A stretch of DNA of 63,369 bases, counting the filler, from Nemertoderma westbladi (lineage: Eukaryota > Animalia > Xenacoelomorpha): the NCBI GenBank assembly GCA_032718475.1. It is 3 parts of 3 records of this genome, joined end to end, with 100 filler letters (N's around TTAATTAATTAA, not from the genome) between each part and the next. Parts side by side here need not be neighbours in the genome. Positions count along the whole stretch, not along the records: positions 1 to 28,230 come from JAUCBJ010003723.1; 2 more parts are not named here. One strand, written 5' to 3'. The translations under genes and the position numbers were made by a program. This document shows, piece by piece, positions 1-63,369 of this stretch (the stretch's first letter is position 1; the number at the start of each line of letters is the position of its first letter). A model generated the notes under the pieces. That model ran no database searches and was not told the DNA's origin. It worked only from the letters and a program-made list of their open reading frames with translations.

Positions 1-293
1 GAAGCAGTTCCGCGACAATAATAATATTGCACCTCAAAAGAGGGCCCTTACTGCATCAGGGACGCGTTTTTCGACAGAACCCCGTCAGCTGAAACAGCCA
101 GTGCCGCTAGTCGGTGGGGTTGACTTGTTGACGAGAGGCTATTATGAGGCGCAATGGGATACGCATTGCGTATCTCGTTCTGTCAACCAATACTGGCCCG
201 ACGTTTTTTTTACAGCAATAAATCCTAAAGGTGTTTTAATTAAATATGTTCATTATAGTTAATATTCTGCGATCATCAAGTTCGATTTATCAG

Positions 294-523
294 TTATTTC
301 TTCACAATATAAAATGAGTTCTTTCTTGTCACTAATCCCCAAAATAGTCCCATATTATCCAGTAACATATTAAATGGTATGACACATATAGACCCAGCCA
401 CCACAAAAAGTGCTCTGATGGTTCCTTTCCTGTTGTTTAGTGAGACTGATTTGAAGGCGCCGAATATAAACGAATACATACAGTATATACGGATAAATTG
501 AAATAAAGATATAGATGTCACTG
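294..523 (-). CDS. egh: C-terminal coding segment of a beta-1,4-mannosyltransferase (egghead/bre-3-like); upstream part not found
   Basis: Translation MYSFIFGAFKSVSL...SICVIPFNMLLDNMGLFWGLVTRKNSFYIVKK* resembles the egghead C-terminus as I recall it (YxFGxFKS...IPxNxxxENxxxxWGL...FYxVxK). CAGCAG at 526-521 is a possible acceptor but has no pyrimidine tract; a hairpin repeat lies immediately upstream. Confidence 0.65.
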
Positions 524-529
524 CTGTAT

Positions 530-608
530 ATTCCCTTGGGCAGGAACACCATCGGGCTTCGCCCTCGGGTTGTTTCCTGCCCGCGGGTTAAATAACTGGG
601 AAAATAAC
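530..608. repeat. Crypton-like terminal hairpin
   Basis: GGGCAGGAACACC.TCGGGC-TTC-GCCCTCGGGTTGTTTCCTGCCC forms an imperfect hairpin, similar in layout to the hairpin at 62089-62205. Confidence 0.4.
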
Positions 609-630
609 TAACTTTTGGGGAATAAGCACA

Positions 631-880
631 GTTGTTATTTAGCACTTTACAACTTTAGAGGAGATTACAGCATTGTATTGGCCTGTACATTTAGTATTGT
701 ATTTGGTGTTATTGTTTACGTGGTAACCCATGATAGCGTTAAGTAATGTCCACTAAGGGGACATTACTTCACGCCGTCATTGGATACCATGTAAACAATA
801 GGTGGAAATTTGCCTGACAGCCAGATAGACCTACTGCATTACCTACCGGTAGGCGGGGTATAGCTATTAATAACCAGTAG
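631..880 (+). repeat. Dispersed repeat; second copy at about 16342-17070, interrupted by an insertion of about 485 bp
   Basis: GTTGTTATTTAGCACTTTACAACTTTAGAGG...TACCTACCGG recurs at about 16342-16547 and resumes (GGTAGGCG..GTATAGCTATTAATAA) at about 17033. Confidence 0.75.
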
Positions 881-2068
881 GGCCTAGCTATATTATTATA
901 TATAGCAAGTCGTTAGACTTGATTTCTGAAAGAAAAAAAAGCTACTAGACTACTGACTACTGGCTACTGGCTACTGACTACTGGCTACTGTATGAACTAC
1001 TGGCTACTGACCTAGAGCAAAAACGACTCTAACGATTTTGATGAAATTTTGCATTGACCATGAAAATGGTTTTCTAAGGGTACTTGTGAAATCGCGGTTT
1101 AAATTGAAACATCTCAACTTGTTTTATTTCGAAAAATAGCCCCAAAACACGAAAATTGCCATAGGCGCAATGATAAGAACACCAGCTGGCACTCATGAAA
1201 AATGCATAGAGATGGCCTGGTAATGCATTCAATAGGAAGGGCAACTAACAAATAAGTACTTTCTCTGCCAAGTTGTATTATCACTCTACTCTACTACAAC
1301 CCAGACAGTAATCAAACAAAACATTAACTGGTTTAGCTGGCTATTACAGTCTCAGCTGAATAACTCTTCCCAATGCATCCTTGCTATGTTAATTAATTGG
1401 CGTGCAAGCTAAATAACTGTTAGTTATACAGTATGTTGTACTATGCTCTTATTGCATTATTGTTTTATTTTGAACTTTGTGCCAACATAAATACTGTGGA
1501 GGCTGTATGCTTATAAGGCGGAATGTTTTCTTAGCCTCATAATGATTCTCCATAAGGCTAACATTATAGTTTGAAATGTAAAAACCTGTTATAATAATAA
1601 TATAATTGTTGTATTTAATTAATATCGTGGTTTACATTGAACAGTGTAAATTGTTAATCGCGGTTTACATTGAAACATCTCAACAACTACTGTTATTATT
1701 ATTAATCAATTGAAACATCGACTCCTCTCTGACTACTCTATCCGATAGAATAAAATAATCATTTCGCTAACTGCTCTCTATCTTCTATAATCACAACAGC
1801 TTTTATAATTCATTAGAGATGATTACAACATAATAATTATAGTTTGAAGTTGTCTAGAAAATTTTTCGTACACCACCGGGACTACGCTCACACTAATTTA
1901 TTATCAAACAGAATAAAAAGATTTTACTTGACTCGTACTGTCTCCTACGACTTGCTTCACGGGCCGCTAGGCCGACAGCAACTAATATAATTTGTGCAGT
2001 TTCTATCATTTATAATGTATATGTACAATCATTTCGTAATGTTAAAATTTTGGAATAAAACTACATAC

Positions 2069-2205
2069 TTACTTGTTGCAAAGTACTTTACAGTGTTCTG
2101 ATCCTCGTGGCTTTATTTTTCACTCACTCACTAACGTTCGTTCGTGTAACAAAGCCACTCAGATCATCACACTGTAAAGTGCTACTTTACAAACAAGATG
2201 TAAAT
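2069..2205. repeat. Palindromic non-autonomous element end (Crypton-like)
   Basis: Imperfect arms CTTGTTGCAAAGTACTTTACAGTG..TGATC..GTGGCTTT / AAAGCCAC..GATCA..CACTGTAAAGT..ACTTTACAAACAAG around a CTCACTAACGTTCG centre. Confidence 0.5.
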
Positions 2206-2482
2206 AGTTATTACTTAACGTGCTTGATAAATAAATAAATATAATTCGTAATTATTGGTTACTCAAGCTTCTAATTCAAATACCGTACTGTCATTACTAC
2301 TGTAATTATTAAATTTTATACTGTAGTTCTCAATTTGTATAATTATTTTATAAATATTATAAGGGCTTATTTTCGACATAACCATTTTTATCCAAATTTT
2401 GATAACATTAGGTGGCATTTTACATATCATCCTATCAGTGAGTCAGTAATTGAGATAGCAAATAATCTACGAGATATTATAA

Positions 2483-3059
2483 ACAACACTACCGGTACTT
2501 ACAGTTGCACAATGCAACACTACAGGTACTTACAGTTGCACAATGTAACACTACCGGTACTTACAGTTGCACAATGCAAACTACAGGTACTTACAGTTGC
2601 ACAATGTAACACTACCGGTACTTACAGTTGCACAATGTAACACTACCGGTACTTACAGTTGCACAATGCAACACTACAGGTACTTACAGTTGCACAATGC
2701 AACACTACAGGTACTTACAGTTGCACAATGTAACACTACCGGTACTTACAGTTGCACAATGCAAACTACAGGTACTTACAGTTGCACAATGTAACACTAC
2801 CGGTACTTACAGTTGCACAATGTAACACTACCGGTACTTACAGGTGCACAATGCAACACTACAGGTACTTACAGTTGCACAATGTAACACTACCGGTACT
2901 TACAGTTGCACAATGCAAACTACAGGTACTTACAGTTGCACAATGTAACACTACCGGTACTTACAGTTGTACAATGTAACACTACCGGTACTTACAGTTG
3001 CACAATGCAACACTACAGGTACTTACAGTTGCACAATGCAACACTACAGGTACTTACTG
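2483..3059. repeat. 31-bp minisatellite, about 18-19 copies
   Basis: Unit ACACTAC(C/A)GGTACTTACAGTTGCACAATG(T/C)A, with occasional 30-bp variants; it generates the repetitive ORFs at 2335-3164. Confidence 0.95.
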
Positions 3060-3380
3060 TACGCGGATTCAATTCCACTTCATTACCCACCAGAAAATGG
3101 GACTAGTGGCATTTTAGCAATATGTTGGGGATACGAGATTACCAATATTAATCTCGTATCATAACCAACATCGGGGGGGGGGGGGGGGGACACAAGCCCC
3201 AAAGCCACAGAGAAAGTGAGAGGTCAAACCACCTCGGAGGGAAGACAGCTAGTAGAGGCTAGCAGCGGGGGGGAAACACCCCCAGGGAGTGCCAAAGTGA
3301 CAAGTAGTAAATTAGCCAATAGTGGGGAGGGAAGCACGTGATAGGGAACACGAAAGCATCCATTGGGTAGAGGGCCATAG
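3058..3380 (+). mobile_element. Partial LTR related to the solo LTR at 42461-43104
   Basis: Starts TGTACGCGGATTCAATTC and shares GAAAATGGGA.TAGTGGCATTTTA, GAGAGGTCAAACCACCTC and AGCCAATAGTGGG with the reverse complement of about 42830-43104. Confidence 0.65.
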
Positions 3381-3991
3381 TAGAGTAGGAGGTAAAACCA
3401 ATATTCAATGTGTGATTAATCATGTATTATCTTATGGCATACATATGGTATTTTTATTCTTGATTACTTATGTCGGGCTTGAATTTATTTACATCGGTCT
3501 TGAACTTATTTATGTCCCTCTTGATTTATTAATATCGATTTTGAATATATTTATGCCGCACTTGATTTAATTATCTCGCTCTTGAATTATTATTGTCGCA
3601 CTTGATTTAGTTATGGCGCTCTTGAATTATTTATATCGGTCTTGATTCCCATTTACTTGGTCTTGATTCATTGGTCGAAGGAATTTCTACCATTATAATC
3701 AACCAATCAGAATCAGCTACACAGTAGTGCAGTGAGTGTACACTACACTATGCAGTGCATGGTACCGGTAACGATTTGAATTAATCACCGGAGTACAAAG
3801 GACTATGCTAACCAGTACTGCTAGCCCATTGTCAGTGAATTCTTCATTGTTTTGTATTTGGGTTAGGCCTACTGGGTTTATTGGATTTGTTATTAGGGTA
3901 ATTTAGTATTAGGTACCATTGTTGCGCTGTTTGTGACTTGTGTTTATAATAACCCTACCAGACCTATAGTTTATTTAGTTTCTTTAGTTTT

Positions 3992-4355
3992 TAGATTTTA
4001 GTGCTACATACCCCAACCCAACTACCACAAGAAAAATTGCACCAAACCATACAGTAACTACAGGTTCCGGTAAGTATTGCACGAAATTTGTTAGGGTAGG
4101 GGTGGGATTCGTGGCACACTGCTGATGAGGAGAACCACGAATCCCAGGGTTCAGTGTTTAAATCTCCGAAACCCTTTTATTTTTATAAAATTTGTTACTT
4201 AGACTTACCTTTTCGGCGGACAAAATGTCCTATATTTTTTGTAATTTATGGGATAGCCTATGTCGTGCAATACTTACCGGAACCTGTAGTTACTGTATGG
4301 TTTGGTGTAATTTTTCTTGTGGAAGTTGGGTTGGGTTATGTAGCACTAAAATCTA
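3992..4355. mobile_element. Inverted-repeat element (93-bp arms) enclosing a hammerhead ribozyme
   Basis: 3992-4084 is the near-perfect reverse complement of 4263-4355. Confidence 0.8.
4103..4175 (+). ncRNA. Hammerhead ribozyme candidate with non-circularly permuted strand order
   Basis: CUGAUGA 4122-4128; GAAA 4168-4171; stem I 4116-4121/4152-4157; stem II 4129-4133/4163-4167; stem III 4146-4150/4171-4175; GUU cleavage triplet 4149-4151; extra helix 4103-4114/4135-4146. Confidence 0.7.
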
Positions 4356-5138
4356 TTTGGTATTTTGTTTTTTGATGGGCCTTAGTGCCTGAGTACTAAC
4401 AATGGCCCAAGTGGCCCCAAATGCTAGGTAGTATCTGAGGGAATAAGACCCCATGTCCTATTTTATTGTTTTCATATTAATATTATTAAAATTGTGGATT
4501 GTTTTACTTTTTGGTGGATTTTTGTCATTATATAGGATTATATATCTTCTCTCAGTGCACCAAATTTGTTTTCTTAGGAATGCTTACCATTACGTCCATC
4601 TGCAAATTTAATCGATTGATATCCTATTACAGTGCACAGGTGCAGATTACAGGGGCACCCTCCCTCCTGGTCTTCGCCTTATCGCCTTAGAAAAAATCCT
4701 CAAGGTGAAGCACTGTCGGCACCTGATAATATTATTCTATGATAAATACAGCATTACATCCCCTGTGTCTATTGGGCATAATTAATTAATGAAATAATGT
4801 AGGACACTCACTGTCCTTCTAATAAATATTATATTTATTAAACAAAAATACGCTATAGGCAATAAGCCATCGTAATATTTTACGAAGGCCTGCTATACTG
4901 TAGGCTAAGTCACTACAGTACTTTTATAATAAGAATTTACTACTGTAGCTATCATAATAAATTCAGTATGCTCTCCCATTAGACAGGCTTGGCCTGGGAG
5001 GTAGCCATATTATATTGCACACATATACATACATACACTGGTATACCTCTATGTGAGCTTGCTTGCTATTTTGAGATCCTTCCCCCTTTTCTTACCCCCT
5101 CATCCGTGCCACCACTGGTTCAGCCAAACAACCCAGGC

Positions 5139-5335
5139 AGCTCCGTAGCCCATCATTGTTACAATTCTACTGTAGGCTATCATTACGGCTCTCCTAATTT
5201 GTTTCAAATTTGTTTCACTGGCATACTTAACATTGTTCCAATTTTTTGAGCTCCATAGCCCATCATTGTTCCAATTCTACTGTAGACTATCATTACGGCT
5301 CTCCTAATTTGTTTCAAATTTGTTTCACTGGCATT
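5139..5335 (+). repeat. Direct tandem duplication of about 85 bp
   Basis: AGCTCC.TAGCCCATCATTGTT.CAATTCTACTGTAG...TTTCACTGGCAT occurs at about 5139 and about 5249. Confidence 0.8.
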
Positions 5336-5770
5336 CATAGCATTGCAGGTAGGACACCATTACGTGGCTCCTAATATGTTTCAATTATGTTCCAATTTTG
5401 TTTCAACTAACAGAGACATACTAGTGGCAGTACGCGCGCTCCATAGTATGGCCAAACTATTCAATTTTCAAGTTCTATAAATCTTTTTAGCCAAACGCTT
5501 TATGATTTAAAAAAAAATCGGCAATTCCTTCCCCTGCTATGTCAGAAATATTACATCAAGTCGGTTTATGTCTAAGCTTCAAAGTTCAAAAAAATTAGAA
5601 TATTTGGAAACCATTTGACACTACAGTAGGTGAATTTGATCAATTTTGGAATTTAAATTCCGTCCGTGACACAAGAAAATCACCAAGATTTTTTTAATTC
5701 ATAGTGCTTTTCTGTCTCTGAACTGCTTATAAGTTCTAATTTTTGGCATTTCGCCATATTATCCCTTAAG

Positions 5771-6330
5771 TCACGCCACAATCGTTCTATCAGAACTTCC
5801 TTTTATAAAAGGGTCATTAGATCGTTCATCGTTACATAAAGACCTTAGCTCCTTATGAAACTTAATCATAGTTGAGTTTTCGGTACCACAATCAGAACGC
5901 AATAGACAAGGTAGACTGCGTAAATCCTGAACATATTCAAAATACGAATTTACCACAATGTCTGGATTATTATTACTCGGTAGAACTTTCAGCCAAATTA
6001 TTTTTCGAGAAAAACCATCTACATAGCCCCATGGATGGGAAACCCATAAGGCTTCAGTTTGTCATAACCATCCACATGTAAGTAATGATTCGGACCGTTT
6101 GAGTAATAAAGAATCCGTCATCTAAGTGATTTTATGAGTCTGTAGTCGACTCCTTCGGGGTATAAGCACTTAAAGTACAACACGCATGGTTTCTTTGGGA
6201 ATGTTAATACAATGGCGGCTCCACAATCTTTGTCGCATTGCTCTATATCCACAATGGGAACCCCCAAACTCGAAGAGTTCTTTCGCTGTATTTTCAATGA
6301 TTCTTTGTAGTGATGTTTCATAATCTCGGC
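5771..6330 (-). pseudogene. Frameshifted integrase-core (DDE) transposase fragment, IS3EU-like
   Basis: Across frames: YPEGV..R, GPNHYLHVDGYDKLKPYGFPIHG, DGFSRKIIWLKV, LRSDCGTEN, FIKGSS. Confidence 0.7.
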
Positions 6331-9300
6331 TGCGCAGCCCCAATTTAGATTTGAATCGCTCTATACTGTAGTACGGGTTGAGATAGTAAGACTATGATTG
6401 GTGTTTAAAATTAGTTTAGTTTCTTTAGCCGTGTACTGCAGGTAATGATAAATTAATATTACATTTTCAGTATTTAAAATTACATTGGATAGGCTTAAGC
6501 AAGGACTATAGTCTGACTGACTCATAGCAAACACGGGAATTCTGTAATAACAGACGGGTATTTACGATACCTGTAGTAAAATACACAACACTAATCTGGT
6601 AATAAGATGATAACCTACAATAGGCCTCCACTCATAAACTCCCATACAGTACCGGTATAAACATATATTTACATACAGTACTACTGTATTTCAGTATAAT
6701 ACTGTACTTTACTTCAGTATTTGCTACAGTTAGGCTAAATTGCTGTATTGCAGTATTGTCTGATTGCTGGATTGTACACAGGGTTGGCCTACGCCCTACA
6801 TCTGGGTAAATCTTTTCGACCTACGTGTAGGCCTACGCGTAGCTACGCGTAGGCCTACGCGTAGCTACGCGTAGTTCGCAACATTGGGTCATATATCACC
6901 AGTTTCAGAGTTTTAACAATAACTACGCGTAGGTGCTACGCGTAGCTACGCGTAGGTGCTACGCGTAGCTACGCGTAGGTCCTACGCGACCTACGCATAG
7001 GTGCTACCCATAACTATGCCTATACGTATTAGTAGGCCTACGTATTCCAAGCGAGTCAGTACTAAAATAAGACATAATACGGTATGTTCAATAAACAACC
7101 CACAACCATCAAATGCTTTCAACAGTAATGTATCCTATACCTGTATACTCTATATAGAGGAATACGCGAAAACTACATATTCTTCACTTCATGCGTTGCG
7201 GGCGGTAAAATGTGTTAATAATTAATGTTTAGAGTTCAAAAATAGTTTACAAAGGAAATAGGCCGATGGTTCTTATCGATTCTCTATGCTTTTTATTGCC
7301 TTTGTTCACGATAGGGCAAGGACTGTATTTAATATGTTAACCCCTTGACAAGGGAAGGGGGAGACTAAATTGTCTACCATGATTGGTTGCACTTGTCATT
7401 TGACCAAACAATTTGATTACCCAGCAAAGTCACATCCTTCGAAATTGCTACTAATATGCTGCTAATTTGATCGAAATAAATTTTCTTCGAAATTATCAGC
7501 ATTTTCGCCGTCTAAATTGTCTGATAATTCAGTCTACAATTCGTAGGATAAATTATCCTTCTAAACGAAGGATAAATTCGAAGACTATTCGAAGATTCTG
7601 AAGATTTAGCTAGTTTTTAGCCGGCAAATAGAAGGATAAATATGCCTACTATTCGCCGGATAAATTATCCTTCTAAACGAAGGATAAATTTGTAGACTTT
7701 TCGAAGGGTGGATGAATTGATAATTTTTATCCTTCGTTTAGAAGGATAATTTATGCTGCTATTCGCCGGATAAATTATCCTTCTAAATGAAGGCTAAATT
7801 TGTAGACTTTTCGAAGGGTGGATGAACAGATTAATTTATAGTTTTTATCCTGCGTTTAGAATGATAATTTATGCTACTATTCGAAGGATAAATTACCTTA
7901 TATTCGAAGGATAAATTACCTTCTAAACGAAGGATAAATTTGTAGACTTTTCAAAGGTTGGATCATTTAGCTTAGTTTTGTTTAGTTATGCATAGTTACA
8001 GTATGTTATGTTTTATCCGGCAAATACTGAGAGTAAAATAATAATTATATACTGTAGTTATGCCTACTAATAATCCGAATATTTTTTTATCTGGGGACCA
8101 TATTTAGCAGTAAATTAGTACAAAGTTATCAGTTCTTTAGAATTGTCGATTATATAATAATATATCATCTGAAGCAAAGAAAATTGATCTATATTATGTC
8201 CAGTGCCATTTATATTGTTTTATGAAATAAATCCATTAATTACTGTGTGATGCTGTGTCTGTCCTTAAAGGTGCGGTAATCCATGTATCCAGAGTCTGCA
8301 GGTCTGAGTGTATGGCAGAGCTAGAGGTAAAGGCGATGTCCAGTCCATACTGCCCTACAGTATGTCACTGTCAGAATGTCAGACACCTGTAAAAACGAGA
8401 CTACAGTATCTGACTACAGTATGTCTTTCAGGCAGTCAGGGAAATCCTGGGGACAAACAAAGCACATATTTTTTCAGTATTAATACCTAATACGTGTACT
8501 ATATCCGAAACTGAAAGTTTTAAAAAATGTACCTTTTATACTACAGTATAACGATACAGAAACTATTTACTCTACTGCTCTATACTGTATAAAATTTATT
8601 CTTAATTAATAATTATTTTTAATCTTTTTTTTAATATACAAATTTTAATACAGTATTTAACATTTTAATATTCAGATATTTTCTTGCTATCATGCACCCC
8701 GGTCAGCCTGTACAATCAGCGCGTCGCATATCAGCACATGTACACATGTAACTAACAGTACAACATATCGTAGGGCAGTTGGAAGTTCCGTACCTGCGGA
8801 CCCGTACTGTATTTTTTCGTTGGAATACATATACTGCAGCACTGTCAGATCTCAGACTTAACACTGGACCCACGACCTCCAAGATATGTGAATTCAATGC
8901 AACCACTACACCAAGGTCTCTTTGATTAAGAAAATGAATTAAATAATTATTGAATGCTTTTAAATTTAATGTTGTAATTTAGTGTCGTAATTCAAAAACA
9001 TGATACCACCCCACCCCACCTTCCCTAACTTTTATACAAATTTTATTGAATAGCATGATATGAAACAGAGTTACAGTAGTTTCACCTCCCTCATTCGTAG
9101 TAACTGAGACAGAATTTGTATTTTTGCTTTTTATTCTTTAGCAACAAGCGTTTGAAAAAAGTGTCACCGGCGGCGATATCATCACCAGTCCCATCTCAGT
9201 TATTCAACCTTATATTAATTTGTTGGTTCTGATGGAAAGCTGACCATGCAACGATTCCAAATATGAAAAAATGGAAATTTAGAAAATACAGTTGCTGAGA

Positions 9301-9711
9301 TATGGGCTTTCGAATGTTGAATGTTTTTTCACGGCGCAAGGCTATTTTTATATTTATTAAATAAACCATGTTCTAGAACATGATGTAAAAACGTAACTAG
9401 GGGGTGTTCGATAAAGTATGTCACGCACTAGGGGGGGGGGGGGGGGGGGGGGGTCGAGCTTGCGTGAAATTTTGTGACAGGGGGGGGGGGGGGGGGGGGG
9501 GGGGTGTCGACTTTTGTGACGGTTACGGCGATGTTCTAGGCTTTAATGTTAGCTTGACTTTGACTTAAAACATATTATGTGTAGATGAGTGGGTAACTTT
9601 AAGGACAACAATACACTCAATAATATTGAGTATAATCGATAAATTGAGGAGGACATAGAAACCTATAGATGGCCACTTGCCTTGTCAGTGGGGAAGGGAA
9701 ATGTAGATATA

Positions 9712-11643
9712 CAGTCGGGGTCTCAAAGTGCATCTGTTCTTTGAGATTTTCTCAAAGTTTTTCTAAAAGTGTCTAAAATCATTACATTACTCCCAACGGC
9801 CGCTTTGAATTCTTGTAGACACTTTTAGTTGGGAATCTCAAAGTGATTTTCTGTTTTTAGGCACTTTTAATTCTTTGAATTCTTTGAGACATGTCGCTTT
9901 GAGTTAGTTTGCAGCACTTTGAATTCTTTGAGAAAATAAACTCCGAGGTATTCCTGATTGACATGTCGTGGTAAGTTAACAGATGCAGAGCCATTCTCGG
10001 GGAACAATATCATGCTGGCAACAAAGTGATACTTGTGGGCCTGCCAGTTGTTGCCTAGAAGCTATTCCCATTAATTTATCATATTGAGGTTCCTGAGGTC
10101 ATTACGGGATGGGTTTTAGGTCGCAAGTACAAATTGAATTTACGGCGCCCTAAAGTCTTTCTAAAAAACATTCTTAAAAATCAAATAATGCATGAAACAT
10201 AATTAGTGTAACAAGATTAATGCTTGACAAGATTGATTATTTTAATAACATAATACAATATCAGATTAACAATTAATATAAGAAAAACTGCACTGTAGTT
10301 TCTCTGTGTATACGCAGTTTCATTATGATGACCTAAAGAAGCTCTGTTGGGAGAGAGCTTGTAATAACTTTTGGCATTCATTTCATTAGTCACCTGAGTG
10401 AGGTCAAACCGTACTACCTTAACTGTTCAATTAATATGATAATTATGGTGACGAGAGCGCGAGAATTCCTTCTTAAAAACTAAGAAAGGCTTTCGACTTT
10501 CAATTAAGATAGAACGGCTACAATCTTGTGTTGTTTTAGCCTAATAGAGATATTAAAATATCCCCTGCCCCTGGCGTTTATATTTGAGCACATTTTAAAT
10601 ATTTGCCTGATATTCAATTGATGTGTACCGCCTTCTGGCAAAGCGGCACCCAGTTTAAGCTATCAATCACAGCTAGCAAGTAGCGACCTACGGACGGTGA
10701 CCTTCAAACAAACAGGTGCAGAGCCGGAAAGAACTGTCACAGGCTTTGCTTGGCTTGTGGTACCATTTGATTACATAATAGATTTTGGCAGACTGGGTGG
10801 TCGCTCTGACCATATGCATTGCGCACCAACAATGCCTAAAACATCTATGGGAACAGCCAATTAGTGCGCTTGAATCATTTATCTTTATTCCTGCCTCTGT
10901 CGTTATTCTTTACTTTGTATAACACAATTTACAGTGCGGCAAAGAATGGCTGGTTGACCATTGAAATACATTAGTAAAGGTATTAGGCGTTCACGTGGGC
11001 TAAACAAATTTAAACAGTACAGTTTTAGCACATACATTAATATAGATAGGGCAACAGACAAACTATCTATGACACAAATATCAACACATTCCGATAGCCC
11101 GCAATTATGGCGTCTCTAAAGAGTCAAAATATAAATTAATAAAATCCTCTATGAAACAATAAAAATACCTACAAAAAATACTGCTGTATTAAATATTAGT
11201 TACTGCCGAAACATATAACAATTACTGCAGTAACAAATATTTATTACTGGAATAATCAATATTAATAATTTAATAAATAATTGAATAAAAATTTATACTG
11301 CAGTAACAAATTATTTGTTACTGCAGAAAAATACAATTTTTTATTACTGCAGTGATAATTAATTCTTACTTTCAGTAACAAATATTTATTACTGCAGTAT
11401 TTTTTGGAGGCATCTTTATTGTTTCATAGAGGTTTTTATTACTTATATTTTACCCTTTAGTCAAAGTCAATATACACCATTCCATAGCCAGCTTCAGGCT
11501 GGACTGTATGAAATGACTGACAGTACTACTTTGAAATCTTTGAGGACACTTTGTCATTTTCTTAGACCACTTTTAGAACTTTGAGACACTTTTAGTTCTT
11601 TGAGAAAATCTCAAAGAACAGATGCACTTTGAGACCCCGACTG
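9712..11643. mobile_element. Tc1/mariner-type non-autonomous element, fourth nesting level
   Basis: Perfect TIR of about 46 bp (CAGTCGGGGTCTCAAAGTGCATCTGTTCTTTGAGATTTTCTCAAAG) with TA TSD. Confidence 0.9.
11116..11460. mobile_element. Fold-back MITE, fifth nesting level
   Basis: Imperfect arms of about 90 bp (CCTCTATGAAACAATAAA / TTTATTGTTTCATAGAGG) with internal TTACTGCAGTAA repeats. Confidence 0.7.
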
Positions 11644-13649
11644 TAGTGCTTGAATTTATATTGTATTTTGGTATAACAAACATTGTGTATTATTGATTTA
11701 AAATATTTCTTGTTTGGGGGACGGGGTATTGTTTGGGGGCATTACAAATTTACCAATGAGACAGAGGGGGGAGAGGTGGGGCTCGAGCTTGCGTGACATT
11801 TTGAAACAGAGCGGGGTGGGGAGGGGGGGGGGGGGTGGTCAAAAATCGGGAAAATTTGCGTGACATACAGTACTTTATGAACGCCCGCCCTAGAACGTAA
11901 CTGAGGGTTCAGATTCACTTTCCAGAAGAAAGACTTATTACTACTGTGAACAATTCGTATCTGGGAATTTAAATTCGTACTGTAACTAGGAACTGAAATT
12001 TGAAACCGGAATTTCAGATTTGTAAATCTGATGAGCATTCGCAGCATATGGTCATTTCCTTACCAGCCGAGCCGCTTGGTCCATTACTATGTAAAATATT
12101 ATCAATTCTTTATATATGGCTGATAATTGTCTTCGAAAACGAAGATAAATTATCAGGCAAATAATGCATATTTTCGTCATCAGAGAAGCATAATTATTAA
12201 TTAAATGCATCTAAATTTAATTAATTTTCATAGATCCATCAACACGAATAATCTAATATGGCTGACAATATGGGAAATTATTTAAATTTCAACTAACAAA
12301 TTCAAATTTTTCGATTATCACCTAAAGTTTCCATAGATACCCTCAAATATATATTGATTATATATTTCTCTATATACTCAGCCGCTTCCATTAATAAGTA
12401 TATACCGTATTGTAGGATAGGGTAAGTAGGGTGTAGGGTAGGATACGGTAGGCTACTACAGTAGGTATAGGCTAATACCCCCTCCCTCTTCACCAAAGCA
12501 TCCACAGGCAGGTCCAGTGATTGGACTTGTTTCAGTTACATTTTTTTTTCTTCGAAAAATAGTATTTTTTATGCTTCGAAAATGCTTCTAATAATGTATG
12601 AAATTATCCTTCGAAAATGCTTCGTAAACTTCTAATTGAAGGCTAATAGTCTACTAAACGAAGCATTTTTATCTTCGAAATCATCCTTCGAAAAATGCTA
12701 AATAAACTTCTAATCGCAGGCGAATAGTCTACTAAACGAAGCATTTTTGTCTTCGAATTATCCTTCGAATATGCTTCGTAAACTACTAATCGAAGGCTAA
12801 TAGTCTACTAAACGATGGATATTTCTCTTCGAAATCCACCCTTCGAAACCTTTAAGAACATTGGAACCAAAAAGCCGGCTTTTATCCGGCGAAATTAGCA
12901 GGGTATTAGCCGGCGAAATTAGTAGCAATTTATCAGCGACTTATCATGCTATGACTTTGCTGGGTATATGCAGTATTTATCAGCTTTCGCTTAACCTCTT
13001 CACCGGTAGACTGGTCGCTTTATTTACTACTGTTCAATATTTAAATAATCCAAAGGAAACAAGGATACTTGAATCATGAGACGTGAATTTTAAGTTTACT
13101 TTTTATTCATCCTCTGTGTTTGTATGTGAAAGAGCCGAATATTATTTATTACCAGTGCTATATGTAGAGATATGAGTTTCCGATTCTGTTATTACATTTG
13201 TCTGATAATCAGATACCTGACATATACCGATACTTGCCTAACAACTCAACCCTACCGGACCTGAAATGAAAAATCATTGTTATCAGGACTGCTACGCGTA
13301 GCACCTACGCGTAGTTTCACAATACCTACGCGTAGTTCCAAAATAACTACGCGTAGTTTTAAAACACCTACGCGTAGTTGTTAAAAAGGCAGTAAGTCTG
13401 TAAGTCTGGCCCTACCGGTAAATGACAGGAATGGAAGTTACAAACTACGCGTAGCTACGCGTAAGCCTACGCGTAGGTCGAAAAGATTTACCCCTACATC
13501 AGTACATCTTACAGTCTTACATAGAACAGCTCCGACCGGCAGAAAATGCAGCATACTGCTGCTGTGCTGTACTGCAATAACTACCGGTAGCCCAATCTGT
13601 CAGTCTGTACCGGTACGATACCACACTGTCATTGTTTCAGAAAACGAGA

Positions 13650-13961
13650 ATGATCAATATCCAAGATGCTCAGGGCGACAGAAGTTTTATAGGCCGTATA
13701 ATAGATCCCATGAAGAAGGCTGGACTAGTTCTGCTATCGATTGCCGCTGTGTTGAATTTCATTTTAATTGGATGGTACATCGTGTGGCGCTTATTTCTCT
13801 CCAAGTTTAAATTTATCCGAGAGTTGTTTGGTGTTGAAGAACCGGCAAACACAAAAACTATTTCGTATAGGCCTAAAGAATGCGCTGAGGAAATTATTCA
13901 GGATTCTTTACATGGCGACAAAACATCACGAAATTCAACGGTTAGAAAGAGAACATCGTAG
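13650..13961 (+). CDS. SMIM13: Small integral membrane protein 13-like
   Basis: Single TM helix followed by GWYIVWRLFLSKFKFIRELFG, the SMIM13 signature; first ATG at 13650. Confidence 0.85.
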   Translation: MINIQDAQGDRSFIGRIIDPMKKAGLVLLSIAAVLNFILIGWYIVWRLFLSKFKFIRELFGVEEPANTKTISYRPKECAEEIIQDSLHGDKTSRNSTVRKRTS

Positions 13962-14631
13962 CTATCTCCAGATCTCTGTATCAGGCAGTCTGGTTGGGCC
14001 TCTTACCGGTAGACCGGCTGACCGGTAAGCCTAACAGTAAATTGTTGTGTTGAGGATGCGTATAAAAAGACCCAGGGCTGCCAATCTGCAGATCTGTGAC
14101 TCCTGCGCGAATAATTGTATTTCTGGATGTAGTGGGGTAGGCCTAGTCAATACTGCAATACTCAGGCACTCAGGGTTGTTTTGGTTACAGCTACGGCAGT
14201 AGGTACGCCGGTACGGACAGTATATCATCTCTGCTGACGTGCGACTGAATGCACAGCACATCTACGTTTCCGGTATTAAAATAAATTAATATTATTATGT
14301 TCGAGTTATGTTGGGGAAAACACGTACCGGTAAATAGAACAAATACTTTGGGCCTATTTATCATGGGACCATTTCGTGTAGTGAGTGACACATTCATTCA
14401 GTGATATAAAGAATATTGAAGTATATATTCTGCGATTGACATAAGTTAATTATTTGGATTAATATATGTAGTGACCGAATTATTTTAAACTCGCTTCATA
14501 CTACAGTACTATACTGTCTTATACAGTATACGTTGTGTCTGTGATGTGTAATACCATAGTGAGTACTTTATAACCCATATTACTTTCTTTCGTTAGTTGA
14601 CTAGTAGTGAGCGAAGACTACAATTTTATTG

Positions 14632-15683
14632 GGGTAAATCTTTTCGACCTACGCGTAGGCCTACGCGTAGCTACGCGTAGCTACGCGTAGCTACGCGTAG
14701 TTCGCAACATTGGGTCATATATCACCAGTTTCAGAGTTTTAACAATAACTACGCGTAGGTGCTACGCGTAGCTACGCGTAGGTGCTACGCGTAGCTACGC
14801 GTAGGTCCTACGCGACCTACGCATAGGTGCTACCCATAACTATGCCTATACGTCGTTTATCATTAGTAGGCTTACGTATTCCAAGCGAGTAAGTACTAAA
14901 ATAAGACACAATACGGTATGTTCAATAAACAACCCACAACCATCAAATGCTTTCAACAGTAATGTATCCTATACCTGTATACTCTATATAGAGGAATACG
15001 CGAAAACTACATAATTCTTCACTTCATGCGTTGCGGGCGGTAAAATGTGTTAATAATTAATGTTTAGAGTTCAAAAATAGTTTACAAAGGAAATAGGCCG
15101 ATGGTTCTTATCGATTCTCTATGCTTTTTATTGCCTTTGTTCACGATAGGGCAACTAGGATATACTGTTTTTAATATGTTAACCCCTTGACAAGGGAAGG
15201 GGGAGACTAAATTGTCTATCATGAGACGTGAATTTTAAGTTTACTTTTTATTCATCCTCTGTGTTTGTATGTGAAAGAGCCGAATATTATTTATTACCAG
15301 TGCTGTATGTAGAGATATGAGTTTCCGATTCTGATATTACATTTGTCTGATAATCAGATACCTGACATGTACCGATACTTGCCTAACAACTCAACCCTAC
15401 CGGACCTGAAATGAAAAATCATTGTTATCAGGACTGCTACGCGTAGCACCTACGCGTAGCTACGCGTAGCACCTACGCGTAGTTTCAAAATACCTACGCG
15501 TAGTTCCAAAATAACTACGCGTAGTTTTAAAACACCTACGCGTAGTTGTAAAAAAGGCAGTAAGTCTGGCCCTACCGGTAAATGACAGGAATGGAAGTTA
15601 CAAACTACGCGTAGCTACGCGTAGCTACGCGTAGCTACGCGTAGCTACGCGTAGGCCTACGCGTAGGTCGAAAAGATTTACCC
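14632..15683. mobile_element. MITE family A, uninterrupted copy 2 (1052 bp; Merlin/MuDR-like by GG termini and 8-bp TSD)
   Basis: Perfect TIRs; perfect TSD TTTTATTG at 14624-14631 and 15684-15691. Confidence 0.92.
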
Positions 15684-17860
15684 TTTTATTGTTACTCGAG
15701 TGCCATTCTGCCATTCCCAGCTGGTTCCGTCCGGAGATATTATACCAGCATTCTTTTAGCATTGTTTAAACCAAGTTACATGTTACCTGGGTAGTCGTTC
15801 AACCCTGTGTGTTGTCCTTAGCCTAGCTAGGCCTGGTCTGGTTAATACATACGTTTTTAATTTTTTTTTATATAAATTGTATTAAAATAATTAATTTCTA
15901 ATTTTTGTTATGTATGTATCTGAATTCAGAACCCCGCTTTTTTAAGATAAATTGTGTATTTTTTTTAAATATAAATATTTACTATTTACTATGTATTTCA
16001 TTATAGTTTTTAAATAGTTTGGTAAGAATGGTGTTTATAGTTTAGTCGAGGCTGACGCTTTTTAGAACCCGTTAACCCCGAGTCCGAACACAGTGACGCG
16101 CTTTAATGGATTATAAACAACGCTCAGACATTTCGAGAAGAAGAGAAGTGGCTACTGACCGGACCCTCTAAATACCGCATTGAAGCTCTTTATATTTGAT
16201 TTATATTTTACTTGTGTATTATTGACCGGACCCTCATTACTATACCACAATTAAGTAATATTATATTGATATTATTGGTCGTTTTAAATAATGTTTTTTA
16301 TTCCAAAATTGTAACATTACTCAACGCCTTTAGTAACAGCGAGTTGTTATTTAGCACTTTACAACTTTAGAGGTCATTACAGCATTGTATTGGCCTGTAC
16401 ATTTAGCATTGTATTTGGTGTTATTAGTTAAGTAATGTCCCATTAGCGGACATTACAACACGCCGTCATTGGTTACCACGTAAACAATAGGTGGTATTTT
16501 CTATTTATGGCCTGACAGCCAGATAGGCCTACTACATTACCTACCGGGCTAAACGCAGAGGGGTCAAAATAACGCAGCGTATTTTAAGAGAGAGGGGGGT
16601 GGATGGGGGGTGGGGAGCGGGGGTCGGGCCCCGTATTTTGAAAGTGTTAACATTTTTTATGATCATATCCTATGCCGAATTTAATAGAGATTTCAAATCT
16701 ACAAGCATTTTTCAATTATTTAAGGCCATTTCATCAGAAAGGCTCCCAAGGTGAAGAAAGATATGAATAAAATTGCTAAAAAAAGGTTGTTTTATTGGGT
16801 ATGTTTTTGGAATGATGAAAGAGTTCATTCAAATACAATAATTTTTGACAAAGTTTAAAGTTATTGTCGAACTATTATCTGTATTTTTCCTTGTTAAACC
16901 CATTTATCTCAGAATCTATTTCTATTTCTTAAACAATTCTGACTGAAATCACAAAACGGCGCTTTTTGACCATTCTTGTGTATAAAATAAATGGCCGAAT
17001 CTCAATTTCAGCCAACATTGCTTTATGGCACTGGTAGGCGGCGTATAGCTATTAATAATTAATAACCAGTAACTAAAACTATTAACATGACTACAAATGC
17101 CACCATAAATATTAGCTAACGCATTTATAACTCACCGCAGTACCGCACTATCGGCTATTCATTGCTTACAGAGTAAACTTTAAATTATTGTACGTATTAA
17201 AGTTATGTAGAATTAATTTAATTTAATAAACAGACACTTTAGACCTTATGCATATCCAACGGTACCCTACAATATGAATCTACTGTAGCTTAGAGGGGAT
17301 AAAGAAAGGGTTGAATAGTTATGAAGTGTTCATCCTTGGGAGTTAGTGTTTCGCATGCCTTCATCTCAGGTAACAGGAGCTTCCGTTGTTTCATGTTTCA
17401 CTTCCTTCATGTTCATGTTCACGTCATGTAGGTAATCCCAATTACTGCACACAATTGTGCAGCTACAGTATACGGAATGTAAAGTAATAAATTTCGGCAT
17501 TGTATCATACTATAGTGTACTGTATGGGTCCGAAACAACAGGACAAAGGTCCGAAAAACCAAACCGAAGATCCGTCACACCACATTCTAAGATAATATAT
17601 ATTTACGTGGGGGGGGGGGGAATTGTGACCTACGGAGTTATGTGCGGAAGCGGCTGTAAAATGATTTGTTACTTGACGCAATTACAAATAATTATGGTAC
17701 GTTACGTTCATTGCAAATCAAATTACGGCCAGGACTGTCCGTATAGTTATTGAACTCGTCATTATATTATTTAATGCATTTAGTTTTTATTGCATATTAA
17801 AGTGTTTAACCAATTTATGTACTCTATGATAATACAAAAAAAATAAATATAAAGAACAAA

Positions 17861-18827
17861 GAATAAATAAATAAAGAATACAATTTGTTATTTAACAATT
17901 ATTATTAAATACAGGTGAATAAATAAATAAAGAATACAATTTGTTATTTAACAATTATTATTAAATACAGGTGAATAAATAAATAAAGAATACAATTTGT
18001 TATTTAACAATTATTATTAAATACAGGTGAATAAATAAATAAAGAATACAATTTGTTATTTAACAATTATTATTAATACAGGTGAATAAATAAATAAAGA
18101 ATACAATTTGTTATTTAACAATTATTATTAAATACAGGTGAATAAATAAATAAAGAATACAATTTGTTATTTAACAATTATTATTAAATACAGGTGAATA
18201 AATAAATAAAGAATACAATTTGTTATTTAACAATTATTATTAAATACAGGTGAATAAATAAATAAAGAATACAATTTGTTATTTAACAATTATTATTAAA
18301 TACAGGTGAATAAATAAATAAAGAATACAATTTGTTATTTAACAATTATTATTAAATACAGGTGAATAAATAAATAAAGAATACAATTTGTTATTTAACA
18401 ATTATTATTAAATACAGGTGAATAAATAAATAAAGAATACAATTTGTTATTTAACAATTATTATTAAATACAGGTGAATAAATAAATAAAGAATACAATT
18501 TGTTATTTAACAATTATTATTAAATACAGGTGAATAAATAAATAAAGAATACAATTTGTTATTTAACAATTATTATTAAATACAGGTGAATAAATAAATA
18601 AAGAATACAATTTGTTATTTAACAATTATTATTAAATACAGGTGAATAAATAAATAAAGAATACAATTTGTTATTTAACAATTATTATTAAATACAGGTG
18701 AATAAATAAATAAAGAATACAATTTGTTATTTAACAATTATTATTAAATACAGGTGAATAAATAAATAAAGAATACAATTTGTTATTTAACAATTATTAT
18801 TAAATACAGGTGAATAAATAAATAAAT
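17861..18827. repeat. 56-bp AT-rich minisatellite, about 17 near-identical copies
   Basis: Unit GAATAAATAAATAAAGAATACAATTTGTTATTTAACAATTATTATTAAATACAGGT; one 55-bp unit. Confidence 0.97.
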
Positions 18828-19519
18828 AAAAATAACAAATACATTTTACATTAATATAGGATAAGTACTGTATTAGCACTGTGCAAATACTGTAGGCCTA
18901 ACAAGGTTGCGTTTCGGCATTCGGCAACTGAGTGATGCATTTCGATAACTGTTAACAGGATGCGCTAAGGCAAACTGATAGATGCGTTTCGGCATCTGAT
19001 ACTGTAGATGCGTTTCGGCAACTCGTAAACAAAGGCCAACTGGATACTGTATAGAGCCTACAGTATAGAGATAAGGTGGAATCTCAATGTCACCTTATCT
19101 TCGTATCAACATAGAGGGCAGAGCAAGTCAATATTATTTATTACCTTTGCCTCATTCTGTCATTATGTTTCCTATTATTCATTTTCATTCTACATTATTT
19201 TACCTACGCCTACTCCAACACTACTGATTATTACCTGGAGGCCTACACAAAACCAACAATAAACGAATATTATTGTTATGTCTGATCCATAAAATCAGAG
19301 TTAGGGCAACTACACCTGTCGTGGAAGTCGATATACCCTTGTAAGCGTAATCATTGTACTGGTAAGCCTGAGTGAGCATCATTAGGCCCCTTGAACAAGC
19401 AACAAAATTGAAGTTAGGGTTTTGTTTCAGTTTAATTTCCAAAGATCGTATACCGTATACATTCAACAAAATATTCAAAAAAATTACCAATTCAACAAAA
19501 TGGTAACTGAAATTAATTA

Positions 19520-19700
19520 TTACTGAAGTTGTAGCGGGCAGGCGGGAAACCCCGCCCGGCAAGGTGCCCTTCGCTTTATACTGTTGTATTAGAAAAACTC
19601 CCCTTGGGAATTGTAAACGGGATTTGTGTTTCAGACAGACAGACAGACTTCAGTTCCAAACGTACGTAGGCCTACACATCCACAACTTCAGCTGCGGTAT
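19520..19700. mobile_element. Short Helentron-associated (HINE/DINE-1-like) element
   Basis: Short inverted repeats CTGAAGTTGT (19523) / ACAACTTCAG (19682), a GC hairpin GGCGGG-AAAC-CCCGCC and a (CAGA)n microsatellite. Confidence 0.5.
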
Positions 19701-19919
19701 ATTTAAAATCTAATTAAAAAAAAAGTTAACAACTCTGCCGTCAAAAACTATAGGGCCTACAGTAATTAACTTAAACTTGTCATCATTTATAACTTACTTA
19801 CAATGATGACTCCTAAAGTAAATAACTGCTAGCAAAAATCAGAAAGTACTGTAGGCCTCAACTCCAACTGCAACTGGTACCTTTTCCCGAATAGGGCCTA
19901 AACAGTTTCCAGTCCTGGT

Positions 19920-22401
19920 CAAGGACTGCTATACTACAGGACTGGCACACTGAATATCCAGACCCCGCTAGCGGGGTCCATTAGTTCCCTTCTAATATGG
20001 CTCCGAAATAGATGCAAATTTGTTAAATTTTAAATTTTCTCTCACAGATAAATTGTTATTTATTCTTCTTATGACGAACCTAGCTACCTCAAACCTGCCT
20101 CGCTTCCTGCTTTAACGTTTGAGGCTGATATAATTATTGCTAAGCCAGTGATAGTCCATATACCATAATACTGTATGGTAGTAATCGTGCTCGTGCACTA
20201 TGCATAATAAATTCAGACACCACCGGCACCGCCCACTACTCTCGCCACCAGCCCAGCCCAATACATTAATTAAACATCTTAGTGGGGCGAGCCACGTAGT
20301 GGTTGAAGCTTTACCGTACAGATTTCATAATGTTGACATTCTTGTGATCTGCAATTTAAGATTATAAATTTTAACACGCAAAATGAATATTAAATAACGA
20401 TTAGAAAATTTATTTATTTCCAGCAGCTGCTATTGCAATCTGCAATGGTTTTCATATGTATAAATTGCCGGCAGTGTAGGTAGACCTACTCGATTCAAAA
20501 TAACAACAGCAATTGGCCCTTAAAAGGGGCATTTGGGTTGAGTTGTATTACAGTATGTGACATGTGTCTGTAGGCATATTGAATTATCAAAATTAATTAC
20601 AATTAAATTAATAGATAGTCGAATAGTCAATCTTCACTACAGAAGATTAATGTCCTTTATCCAGACCGGCAATGCGGAGAAATTTCCTGTTGGTTCCGTG
20701 ACCTTCGGAAGATCGCTTTTCAGAGCACATCATGCCTTATTCACCATCACCTTTATCCTCTATTTCGTCACGAAATAGATTGTTTGAGCAATTGTTGGCC
20801 CGGACGTTGTCATTAACCAAAGCAACAATTTCACCGCCATGTTTGTGGAAAGAGGTAATTGCTTCCTTGATACACGTATGGGCAAATAGGGCTGTCATGG
20901 AATGAACTGGAATCATCTGAACCATCACTGAAGGTCCCCCGTATAAAATCTTAACCATCGAGCAGAGGACTGAGTTGGCCAACTCCGATGGGTCATCCTT
21001 AGCGTAGCCAAACACTCCATGTCCTTGATACAATAGTTTGGGAACCACCTTTACTTCGTCCGTTATAAGAATCGCCTTTGGGGATTCGGCAGCAGGCCTA
21101 CCAGCTGGTAAGCTGTTCTTTGCTTTACGAATAGCCGTTTCTATGAGCAAATCACTGGTGACTCCCTGTTTTAGCGATCTTATCTTCCTTTCGCATGGAA
21201 GAATAGCAATCTGCCGCAGTATACTATATGGCAGACGCGGGTAGCCCTGAACAGCCAGTAGATAATCCGACTGTGAGTAACACTTCGAACCGCTACAATG
21301 CAGCTGCAACTGATGGGATATAAACTCCAGCTGGGTTTTGTATTTACAATCAGAGCTGGAGGCGATAGCGTCATCAATCAACTCTCGGGCTTTCAGCAGC
21401 AAGTTCTCGGTCGTTCCTACCACGCTTCGTTTAACTGCGACAATAACCTCCAACAGCTGGGACCAGCGAATGAGCTGCGCGTTAGGAGCGAGGCAATAGT
21501 TGAGCGATATACGTTTGTTAGTAGGATTAAATGCAGTAACATAGATATCACTGCAGAGAAGCTGCCTCGTTTCAATACATATTTTGCCAGCGTAGGAATC
21601 GCTGACAAAAACATACAGCATAATGAAATCAGCAGTTATCTTAACAAATATATCGACGGACTCAACACGAACATCGTTGCGAATCCACGTTTCGACATCG
21701 TCACGGAAGATATCGAACCCGCCAATTACATCCCGGCGGTTTAGCGATTGAACCTGTCGCTCTTCGATCGGTGGCTCCGCTCGTAACTTCCCTGGTGGCG
21801 GAGGAACACAGGATGCTGGAACCCCAGGAAAGAAGAATGGCGGGATAGTCGGCCGCAACGCTCCTCCCGGAACCTTCCGATGAGGGATATCCTGCGGGAA
21901 TCCTGGCCAATGTCGTATACAAATAACAGCATCGGCGCTATACTTTATGGGCGATCCATCAGGAGCAGACGGCTTTGGAAGAGCAGCAATCCATTGCTGA
22001 CGTTCCACGCCGAATGGGAGCTTGACAGTTCGTACAGTTCTTCCCTCGTAGTTGCCATCGCATCCATACACACAACAGTGTTTCCCCATTCCAGTTTATA
22101 ACCCGAATAATCTGATATTACTGTAATGTGTGTTAAAACTACCGTAGCTACCGGTACTAAGCTGCAGCCTGTCAGCCTGTAGTTATGTTAAACCTTTTTA
22201 AACATTACTAAATAATAAATATTAAATACATAAATATAAATCAACTGATTTAAAAAAGTACATAAGTAATTGGGTTTATTACTGGATTACACAGTTGTAC
22301 AGCCAGACAGCAGTACTGGAATTCTGCAACTAATGGACCCCGCTTGCCGCTAGCGGGGTCTGGATATTCAGTGTGCCAGTCCTGTAGTATAGCAGTCCTT
22401 G
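19920..22401 (-). mobile_element. P-element-superfamily DNA transposon (2482 bp), probably internally deleted
   Basis: TIRs of about 55-65 bp beginning CAAGGACTGCTATACTACAGG; perfect 8-bp TSD GTCCTGGT (19912-19919, 22402-22409); encloses a THAP-transposase ORF. Confidence 0.93.
20737..22089 (-). CDS. THAP-domain P-element transposase (THAP9-like), C-terminally truncated
   Basis: N-terminal THAP finger (CCVYGC...LP...W...CIRHW...PT); RNase H-like acidic motifs ITDEVKV and VNDNVRAN; ORF stops at 450 aa. Confidence 0.85.
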   Translation of the reverse strand: MGKHCCVYGCDGNYEGRTVRTVKLPFGVERQQWIAALPKPSAPDGSPIKYSADAVICIRHWPGFPQDIPHRKVPGGALRPTIPPFFFPGVPASCVPPPPGKLRAEPPIEERQVQSLNRRDVIGGFDIFRDDVETWIRNDVRVESVDIFVKITADFIMLYVFVSDSYAGKICIETRQLLCSDIYVTAFNPTNKRISLNYCLAPNAQLIRWSQLLEVIVAVKRSVVGTTENLLLKARELIDDAIASSSDCKYKTQLEFISHQLQLHCSGSKCYSQSDYLLAVQGYPRLPYSILRQIAILPCERKIRSLKQGVTSDLLIETAIRKAKNSLPAGRPAAESPKAILITDEVKVVPKLLYQGHGVFGYAKDDPSELANSVLCSMVKILYGGPSVMVQMIPVHSMTALFAHTCIKEAITSFHKHGGEIVALVNDNVRANNCSNNLFRDEIEDKGDGE

Positions 22402-22451
22402 GTCCTGGTATAAATTAATACAGTAATATTCCTGTTCCACCTTTAGGTTCC

Positions 22452-22650
22452 ACCTTGGTGTAGTGGTTGCATTGAATTCACATCTCCCGTAGGTCGTGGG
22501 TTCGATCCTCACATGGGCCAGGGCAGTTTTCGTTTCGGCACGAATGCTTTAAAGGGACCAGCCAGGGCGCATCACTGCCTTGCATCCTTAAGTGGTAGCT
22601 AAATGAGAACTGGAGTTTCCTCTGGGGAGTAAAGTTCTGGGGGGACCGCA
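22452..22650 (+). mobile_element. tRNA-derived SINE
   Basis: A box TGGTGTAGTGG, B box GGTTCGATCC, body GCCTTGCATCC..GGTAGCTAAATGAGAAC related to the SINE at about 38900-39050. Confidence 0.65.
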
Positions 22651-23061
22651 CTGGAAATAAGTCGTCAGACTTTGTGCGTAATCCCTGGCCTAGCGGCCGA
22701 AGAAAATTTACTTTTACTTTTTTTTTGTATTCTAGAAGTCCATGCAGCCATGGTCAGATGGTCTGATATAGGACTACCGGTTGCTATCTGCGTACTGCTG
22801 TACTGGCGTAGGCCTATTGAAAATTGTACAGGTAGGCTAGGGCTAGGCCCCCTATACCCTAGGTACCGGTAATTCATAATTAATACAGTAGGCCTAATAT
22901 AATTCATATTTCATAAATAAAGAGAATGGCAGAATGGCTTGATAATGATAACGTGATTTGATAACTCTGTAACTGGATGAGCTGTGCTTGTGAGCAGGTG
23001 AGTGGAGTTGTAAGTTGACAAGTTGATTGCTGCCGCTACCTTCTGACTGCCTGACCTCATC

Positions 23062-24339
23062 ATGGAATTGGAACCTGCTGTCCCAGCAGGTACTCTTCGT
23101 TATAGCATATTCGGCGATAAATCAAACGAGTTCTATAAGGATCCTCTAAGTTTTGTTCAATCTCGAACAGCGCTTTACGGAAGGTCAATATTCCTAGAAA
23201 GATTCCTAACCAAACCAACTGTCTTCATTACCGATTACGCATCGGTGAAGGAACTTCTTATTGATAAATCAAGATCATTTTCTTTCGGTTACAAACAGTT
23301 TCTAAGTCATGTTTACGAGGATAACATTGTATTTACGAATGGAGATGTTGCCTCAGAAATTCGTGGTAGCATGAAGGGTTTATTCGATGCAGATAAAATA
23401 GCATCTTATCATGAAAAACATATCCAACCAATTATAAACAAGTTGTTAAGAAACGCAACTTACCTCAATGAAACTCCAGCTTATACTAGTATGAAGTACC
23501 TTTCTACAAACATTTGTCTCGCGACTTTTTTAGGACTTGACGAAAACAGCCGCAATAACGACAATACGAGTGCAATAAACGAGGTCTCGAAACTAGCTAC
23601 CACTCATTGGCACGGTATCATATCCGTCCCCGTCAACCTGAAACTACCGTTTACCGGAATCAGTAATTGGTACGCAAAAAGCGTCGAGGCAAGGAAATCT
23701 TTGTCGGAAATCGCCGCGGCGAAAATTAAAAGTGCAAATAAGGAAAGTTGCCCATTTCTTGCGAGTTTGCGTGATAAGGTAGGAAGTCAATCAGCTGTTC
23801 AGCACAGTTTGCTGTTTATTTCGTCTCTTATACCGAAAGCTTTAGCTTCTATTCTTACATCATTCCTCGTTGTAACTTCTCAGAATATGGAACTGCAAGT
23901 TCGATGTCTGGATAACCCAAATCTTATAAACTGTGTGATTAAGGAAGTTTGTCGGATGTGGCCGCCTTTTGTAGGAGGTAGACGTATAGCCTTAGAGGAC
24001 GTAACCCTTGGTGGTTACCTAGTTACTAAGGGTCAGCCGGTTGTTTACGTTTCGCACCGGGCGCATAGAGACCGCTCTGTATTCCGGGATCCAGACACGT
24101 TTATCCCGGAGCGATGGCTGGACGACAGCGCCGATATATTTACCTTCGGGTTGGGAGAGAGATCGTGTTTAGGGTTCGATTTGGTGGAGTTTGTTTTGGT
24201 TTCGGTTTTGACACAGTTACTCCAGTTGTACACATGGCGGCCTGTCTGCGACGACTTCGATGGCAACGTCGTCTATAAATGGCTCCCAATTTCTCGACCG
24301 AAAAATGATTTTCTTCTTAAATTTACTTCTAGAGAATAA
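23062..24339 (+). CDS. Cytochrome P450, intronless, CYP26/CYP120-like (possibly CYP16-type)
   Basis: ExxR (KEVCRMWPP), PERF (FIPERW) and haem motif FGLGERSCLG; 425 aa; CATCATGG start context. Confidence 0.93.
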   Translation: MELEPAVPAGTLRYSIFGDKSNEFYKDPLSFVQSRTALYGRSIFLERFLTKPTVFITDYASVKELLIDKSRSFSFGYKQFLSHVYEDNIVFTNGDVASEIRGSMKGLFDADKIASYHEKHIQPIINKLLRNATYLNETPAYTSMKYLSTNICLATFLGLDENSRNNDNTSAINEVSKLATTHWHGIISVPVNLKLPFTGISNWYAKSVEARKSLSEIAAAKIKSANKESCPFLASLRDKVGSQSAVQHSLLFISSLIPKALASILTSFLVVTSQNMELQVRCLDNPNLINCVIKEVCRMWPPFVGGRRIALEDVTLGGYLVTKGQPVVYVSHRAHRDRSVFRDPDTFIPERWLDDSADIFTFGLGERSCLGFDLVEFVLVSVLTQLLQLYTWRPVCDDFDGNVVYKWLPISRPKNDFLLKFTSRE

Positions 24340-26117
24340 CTATTCTATATAAATATTTAATCAATTAGAGTCACACAGCAAATCATTTTCACTGCATTCA
24401 TCTTCATTCCATATGTAAATTTCTCACTCTAGTCGATTTATATTTATATGTAATTTTTATATATTTAATTTTATATAATTTTGCCTATTTGCTGTGATCA
24501 AAATAATCTATCATTATTATCTTAAGAGGTCATATCATTTCTTTTGAATGAATGATGAATTAATTTTTAAGTCGTTTTATATGTATAGAAGCACGACGTA
24601 GTTTATTACTAATTGATTTGAAAGTGTTCAGCAGAATTTAAACAGATTAGAATGTTAGGGATTTTCCAACCGGTCTTGCTGCTGTCAGGATCCTTATTTT
24701 TGGGATCTGAAATTCTATTTTCGTTAAGTTTAAAGTTTAGCGGAATAAAAATACGAAACGGAATTTTTCACAACATTATATCACTTAATTTCACACTGCT
24801 TATTTATATATATATTTAGTGAGTGTATATTTAGTAAATTTTTTTTTTTCACAATTTATACATGGGGATTAGATTTTTGGACGGGATCCCGTTATATTTA
24901 GGGCCCTGTCCTAAATGTCGGGATTTGGATCGGGGGTTATTGTTTCGCCTTAATCCGGGAACATATAAACATTGTTAATAAATAAATAAATAAAGCATTA
25001 TATACTTACGTGCTCTGAATTTTGCTTATCAGACAAGATACACATTGTACCGGTTTATGAAATATGAATAGTTAATATTTTGTTACAATGTAAGTTATGT
25101 ATATTAATAATAATAAACAATGTAACATAAACTGTTACATTGTGTCACGATGGTTTGATTTTTTAGTTTATAAATAATAATTTACTGCAGCTATAATGAA
25201 ATGTACTTATATGACACCTACAAACCCCAGTGACCTCGATGGTTTATTACTTAAATCAGACAATTATTTTTGTTTTTAGCTGTTTTTTGTTTTTAGCTGT
25301 TTTTTACGTAATTTAACTGTTTTGAACTTTGTGGTGTATCGTGTATCCAATTTGTTTGTCTGCAGTTTGTAAATTTCATAAGCTGAAAGATATTCCGTTT
25401 TTTTTACTGAACCTTACATGGGAGTACCGGTATAGTAAATGTTATTGTGTTAGAATAAGTATAAAAGCGGAAAAAAACGTTTTTTCCACTCATTGTCTTT
25501 TAACGAAGTTCAGATATTCTGTCCTCGTGTGTTACGTTTTCCACTCGTTGGCTATCTAGTACTGTTTTCCGCTTACTCTGTTTTAATCGAATAATACTAA
25601 TAGTCCTTTCCTGAAAATTGCCGAATTTTACACGATTCCATTTCACAAAACTTTAATTCAATGCACCATAGGCAGGATTTGGAATTGTTTTTTTTTCAAC
25701 TGCTAATTTTTTTTTGTTTCGTAGTTTTTTAAGTAAAACAGTTTTTTTTTATTGTTTTTTGTTTTTGGATTTAATATATATATATAATTATATACATAAT
25801 GAAATGATTATAATTTTCACATTTGATTTTTAAGTTAGAAAATAAATTATTGATTGAGTTGATTTGCTAGATAGTTCGGAAATTTAAACAGTCGATCGGT
25901 TTCACCATATCTTTTCGTTTCTTCACACCGCTACACTTTTCATTCCAAAACAAATTAGCAGATATTTCTCGAAATGTTCAATTATTTAAATTATTGTGGG
26001 CTTTGTTAGGTCAGAGCATCAGAAAGTACAATTTTACAAAATATCTGACCAATTGTCAGTTTTTTCTGTACTAGAAATATTCGTGCTTTAGAACAAAGTT
26101 CCAAAGATTTGCCCAAG

Positions 26118-26802
26118 TAAGTTCTACTTTTTTTCCCATGTAATAAATAATTATTATTCTTAAATTGTTACTTTTTCGCTCGAATTTAGACCAAAATCGG
26201 GAGAAAAGTAACCTATACGATTGCATTGACTTTACTTTTTTTCCCGGCGAAAAAAGTAAAATAAATTATTTTTGGTGGAATTTCTTAAATGTTATTAAAT
26301 ATTTTCGAAAGAGCATCGACGTAGAAATGGTTTGCACGTAATTTGAGCAAAATCCGTTCACACATTCAAAAGTTACTGCAACTTTAGTGTCTCTGCGCGG
26401 CGTCTCCAAAACGGAACTCAATACCCAATATTGGTTTATGTAGTTAAGCGGCTCTCTAGTTACGTAACTAATATTCGAGAACACTAAATTATATATCATT
26501 GAATAAGGCAGCATCACGAGTTGAAGAGTTCAGTAATTTAAATTGCAGTAACTATGGAAGCAATATAGTATAATACTATAGTCCAATTTATTTTGTACCA
26601 CTATATCTCTGTACGTTTTATTAAAGAATTAAACAACAAAAAAGTACCAATTTAATAATAAAATTACGTATTACATGGGAAAAAAACGTATAATTTTTTT
26701 TCAATATTCTCACGACCCTTTATTAACCTCGCTGACGCTCGGTAAATAAAATGCATCGAGAATAGTGATAAAAAGTTCTACTTTTTTCCCATGTAATAAA
26801 TA
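26118..26802. mobile_element. Crypton-like non-autonomous element
   Basis: AAGTTCTACTTTTTTCCCATGTAATAAATA at about 26118 recurs at about 26772 as one arm of a terminal palindrome (26670-26800) centred on CTCGCTGACGCTCG. Confidence 0.5.
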
Positions 26803-28230
26803 ATTAATATTGTTTAGAATAGAGAGATACAACAATATTTTTCTGAAATGTCATTTTTCTGAATTTAGTGAAAACTGAATAATGGAATTAATAACTGAAG
26901 TTTTCTGGTTTGGTTTTTGAAATGTTTTACTAAAGTTCTCCATTTCAGTACTTATTTACAATATTTACCTAGAATATTAAATACTTTAGTAAAGTTTAGT
27001 ATCTTGTATTGTGTAGAGTATGGGGGAAAATTGTTAATGATGAGTTAACAATTCAAGCTTTAAATTCAAATCATTAATCAAAAAAATACCATAAAATCAT
27101 TTACAAACGCAATTAGTCATACATTAAAGGCAAGGAGCAGGTTACAGTAGCACGTGATACTAACCAAAACAATAAACAAAAGTCGAATTTAGTTTAATTT
27201 TTTCCCGTAATCAATCAGCTGTTATTTGCGTTGATTTTCGCTTGGGGAGGGATTCATTTTGATTCCCCCCCCCCCCCCCCCCCTCCCTTTAGGGTAGAAT
27301 TATAATTGTTTGGTATGATGTAGACTATTATTTTTTTGTGTGTATAGTAGAGTAGAATCATATTTATTTGTGAAGATTAGAATAATAGTTATTTGGTAGT
27401 TATAGAGTAGAATAATTATAAATTATAACCGAATTATAGAGGTGATTAACAGTAGTATTACGGACATTTGGTTAATAGTAGTGCAGAGCTGTACAGCCGT
27501 AAACGCCATCTACCAGACCATCATACATCTAAAACAGTCTGAACGTCGGGAAGTTGTATGGGGCGGGATTGCAGTGGTCTGTACTGTAGGGCCGACGAAA
27601 ATGTGCAAGGTCGTCCTCCGATGCCAAAACTCGCGAATATAAACAGAACTAATTCGGATAGTCGAAGGGGCAACTAACTTAACGAACCCAAATCGAAACA
27701 CGAGCTGAGAATGATAAAATTACGTATTATATGGAAATACAATATTTTGATACCCCCCCTATCTAAACACAATGTAATGCATAATTGACATCCCTTTCGG
27801 ATACCCGTTCACTTACATATCTGAGCAACGCATATAATACAACGCAATTATTTTATTTCCATGTATAATAATAATATAATATATGTATGAATATAGTAAT
27901 ATTTAGAATAGAGTTGAATATTAATCATATTTATTTGGTGTGGCAATTGTATCTTCAATCTATTCAATGCAATATATTTAATATATTTGGTGCACTTTTA
28001 TTTATATTCGGTGTTTGGTAGCCCTAACTTTCGTGTGTCGCTGCTTGTATGAGTCAATAGATGGCCATATTAATTTATACTTGCCAATACATTTTATAGA
28101 TTCACAATGCTACCAAGAAACGATGGAGCGAACCAGCTAGGTACTCGTCTCTACTGCAACCCCCGTTGCGCTCGTCCTGTACATTAGGGTGGCCCAGAAA
28201 CAAATTTGTAAATTCGTGGCTACCCGCCCC

Positions 28231-28330
28231 NNNNNNNNNNNNNNNNNNNNNNNNNNNNNNNNNNNNNNNNNNNNTTAATTAATTAANNNNNNNNNNNNNN
28301 NNNNNNNNNNNNNNNNNNNNNNNNNNNNNN
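28231..28330. other. Artificial contig linker
   Basis: 44 N + TTAATTAATTAA (stops in all six frames) + 44 N. Confidence 0.97.
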
Positions 28331-28977
28331 CATACAATTACAATTAATACAATTAATTATGGCTAACTGAAAGGGACCGCTGTTTTTTACTGCCAGATTA
28401 ACGCAAACTGAAAGAATCACTCATTGATATTTTGGGATGTTTTCGTTTATCTATAATGGATATTATTTACACTTTCTTATATAGGCTCTCGTGCTGCGCG
28501 ACAGCCTATAGTGTACTGAAACTATCCTCCAACCCAACCCCCACACCCATATCTATTTTTTATTAGGTAACAATTTCTAACAATGTAGTTAATATATTCC
28601 CTAATATTGTTCAATGCATAAACTACCGAAATACTAACTTAGTAACAATAAGGTTCAAGAATACGTCTTGAGTATTAATTCTCCATTGATGATATCCAAT
28701 TACTGGTATGTTAAATGTAAGATTATTTACAATTGTTCAGAACACATAAAAGTTGACAAATAGTAACAGAATTGCGTACATAATTATAAGGGGGGGGGGG
28801 GGGGGGCTATTCAGTTCATCATTTAAGACCCTTGTTTATTTATTTAAACCACCCTCGCTGCGCTCGTTCGGTACGTAAATACACTCGGGGCATGAAGCTG
28901 CACCCAATGTTGTACATCGTTATTATTTACAAGAATTGTCCATTTGCTTTTACATCATGAGTTGGTAACTTGTTCTG

Positions 28978-30243
28978 TTATTCATTAACGTAGTGACAGA
29001 AACATAAGCAAATCAAGGCGATTACAAACGGCAGTCCAATAAGACTAAGTATCGAGGATGCAACTTGGAACCCTATGAGATCATTTATTAGACCCCCAAA
29101 CGCTGCCCCCACTATGTAACCAACAGAGTAAGATATTCTAAGTCCCTGTTGTAGGACAGCACGTGTATCTACGTTGTCTGCGTAACCGCAGATGTTCACG
29201 GCCAGTCGAGCTTGTGAATCAAATGCCGGAACAAAAAAGATTCCAGCACCGGTTCCAAGTAACGACATTCCAATAAGAGAAATAGTTAAGGAATATGGAA
29301 TACCGAGGGTTTCAGTTGGCCCTATTAGGTGCATGGATGCTGACATTAATATTATTCCTATTATAGTTGGGTAAACTGTAGTCAATCTATTCAGCAAAAC
29401 GGTGAACAACAAGCTAATAGAGCTTTGGAGTACAGGATAAATCATAAAATAGAGACCTATGTTGTATTGTGTTGCATGGTAGTAGCTATGGACGTAAGCC
29501 GCATAGTTAGCCATAATAAAATAATTCATAATGGATCCAAATAATTCCAGAATATATATAACTGTAATTCCTGGGTTCCTGAGTATACCAATATATGTTG
29601 GCCGATCTTCCGAGTTTGCGCATCTATCGTGGAGATGGTCAGGTGCCTCGAACCAAATGTAAAGAACGATTATGAGAAACATCAAACCAGAAATTACAAA
29701 AGGATATTCAAACCCCAACGCCACATAAACGGCTGAACCGAACATTGGCGAAAGGGTATACCCCAGGGAACCAAATATAAGAATTATACCACTTAAAAAA
29801 CTTCTATGGTTTGGCATCAACTCCACCAATAAATTGTAGGAATACGTATAACTTATGTTGAGACCTATGCCTTCAATTATTCGAAGCAAAAAACACGCGA
29901 AAATATACAACCCAAACTCATTTATGGCTATATATTCCACAAATCCAAATGCCAATTGCGAGATTGATCCTATAACTCCGAACACTCCCATAGAAATTCT
30001 GGTCCCCCAGTTACTAATGGCATGTGGGCAAACAATATAGATCAACAGTCTGACTAGAGCGAAGGCGGAGAGTAGAGCGCCAATCATTGTGTTAGACCAC
30101 CCCCGTTGTTGGACGACAATAGGAAAGAACGACTCCATTAGATTGGTACACCAACCCGGGATTAATTGGAAAGCTATAAGGAAACCAACCAACGAGAAGA
30201 ATCTCCATCCTCGTACAACAATCTCGGTCTCATTTGTTGTCAT
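28978..30243 (-). CDS. SLC18B1: MFS transporter, SLC18B1-like, intronless
   Basis: 421 aa with about 12 hydrophobic segments; SFFP, LRIIEGIG, GYTLSPMFGSAVY..LGFEYPF and G.IVGAAFGG motifs. The MFS call is firm; the subfamily is less certain. Confidence 0.8.
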   Translation of the reverse strand: MTTNETEIVVRGWRFFSLVGFLIAFQLIPGWCTNLMESFFPIVVQQRGWSNTMIGALLSAFALVRLLIYIVCPHAISNWGTRISMGVFGVIGSISQLAFGFVEYIAINEFGLYIFACFLLRIIEGIGLNISYTYSYNLLVELMPNHRSFLSGIILIFGSLGYTLSPMFGSAVYVALGFEYPFVISGLMFLIIVLYIWFEAPDHLHDRCANSEDRPTYIGILRNPGITVIYILELFGSIMNYFIMANYAAYVHSYYHATQYNIGLYFMIYPVLQSSISLLFTVLLNRLTTVYPTIIGIILMSASMHLIGPTETLGIPYSLTISLIGMSLLGTGAGIFFVPAFDSQARLAVNICGYADNVDTRAVLQQGLRISYSVGYIVGAAFGGLINDLIGFQVASSILSLIGLPFVIALICLCFCHYVNE

Positions 30244-31294
30244 TATTTAATTAAATTATTATATATATATATACTGTTTACCAATTTTTCAATAAATTGA
30301 CTATGTTGGTGTTTCTCAAGTAATACGCGCAAAATTGATACGTACAACAGTATCTTGGAATACAAATCACTGATATATATAGAGCAAAAATAGAATACAA
30401 TTATAAATATAATATTAATATATATTAGAAAGTTGAATACAAGCTATTTATTTCAGTAATATTTAGGCAATTAATATTAATAGTTTGCAATATTAACAAA
30501 CTAACTCAATAAAGAATTGGTTCAATTCGAAGAATTAGAACGAAACTAAAACATGTGTTCTGCGCCATAAAAACGTCAACTACTGTACCAATATATAAAA
30601 GAGAGAGGTACCCGCCTGTTTCTTGGTTCATCAATATCAGGAAGAGGTACCGCTTGCTGTTTCTTGGTTTTAATTCGTTCCAGTTGGAACTTGGCAGCCC
30701 CCCAAAAGGTAATGCTAGCAATTAATAGGAAAATATTCAACTGTTTTTACAGTTTACAACCCCCCCCCCCCCCCCCCCCCCCTCCCACCCCCTCCAACGA
30801 ATATTGTTCAAATCTGCTAAACCTTGTCGTTCCCCCAAAGTTAATTATGGCGTGACGACAAACAAACAGACCATATTTTATTTCGCAAATAAATATCCAA
30901 TTAATATTAATATAATATTTATTTAAATTTTTATAATCCGACTCACTTATATAATAATATATACTACTCGCTCACATAAGCGCAAACCAGACTATCTGGC
31001 ATTTATTGTTAAAAATTGTAACAATTATACGATTATGGGTTAAATAAACTATTATAAAATCATAGTAAAACTATCAAGATCACTATCACTACTAAATTAT
31101 TGAATAAAAATAGAAGTCATTAGTTGTCGAAAATAAAGCTTATAAATGGCACCAGTAAATTATACAATCAATGTGGGATACGGTTAGTATAGTATAAGGG
31201 ACGACACGTTATATATAAACATTAATTAAAATAGTTATCGCGACATATATATATATGTATACTGTTCGAATTAACACCAGTTACGAGTATTCGA

Positions 31295-34000
31295 TTATGT
31301 TTTAAAAGTTACTCCATGCAGATCATAGCTGTTCTTTACGAAATTAGCACAAATTATGTCGTTAAGTGAGTTATTATTGTTGCCAGTTTGAAATCCTGTC
31401 ATAAGTGCAAGTTTGTCATATTCACATGTTAGTATTGACCACGTAAAAGGGATTTGGTACGTTTCCTTTGCTCGTCTGTAGGTGCTCATAAGGCCCCTGT
31501 ATAACGTACGGGATGTCGCGTTATCCAAAGCGATATATCGGAAACTAGTTTGTAGGGTGAATATAGGGCATCTAAGTATTTGCAATGATGTTGAAACGGC
31601 GCTACGATAGGCCATGGTGCTAAGAGGCAACATGTTCAGGAGCTCGTATAATGTGTCGTTGTTCATATAGACTCCAACGTGCAGAAGTCGGCGTAGAGCC
31701 TGTCTAGGCTGAATCAATACGAGATATGTCATTCTTGCTCAGGCTACCGATCGTGTACTTTAGCTTGTATGTCAAGCTTGGGATAACAAGTGACTTCCAG
31801 AGATATGATAATGTTTCGGTATCTAACCATTGCGATGTACACCCCTTTTGTTGAAAAATTCCTCCCAATTTCCATATGTGATGAGTGCACTCTGCGGCGG
31901 CGTGTGCGCTGGTTTTGTTGGATGAAAGAGTGTAGCCCAGGAACTCGATTGTCTGACTTTCTGCTATTAGCTGTCCATTAATACTGAGGAAACACGGTAT
32001 GTAAGTGTTAGTGTTAACTTCGCTGTACATCCAGTGACATTTAGAGTTTCAGACAGTTTAGACATTCAATTTCCTATTTAGTAGTATGGCTAAAAGAAAT
32101 ACATCGTCAGCATACATTATGCAGCCAAATCAGATATCGTTGATCATGCACCCCAGTCCGGATTCAGTTAGTGGCTGCATGACGCTGATGGTATAAAAAT
32201 TAAATAAACAGGGTGACAGTAATGATCCTTGCATGATCCCTCTGGGCATATTTATGCCAACCGTGTCAATCCGATTACCAAACTTTAGGTACACCATGGC
32301 GATGCTGTAGTAGTGAACCAGTAGATGGCCTCGCATCCCACTTGTTCTTCGGAAGGACATTCTCAAGGAAACCCTTGTATATTATACGCTAGAGTACCTT
32401 TGCTAATAGACATATGCTAGCAATCGGTCTATAAGAGTTAGTTCTCATGGGATCCTTCCTCTTCCCTTTGTATAAACTTGTTGTGATAGTTGCTCCAAAA
32501 ACATCCGGTACCATGCCGATACGTATACATGCATTATACATAGTTTCTAAGAGGTGACTAGTGTTGAGAACTGTAACTATAATTATACTGTAACTGAAAC
32601 TGAATGATTTTCATAATTTTAATTAAATTAGGAAAAATTGATTCAATTCTCAACACTAGGTGACCATAGTCTCGGGGTTGGCAGATAAAAGGTGCTCCAC
32701 TGTTATAGAATTGAGGTCCGGCGACTCCCTACCGATAAAGATAATATAGATTTCCTTATAGTTTCTTCAGATATGGTAGGTACGGTATGGTATGGTAATA
32801 TTCTTGCAAAATTATCGGTGATGTTGGTAGTGCCAGTAACGTTTCTTGTAATTCAGTCCCTATATGACTGACGTATTTGATCCTGAATCTGAGTTGGCGG
32901 TGTGCTTGGAATACAATTGTTTGAAAATTTTCGCCAGAAACCCTTTGGGTTTCTCTTCAGCTTGTGTGTTACTTCACTGACTGATAATCCTATAATTTTT
33001 AGTTATCCTTTTCTTTTTGATTACATTAATAGTTTCAAGTGCTGATTTGTGTAATGCAGAGTTAATGTTGTTGGCAAGAGTATTGAGGTCGTCCATGGTG
33101 TCGATAGCGATTGATGCCATCCACTCAGATAATTTTCTAAGGTTCGACAAGAACTGGTCTTTCTGCTTTTTTGATGCGCTTCTCCAATTAAATCGTGTAG
33201 GCGTCTGTTTTATAGCAGTTTTTCCCGCAAACTCTTCCTTTACAGCATCACAGTTGATTGAAATCACGATTGGTAAATGATCAGAAAAGTTATCTGCTTC
33301 ATCGTATGATGTATCCCCTTATGACTTTAAATGGTCCGTTGATTGGCATCACAATGTGGTCGATATAATTCCGATGACCACCCCCAATATAGGATATGCT
33401 GGTCCTGTCACATCGTCAAGTGTGTCTATAGCTGTAACATTGTAGTTTAGTAGGAAATTGTTCAGAATTAGGCCGCGATCTGTTGCATTGAGTCTATGAA
33501 ATCATGGTCCTTGTTCTGACCCTAAGTCCGCGTTAGCATCCATGATAATAATAGGGATTGCCACTGGGTACATAGTGATTAAAGCAGTAAGCCGACCAAG
33601 GTACTCATTATAACTTTGAATGTTTTTGTTAGAGTCTGGTGCATAGCCTGAAAGTAGAACTCGAACATTGCCAGTGTCACCGATTATTCCAACAATGTCG
33701 TCCCCAGTAACGACTTTGGCCCAGTTACATACTTTATCTTTCCGGAACGCCAAAGCTACCGCTACCCCTCCAGCACCTCCAACCCTATTAGGGTTGTTCA
33801 TTAGATCGCTAGAAGAGTAGACGAGCTCCAAGTTTTCATTGAAGCTCTATAGCATCCATCCAGTGCTCCTGAATTCCAATGACATCGCATACTTCAAGCA
33901 GTTTGTCTATCTGATCGATGCTACTCGAGTACCCATGGCAGTTATAAGATCCTAAGGTAAGTTTTGCTTTAAGAGATTTATAATCCGTGCTGTCAGTACC
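31295..34000 (-). pseudogene. Degenerate non-LTR retrotransposon (APE endonuclease + reverse transcriptase)
   Basis: LGSYNCHG, IGIQEHW, MDANA and SDHLPI (APE); QGSLLSPCLFNFY, MYADD at about 32104-32118 and FLGY (RT); many stops and frameshifts. Confidence 0.9.
32559..32658. mobile_element. 100-bp mini-MITE inserted in the LINE
   Basis: TAGTGTTGAGAA / TTCTCAACACTA termini flanked by the direct repeat GGTGAC. Confidence 0.6.
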
Positions 34001-34290
34001 AGTGTTATTATTCGCGGCAGAGTCAAACAGCTCAACTGGGTATTCACAGCATCTCAAAGGTAAATGAGACAGTTTCCCTAGCCAAGGCATCCATGACCCA
34101 CCGTCAGTAAAAGTACCTATGAGTTTTACTGTTTATCTGAGGAAAGCGTATATGAACGGGTTCAAACCCCAGCCCCGTATATTCCCCCCCCCCCCCCCCC
34201 CCCCCCGATCTGTAGGTAACGGGTTCAATACCCAGCCCTTCATTTTTCCCGCTGCCTGATTAAAACATTTATAATATCTTCTCCTTGCAG

Positions 34291-34476
34291 GTTCAGCAGA
34301 TTAGTAAAGAACAGAACTACCAGCGGTTCCGAGAGAAAAGGTTCCGCGAGACATCCGAGTCAACCAATAGGAGGGTGTTCTATTGGGCGGCTCTACAGCT
34401 GGTCATCCTGTCAGCCACAGGTTTCTGGCAGATGAGACATCTAAAAGGTTTCTTCGAAGCGAAAAAACTCGTATAG
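34291..34476 (+). CDS. TMED9: Last exon of a p24-alpha protein (TMED4/TMED9)
   Basis: Acceptor CTTCTCCTTGCAG at 34290; [27 protein letters not shown]...[15 protein letters not shown]; AATAAA at about 34510 and 34527. Confidence 0.92.
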
Positions 34477-36063
34477 AATATGTTATTTGCAGACGAGGAA
34501 CTTAATGTTAATAAAATAGTTATCTAATAAAGTTTATTTTTCTTGATATTATTTTTGAATATTTGCACACTCTACATGTTATTTACAAGTAAATTTCTTG
34601 TTTCTTTATATCGTGTATGATGTTTTCATTATAGAGTTACAGCTGTAAAGTGATTTGCAGTTTATTGTTTTTGAGCTGCCTTACGGGGTGAGTATAGTGG
34701 TTGGAGGCGCCTGATCTTTGGCGATGTTAAATGGGATGAATTTTAGTATCGAATTTAGCGGATTTGTTTGCGGTACCATTGATATATTATGTAGGAAGAG
34801 GTACGGTATTACAATAACCCAATATTAGATGTGCACTGCACACATTCGAACCCTTCTCCAAATAAATGGACAGGTACCCTGTCATCTATACTCGCCTAGT
34901 TGGAATTCAGTTCCAAATAAAACCGACACATACGCCCACATAAAGGTACCAGGCCGGCCAACCTGGTCCGCATTGGTCCTCATAGTTAGCGATAACCTGG
35001 AGTACCGCAATACTGAAAGAATACTTAGCACTATATTTCCTTTAGTTAAATAGTTTCATTGTGTATTTCAGACGGATATGCCCCGAATAGTATAAAACAC
35101 GAAATACTCTAGATTCTCATTGTTAATGCCTCCAACACGGCACATTAAAAATACCTCAATTATAATAGCTAATTAAATCCACAACAAAATGATTGGTTTT
35201 TCACTTGAACCGGTAAATAAACTTTCATATAAGATCTAAACGTATAGCGGCCAAGTATATTTAACGAATCTATTGGATATTAATTACAGTTAATAATATT
35301 ATTATGATAAAGGGGTTTTCTTTAGAAGTTTAGTGTCACCTAAATCTACATAAAACATTCACACAATACGCTACTAAAACACAACAGAGGTACGGAAATA
35401 TACTTACTGAATCGTAAAAGGTGAATAATGAAACATTGGTGGTTACGAGATTAAACACTATTAATATGGGTTGGTAGGCGAGGATAGAGGAGTGGTTCTG
35501 GTTAGTGTCGCCTAAAAGTCTACAAAATATCAGAGTTGTCGGCTACATACTGTACAAACGTTAGGAACTTACTAACGAAACTGTAATAACAATAATTTGT
35601 TGCCTTTCTACAGTTAAATAATGTGTCAGATTATATGACTATGACATCATTGACTTACATTATTTTATTATTACAGTTTAATTTACAGTTTTTGTAGGGG
35701 ATAGGAGGAAGGAGGAAAAAAAGGTGCGAAAGTTAATATAATGTATCGTTTCGCTTCCAGGAAGTCAAATAAAGTAGATGTATGAATGAATACTTGGAGA
35801 GTTAAATACTATATTCCATTATATAACTTAAAAGTACAATAATAATTATAAAGCGACATTTTTTTAAATTAAAATTAGAATAATCGTTGAGGACTTTTTG
35901 TATATCTCGATAGTAAAGTGAGTGGTTGTATCTGGTGTGGGTGGGGTCTGTTCGTTGTTGTATAGTGGTAACAGACACAGTTGGGGTATCCAAGGAACCC
36001 GGTGTAGTGAGTTACAGGTTCCCGTACAGGGTGACCCCACCCCCCGGTGTAGGTCGTTGGTTT

Positions 36064-36459
<396 letters not shown>

Positions 36460-36647
36460 TTATTTTAAACTCAGTTAGCTAAATAATAAATAATGAAAGC
36501 AAAAATAACAATCGCGCGAAATCCCCCCCCCCCCCCCCCCCATAAGTCTGCGTATAATAATAAGCGAACTGTATCTTGGGTGACTGATTTACTACCAAGA
36601 ATAATTAGTAAACACCCCCCCTCCCCCTTGCTTTTACAACAACTAAC

Positions 36648-36823
36648 CCTTCCATGACGAGTTGATGGGCCCGAGCTATAAGTTGCACGCCGTTGCTATG
36701 GTTGAACGTTTCCGATATATCCATGCCGAATGTGTAGCCGGCACCGCGGGGAGAAATACCCCAGCCGCCGCGGTCGTCTGGGTCGGACCACAGCAGATCG
36801 CACATCGGCCCTTCGTGTGGCAC
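36648..36823 (-). CDS. PPP2CA: PP2A catalytic subunit, exon 3
   Basis: [17 protein letters not shown]...RAHQLVMEG; TTTAG acceptor; GTTAGT donor in phase 2, matching exon 4. Confidence 0.97.
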
Positions 36824-38248
36824 CTAAACAAACAAAGGAACGTTACAGACAAACAAACATCGGCCCTTCGTGTGGCACCTAAACAAACAACGGAACGTTA
36901 CAGCCCAACAACCATCGGCCCTTCGTGTGGCACCTAAACAAACAAAGCAACGTTACAGACAAACAAACAACGGAACGTTACAGACCAACAAACATCGACC
37001 CTACGTGTGGCACCTAAACAAACAACGGAACGTTACAGCCCAACAAACATCGACCCTTCGTATGGCACGTAAACAGGCAACGGAACGTTACAGCCCAACA
37101 AACATCGGCCCTTCGTGTAGCACCTAAAGAGGCAACGGAACGTTACAGACCAACAAACATCGGCCCTTCGTGTGGCACCTAAACAAACAACGAAATGTTA
37201 CAGACCAACAAACATCGGCCCTTCGTGTGGCACCTAAACAAACAACGAAATGTTACAGACCAACAAACATCGGCCCTTCGTGTGGCACCTAAACAAACAA
37301 CGGAACGTAACAGACCAACAAATATCGGCCCTTCGTGTGGCACCTAAACAAACAACGGAACGTTACAGACCAACAAACATCGGCCCTTCGTGTAGCACCT
37401 AAACAGGCAACGGAACGTTACAGCCCAACAAACATCGGCCGTTCGTGTGGCACCTAAACAAACAAAGGAACGTTACAGACCAACAAACATCGGCCCTTCG
37501 TGTGGCACCTAAACAAACAACGGAACGTTACAGCCCAACAAACATCGGCCCTTCGTATGGCACCTAAACAGGCAACGGAACGTTACAGCCCAACAAACAT
37601 CGGCCCTTCTTGTGGCACCTAAACAAACAAAGGAACGTTACAGACCAACAAACATCGGCCCTTCGTGTGGCACCTAAACAAACAACGGAACGTTACAGCC
37701 CAACAAACATCGGCCGTTCGTGTGGCACCTAAACAAACAAAGGAACGTTACAGACCAACAAACATCGGCCCTTCGTGTGGCACCTAAACAAACAACGGAA
37801 CGTTACAGACCAACAAACATCGGCCCTTCGTGTGGCACCTAAACAAACAACGGAACGTTACAGCCCAACAAACATCGGCCCTTCGTATGGCACCTAAACA
37901 GGCAACGGAACGTTACAGCCCAACAAACATCGGCCCTTCTTGTGGCACCTAAACAATCTAAGGAACGTTACAGCCCAACAAACATCGGCCCTTCGTATGG
38001 CACCTAAACAAACAACGGAACGTTACAGCCCAACAAACATCGGCCCTTCGTGTGGCACCTAAACAAACAACGGAACGTTACAGCCCAACAAACATCGGCC
38101 CTTCGTCTGGCACCTAAACAAACAACGAAACGTTACAGACCAACAAACATCGGCCCTTCGTGTGGCACCTAAACAAACAACGGAACGTTACAGACCAACA
38201 AACATCGGCCCTTCGTGTGGCCCCTAAACAAACAACAATACGTTACAG
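36802..38248 (-). repeat. 55-bp minisatellite (about 26 copies) spanning the exon 3 acceptor
   Basis: Unit = 33 nt of intron ending TTGTTTGTTTAG + first 22 nt of exon 3 (GTGCCACACGAAGGGCCGATGT). Confidence 0.96.
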
Positions 38249-38263
38249 GCGTTACCTCCTTTA

Positions 38264-38771
<508 letters not shown>

Positions 38772-38899
38772 GTTATATAATATAATTTAATTAAATGTAG
38801 CAATCAAGCAAAGCTAGCTAGCAAACAGTCGGCCGAAGCCGGAGGCGACCCGAAGGCTCCTCTTTCGATAGCTGCTACCCGAGGGTAGGGGTGGGCGCT

Positions 38900-39050
38900 A
38901 CTCATATCCCAAGATTTGCTCCCGGTTATTTAACTGGTACTCATTTTATCGACCCTAGTGGATGAAGGGCTGAGTGGACCCTGGCGGGGCTGAACCTACA
39001 ACCACTAGATTGCAGGCTCGGCGCTCAACCAACTGAGCAGCTACCCGCTG
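38900..39050 (-). mobile_element. tRNA-derived SINE in PP2A intron 1
   Basis: GCTCAGTTGG...GGTTCAGCCC head followed by ACTCAGCCCTTCATCC...GGGTCGATAAAATGAGTACCAG, a body motif I recognise from metazoan SINEs. Confidence 0.7.
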
Positions 39051-39389
39051 TCTTGTATGCCGAAATGTAGTAAAATATATTTCTTTCATAAAATTTCATT
39101 CTCAAGTTCCTTAGATAGAAAAGTAAGATTAATTTTTTGTTGAACGAAAGCGAGTTATATGAAACGAATTTTAATTTATTTATATTTAAAGACTAGAATA
39201 TATAATAATTTATAATACCCCAATACCGGTATACATACCGGTACCGACTACCGGGTATTCAATATAAAGGTTAGAGCCTAGATGTAGTACAACGTTACTT
39301 GTTGCAATTATATTATCAAGTTTCTAAGAATATTAAAATAATTATAAACGAATTGTTGTGGGGTGGGTGACGGCGAATTAAATATATGT

Positions 39390-39757
39390 TATAGTACATT
39401 ATGATAATGATCTCCATAGCGAAAAATATCAACCACCCCTATTGGGGCTCGAACCCGGTACCTAAGTCAAACTTCCGGTTATCATCATCTGTAAGGGTGT
39501 GTGTCCTAAGATCACTGAGCTACCAGGGCTGTAGAAGATTTATTCGCTATGGAGTGGGCTATCATCATATTTCGGCCTTTTACAGTAACTCAAAGTAAAT
39601 TACAACGTTGTAATTTAATAAATGTATAGCGAATAATTGTAGCTAAGTTGTCTTAGTATACACATCCGGCTGATGATAACCGGAGGTACCGGGTGTGAGC
39701 CCCAATAGGGGCGGTTAATATTTTACGCTATGGAGAGCATTATCATAATGTACTATA
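39390..39757. repeat. Inverted pair of tRNA-like/SINE-like units
   Basis: 39390-39463 is the approximate reverse complement of 39684-39757; GTAGCTCAGTG and GGGTTCGAGCCCC boxes on the minus copy; central palindrome AAATTACAACGTTGTAATTT. Confidence 0.65.
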
Positions 39758-40077
39758 TCATAATATACCGGTAAATTAAAATATTTTTGTATTCATATTC
39801 CATACCGAACCCCATACCGTACCTGCATTATATTACTACTGTACTACGGTGTAATATGGAACATTACAGGTACTTAGTGTTAGGTTTTATGGTACTTTTA
39901 AGTTATTATTGCGGCCTAGTCAACAAACCCAAAATTCAAAGAAAAGACTAGTGGTATGAAATTACCCAGCAAAACAAAATAATTGGCCCGACTGTAAGAA
40001 GCCTTTTTCAAGGTACCGGTACTGTAACTAAGACAACTTATTTTCGGTATTAATGAAATATAAAGTAATTAACTCAC

Positions 40078-40437
40078 CTTTAATGTAATTAAAAGTGACA
40101 CCGATTCTACTGAATAGTAACCTCTATCAACATAATCACCCATAAACAGATAATTAGTATCAGGTGATCGGCCTCCTATCTTAAACAGCTCCATAAGATC
40201 GTGGAACTGCCCATGGACATCTCCACAAACTGTTACAGGACATTTAACTTCCTGTACATTTGATTCCTTTGCGAGAATCTCCTTAGCTTTATCACAAAGA
40301 GTCTTAACTTGCGCTTCGCCTAACTGTTTACATTCAATCAACTGTTCTATCCAGCCTTCCAACTCCTTCATTCCGCTGACATCAATCGGCTGTTTTGAAG
40401 GTGTCGCATCTCCAACCGAGGTTGTTGTAGTAGCCAT
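40078..40437 (-). CDS. PPP2CA: PP2A catalytic subunit, exon 1
   Basis: [10 protein letters not shown] and GDYVDRG motifs; AAG|GTGAGT donor; the four exons sum to 978 nt (325 aa plus stop). Confidence 0.97.
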
Positions 40438-42460
40438 CTTATATAGGCCTAATAGTTACGATATTATTCGTTAATCAGTTGCCGGGTTCGCCTAGTTCAG
40501 TAGTTCTGAATATAATTGTGAAGTAGGACTGTAGTACTGGTATGCTAATGCTTCTGTTACTGGGGAACAAGTGATAACGTACCCCGGTTAAAACGTACCC
40601 GAACAATAACGTAGGAAAACCCAGATATTGGGTACGTTTTCAACTTTTCTCTATGAGGCCTATTACTATATGGCCTATTCTTAAATTAATTTTTACTTTT
40701 TCGCTGGAATATACGCCAAAATCTGGATATAAAGAAGTACCGGTACTTTTTACCTAGGGAAAAATGTTACCCATAGGATTGCATTGATTTACCGGTAGGC
40801 CTAACTTTTTTACCTGCGAAATTGCGAAAAGTAAAATAAAATATTTTTAGAAGAACTTCTTAAATTTGATTAGGCCTACATGTGTTGAATTGAAAGTATA
40901 ATTAAAATACATCACAATAAAGTACATCACAATCACAACAAACATTCATTATAATTCACATTCATGAAAGTTAATGTACAAATGTGAAATAGTACCGTAC
41001 CGTAACCGTACGTACCGCGTACCGGTATGTGAAATGTAGGCTATACTGCTATAGGCCTAACAGTGATGGAGCGATCCGTAGTTACCAAAAAAATTTAATA
41101 AGTTGTAGGCTACTGCTGTATGCTGTACTGTTACTAGTGTTACCGGTAAGTGTTACTGTATGCTGGTATGCTGTCATGCAGTCAGGGAGATCATCAATTT
41201 TGGGGTTACCCCAAATTTCGAATTCTGGTAATAGACCGTCGAAAATTGCGGTTTTTTGTTCAAATTTGAGGTATTTTTAGGCTCATAATATCGAGTGTTG
41301 CTGCGACTTAGGGAAACTGTTGGAGCAATTTCTACTTTTAATATGTTAAAATATAATGTAAAATAAGAACTTTTATCGATGCAATAAAATATTTCACCGA
41401 TGCAAACATGCTTTTATTGGGGGCGAAAATTGAAATTTGAGGTTAAACCTCAAATTTGAGACAAAACCTCAAATTTCGCCAGTCTTTACAATATCACCTG
41501 CCAGCCAGCAGTAGGGTGTAGCAGTAGGCTTTGCTGCTTAGTGCTTATAGAGCTTGGCTGCTTGGTGAGAATGGGTGACCAGTGTAACTTGTGACATGAC
41601 ATGTATGCAGGGTAGGCTTAACCTTACAGCACAGCAACTTACAGTCAATAACTTTAATGATTGTTAACTCCGTTAGTGATTGGAGAGAAAAATGCAGAAG
41701 ACTAGAGAAATTCGCTATCCTTGCAGCCTTACTGCTGTACTGTTGGTAAGAAGAACAGTAGACCAAATCCTCACTGTTGCGAAATTCAAGCTCACAGCTG
41801 CACAGTCACAGACTCAGGAAGGCTTACTATATATTGTAGATGTTGAATCAATTCCAGAATTTGGAAGTTTACATAATTATTCTGGCATTCATCTGTTCTG
41901 TTCATCATTCATATCACACATCTTCGGAAAAAAATATGTTTTCTGGTTGTTGATGTCCTCTTTAAAACTTTGCAGATCAAATGAAGCCATTCCTCTCCTG
42001 ACAGCCTGAAGACTTGTGTAATATTCGCCTACCCTAGCTCTATCTGTCAATTGGAATACTGTACCATCATTCTTCCACAGTTTTGAGCCCATTTCTAGAC
42101 AAATGTTTCTGCAAAGGTTGACGTGTTTTATACAATATATGTGGACTTGATTCTTTTGTTAGTTATTCTATACGACTGGAGACTCTAAAGTTGGAACCAC
42201 TACCTACTGCAGTATACAATAATACTTCAATTAAAGTTCAATTTGATAATGTGCTTTAAACTTATATGTAAAGATCTAAACCTGATCCTCCATTACAACA
42301 ATGTGCAACGCAACATCCTTGCAGACTATTTTAATATCCCAGCCAGACATCCAATGCAATCATGACAGCATGACCTGGCCATATATATAAAATTATGAAG
42401 CAAAGGTCATGCCCCGCCCATCTGCCCATCCTGTCATGTCTGCATGTTCCATACATCACC

Positions 42461-43104
42461 TGTGACGGGATCCACCGGAGTTGGCAGTAATGAATCCCGA
42501 CCGGTGTGTGATACGCGTCGCCGTGTCCGTAGGCTGCTAAACTGTAGTCTGGATATGTATGATAGGCCGAAAGGCCGTTGAAATAACTGAGTTTTACTGT
42601 CAGTTTGTATAATCACAGAACGTAATAATAGCACAGTCTGAATATAATAACACGGTAGTGACGACGGTTAAAACTGTTCCGGTCTCACAACTGTATAGGA
42701 ACCAACTGAATCAGTAATCAATAAGTAAAACGGTTATATTATTAATAACACATACTAAATAAGCTCTACACTACTGACACTGGGTGTCCTGAATGTCCAA
42801 TAGATGCGCTCTAATCACCCCCAATGTGCTCTCCTACCCACTATTGGCTTAACATGATTAATTGTCACCTCGCCACTCCCTGTTGCCACTATCCCACGTG
42901 CTAGCCTTACTAGCTAGCCTGTTTATCCCTCTGAGGTGGTTTGACCTCTCAACTCTCCCTGTGGCTTACGGCGTGTATCGCCTTAGTTGGTTGTGAGGTG
43001 ACATTATTATTGCTAATGTCACCTCGCCAACTATAATTGGTAAAATGCCACTAATCCCATTTTCGGTGGGTAGTACACAGTACAGTGAATTGAATCCGCT
43101 TACA
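42461..43104 (-). mobile_element. Solo LTR (644 bp)
   Basis: TG...CA termini and 5-bp TSD TCACC (42456-42460, 43105-43109); related partial copy at 3058. Confidence 0.8.
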
Positions 43105-43227
43105 TCACCTCTTCTTTATCAGGGTCATTAACATATGGAACATGCTGGACCTGGAACACAGTAGAAACATCATCATCATCATCATTTGATCAACACAAAT
43201 CGTTTTGAAATTCCACCAAAAATATTT

Positions 43228-43499
43228 TGGCACTTGTGTCAAATCAAATAGGTGACCCTCCTAATCTGCTAATCCTGAAATCACCAGCTAATCCTGAAAT
43301 TTAGTGCAGGTGATATCAATATTTCTAACTCTTGTTTATTGTTTTTTGGTTACTTTCAACTCACCTCTGTAACCTGCTCCTTTGACCTTTGCTAACCCTG
43401 TAACCGTAACCGGGCACTAGTGAAAGTGACTATAGTTTAGGTGATTTCAGGATTAGCAGATTAGGAGCTAGGAGGGTCCCCTATTTGACACAATTGCCA
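43228..43499. mobile_element. Small MITE
   Basis: TGTGTCAAAT..ATAGG.GACCCTCCTAATCTGCTAATCCTGAAATCACC is inverted relative to about 43440-43499. Confidence 0.65.
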
Positions 43500-44667
43500 A
43501 TGTTTTATTTTACTTTTTTTACCGGGAGAAAAAGTAAAATCAATGCAAAATTATGGCTCTATGGTACATTATTATGTGGCAATATTATTCAATATTATTG
43601 CAGGTTGCAGTGTTGCCGACTTTGCAAAAGCTGTGCCCAACAAAAAGTTACAATATTCAGATATTATGGCAGTACCAGTATGGGGACAACTTTTTCCCTA
43701 CCAGTAGGGAAAAAAAGTAGGCCTACTACTTTTTCTCCCGATTTTAGGGCATATTCAAACAAAAAAAGTACTGGTAACAATATAAAAATATAAGTTCTTT
43801 AAGCTCTGTACTTCGTTTTATATGTCTACCATCTGATCATACCACCCCACTGCACCCCTACCAGTAGCCTTTTTAAGTATAAGCCTTTTTAAACGAATAC
43901 TGAATATGTTTTAAATATTACAGTATTATATTTCACAACACTCAGACACTAGGCCTACATCAGTTTATTTTTTTACCTCTGCAATACAGTAACAAGCTAA
44001 CAACTACTGAACTAGGCCAACTATGACTTCTGTCTGTATCTGACTATGCTGCTATGAAATTCAAATTTGGGGTAAACTCGAATTTAGAGAATTAACCTAA
44101 CCTTGTATTAAATGTTAAATTTGAGGTAATTCCAAAATTGGGTCTATAATTTGAAATTTGAGGTATTCTCAAATTTGATGATCTCCCTGACTGTCATGTA
44201 CTGCTGTATTACAGTATTACAGTTGACAGTACTGCAGTAGTGTTGGGGTGGTTCTCCTTCCACCTTCATTCACGTGTTTTAGGCCTAGGCCTATAGTGTA
44301 TCATCATAATAAATAGCAAAAAGTTTCACTTTATTCCCATTCGTGTGATGTCAAAATAAGTCTAGAGGTGACAAGACAGCAAGAGACAAGCCTGCAAGCC
44401 AAAAACTGAAAATGATGATGCTTTGCTGGTAGTGGTACTGTCGTAGGGTAGGCCTAGCTGCCAGCTGCGTACCTAGCGTAGGTCTGTAGGTGATTAAAAA
44501 AGACAGGCCCAGGTACTGCTGCTGCTACCTGTAACTTTTTTATTTATTTATTATTATATTTCGCAACAACCAGACAACCGTTACAAATTAATCAGTTAAT
44601 GTTCTAGTTCAGTACCGTAGTTGAACAATAAACTCAACAAAATAATATGATATATATATATATATAT

Positions 44668-45423
44668 TAGGGCTCGATCGGAGCTCCGGCCTCCGGCTCC
44701 GGCTCCGGCCATTTTGGCACCTCCGGCTCCTGCTCCGGCTCCGGTAAAAATATTGCCGGAGTTAATGTTTTAATAAAGTATTATATTTCGTGCATATTCT
44801 AATCTGAACAATTATTTACACTATAAGTACTGCCTGACTGCAGTACAGCTTCAATATCAAGCATAATACTGCAGTATTTACTTAAAAGTCAATGACTGAC
44901 TGACTGTACTGCAGTAGGCCAACTGGTACTGGCCAGCTGGCTGACTAGCAGACTATTACAGGTAGGCCCTACTGTAAAAAATTGTAAATGCTATGATTGT
45001 ACACTGTACCACTGCAGCCATTTACTGCTGCCATGCCAGCATACTGTACTGCAGTTCTTGTACACTTACGGCTGTACGGCTGTACAGTCAGACAGTTAGG
45101 TAGTGAGTTATGTACGGTACTGTAGGTAATTTTTAGCCGTCAGCGTCAGGCCGTCTGTCCGTGATAAATTAATTACTTAAATTTTAAATTGAAAATTCGT
45201 AAATCTATAAATTATGAAATTAATTCTGTAATTAGACCTACAGTATGATTGATTATGAGCGATTGGCGAACGATAACCATTAACCATACTTTATTTTTTT
45301 TTATAAATAGGGGGCCTAATTAAATTTTTGAAAAACTCCGGCTCCTGCTCCGGCTCCGGCCAAATTGTCCAACTCCGGCTCCTGCTCCGGCTCCGGCCAA
45401 ATCCCAACTCCGATCGAGCCCTA
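44668..45423 (+). mobile_element. hAT-type MITE, copy 1
   Basis: TAGGGCTCGATCGGAG TIRs, (CTCCGG)n subterminal repeats, inserted in an (AT)n tract (TSD ATATATAT). Confidence 0.88.
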
Positions 45424-45464
45424 ATATATATATCAGTATAGGCCTATTATATCTGTAACAACAA

Positions 45465-47118
45465 TAATATGCTATAAAGCAAAATAAAAACCAATATCTT
45501 ACAAAAAGAAAATATTTCTTTTACAAATTTTCGACTCGACATGAGTCTTATTCATGTCCAGACTGGAATCCATACACTTTGCGCCGGATTAATCCGGCGC
45601 ACTTTGCAATAAAAGCGCGCTCGAAAATCGTAAAGCGCACCGACTTTGGCGCGTGGCGCGCTCGAAAATCGTAAAGCGCGCCTGCTTTGGCCCGTGGCGC
45701 TCCCAAAAATAAAAACCGGCGCCGATTTGTTAGTTTACAGGTTTAACAATTAGGCAGTTAGGCTATGGAAGTGCCTTAAAAATTGCATTAGCTGTTTAAA
45801 AATTTCGGCTCGCTTCGCTCGCCTTTCTTTTTCTGTTGTATGGTTCAGTGGTTACTAACTAGGGCTCGATCGGAGCTCCGGCCTCCGGCTCCGGCCATTT
45901 TGGCACCTCCGGCTCCTGCTCCGGCTCAGGTAAAAATATTGCCGGAGTTAATTTTTTAATAAAGTATTATATTTCGTGCATATTCTAATCTGAACAATTA
46001 TTTACACTTAAGTACTAAAGTAAGCACTGTAGTACAGCTTCAATATCAAGCATAATACCGGTACTGCAGTACTGCAGTATTACTTAAAGTCAATGACTGA
46101 CTGACTGTACTGCAGTACTGGTACTGGCCAGCTGGCTGACTAGCAGACTATTACAAACTGACAGATAGGCCCTACTGTAAAAAATTGTAAATGTTATGAA
46201 TGTACACTGTAGCTGTACCACTGCAGCAATTTACTGCTGTCATGCCATGCCAGCATACTGTACTGCAGTACTGGTACTGGTACACGTACGGTAGGCTACC
46301 TACAGTACACACCTCTACGCTCTACCACAGTTATAGTGAGTTAGGTACTGTAGGTAATTTTTAGCCGTCAGCGTCAGGCCGTCTGTCCGTGATAAATTAA
46401 TTACTTAAATTTTAAATTGAAAATTCGTAAATCTATAAATTATGAAATTAATTAGACCTACAGTATGATTGATTATGAGCGATTGGCGAACGATAACCAT
46501 ACTTCTGTACTTTATTTTTTTTAAATAAATAATTAAATTTTTAAAATTTTTGAAAAACTCCGGCTCCTGCTCCGGCTCCGGCCAAATTGTCCAACTCCGG
46601 CTCCTGCTCCGGCCAAATCCCAACTCCGATCGAGCCCTATTACTAACCACTGAACCATACAACAGAAAAAGAAAGTATACAACAGTTGCCTAACCACTGG
46701 TTAGGCAACTGTTGTATAGGGCAGCAGGGACTGGTACAGCAGTACTGACTGACTGACATTGACAGATTGGCAGATTGGTTACACTCTCTCAAAATTGAAT
46801 TTGCATTGGCATGGTACTCTTCAAAATTGTTTCAATGTGTCACGTGTGTGGCGCGCTTAAAAATTTAGTTGGCGCGGGGTTTTTTCGAAATTGCATCGGC
46901 ATGCTTAAAAATTTAGTTGGCGCAGGGTTTTCTTCGAAATGGCATCGGCGCGCGGTGCGCATAAAGCGCTATTCGGCGCACTTTTTGGATGGATTCCATA
47001 CAGGATTCATTCTGATTGTTATTATAAATGAATAAGACTCATGTCGAGTCGAAAATTTGTAAAAGAAATATTTACTTTTTGTAAGATATTGGTTTTTATT
47101 TTGCTTTATAGCATATTA
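45465..47118. mobile_element. Fold-back element with 91-bp terminal inverted repeats
   Basis: 45465-45555 is the reverse complement of 47028-47118 with about 1 mismatch; inner TGGAATCCAT/ATGGATTCCA pair and a central palindrome. Confidence 0.8.
45860..46639 (+). mobile_element. hAT-type MITE, copy 2
   Basis: Same TIRs as copy 1; perfect 8-bp TSD TTACTAAC (45852-45859, 46640-46647). Confidence 0.92.
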
Positions 47119-48096
47119 CGGCAATTCCATGCCAACAGGTCCACCATGGTCAGAAAAAAAAGTTTGCCATTGAGTACAGTTTTTGATGTAATTGTGTTTC
47201 ATATAAGTTCAAGTTACTAAATTTACTTCAAACCCACAATTTAAAACAAAATTGACACCATAAAGAGCCCTTTTAGAGGTTTAATTGACAAAAAACTATA
47301 ATTTTTTTTTAAAAAGACATTATTTATAAATGCCAGTTTTCTGATTTTATAAACAGAATTTCGTTATTTTTTTTACTAATAGACAGTATTTGAATCATAT
47401 ATTGTAAATAAAATCAACAAATTTTTAAGTGAGTTCAAATATCTGTGATATTCCTTGAGGGAATTTAGAAACTCAAAAAATGTCCCATTCCTGACAAAAA
47501 TGTACATTTTATCTATTTGGGCATTTACATATGTAACTTGCATAATAAATAATGACGATTTTCCAAGTTCCCACTTGGAAAAATATCGAATGACTATAAG
47601 ATGGCACTAAAAATGAATGCTTATGTATATGCAGGCTTTTAAAAATTGTCCCGTTACTGACATGTCCCATTACTGACATGTCCAGTCCCGTTACTGACAA
47701 CTATTATAACTTGGGTGCATTGCTGTTCTCTGAAATTAGGTTCAAGATTTTATTTTTAGACCATGACTAGACTACTGCATACTGACTGAGAGTAAGTAGT
47801 AGTCATGAAACTGAAAGAAGTTGCAGATTGCAGTTCTTCCTGGCTTTTGTTGACTGTGTACACTACTGTGCTGTTTATAATTCGCAGTGTGGGAGTACAT
47901 TGTGATTATAACATAAATGCTACTTACCATACCGTACTGGTCAGGTGTCTTTGGTAGGACTAATTTATGATTGCCTTTTTCTGAATAAACTAGGCCTATC
48001 CTCTCTACCACCACCGGTATCCTACTGTTACTACTATTACTCGCCTATACCCACACATAATTATATGAATTGAATATAACTGTTGTAGCTTTAAAA

Positions 48097-49383
48097 ATGG
48101 TACCTGCACCTAAGAAGACTGGTGCGGAGAGACAACGTGAATATATTAACAACATGAGTGCGGACAAGAAAACGGAGTATTTATTGAAAAAGAAGGCCAA
48201 TATGCAGGAACATCGAAATAAACAGAAGGACGATTTAAATAAACTTAGCGGACCAGAAAGGGAATCTTTGGTTGTTTGTAAACGCGAGTATGAACGCAAA
48301 CGTAAAGCTGAACAACGGGAAAGGGCTCGCAAAGATAAATCAAAGATACAAAAGTCTCCATCAGTTTATAAAACGCCATCTAGCCTTGGTAAGGCTCTTG
48401 CTCGAGTTCGAAAAAAATTGCCTTTTGGAAAAAGTAGGCAACAAGCAATTGTTAAGCATCTAGCTGCAGAGATTGGAATCCCAATAGAAAAGAAGAAAGA
48501 TATTGTTGTAGTTGCGCCCCATAACAAAATATCGGCCAATGTTGAAAAGAAAGTTATAGCTTTCTATTGTAGTGATGGGATTTCTCGTCAAGCACCATCA
48601 CTCAAAGATTGTAAGTCCGTGAGGGTTGGCGAAAAACGTGAAAAACAACAAATACGGCATCTTGAAATGACAATAAACGAGGCACATGCCCTCTTTAATA
48701 TAGAACCAGAAAACAAAGAAGATCAAATCGGAAAATCTAAGTTCGCCGAACTGCGGCCAGAGCATGTTTTATTGTCCAGTAAAATGCCGAGCAATGTATG
48801 CCGATGCATGTTGCATGAGAATGTCTTTCTCAACCTTCAATGCTTGCACAGGATAGTAGTAGAAATACCAGCATACAATTCAACATTTCCAGAGAGCTGT
48901 CTCTGTTTGAACCCAAAAGAAGAGTGCTGGGAAAACCACTGTGAAACCTGCATGAATGGTCTGGGGTTCACCAACAAATTTGGTGAATTCCTAAGTGAAG
49001 AAATGTCACTAAAAAATGTAATGTGGTGGCAATGGGAAAAAATTGATACTCGCACTGTTAAGGTTCAGAAGAAAGGCACACTAATGGATGTCTTTAATTC
49101 GTTGAAAGTTATTCTTCGTGACTTCATACCACATACATTTGTTAAAAGGAAACAAGCAGAAGCATTTAAAGCAGCCATTCATAATGCAAAGGATAACGCC
49201 GACTATGTTGTGCTCCAAGTAGACTTCGCAGAGAACTATTCAACATTTTATCAAGACGAACCTCAGTCTGCTTATTATTCAAAGGACCAGTTCACAATTT
49301 TTACATCTGTTTTATGGCACCTTGATGGTTTGGCTGCCACTGGAGAGCCAAAGGCTCGACAGAGTCTTATGAGGAATAAATAA
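48097..49383 (+). CDS. Sola2-like DDE transposase, 3'-truncated
   Basis: GKSKFAELRP, CxCxxHEN, WxQW, HxxxKxxQ and DFAENY...QDEPQSAYY...QFTIF; similarity appears to end near 49325, before the later catalytic residues. Superfamily assignment is from memory of these motifs. Confidence 0.72.
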   Translation: MVPAPKKTGAERQREYINNMSADKKTEYLLKKKANMQEHRNKQKDDLNKLSGPERESLVVCKREYERKRKAEQRERARKDKSKIQKSPSVYKTPSSLGKALARVRKKLPFGKSRQQAIVKHLAAEIGIPIEKKKDIVVVAPHNKISANVEKKVIAFYCSDGISRQAPSLKDCKSVRVGEKREKQQIRHLEMTINEAHALFNIEPENKEDQIGKSKFAELRPEHVLLSSKMPSNVCRCMLHENVFLNLQCLHRIVVEIPAYNSTFPESCLCLNPKEECWENHCETCMNGLGFTNKFGEFLSEEMSLKNVMWWQWEKIDTRTVKVQKKGTLMDVFNSLKVILRDFIPHTFVKRKQAEAFKAAIHNAKDNADYVVLQVDFAENYSTFYQDEPQSAYYSKDQFTIFTSVLWHLDGLAATGEPKARQSLMRNK

Positions 49384-50639
49384 TGCAGCCTTTTTAACGG
49401 AACTTAGCAAACCAACATAAACACCAAAGTAAAACCTCATAAGATAGCATTATATCGAACCCCTTGTCAAGTAGGCACTCTCCTTTGATCTTTTTTAGGT
49501 CGATTTTTAAAGGATTTTTCCAGGAGAACGGCGAAACCTAGAACGATTCTGTTTGCGCAATCTGGTAGATGGCCCTAGCGCGATAGCTAGGAGTTTTTGT
49601 GAAAAAAATCTGTTAATTAATTAATTAGTAATTAGCGATTAAAGATTTCTAATTGATTTTTCTCGAAAAGTATTTGGTTTTTCCCCTAGCAACGGTGTTT
49701 TTTTTTGTTCATCTCGGTAAGATCTAAAAAAAGTTCAGTCATCGCTATGGCCCTCCTATTACTGTTAATTAGTACTAATTAGCCGAAAACTAATTAGCGT
49801 CGTAACTCGAAAACACTAAGAGCTATGAAAAAACGTAACATCACAAAGTTGTTTGGAATTTTATTCTACACAAAAAAGTCTCTGGCGCCGATGCCGTATC
49901 TCCTACCGTTAATTAGTAATTAACTAATTACTTAATTACCTAATTGGCGGGGGGGCTTTGTCCCCCCCGCCCCCAAATCCTTATTCACAGGGTGTATCAA
50001 AGCGGTTTACTATTTTACAAATGATAATTACTCTAAAATCTTTTGAATCGAACTAATTAACGATTTTACTAATTAGTAAAGTTCCCCAAATTAATTAATA
50101 AATTATCCAATCCCGCTGCAATTAATTAAACGGCTGAGTCGTCAGCCTGGTTCAGCAAAAGTCAGCAGTTTACCAACTGCTCCAAAAACTGTGTTCATAC
50201 TACTGACCTATGCCGGTCTGCCGGTAGCTACTACCTAGCTCTGTCTGTATGCAGGTATGTAGCTAATCATAGTCTGCAGTGCCGGTGTACCTTGGGTTTG
50301 CTATCGGTACTGTCAGTCCGAGCTGTATGCACTGCTTGCCTAGAACAACCACATCCGGTACAGCCAGACAGCAGTACAGCGCCGCGGTACCGGGTACATT
50401 TTCTCTGTTCTTAAGACATGTACAGATGTAAGGGGACGCTTTAGGCTCTCTGGCAGTTATTTAAAACGTTGTAGGCAGATGCCCAAGGTTGGAAATAATG
50501 TTCCCCATGCTCGGGCGCACTCTGAATGCCTAAATTACGGTTGTTTGGTGCAGTTAAAAGGTTCCCAACTTGTAGGCCTATTTAATTGCGTTATTTCAAT
50601 ACCTCACCCAGGGCTATCTGACGGAATGGATTTTGACCA

Positions 50640-52228
50640 AACATGGACCAGAGTAGTGTACACACTAACATGGACCAGAGTAGTGTTCACACGAACGTGG
50701 ACCAGAGAAGTGTTCACACGAACGTGGACCAGAGTAGTGTTCACACGAACGTCGACCAGAGTAGTGTTCACCCGAACGTGGACCAGAGTAGTGTTCACCC
50801 GAACGTGGACCGGAGTAGTGTTCACACGAACGTGGATCAGAGTAGTGTTCACACGAACATGACCCAGATAAGTTTTCACACTAACATGGACCAGAGTAGT
50901 GTTCACACGAACGTGGACCAGAGTAGTGTTCACCCGAACGTAGACCAGAGTAGTGTTCACACTAACATGACACAGAGTAGTTTTCACACGAACGTGGACC
51001 AGAGTAGTGTTCACACGAACGTGGACCGGAGTAGTGTTCACACGAACGTGGACCAGAGAAGTGTTCACACGAACGTGGACCAGAGTAGTGTTCACACGAA
51101 CGTCGACCAGAGTAGTGTTCACCCGAACGTGGACCAGAGTAGTGTTCACCCGAACGTAGACCAGAGTAGTGTTCACACTAACATGACACAGAGTAGTTTT
51201 CACACGAACGTGGACCAGAGTAGTGTTCACACGAACGTGGACCGGAGTAGTGTTCACACGAACGTGGACCAGAGAAGTGTTCACACGAACGTGGACCAGA
51301 GTAGTGTTCACACGAACGTCGACCAGAGTAGTGTTCACCCGAACGTGGACCAGAGTAGTGTTCACCCGAACGTGGACCGGAATAGTGTTCACACGAACGT
51401 GGATCAGAGTAGTGTTCACACGAACATGACCCAGATAAGTTTCACTAACATGGACCAGAGTAGTGTTCACACGAACGTGGACCAGAGTAGTGTTCACCCG
51501 AACGTAGACCAGAGTAGTGTTCACACTAACATGGACCAGAGTAGTGTTCACAAGAACGTGGACCAGAGAAGTGTTCACACGAACGTGGACCGAGTAGTGT
51601 TCACACGAACGTCGACCAGAGTAGTGTTCACCCGAACGTGGACCAGAGTAGTGTTCACCCGAACGTGGACCAGAGTAGTGTTCACACGAACGTGGACCGG
51701 AGAAGTGTTCACACGAACGTGGACCAGTGAAGTGTCTCCCGAACGTGGACCGGAGAAGTGTTCACACGAACGTGGACCAGTGAAGTGTTCACACGAACGT
51801 GGACCAGAGTGAAGTGTTCACCCGAACGTGGACCAGAGTAGTGTTCACACGAACGTGGACCAGAGTAGTGTTCTCCCGAACGTGGTTCCAGAGCAGTGTT
51901 CACCCGAACGTGGACCAGAGTAGAGTTCACCCAAACGTGGACCGGAGTAGTGTCACACGAACGTGGATCAGAGTAGTGTTCACACGAACATGACCCAGAT
52001 AAGTTTTCACACTAACATGGACCAGAGTAGTGTTCACACGAACGTGGACCAGAGTAGTGTTCACCCGAACGTAGACCAGAGTAGTGTTCACACTAACATG
52101 GACCAGAGTAGAGTTATGTTCACACTAACAAGGACCAGAGTAGTGTTCACACGAACGTGGACCAGATAAGTGTTCACACGAACGTGGACCAGAGTAGTGT
52201 TCACACGAACGTCGACCAGAGTAGTGTT
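50640..52228. repeat. 27-bp minisatellite, about 59 copies, running into the contig end
   Basis: Unit GGACCAGAGTAGTGTTCACACGAACGT, with variant units recurring in higher-order blocks. Confidence 0.97.
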
Positions 52229-52328
52229 NNNNNNNNNNNNNNNNNNNNNNNNNNNNNNNNNNNNNNNNNNNNTTAATTAATTAANNNNNNNNNNNNNNNN
52301 NNNNNNNNNNNNNNNNNNNNNNNNNNNN
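52229..52328. other. Artificial contig linker
   Basis: 44 N + TTAATTAATTAA + 44 N. Confidence 0.97.
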
Positions 52329-52497
52329 AAGGCGGTGATCACTGGAGAAGGGTCGTATAATGTAATGTAATGCAAGTAGCAGAGTAATGCATTGCACTAC
52401 GTTGCCAATTAATATGTGATTATTAATTATTATTTTGTATCATAATTATTATTGACTTATCTTATTAAAATAAAACTAAATAGCTAATTTTTGTATA

Positions 52498-52764
52498 ATG
52501 TTGATGTTCACAATTTTCAATTGGTTTTGGAATGAGGAGTTTTGGTTGCCACCAGGGAAAGTGTGGAAAGATTTGGAAACAAATTCAGACGATCCGGAAG
52601 GAACTTACTTCCCTAAGTCGGTCCATCTTCTCTACTCTCTACCGGTCGCCTTTATATTTCTATCTGTAAAGCCGATATTCCGAAATTATGTCGGGAAAAT
52701 AGTAGCTCCAGTAATAAATGGAAATAATAAAAAGAAATCTGGGTCAAACCAGACCAATGGATAC
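52498..52764 (+). CDS. CERS: Ceramide synthase, exon 1
   Basis: WFWNEEFWLPPG..W.DL N-terminal signature of CerS2-6; TAC|GTAAGT donor, phase 0. Confidence 0.88.
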
Positions 52765-53810
52765 GTAAGTTACAAACCAGACCAATGGTTACGTAAGTTA
52801 CAAACCAGACCAATGGATACGTAAGTTACAAACCAGACCAATGGTTACGTAAGTTACAAACCAGACCAATGGATATGTAAGTTACAAACCAGACCAATGG
52901 ATATGTAAGTTACAAACCAGACCAATGGGGCAATGGATACGTAAGTTACAAACCAGACCAATGGATACGTAAGTTACAAACCAGACCAATGGTTACGTAA
53001 GTTACAAACCAGACCAATGGTTACGTAAGTTACAAACCAGACCAATGGATATGTAAGTTACAAACCAGACCAATGGATACGTAAGTTACAAACCAGACCA
53101 ATGGATACGTAAGTTACAAACCAGACCAATGGTTACGTTAGTTACAAACCAGACCAATGGATATGTAAGTTACAAACCAGACCAATGGATATGTAAGTTA
53201 CAAACCAGACCAATGGATACGTAAGATACAAATCAGACCAATGGATACGTAAGTTACAAATCAGACCAATGGATACGTAAGTTACAAACCAGACCAATGG
53301 ATACGTAAGTTACAAACCAGACCAATGGATACGTAAGTTATAAACCAGACCAATGGATACGTAAGTTACAAACCAGACCAATGGATACGTAAGTTACAAA
53401 CCAGACCAATGGATACGTAAGTTATAAACCAGACCAATGGATACGTAAGTTACAAACCAGACCAATGGATACGTAAGTTACAAACCAGACCAATGGATAC
53501 ATAAGTTACAAACCAGACCAATGGATACGTAAGTTACAAATCAGACCAATGGATACGTAAGTTACAAACCAGACCAATGGATACGTAAGTTACAAACCAG
53601 ACCAATGGATACGTAAGTTACAAATCAGACCAATGGATACGTAAGTTACAAACCAGACCAATGGATACGTAAGTTACAAACCAGACCAATGGATACGTAA
53701 GTTACAAATCAGACCAATGGATACGTAAGTTACAAACCAGACCAATGGATACGTAAGTTATTTAATAAAAAGAAATCTGGGTCAAACCAGACCAATGGAT
53801 ACGTAAGTTA
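52745..53810 (+). repeat. 28-bp minisatellite (about 36 copies) plus a 50-bp duplication, both spanning the exon 1 donor
   Basis: Unit = last 20 exon nt CAAACCAGACCAATGGATAC + GTAAGTTA; 53763-53810 repeats about 40 nt of the exon end plus the donor. Confidence 0.96.
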
Positions 53811-54112
53811 TTTAACTCATCCAAAAATTAATCATTCAATTAAATACAATATTTGGATTACAATAATCCAAGATGTATAAATATTACCGAAATTTATTAA
53901 AACTTATATAACAACTCATAAAAATTATCAAACGATAGATACAATATAATACTATCCAGAATACAATAATTATTGCTTACTTTTGTATTCACTGTGTGAA
54001 TGCATTGAATGCACATATACAATTACAGATTAAGTGAACCTGGAGAACTCCCCATTATAGTCAAGGTCAGGTCTTCCCTCTACTTCTACCACCCCCCATG
54101 TCTGGTTCTAAT

Positions 54113-54316
54113 TCAAACTACATGTTTATGGAGAAGCACATAGTCCATTACAATAACAAGTGTGTGTCTATCAGTTATAGAAATAAAAGTTGTGGGACAG
54201 TCATATTGTTTGATTGCAGCAATTATACCACAGGCCCCAATGATTTTAATCATATGTGGGCAACAGCTAGAATCGAAGGCCTTGAAGAAGTCTACAAAGT
54301 TAATGCTTGTAGACAA
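54113..54316 (-). pseudogene. RTE-like LINE reverse transcriptase fragment
   Basis: INFVDFFKAFDS...MIKIIGACGI...VMDYVL. Confidence 0.65.
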
Positions 54317-55589
54317 TTATTAAATAATCCGTCGAAGTGCTTTCTTAATGTGCATTACGATAAAACCTTAAACTTTTCGAAACCAATTTTGTTTGCCATG
54401 CAGGATCTTTTCAACATTATTGCTTTTAAAGTTCAACATTATTCCGTTGAATATCTAAATTATATAAATATGTTGCACCCAACAGGATAAAGTCCAAACA
54501 GTCAATTTTCTCAGTTTTCGAGGGGTGTTTAAATTTCAAAACTAATCTTATTTTTTGAACCTCCCAGTAGGCTAAAGGATTGGAAACCGTTAAGGGGAAA
54601 TTTGCATAAAAGTTGAAACACTCATGTCGATATTACTAAAAACAATTTGATGTGACTATTTTGTTCATAACATGGTTTTAGTGAGATCATTGTGAGTGTA
54701 CGAACCATGAACCTACAAACTTTTCATTATCTGCGTGATACATCCATGCAATACGTCATTAATATGCATTTACGGTAGAATCCATGACGAGTAATTGCAA
54801 GAAAATCCACCTATTAGTTGAGTTCCAATCTCATCTACTGATTAAAAAGCACGAACTCGCAATGTTCAAATGATTTATAGCTAATGGTTTGATGGATGTC
54901 TCAATCTGCTCGGAGGGTTCTACTACGATCGCGATTGGGGTGCCACTCCAACTCTGGGTGGGTTGCCACTCCAACTCTGGGTGGGCACTCAATTAGTAGA
55001 GGTACCGCCCTCTCTTATCGTGTCATTGAAAATCTCATAATTTTAAAACGAATATTTTTAGATTTTTACTTTGATTTAATGAATATTTTTTTATTTAAAT
55101 TAATTATGTTTTTTTACCAACAGATTCCTATAGAAAATTACAACATCATTGAATAAAATATTGATATTTAGGTTAATTGGTAAACATATTTTCAGTATTC
55201 TCTAAAATAACTACAAAGATAAATTATATATATTTATTAATACAACAAAAACGAGGTACTAAGCAAAGAATGAAAGAACATTACTTTCATCCGTAGGTCT
55301 ACTGTTAGAAGCAGGCCACCTGCAATCCAAGTAATTGCGAAGTGCTCGATCGGTCTGAGCAATTCACCTGCTGACCACAGACATGATGCAACAAGCATCA
55401 TGTACTCTTTCGGTCGGTAAAAAATATAGGCATCACTTGGTCTTTGTATAATATCATCATTGAAATAATTAAGACCACATAGCGCGTAAATTACATACAT
55501 AGACTACATAATAAATTGCGAAAATTAACCAATAATATATTACAAAAAATTACAATTTTTAATTATCACCTATTTATTAAATGTTTTAG

Positions 55590-56348
55590 GTTGAGAAAAG
55601 GACATCTTTTAAGGAATCAACATTATTAAAACGTAAACGAAAACTCCAGAAATTTACCGAAAGCAGTTGGCGTTGTCTCGTATATTCCATTCTATTTATG
55701 TATGGTTGCTGGGCAACATTAAGACAAGATTTCGCTTATGACGTCTCGAAATGTTGGAAGGGTATGCCTCACACCAGTGTCGCTCTTCCCATATTCTGGT
55801 ACTACATAATAGAACTGGGATTCTATCTCGCTGAACTGCAGACCCACTTCTCAGAAACCTGGCGTAAAGATACCCCGGTAATGTTTGTACACCATATAGT
55901 AACCATAGCCTTAATAACCTTCTCCTGGGTCTGTAACTATGTGGCTATAGGCAGTCTAATTCTATTAATACACGATGTAATGGACCCGTTGTTAGAGGGC
56001 GCTAAACTAGCGTCGTACCTCCGAAAAGAGCTTCTATCCACCACTCTATTCGCCTTAATGAGTATCGTGTTTTATGTTTCCCGCCTTTATATCTATCCGG
56101 TTTATATAATCCACTCAGTTGCCATGGATACCCTTAAAGAATTCAACTGTTCCCACAAGTTTGTGGAGATGTTTATTAGCGAGCCGCGACCATGTACGTT
56201 ACACATGTGGCATTGTTGGACACTGTTTCTAGGGTTACTTATCTTACTGCTGTGCTTCCATTGTATGTGGGGCTATTTCATAGTGGTGGCCATCTGGAGG
56301 AAAGCCAACGAAGGAACTATAGAGGATACTAGGAGTGAGTCGGAATGA
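55590..56348 (+). CDS. CERS: Ceramide synthase, exon 2 (TLC/Lag1 domain)
   Basis: TTTTAG acceptor at 55589; KFTESSWR, YYIIELGFY, RKD...MFVHH, HDVMD and C-terminal EDTRSESE; in phase with exon 1 (341 aa total). Confidence 0.93.
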   Translation, partial: VEKRTSFKESTLLKRKRKLQKFTESSWRCLVYSILFMYGCWATLRQDFAYDVSKCWKGMPHTSVALPIFWYYIIELGFYLAELQTHFSETWRKDTPVMFVHHIVTIALITFSWVCNYVAIGSLILLIHDVMDPLLEGAKLASYLRKELLSTTLFALMSIVFYVSRLYIYPVYIIHSVAMDTLKEFNCSHKFVEMFISEPRPCTLHMWHCWTLFLGLLILLLCFHCMWGYFIVVAIWRKANEGTIEDTRSESE

Positions 56349-56688
56349 ATCAACGTCATTGTTACGTCACAGTGTGGCCCAGATAATTTCGAAACATCTT
56401 TGCAATTATTTAATGGTGCTGGCTTCCTTAACTATGCCCCCTACCCCCCTGTTCTAGGCTCGTTATAAGTAATAATTATTATAATTTAATAAGTGCCTGT
56501 GACTAGATGAAGTGCTTGTTAATAATGGCATTGAACTCAACAACGTTCATTCGAGTATAAATTAATATATAAATTAGTAATAATTAATTTGCAATAATTT
56601 AAATACAAATAATATTGGTTAATTCAATTATTATTTTACTATCTTCAAATAATAGTTACTAAAAATATATTAAATATTAAAACAAAAA

Positions 56689-57438
56689 CCAAGATTTCGT
56701 TCTACAATCGGAAGAGCATCATCAGGGCAGAAATACACATTAAAGAACCAAAGAAAAGAATACAGGTATAAAACACATTAGTAAAAACAACAGGTAGGCC
56801 TAATTAAATCATGTAGGGTTATAGACTGGTAGGGAGGGAAGGGTGCTTTTGTTTGGTGCGTTTGTAGTGCGTTTATCTAATGTGGTGAAAAAAACGCTTC
56901 AGGTAGTTGGATGATATGTTAGCACAATTTGAATTCAGATTTATTTTAAATCCAAAATTACGTTTGAGTAACTTCTTCCGGTTTAAAGACCAGCTTCCGC
57001 TCGAGATGCGTTGCGTCGAGTTGCGAATAACTTTAAGTGCAGTAGCTGTGGTGCTACTTAACTAAAAGACACTTTAAGGTTCGCGCCTATGAGCATTTAG
57101 CCAGTCAATATTAACTGGTAAACCTGTTAGACCTCAAACCATAACCGAAGTTATGGAACACTCCCTGCAGTCGGGACACTGTGTCTCATACACTGACTTT
57201 ACTGTCCGGACTACAGGTGGTAACAATCGCCATGTACTTAATAATTTAAGTGTGTGTTTCCAACATTACAAACAAACATAAATAGTCACCATTTTCCTAC
57301 CAGTCCATATCCCTACATGATTTAATAGGCCTACCTGATGTTTTTACTGTTATACCAGTATACCGGTATTCTTTTCTTCGGTTCTTTAACGTGTATTTCT
57401 GCCCTGATGTATTTCTGCTCTGTTGAACGAAACGTTGG
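56689..57438 (+). mobile_element. Penelope-like element relic with inverted pseudo-LTRs
   Basis: GIY-YIG-region remnant LSNFFRFKDQLP...FKCSSCGAT...KRHFKVRAYEHL (about 56955-57100); 56689-56818 inverted to 57311-57438; each arm has a degenerate CUGAUGA...GAAA hammerhead core. Confidence 0.8.
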
Positions 57439-58203
57439 TTTTCTGTTTTTTTTTAATGTTATGTTGATAAGAGAATTAATATAAATATTTAATATTACTT
57501 TGTTAGACTATAAAATTCATCGAATATTATATAGTTCGACTGCCAAGGTTAACGCAATGTCTTACGAATATTACTAATATCATTAGTATTACATTTTTAT
57601 TAATTTTTCGCGAAGGACAGCAATTGCACATTTGCAGCTAATCTTCGTAAAATATATCACGTTAAAGATATTGAAATCTCTTACATTATTTTGAGTCAAT
57701 GGCGCAAAATGTACGCAAAGACCAAGTGTGTTTAGTGCGTTAATTTAATTAAAAATATTAAGGGAAAGGAGCAGGTAATAGTGGCTGTGGTTTCTAACCA
57801 AAACAATAAATAAAACGTTATTTCCCTTGCGATAAATTTGCGCTGAAACGCTTTCAAATGTTCGCCACTATCAGCATCTGTAAAGGTACCGGTACCCACT
57901 GTAAAAATATCAGTTACAACATATAAATCTCGCTTAGGTAAGTGATAGAGTTACATGATATGATTTTAGTGAGAAATGTTACTATTATTATTTATTCACT
58001 TTCATTTTCGCTTCAATGTCTATACAGGGGGTTGACCTATAAAAAGGTGATCTTTAGAACTGTAAAGTATATTTAGATTTACCAATTAAATTTCAAAGTA
58101 ATTAAGGGGGAAGGGGGGAGGGGGGGGTGTGTATGGGGCTAACCCCCAGAGGTCGCCAGTCAAAATTTCAGATATTTTTATTTCATCTAGAGAAATATTT
58201 AAT

Positions 58204-61200
58204 GTTGTTACCCACTAATCCCGGAAAAAATAACACATTCGCAATGATAGCCTATCTAAAAATAGTGTTATTTTAGTCCTAGGAAAAAATAACACATTTA
58301 TTTTTCTACTTCCTTCCAACTTCTGTCTGTTGGCTTATTCTATTGACATGTAGTAGGCCTAAGCCTACCGGTATTTTACTATCATTTTCTCATTACTGCT
58401 TGCTGTACTGTATCACTATAAAGCAAGCCGTGCATGTGATGTAATTTGTGATATACATACAGCAGTACAGTAGAGTCCTGTACTCTACTGTACTGAGTTG
58501 TATTACTTACTTACGACTTTGTACACATGTACAGTACATGTGTCTGACTGTATCTGTAGCATAGACCTATTACAGTATTAAGTGTGTGAATACAGATGTG
58601 CCTGCTGGCAAAGTGTTGTTCTGTTGTTAGGTCCCATGGGAAGTTAGGGCGCAGGCGCAGTACTGTAGGTGGTAGGGCCCACCATAAATTCGACTACAAT
58701 AACTAACAACTACACTGGGCACTGAACTTAACTGCATAATCTCGTTTCATGCTGACATGTGTTAACTTTTGTTTATTGTTTTGATAACCAACCAACCCCA
58801 ACTCAGAATCCATCCCGCTTACCAGCTTACTACATGTATAGCAGTACCAAGTACGGTATACAGTAGATTATAGAAGGCCTAGGCCGGTAGTATTCAGTAA
58901 CATGCTCTTTTATTGTCTGATACCGGTACCGGTAGTAGGTTATAGGCCAAATCATTACTGCATTATATCCTGCCATTACTGCATTACATTACAGCATTAG
59001 CCTACAGCATTAGGTCCTGCGTTATTTCGTTTTCGTTAGGCATACTGCAGGCTGGTAGGACAGTAGATCCTTGATTTGACCTGCCTACACTGCACTACAA
59101 CACTATGCTATGCACAATAGGCTACATTACACCTGTACACACTTCTGCACACTACTGGCACTCTGCACACTTCATCACTTACAGGCAGCCATGCTTCTAC
59201 CAGTCTACTGCTGTACTGCTCTATATAGCCTACTGCATATCTACTGTGTACTGACTGTACTTCTATAAATAAGCTAGCCTTTAGGCCTACCGGTCGGTAC
59301 CTGTTGTGCTGTTGCAGTGTTGAGTTGATAGGCTACTCTGGTTACTGGGTTAGTACGGTACCAAGAGTTAAGAGTTAGATTCGAAGTGAATAGGCTACAG
59401 GAAAGGAGTAAGCCCACCTATACCGGTACTTCTTTTGGCTAATTCTTGTTAAATCGATGGAATCGCAATCGCTTAGGCCTAGTGATTTAATAGGCCTAGG
59501 CTTCGAGTGTCAAGATTTGGGTGATTTGGAAGCAATGTGTTCAGCGGATGTCGAAGATCAAGATGCGAGTCAAACTCAAACATATCCCCTTGTCAGTGGT
59601 CCCCACAATTCATCTGATGATCGTTTTTGCAATCGCCTATCTCAAAACAATGTTGATGATGACCAGTATCTAATGGAAACGCGTCATAACACAACTGAGT
59701 CAACTCGGCAATCAGTTTCTGCCTTTCAGAATTATCTTCATCTGGTTAAATGGTCAGAAGATATAGATAAACAATCTGTTCAAGTGCTGGCTATTAATTT
59801 TCATGGGTTTATTCGTAAATACAAGAAGAAAAATTGAGAAAAGTTAGAGACAACTTCTCTACGAAGTTACTTCTATGGTTTGCTGCGTCATTTTAAAGAC
59901 TTGGGGAATGGCGATGTCCTTAAATTAATTTTAAGGACTTTAGCCATTCCAAAGAAATTCTCCGGGCCCGTCTATCCCAAATAAAAGCATCGGGCAAAGG
60001 AAACCTTGCTAACTCGAGTGACCCATTAGAGGCGTCGGATTTCAGATTATTGAAGGACAAAGGATTACTTGGATTTTAAAATCCAATCAGCTGCGTGATA
60101 CACTGTATCTAGTTCTTACTACTCGTTTGGGACAAGATCTGGCGTAGAAATGCGCCAAATGCGTGTCGGAGACATTAAGAAACATTATTGCGTCCAAGAA
60201 GATAAGTTCTATCTTCAGTTGAAAGAGCGGATAACAAAGACTCGAAAGGGTATTACTGCTCCTCGAAAATTCCCTGTGAAAGCTTTCGAGTTTCCCGAAG
60301 TTCGCACTTGTTGTCCTGTGACTCTATTCGAGTGTTACATTAAACATAGATTTCCGGATGGGAAGATGGACAAGGGAGCACCATTTTGGGTTCGTCCCAA
60401 ACCAACCGTACCGGCCAATTGTGATGATAGTTGGTACACCGTGCAACCGGTTGGAAAACACACCTTCCCCACTATATTAAGGGATCTGTTCGGCCGTGCA
60501 GGATTGACAACAGATAATCGAAAGATTACACCGATGAGTTATTGGAAGACGGCGGCGCAGGCGTAGGCTATAGTTGATTCTGGACAGCCATCCAATTTCG
60601 CCCAAATACAGTTGGGACATGCGAATCTGGGAACAACGACGTCTTACATCCGACCATCGACTACTACTCAGCGATCCTTGAGTACGATATTGAGTCAATG
60701 TGTATAAGGGCGAGAAGTTTCGAAGAGTAGCGGAGGAAATGAGTGTCACGAAATAGTCGAGACAGTTTGTCAAGAAACGAATATCGAGATTCCATCAACA
60801 AAGTCTGAATTCATGAGTAGCTTGTTGCAGGGGGCACAGTTTCACGCGCCTGTCAATATTATTTTCAATAATAAGTCTTAAACATCTAAGTTCCGGTTCA
60901 CCAAACTAATTTAATAAGATAAGAAATTAAGAGAGAAAATAAAGTTATCAATGTCTTTTTTTCTATATAAATTTTTGTTGTAATCTTAAATACTTTTTAA
61001 TTTGTGAAAGTGTATATTTTTTATTTTTAGTCTTTCATCGATTTAATGAGAAGATATTTTTCTACTTAACTACTGTTTTCTTTAACATTTGTGATTTGGT
61101 TTACAGTTACAGTTACGGTTTTTGTTATTATAATTAATCTGTCTTTGATTTCTCTTGAACTAACTAGAAACATGCAAATTAAATACCCATGTAACAAGCA

Positions 61201-62205
61201 AATATTTTCAATTGATACAAATATTATACTATTAACTACTACAAGCCTTGTAATCTTATGAAGTGCTGGATTACGATTACGCCTTGGGCTACGAGTTATT
61301 CGAAAATTAAATCGTTATCTTACGACGAAAATAGATAGGCCTATTAAATATTAAAACTCAAAAAAGTCAACAAGATCGACTATCAACCAGACAGAATATA
61401 TTGAAAAAATTGAATTACCCTTTCATCCTGTTTCCCAAACTATAATATTAAATCAGGTTCCCATATCGCTGGGTTTGATTTTTTCGTGGGAATTTAAAAA
61501 ACCCAGGTTATTTTTTAATAATCTGTCCACGCAAAAATTTTCCCTTGGCAACCTCATAGTAACACGTGGCAACTATTAACTAACATGTGCGCACTTATTC
61601 TCTTATGCTTTATAATTATAAACGTGAATTGATAATTACTTATAGAAGCAATTATAATCAAAGAGGAACTTTAGATGAATGACCGGTACCTATTGGACTA
61701 ACCGAATTATCTTATTAAACAATTTCATCTGTCTATCATTTCTACATCACGTTCTAAATACGGAGTTATGTAACATTTCGAATAAAAGTTTGTGCTATTG
61801 AGGTTTAGCCCTATTGTTTATTATAATATAGCAACTTTAACCAACTATGGGGGTCATTCTAATAAACAAGTCTAGACCTAAGAAGAACCATAAGAATAAA
61901 TATTAATATTTATTTATATTTTTAACCCCCAAAACTTCCACGCCCCTTTTTTCTTCCTCTCCCCAAAACAGAACCCTTTTAGAAACATTTAGCTTCTTGA
62001 AGTTAGAAACGGAATTCAATGAAGTAAATATATAATAATGGACGACATGTAATTGTTATTTTTCCGGGATTAGTGAGTAACAACTTGATTATTACCCTGT
62101 TATTTTTCCGGATATTTTAACCCGAGGAACAGGAACTAGCCGAGGCGCAGCCTAGGCTTTCCTGTTCCGAGGGTTAAAATATCCGGAAAAATAACAGGGT
62201 AATAA
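58204..62205 (+). mobile_element. Crypton-like tyrosine-recombinase element
   Basis: GTTGTTAC.CACTAATCCCGGAAAAAATAACA (58204) is inverted at 62054-62084 and followed by a palindrome at 62089-62205; encloses the YR pseudogene. Confidence 0.65.
59457..60880 (+). pseudogene. Crypton/DUF3504-type tyrosine recombinase, frameshifted
   Basis: GTRSGVEMRQM..GDI, ERITKTRKG, CPV.LF..YI..R, PFW.RP, WY..QPVGKH and QLGHANL...SY spread over several frames. Confidence 0.82.
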
Positions 62206-63369
62206 TATACGATGATTACAAATTGAAAAGGCTATTTAAACTAAATCACATCACTTTAGCCCTTAGCGAGATTTATATTAGTACTCGAGTTATCCCTATC
62301 TCCATGTCTGGGTATGCCAGTCAGTCCATTAAAATGCAAGACAGACAGACCGAAAGACATACAGTTTAGATTCCACCAAATATTAAAACTGGCATCAAAA
62401 ATCAAATCAACGACCACAAAAACCCCCATAATGAAAACTTTAGCTCGGTGGTGGTGTGCTGTGCATCCACATTACCACCAAACATTATTAACCACATACC
62501 ATGGTAACCCCTGTACAACAACTGAGTCTGCCGATACCACATCAAAGGCAACAACAAAGTCCGCATTCACATCATTCATATACAGAATCTTATATTGGGC
62601 GAGCCATTGAGGCAAATCCACAGATACTCAGGGGAGTTACTCCTAGAATGCCAAGCAGATTTCCCTCCTCTGGATGGAGTGAATGGAGAATAATTTTTGG
62701 TGTCATTCAACGACATCTGGCTGAGAGACTTTTGAACTATTTGGACAAGCCATATTCAGTAACAATGCGTTGCATAAAGGTCCTCCACGCGTTTGCCATA
62801 CTTCGAGCAATAATATATCACTATCAATGAAAACTTGCCTAAAAATATGATGAGAAGTGTTTATAGTTAACTTTTAAAAATTTTCCACAGGATTTCTCAT
62901 ATCACTAAAGCATTTTGTAACGACTTTCGGTATATTTACCAATAATTATAAAAAAAACGGTAATGTTGGTTACAACCAGCAACCCCCCCCCACCCCCCCA
63001 TACACCACTTTGAAAGCATTAAATATCAAAGAAAATAAGGCACACAATTCTCTTATTACAAAATAATAATAGTAGAAAAATCGATGTTGGAAAATCGATA
63101 ATAAGTATAGTCACCCAGTAGGCCCTCTAGTACAGTACTGCATTAAAGCAACGTCCATTCCTTTGGATCCTAATAGGATGCGCTTATTATTTTATTTGGA
63201 TTTCTATATTTGGATTATGAATTTACTTGTTTCTTCTCTATCCTGACAATCATGAAGTTGCCTAGAATTTCATGGATTACGCTAGGCCCAAAGTTTGCGT
63301 AGTGTCCTGTGGTTATCGGCGACACAATCACATTTGTTTTCTTCCAACTAATTATACATTTTGTCTCAT

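What the first reader, a model, noticed from the sequence alone, without database searches (positions are those of the whole stretch)
4103..4175. Hammerhead ribozyme with non-circularly permuted strands and an extra 12-bp helix
Seen in the sequence: every core element is present with perfect stems. ACACUG-CUGAUGA-GGAGA (4116-4133) is followed by AGGGU-U-CAGUGU (4146-4157) and then UCUCC-GAAA-CCCU (4163-4175). In types I-III the CUGAUGA strand is followed by the GAAA strand and then the cleavage strand. Here the cleavage strand sits between the two halves of stem II, which no circular permutation produces. A perfect helix, 4103-4114 with 4135-4146, clamps the CUGAUGA strand, and a 5-nt UUAAA linker joins the tips of stems I and II, which are neighbours in the folded ribozyme. 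Predicted cleavage is after U4151. Background: I recall rearranged hammerheads being reported as rare, for example in Xenopus. Inference: this is an independent instance, carried by a retrozyme- or Penelope-like element with 93-bp inverted arms.
Basis: partly seen in the sequence, partly recalled or inferred. Interest (0 to 1): 0.88.

Follow-up and report, generated by a model that had tools for sequence, protein, structure and literature searches.

The report
Scrambled hammerhead ribozyme in animal retroelement
A repeat that is likely present in hundreds of copies in this animal genome carries a complete 'hammerhead' self-cutting-RNA motif whose three parts come in a scrambled order so far published from only two soil sequences, and the same layout sits unremarked in the tails of all eight published nematode Naiad jumping genes, so it is likely the cutting RNA that those elements were said to lack; cutting here is predicted, not tested.

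Summary
All core bases and four perfect helices are present; 0 equally good matches arose in 25 Mb of shuffles. The order is type CSG of Eckert et al. 2023 (soil DNA, two unique sequences, both cleave). The 'extra helix' is their stem I-II helix, and the UUAAA linker equals that of CSG-2. So this is not a new topology, and I found no Xenopus precedent. The new part is the context. The motif lies in a roughly 400-bp dispersed repeat at 165-365 times the depth of flanking contigs. It shows Penelope-type marks: inverted 5' pieces and an optional 30-34-nt tail. Read by eye, 8 of 8 nematode Naiad consensus sequences of Craig et al. 2021 carry a type-CSG hammerhead with different but pairing stems, although that paper found no canonical hammerhead in Naiads. 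Cleavage, the autonomous partner and formal covariation are untested; a GUU site, a short stem III and a decoy fold may slow cutting. Earlier notes of this scan reported rearranged hammerheads, one of type CSG, and a Naiad link on other DNA.

The parts
4103..4175 (+). Type-CSG hammerhead ribozyme motif (block order C, S, G)
   Evidence: layout compared by eye with CSG-1 and CSG-2
4103..4114 (+). Clamp helix P0, 5' strand (the stem I-II interaction helix of type CSG); closes hairpin A with a 20-nt loop
   Evidence: pair probability about 1.0 for 11 of 12 pairs; stacking -25.5 kcal/mol
4116..4133 (+). Block C: stem I 5' strand (4116-4121), CUGAUGA C3-A9 (4122-4128), stem II 5' strand (4129-4133)
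4135..4146 (+). Clamp helix P0, 3' strand; runs with no spacer into stem III (A4146 shared)
4146..4157 (+). Block S: stem III 5' strand (4146-4149), U16.1 (4150), U17 (4151), predicted cut between 4151 and 4152, stem I 3' strand (4152-4157)
   Evidence: site by analogy with the mapped CSG-1 and CSG-2 cuts; GUU is the family letter, since contigs at depth 5800 and 4638 match with 0 differences
4158..4162 (+). UUAAA linker joining the tips of stems I and II
   Evidence: identical in CSG-2, one change in CSG-1
4163..4175 (+). Block G: stem II 3' strand (4163-4167), GAAA G12-A15.1 (4168-4171), stem III 3' strand (4172-4175); stem III closes hairpin B with a 22-nt loop
4093..4102 (+). Possible decoy: AGGGU (an exact repeat of 4146-4150) and GGGG can pair with the block G strands and give an inactive fold
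   Evidence: minimum-energy nested fold when the 5' flank is included
4087..4483 (+). Direct copy of a high-copy dispersed repeat with no ORF; other copies reach at least 14-20 nt further 5', and some carry a 30-34-nt tail past 4485
   Evidence: depth profile and loose ends in 4 of 4 runs; no Pfam hit in the 2 of its frames tested
3992..4087 (-). Inverted duplicate of 4260-4355 abutting the 5' end of the direct copy
   Evidence: four other inversion joints in other copies
4474..4483 (+). 3' end of this copy, at the family's main 3' end, in AT-rich DNA; no target-site duplication longer than 5 AT-rich bases found
   Evidence: loose ends at 4482-4483 with unlike flanks in X2 and X3

Best explanation
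This is a complete type-CSG (non-circularly permuted) hammerhead motif, predicted to cut its RNA after U4151, lying 332 nt from the 3' end of a high-copy, ORF-less repeat that is likely copied by a Penelope-like retrotransposon, probably a Naiad. How it would work: the RNA first folds into two adjacent hairpins. Hairpin A is the 11-12-bp clamp, whose 20-nt loop holds CUGAUGA and one strand each of stems I and II. Hairpin B is stem III, whose 22-nt loop holds the cut site, the other two strands, the linker and GAAA. The loops would then pair with each other through stem I (6 bp) and stem II (5 bp) and build the ordinary hammerhead core, with clamp and linker tying the tips of stems I and II together in place of the usual loop-loop contact (sequence shown; fold inferred). 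Cleavage would cut read-through or tandem transcripts to unit length, the role proposed for type I hammerheads in other Penelope-like elements. This copy spans the cut site, so its template was uncut or re-joined RNA. A decoy strand at 4093-4102 and the GUU site would keep cutting slow or conditional (inferred). Odds by step: CSG hammerhead by structure 0.95; measurable cleavage 0.8; Penelope-type carrier 0.8; Naiad in particular 0.6.
For: Perfect core and stems, 0 strict hits in 25.3 Mb of shuffles. The layout matches CSG-1 and CSG-2, which cleave at the predicted site at 0.004 and 0.026 per min (PMC10085705). The same layout with different, still pairing stems occurs in 8 of 8 nematode Naiad 3' UTRs, read by eye (PMC8557442 File S5); Naiad_Hpol also has a GUU site. 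Family: 59-65-nt contigs across the cut have depth 4638 and 5800 against 13 and 32-35 for flanking contigs, and no variant was listed in 4070-4200 at the 1% setting. Penelope marks described in PMC8557442 and PMC11167929: an inverted 5' piece here and 4 more inversion joints, a shared tail past 4485 in 4 of 4 runs, depth rising towards the 3' end. Of 9 distinct 5' junctions read, 6 lie at 4145-4157 and 1 exactly at 4152 (nominal P 0.001, window chosen afterwards).
Against: Cleavage was not tested. With the natural 5' flank the lowest-energy nested fold is the decoy (the program cannot score the pseudoknotted fold). Stem III is only 4 bp and shares A4146 with the clamp. The site is GUU, whereas both tested CSG RNAs have GUC. 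No Penelope ORF was found in 24 window frames tested, so the carrier is inferred from structure only. Non-nematode Naiads seen in File S5 have GAAA before CUGANGA, not CSG, and the host is probably not a nematode. The high-depth contigs run through the cut and depth shows no consistent step at 4152; 8 of 9 junctions are not at the cut, and reverse transcriptase stalling at the clamp (4146) explains them equally well. Conservation within the family may only reflect youth: 0 differences in 73 nt has P about 0.08-0.17 at the rate seen downstream.
Confidence: 0.7

Rival explanations
1. The motif is a real CSG hammerhead but works mainly between two RNAs or two tandem copies (hairpin A of one with hairpin B of the other), because clamp and stem III are joined with no spacer and would tend to stack end to end, pointing their loops apart.
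For: No spacer here and in Naiad_Ppac and Naiad_Parc, where an 11-bp clamp meets an 11-bp stem III. Eckert et al. flag such short links as hard to fit to the crystal structure. Type I hammerheads of animal Penelope-like elements are proposed to act as dimers (PMC4209133).
Against: Here the clamp (11-12 bp) is about as long as the stem II, core and stem III stack (about 12-13 layers, my estimate), so it could fold back within one molecule. Most other Naiad examples have spacers or longer clamps. No head-to-tail joint was listed for this family.
Confidence: 0.15
2. The ribozyme is real but its carrier is not Penelope-derived: for example a SINE-like or restriction-like-endonuclease LINE derivative, with the inversion made by twin priming or fold-back.
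For: No Penelope ORF in the frames tested. An earlier scan note places a rearranged hammerhead in Hero elements (unchecked). A U-rich run follows the ribozyme at 4175-4184 and an A-box-like word precedes 4087 in other copies (A-box consensus recalled).
Against: The optional 30-34-nt tail and repeated inverted 5' pieces match the Penelope description. I saw no convincing B box, poly(A) tail or target-site duplication. The CSG layout is present in Naiads.
Confidence: 0.1
3. A ribozyme relic that no longer cuts: trapped in the decoy fold and carried along by a recent burst of copying.
For: The decoy is the lowest-energy nested fold; GUU site and short stem III; the high-depth contigs span the cut. 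For an Anolis Penelope element, uncut RNA was the dominant template and hammerhead mutants still inserted in vitro (PMC11167929).
Against: All core bases and all 26-27 pairs are intact. By stacking sums the active helices (I -10.7, II -10.2, III -8.7) outweigh the decoy pairs (-10.9, -6.9) (loops not counted). GUU is listed among active NUH sites (PMC3138052).
Confidence: 0.05

Closest known systems
Type-CSG hammerhead ribozymes CSG-1 and CSG-2 (Eckert, Friedrich, Weinberg, Weinberg 2023, PMC10085705)
   Same: Block order C, S, G; 5' clamp helix around block C; 6-bp stem I; 5-6-bp stem II; 4-5-bp stem III; 5-nt linker (identical to CSG-2); 49 nt before the cut in each.
   Different: All stem sequences differ. 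The clamp is 11-12 bp rather than 8. No spacer between clamp and stem III rather than 2 nt. GUU rather than GUC. It lies in a high-copy animal repeat, whereas theirs came from soil DNA contigs with no context given in what I read. Their descriptor (CUGAUGAG, at most 10 nt between stems II and III) would miss this copy, which has 12.
Naiad Penelope-like retrotransposons (Craig et al. 2021, PMC8557442)
   Same: Inverted 5'-truncated pieces, optional 30-40-bp tail, AT-rich insertion. By my reading all 8 nematode consensus sequences hold the same CSG fold in the 3' UTR; 3 were flagged there as 'HHR_half_core', 1 as 'HHR_core', 4 not at all.
   Different: No ORF here and no autonomous partner found. 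The paper reports no canonical hammerhead in Naiads. Non-nematode Naiads that I saw use another order. The host is probably not a nematode.
Type I hammerheads of Penelope pLTRs and non-LTR retrozymes (PMC4209133; bioRxiv 10.64898/2026.07.22.740005)
   Same: Hammerhead near the end of a short, ORF-less, repeated retro-element of an animal; likely RNA-processing role.
   Different: Those are type I (order C, G, S), often minimal and dimeric, and retrozymes are tandem arrays. This one is CSG, has full stems and stands as a single dispersed copy here.
Type-SGC hammerheads (HRIMA-1 and variants, PMC10085705)
   Same: [quoted passage not shown]
   Different: Order S, G, C; found through metatranscriptome contigs, 583 sequences.

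Membership tests
Type-CSG hammerhead | Blocks in the order C, S, G | tested here: met
Type-CSG hammerhead | Intact core: CUGANGA, GAAA, U16.1, H17, G10.1-C11.1 | tested here: met
   4122-4129, 4167-4171, 4150-4151
Type-CSG hammerhead | Stems I, II and III form | tested here: met
   6, 5 and 4 Watson-Crick pairs; 0 such sets in 25.3 Mb of shuffles
Type-CSG hammerhead | [quoted passage not shown] | tested here: met
   4103-4114 with 4135-4146; same place as in the published alignment
Type-CSG hammerhead | Covariation of the stems | tested here: inconclusive
   By eye, stems differ yet pair across this copy, 2 soil and 8 Naiad sequences; no alignment or statistic was computed; no variant listed within the family
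Type-CSG hammerhead | Site-specific self-cleavage lost on core mutation | not testable with these tools
   needs a bench assay
Hammerhead types I, II, III | Circular order CGS, GSC or SCG (three-way junction, no pseudoknot) | tested here: not met
   only order CSG found; no Rfam hammerhead hit
Penelope-like element (Naiad clade) | ORF with N-terminal GIY-YIG endonuclease, CxC motif and reverse transcriptase | tested here: inconclusive
   none in 24 window frames scanned; no whole genome held to look for an autonomous partner
Penelope-like element (Naiad clade) | 5' truncation with an adjacent inverted copy | tested here: met
   3992-4087 and four more inversion joints; here the inverted piece is internal and does not reach the 3' end
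Penelope-like element (Naiad clade) | Optional 30-40-bp tail | tested here: met
   shared loose end behind 4485 in 4 of 4 runs, 30-34 letters in X2-X4, beside many copies ending at 4482-4483
Penelope-like element (Naiad clade) | Partial tandems forming pseudo-LTRs | tested here: inconclusive
   no head-to-tail joint listed, but contigs break in repeats
Penelope-like element (Naiad clade) | (TA)n target bias | tested here: inconclusive
   AT-rich 3' junction here, not a (TA)n tract
Non-LTR retrozyme | Tandem units each with a type I hammerhead | tested here: not met
   single copy in the window, no tandem array at this place; order is CSG
Non-LTR retrozyme | Abundant circular RNA | not testable with these tools
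   contigs only

The most novel reading that the evidence does not exclude
Type-CSG hammerheads are a working ribozyme class of animal Naiad retrotransposons, conserved across nematodes and present in at least one distant animal lineage. The two published soil examples are then pieces of animal retroelements, Naiads do not lack hammerheads but carry rewired ones, and the CSG form is a two-hairpin, loop-to-loop ribozyme whose decoy strand and optional dimer mode let the element switch cutting on and off.
Probability: 0.45. Interest if true: 0.82.

Novelty: new member of a known kind. Interest (0 to 1): 0.66.

Why it matters
Type CSG rested on two similar soil sequences with no stated biological role, and its authors called the evidence weaker than for type SGC. 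This copy and eight Naiad consensus sequences would raise the set to eleven, with varied stems, and give it a host and a likely job. It would also reverse the published view that Naiads, which dominate many invertebrate genomes, spread without a hammerhead, and it makes two open questions directly testable: what hammerheads do for Penelope-like elements, and how non-circular RNA permutations arise and fold. I found no paper linking permuted hammerheads to retrotransposons or animal genomes in eight searches of the held library; subscription papers and preprint supplements were not visible.

Tried and rejected
No whole genome is held, so copies could not be collected, aligned or modelled. Rfam: 6 weak hits, no ribozyme. 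Core-letter patterns in viral (17, 70, 101, 83 loci), metagenome (66) and prokaryote genome (42) collections: 0 of 379 form CSG stems; the patterns were narrow and did not retrieve the published soil contigs, so this shows no absence. Sequencing runs: no RNA holder listed. The second read-laying listed no variants, so no covariation within the family. Other hammerheads in the window: 5 CUGANGA..GAAA matches against 2.3 expected, none with stems. Terminal inverted repeats (MITE reading): rejected, the arms are internal and specific to this copy. Target-site duplication: only 5-base AT-rich matches. Twister-like words at 4390-4445 and Pol III boxes were considered by eye from recalled consensus and dropped. 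Host placement: a cytochrome P450 has about 40% identity to many animal phyla with no nematode among named hits; two more searches found nothing at strict cut-offs; a quick tree of 74 rows (8 of 81 proteins left out by length) leaves it as an unplaced long branch. No look-alike stretch in the scan's notes.

Full report
1. Observation. The sequence is as described. A script confirmed four perfect helices: 4103-4114 with 4135-4146, 4116-4121 with 4152-4157, 4129-4133 with 4163-4167, and 4146-4149 with 4172-4175, around CUGAUGA (4122-4128), UU (4150-4151) and GAAA (4168-4171). A4146 serves two helices. A descriptor for this order gave 1 loose and 0 equally strict hits in 200 shuffles, 25.3 Mb. 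It found 0 hits among 379 database loci picked for core letters alone (scored). A scan for all six orders finds only this site in the window. Rfam has no match to a ribozyme. The motif is not chance.

2. What kind of hammerhead. Eckert et al. 2023 (PMC10085705; I read the abstract, introduction, sections 7 and 13-16, part 1 of 2 of the discussion, and all 28 'CSG' places in the supplement) split the hammerhead into blocks C, S and G. Types I-III are CGS, GSC and SCG. This one is CSG. They found 5 CSG sequences, 2 unique, in soil DNA; both cleave at the predicted site (0.004 and 0.026 per min). Their alignment shows the same layout: a 5' helix enclosing block C, 6-bp stem I, short stem III and a 5-nt linker that in CSG-2 is identical to ours. 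So the 'extra helix' is the known stem I-II helix. Differences: clamp of 11-12 bp instead of 8, no spacer before stem III, GUU instead of GUC. The Xenopus recollection found no support.

3. The carrier. No genome is held, so I laid contigs of 4 runs (3 samples at most; X1 and X2 are one sample and one run may be the window's source) on 3400-5000 and 4070-4200. Summed depth is 10^4-10^5 from about 4090 to 4480 in X1-X3, against about 13-35 for long contigs to the right, and it rises towards the 3' end. Single exact contigs across the cut have depth 5800 (X2) and 4638 (X3), 165-365 times the flanking contigs. The tool warns that depth is no copy number, so I say only 'likely hundreds'. X4 shows a lower depth (367). 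No variant was listed in 4070-4200 at the 1% setting, while this copy differs from the population at about nine places in 4194-4483; that contrast is weak (P 0.08-0.17 for the 73 nt). Many contigs leave the window at 4482-4483 with unlike flanks, and in 4 of 4 runs some continue past 4485 with one shared word (30-34 letters in X2-X4). Before 4087 other copies share 14-20 further bases. The 96-nt inverted repeat is a copy of 4260-4355 placed against the 5' end; four other inversion joints were listed. Craig et al. 2021 (PMC8557442; 12 of 19 passages) and Frangieh et al. 2024 (PMC11167929; parts 1-2 of 4) give an adjacent inverted 5'-truncated copy and an optional 30-40-bp tail as Penelope marks. 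No Penelope protein was found in 24 frames scanned (frames picked). The host is an animal of unresolved lineage, probably not a nematode.

4. The Naiad link. Earlier scan notes pointed to Naiads; I tested this on published data. Craig et al. report no canonical hammerhead in Naiads but flag 8 'half cores' with the halves 35-50 nt apart; ours are 39 nt apart. In their File S5 (I read parts 1, 13, 15 and 16 of 59 and search passages) each of the 8 nematode consensus sequences has, in its 3' UTR, a clamp, stem I, CUGANGA, stem II, clamp, stem III, UH, stem I, a 2-5-nt linker, stem II, GAAA and stem III. They are Ppac (name taken from file order), Parc, Nbra-1, -2, -3, Hcon, Hpol and Asuum. Stems I (5-6 bp) and II (4-5 bp) differ in sequence between them and still pair. 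The two Pristionchus motifs share our single C before stem I and single A after stem II; Hpol has GUU. This comparison is by eye; no alignment or statistic was computed. Against a simple link: of the 46 other Naiads I read the 3' ends of 2 and scattered passages of others, and saw no CSG; several have GAAA before CUGANGA. Those searches were incomplete (first 7 places per term; words broken by line ends are missed).

5. Mechanism. Shown: sequence, helices, repeat context. Inferred: the RNA forms two hairpins with 20- and 22-nt loops that pair loop to loop through stems I and II; the short, fixed lengths of these two stems in all eleven examples fit that constraint. The clamp must reach from the tips of stems I and II to the end of stem III; at 11-12 bp it is about as long as that stack (my estimate), so folding within one molecule looks possible, but a dimer route is open, as proposed for type I Penelope hammerheads (PMC4209133; 12 of 17 passages). 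An exact repeat of the stem III strand at 4093-4097 and a G run at 4099-4102 give a decoy that is the best nested fold. The likely job is to cut long transcripts to unit length. This copy spans the cut, so its template was uncut or re-joined, in line with the Anolis result that uncut RNA was the main template. Re-reading by eye gave 9 distinct 5' junctions: 4111, 4112 (perhaps only divergence), 4120, 4145, 4148, about 4149, 4152, 4156 and 4157. Six lie within 6-7 nt of the cut and one exactly at it; 23 loose ends and 100 pieces were not shown, the window was chosen afterwards, and stalling at the clamp is an equal rival. This is a hint only.

6. Novelty. As an RNA it meets every testable feature of type CSG: a new member of a very rare known kind. 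The new element is its setting in an animal retro-element and the match to nematode Naiads. Searches of the held library found no paper making that link (search listings). The 2026 retrozyme preprint treats only type I (part 1 of 5 and passages; its supplements were not visible), and PMC13725137 only cites the 2023 paper (2 passages). GUU as an active site comes from 3 passages of PMC3138052. Earlier notes of this scan describe related rearranged hammerheads in other genomes; they are unchecked leads and are not counted as support.

7. Verdict. Real feature; type-CSG hammerhead, likely functional, in a likely Penelope-type repeat. Interest 0.66; 0.82 if cleavage and the Naiad tie are shown.

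Noticed in passing
window 3543-3989, run X4: In X4, 102 of 121 differing places on 3400-5000 are A>G or T>C (X1: 11 of 42; X3: 18 of 53), mostly in contigs over the repeat left of the element. This looks like A-to-I hyper-editing, which would mean X4 holds RNA or retro-copied edited RNA; the run's kind is only guessed as DNA, and strain differences are not excluded.
   Followed up: no
window 3992-4087 against 4260-4355: At 3 of the 4 arm mismatches that one search lists (4262, 4308, 4323) the inverted arm has the population's letter and the direct copy does not. This may mean the two parts were copied from different RNA molecules.
   Followed up: partly
PMC8557442 File S5, parts 8, 10-12, 17, 19, 24: Several non-nematode Naiads have a GAAA block upstream of CUGANGA with paired flanks, so the clade seems to hold at least two different rewired hammerheads.
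   Followed up: partly
window 4175-4184 and just before 4087: A U-rich run follows the ribozyme directly, and other copies begin with an A-box-like word (consensus recalled); no convincing B box.
   Followed up: partly
window 4378-4449: G+C-rich hairpins near the element's 3' end in the fold; possible protein-binding or reverse-transcription start signal.
   Followed up: no
window 23047-24339, 28978-30246, 55590-56348, 13581-13961, 40069-40455: Host genes with long uninterrupted frames: cytochrome P450, MFS transporter, TLC-domain protein, DUF4750 protein and a PP2A-like exon (recognised from memory). The P450 is a long branch among animal relatives.
   Followed up: partly
window 36064-36459 (-): A frame ending in a PP2A-like C-terminus with an unrelated start, downstream of the PP2A-like exon (recognised from memory).
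   Followed up: no
window 5774-6061, 20737-22095, 31295-33846, 48061-49383, 60099-60566: Other mobile-element remains: integrase core, THAP transposase and DUF3504; LINE-like and transposase-like frames judged by eye without Pfam hits.
   Followed up: no
window 2484-3057, 17861-18826, 36802-38248, 50640-52228, 52745-53760; 6820-7007, 13303-15666: Several minisatellites (31, 56, 55, 27, 28 bp) and a dispersed palindromic CTACGCGTAG micro-repeat family.
   Followed up: no
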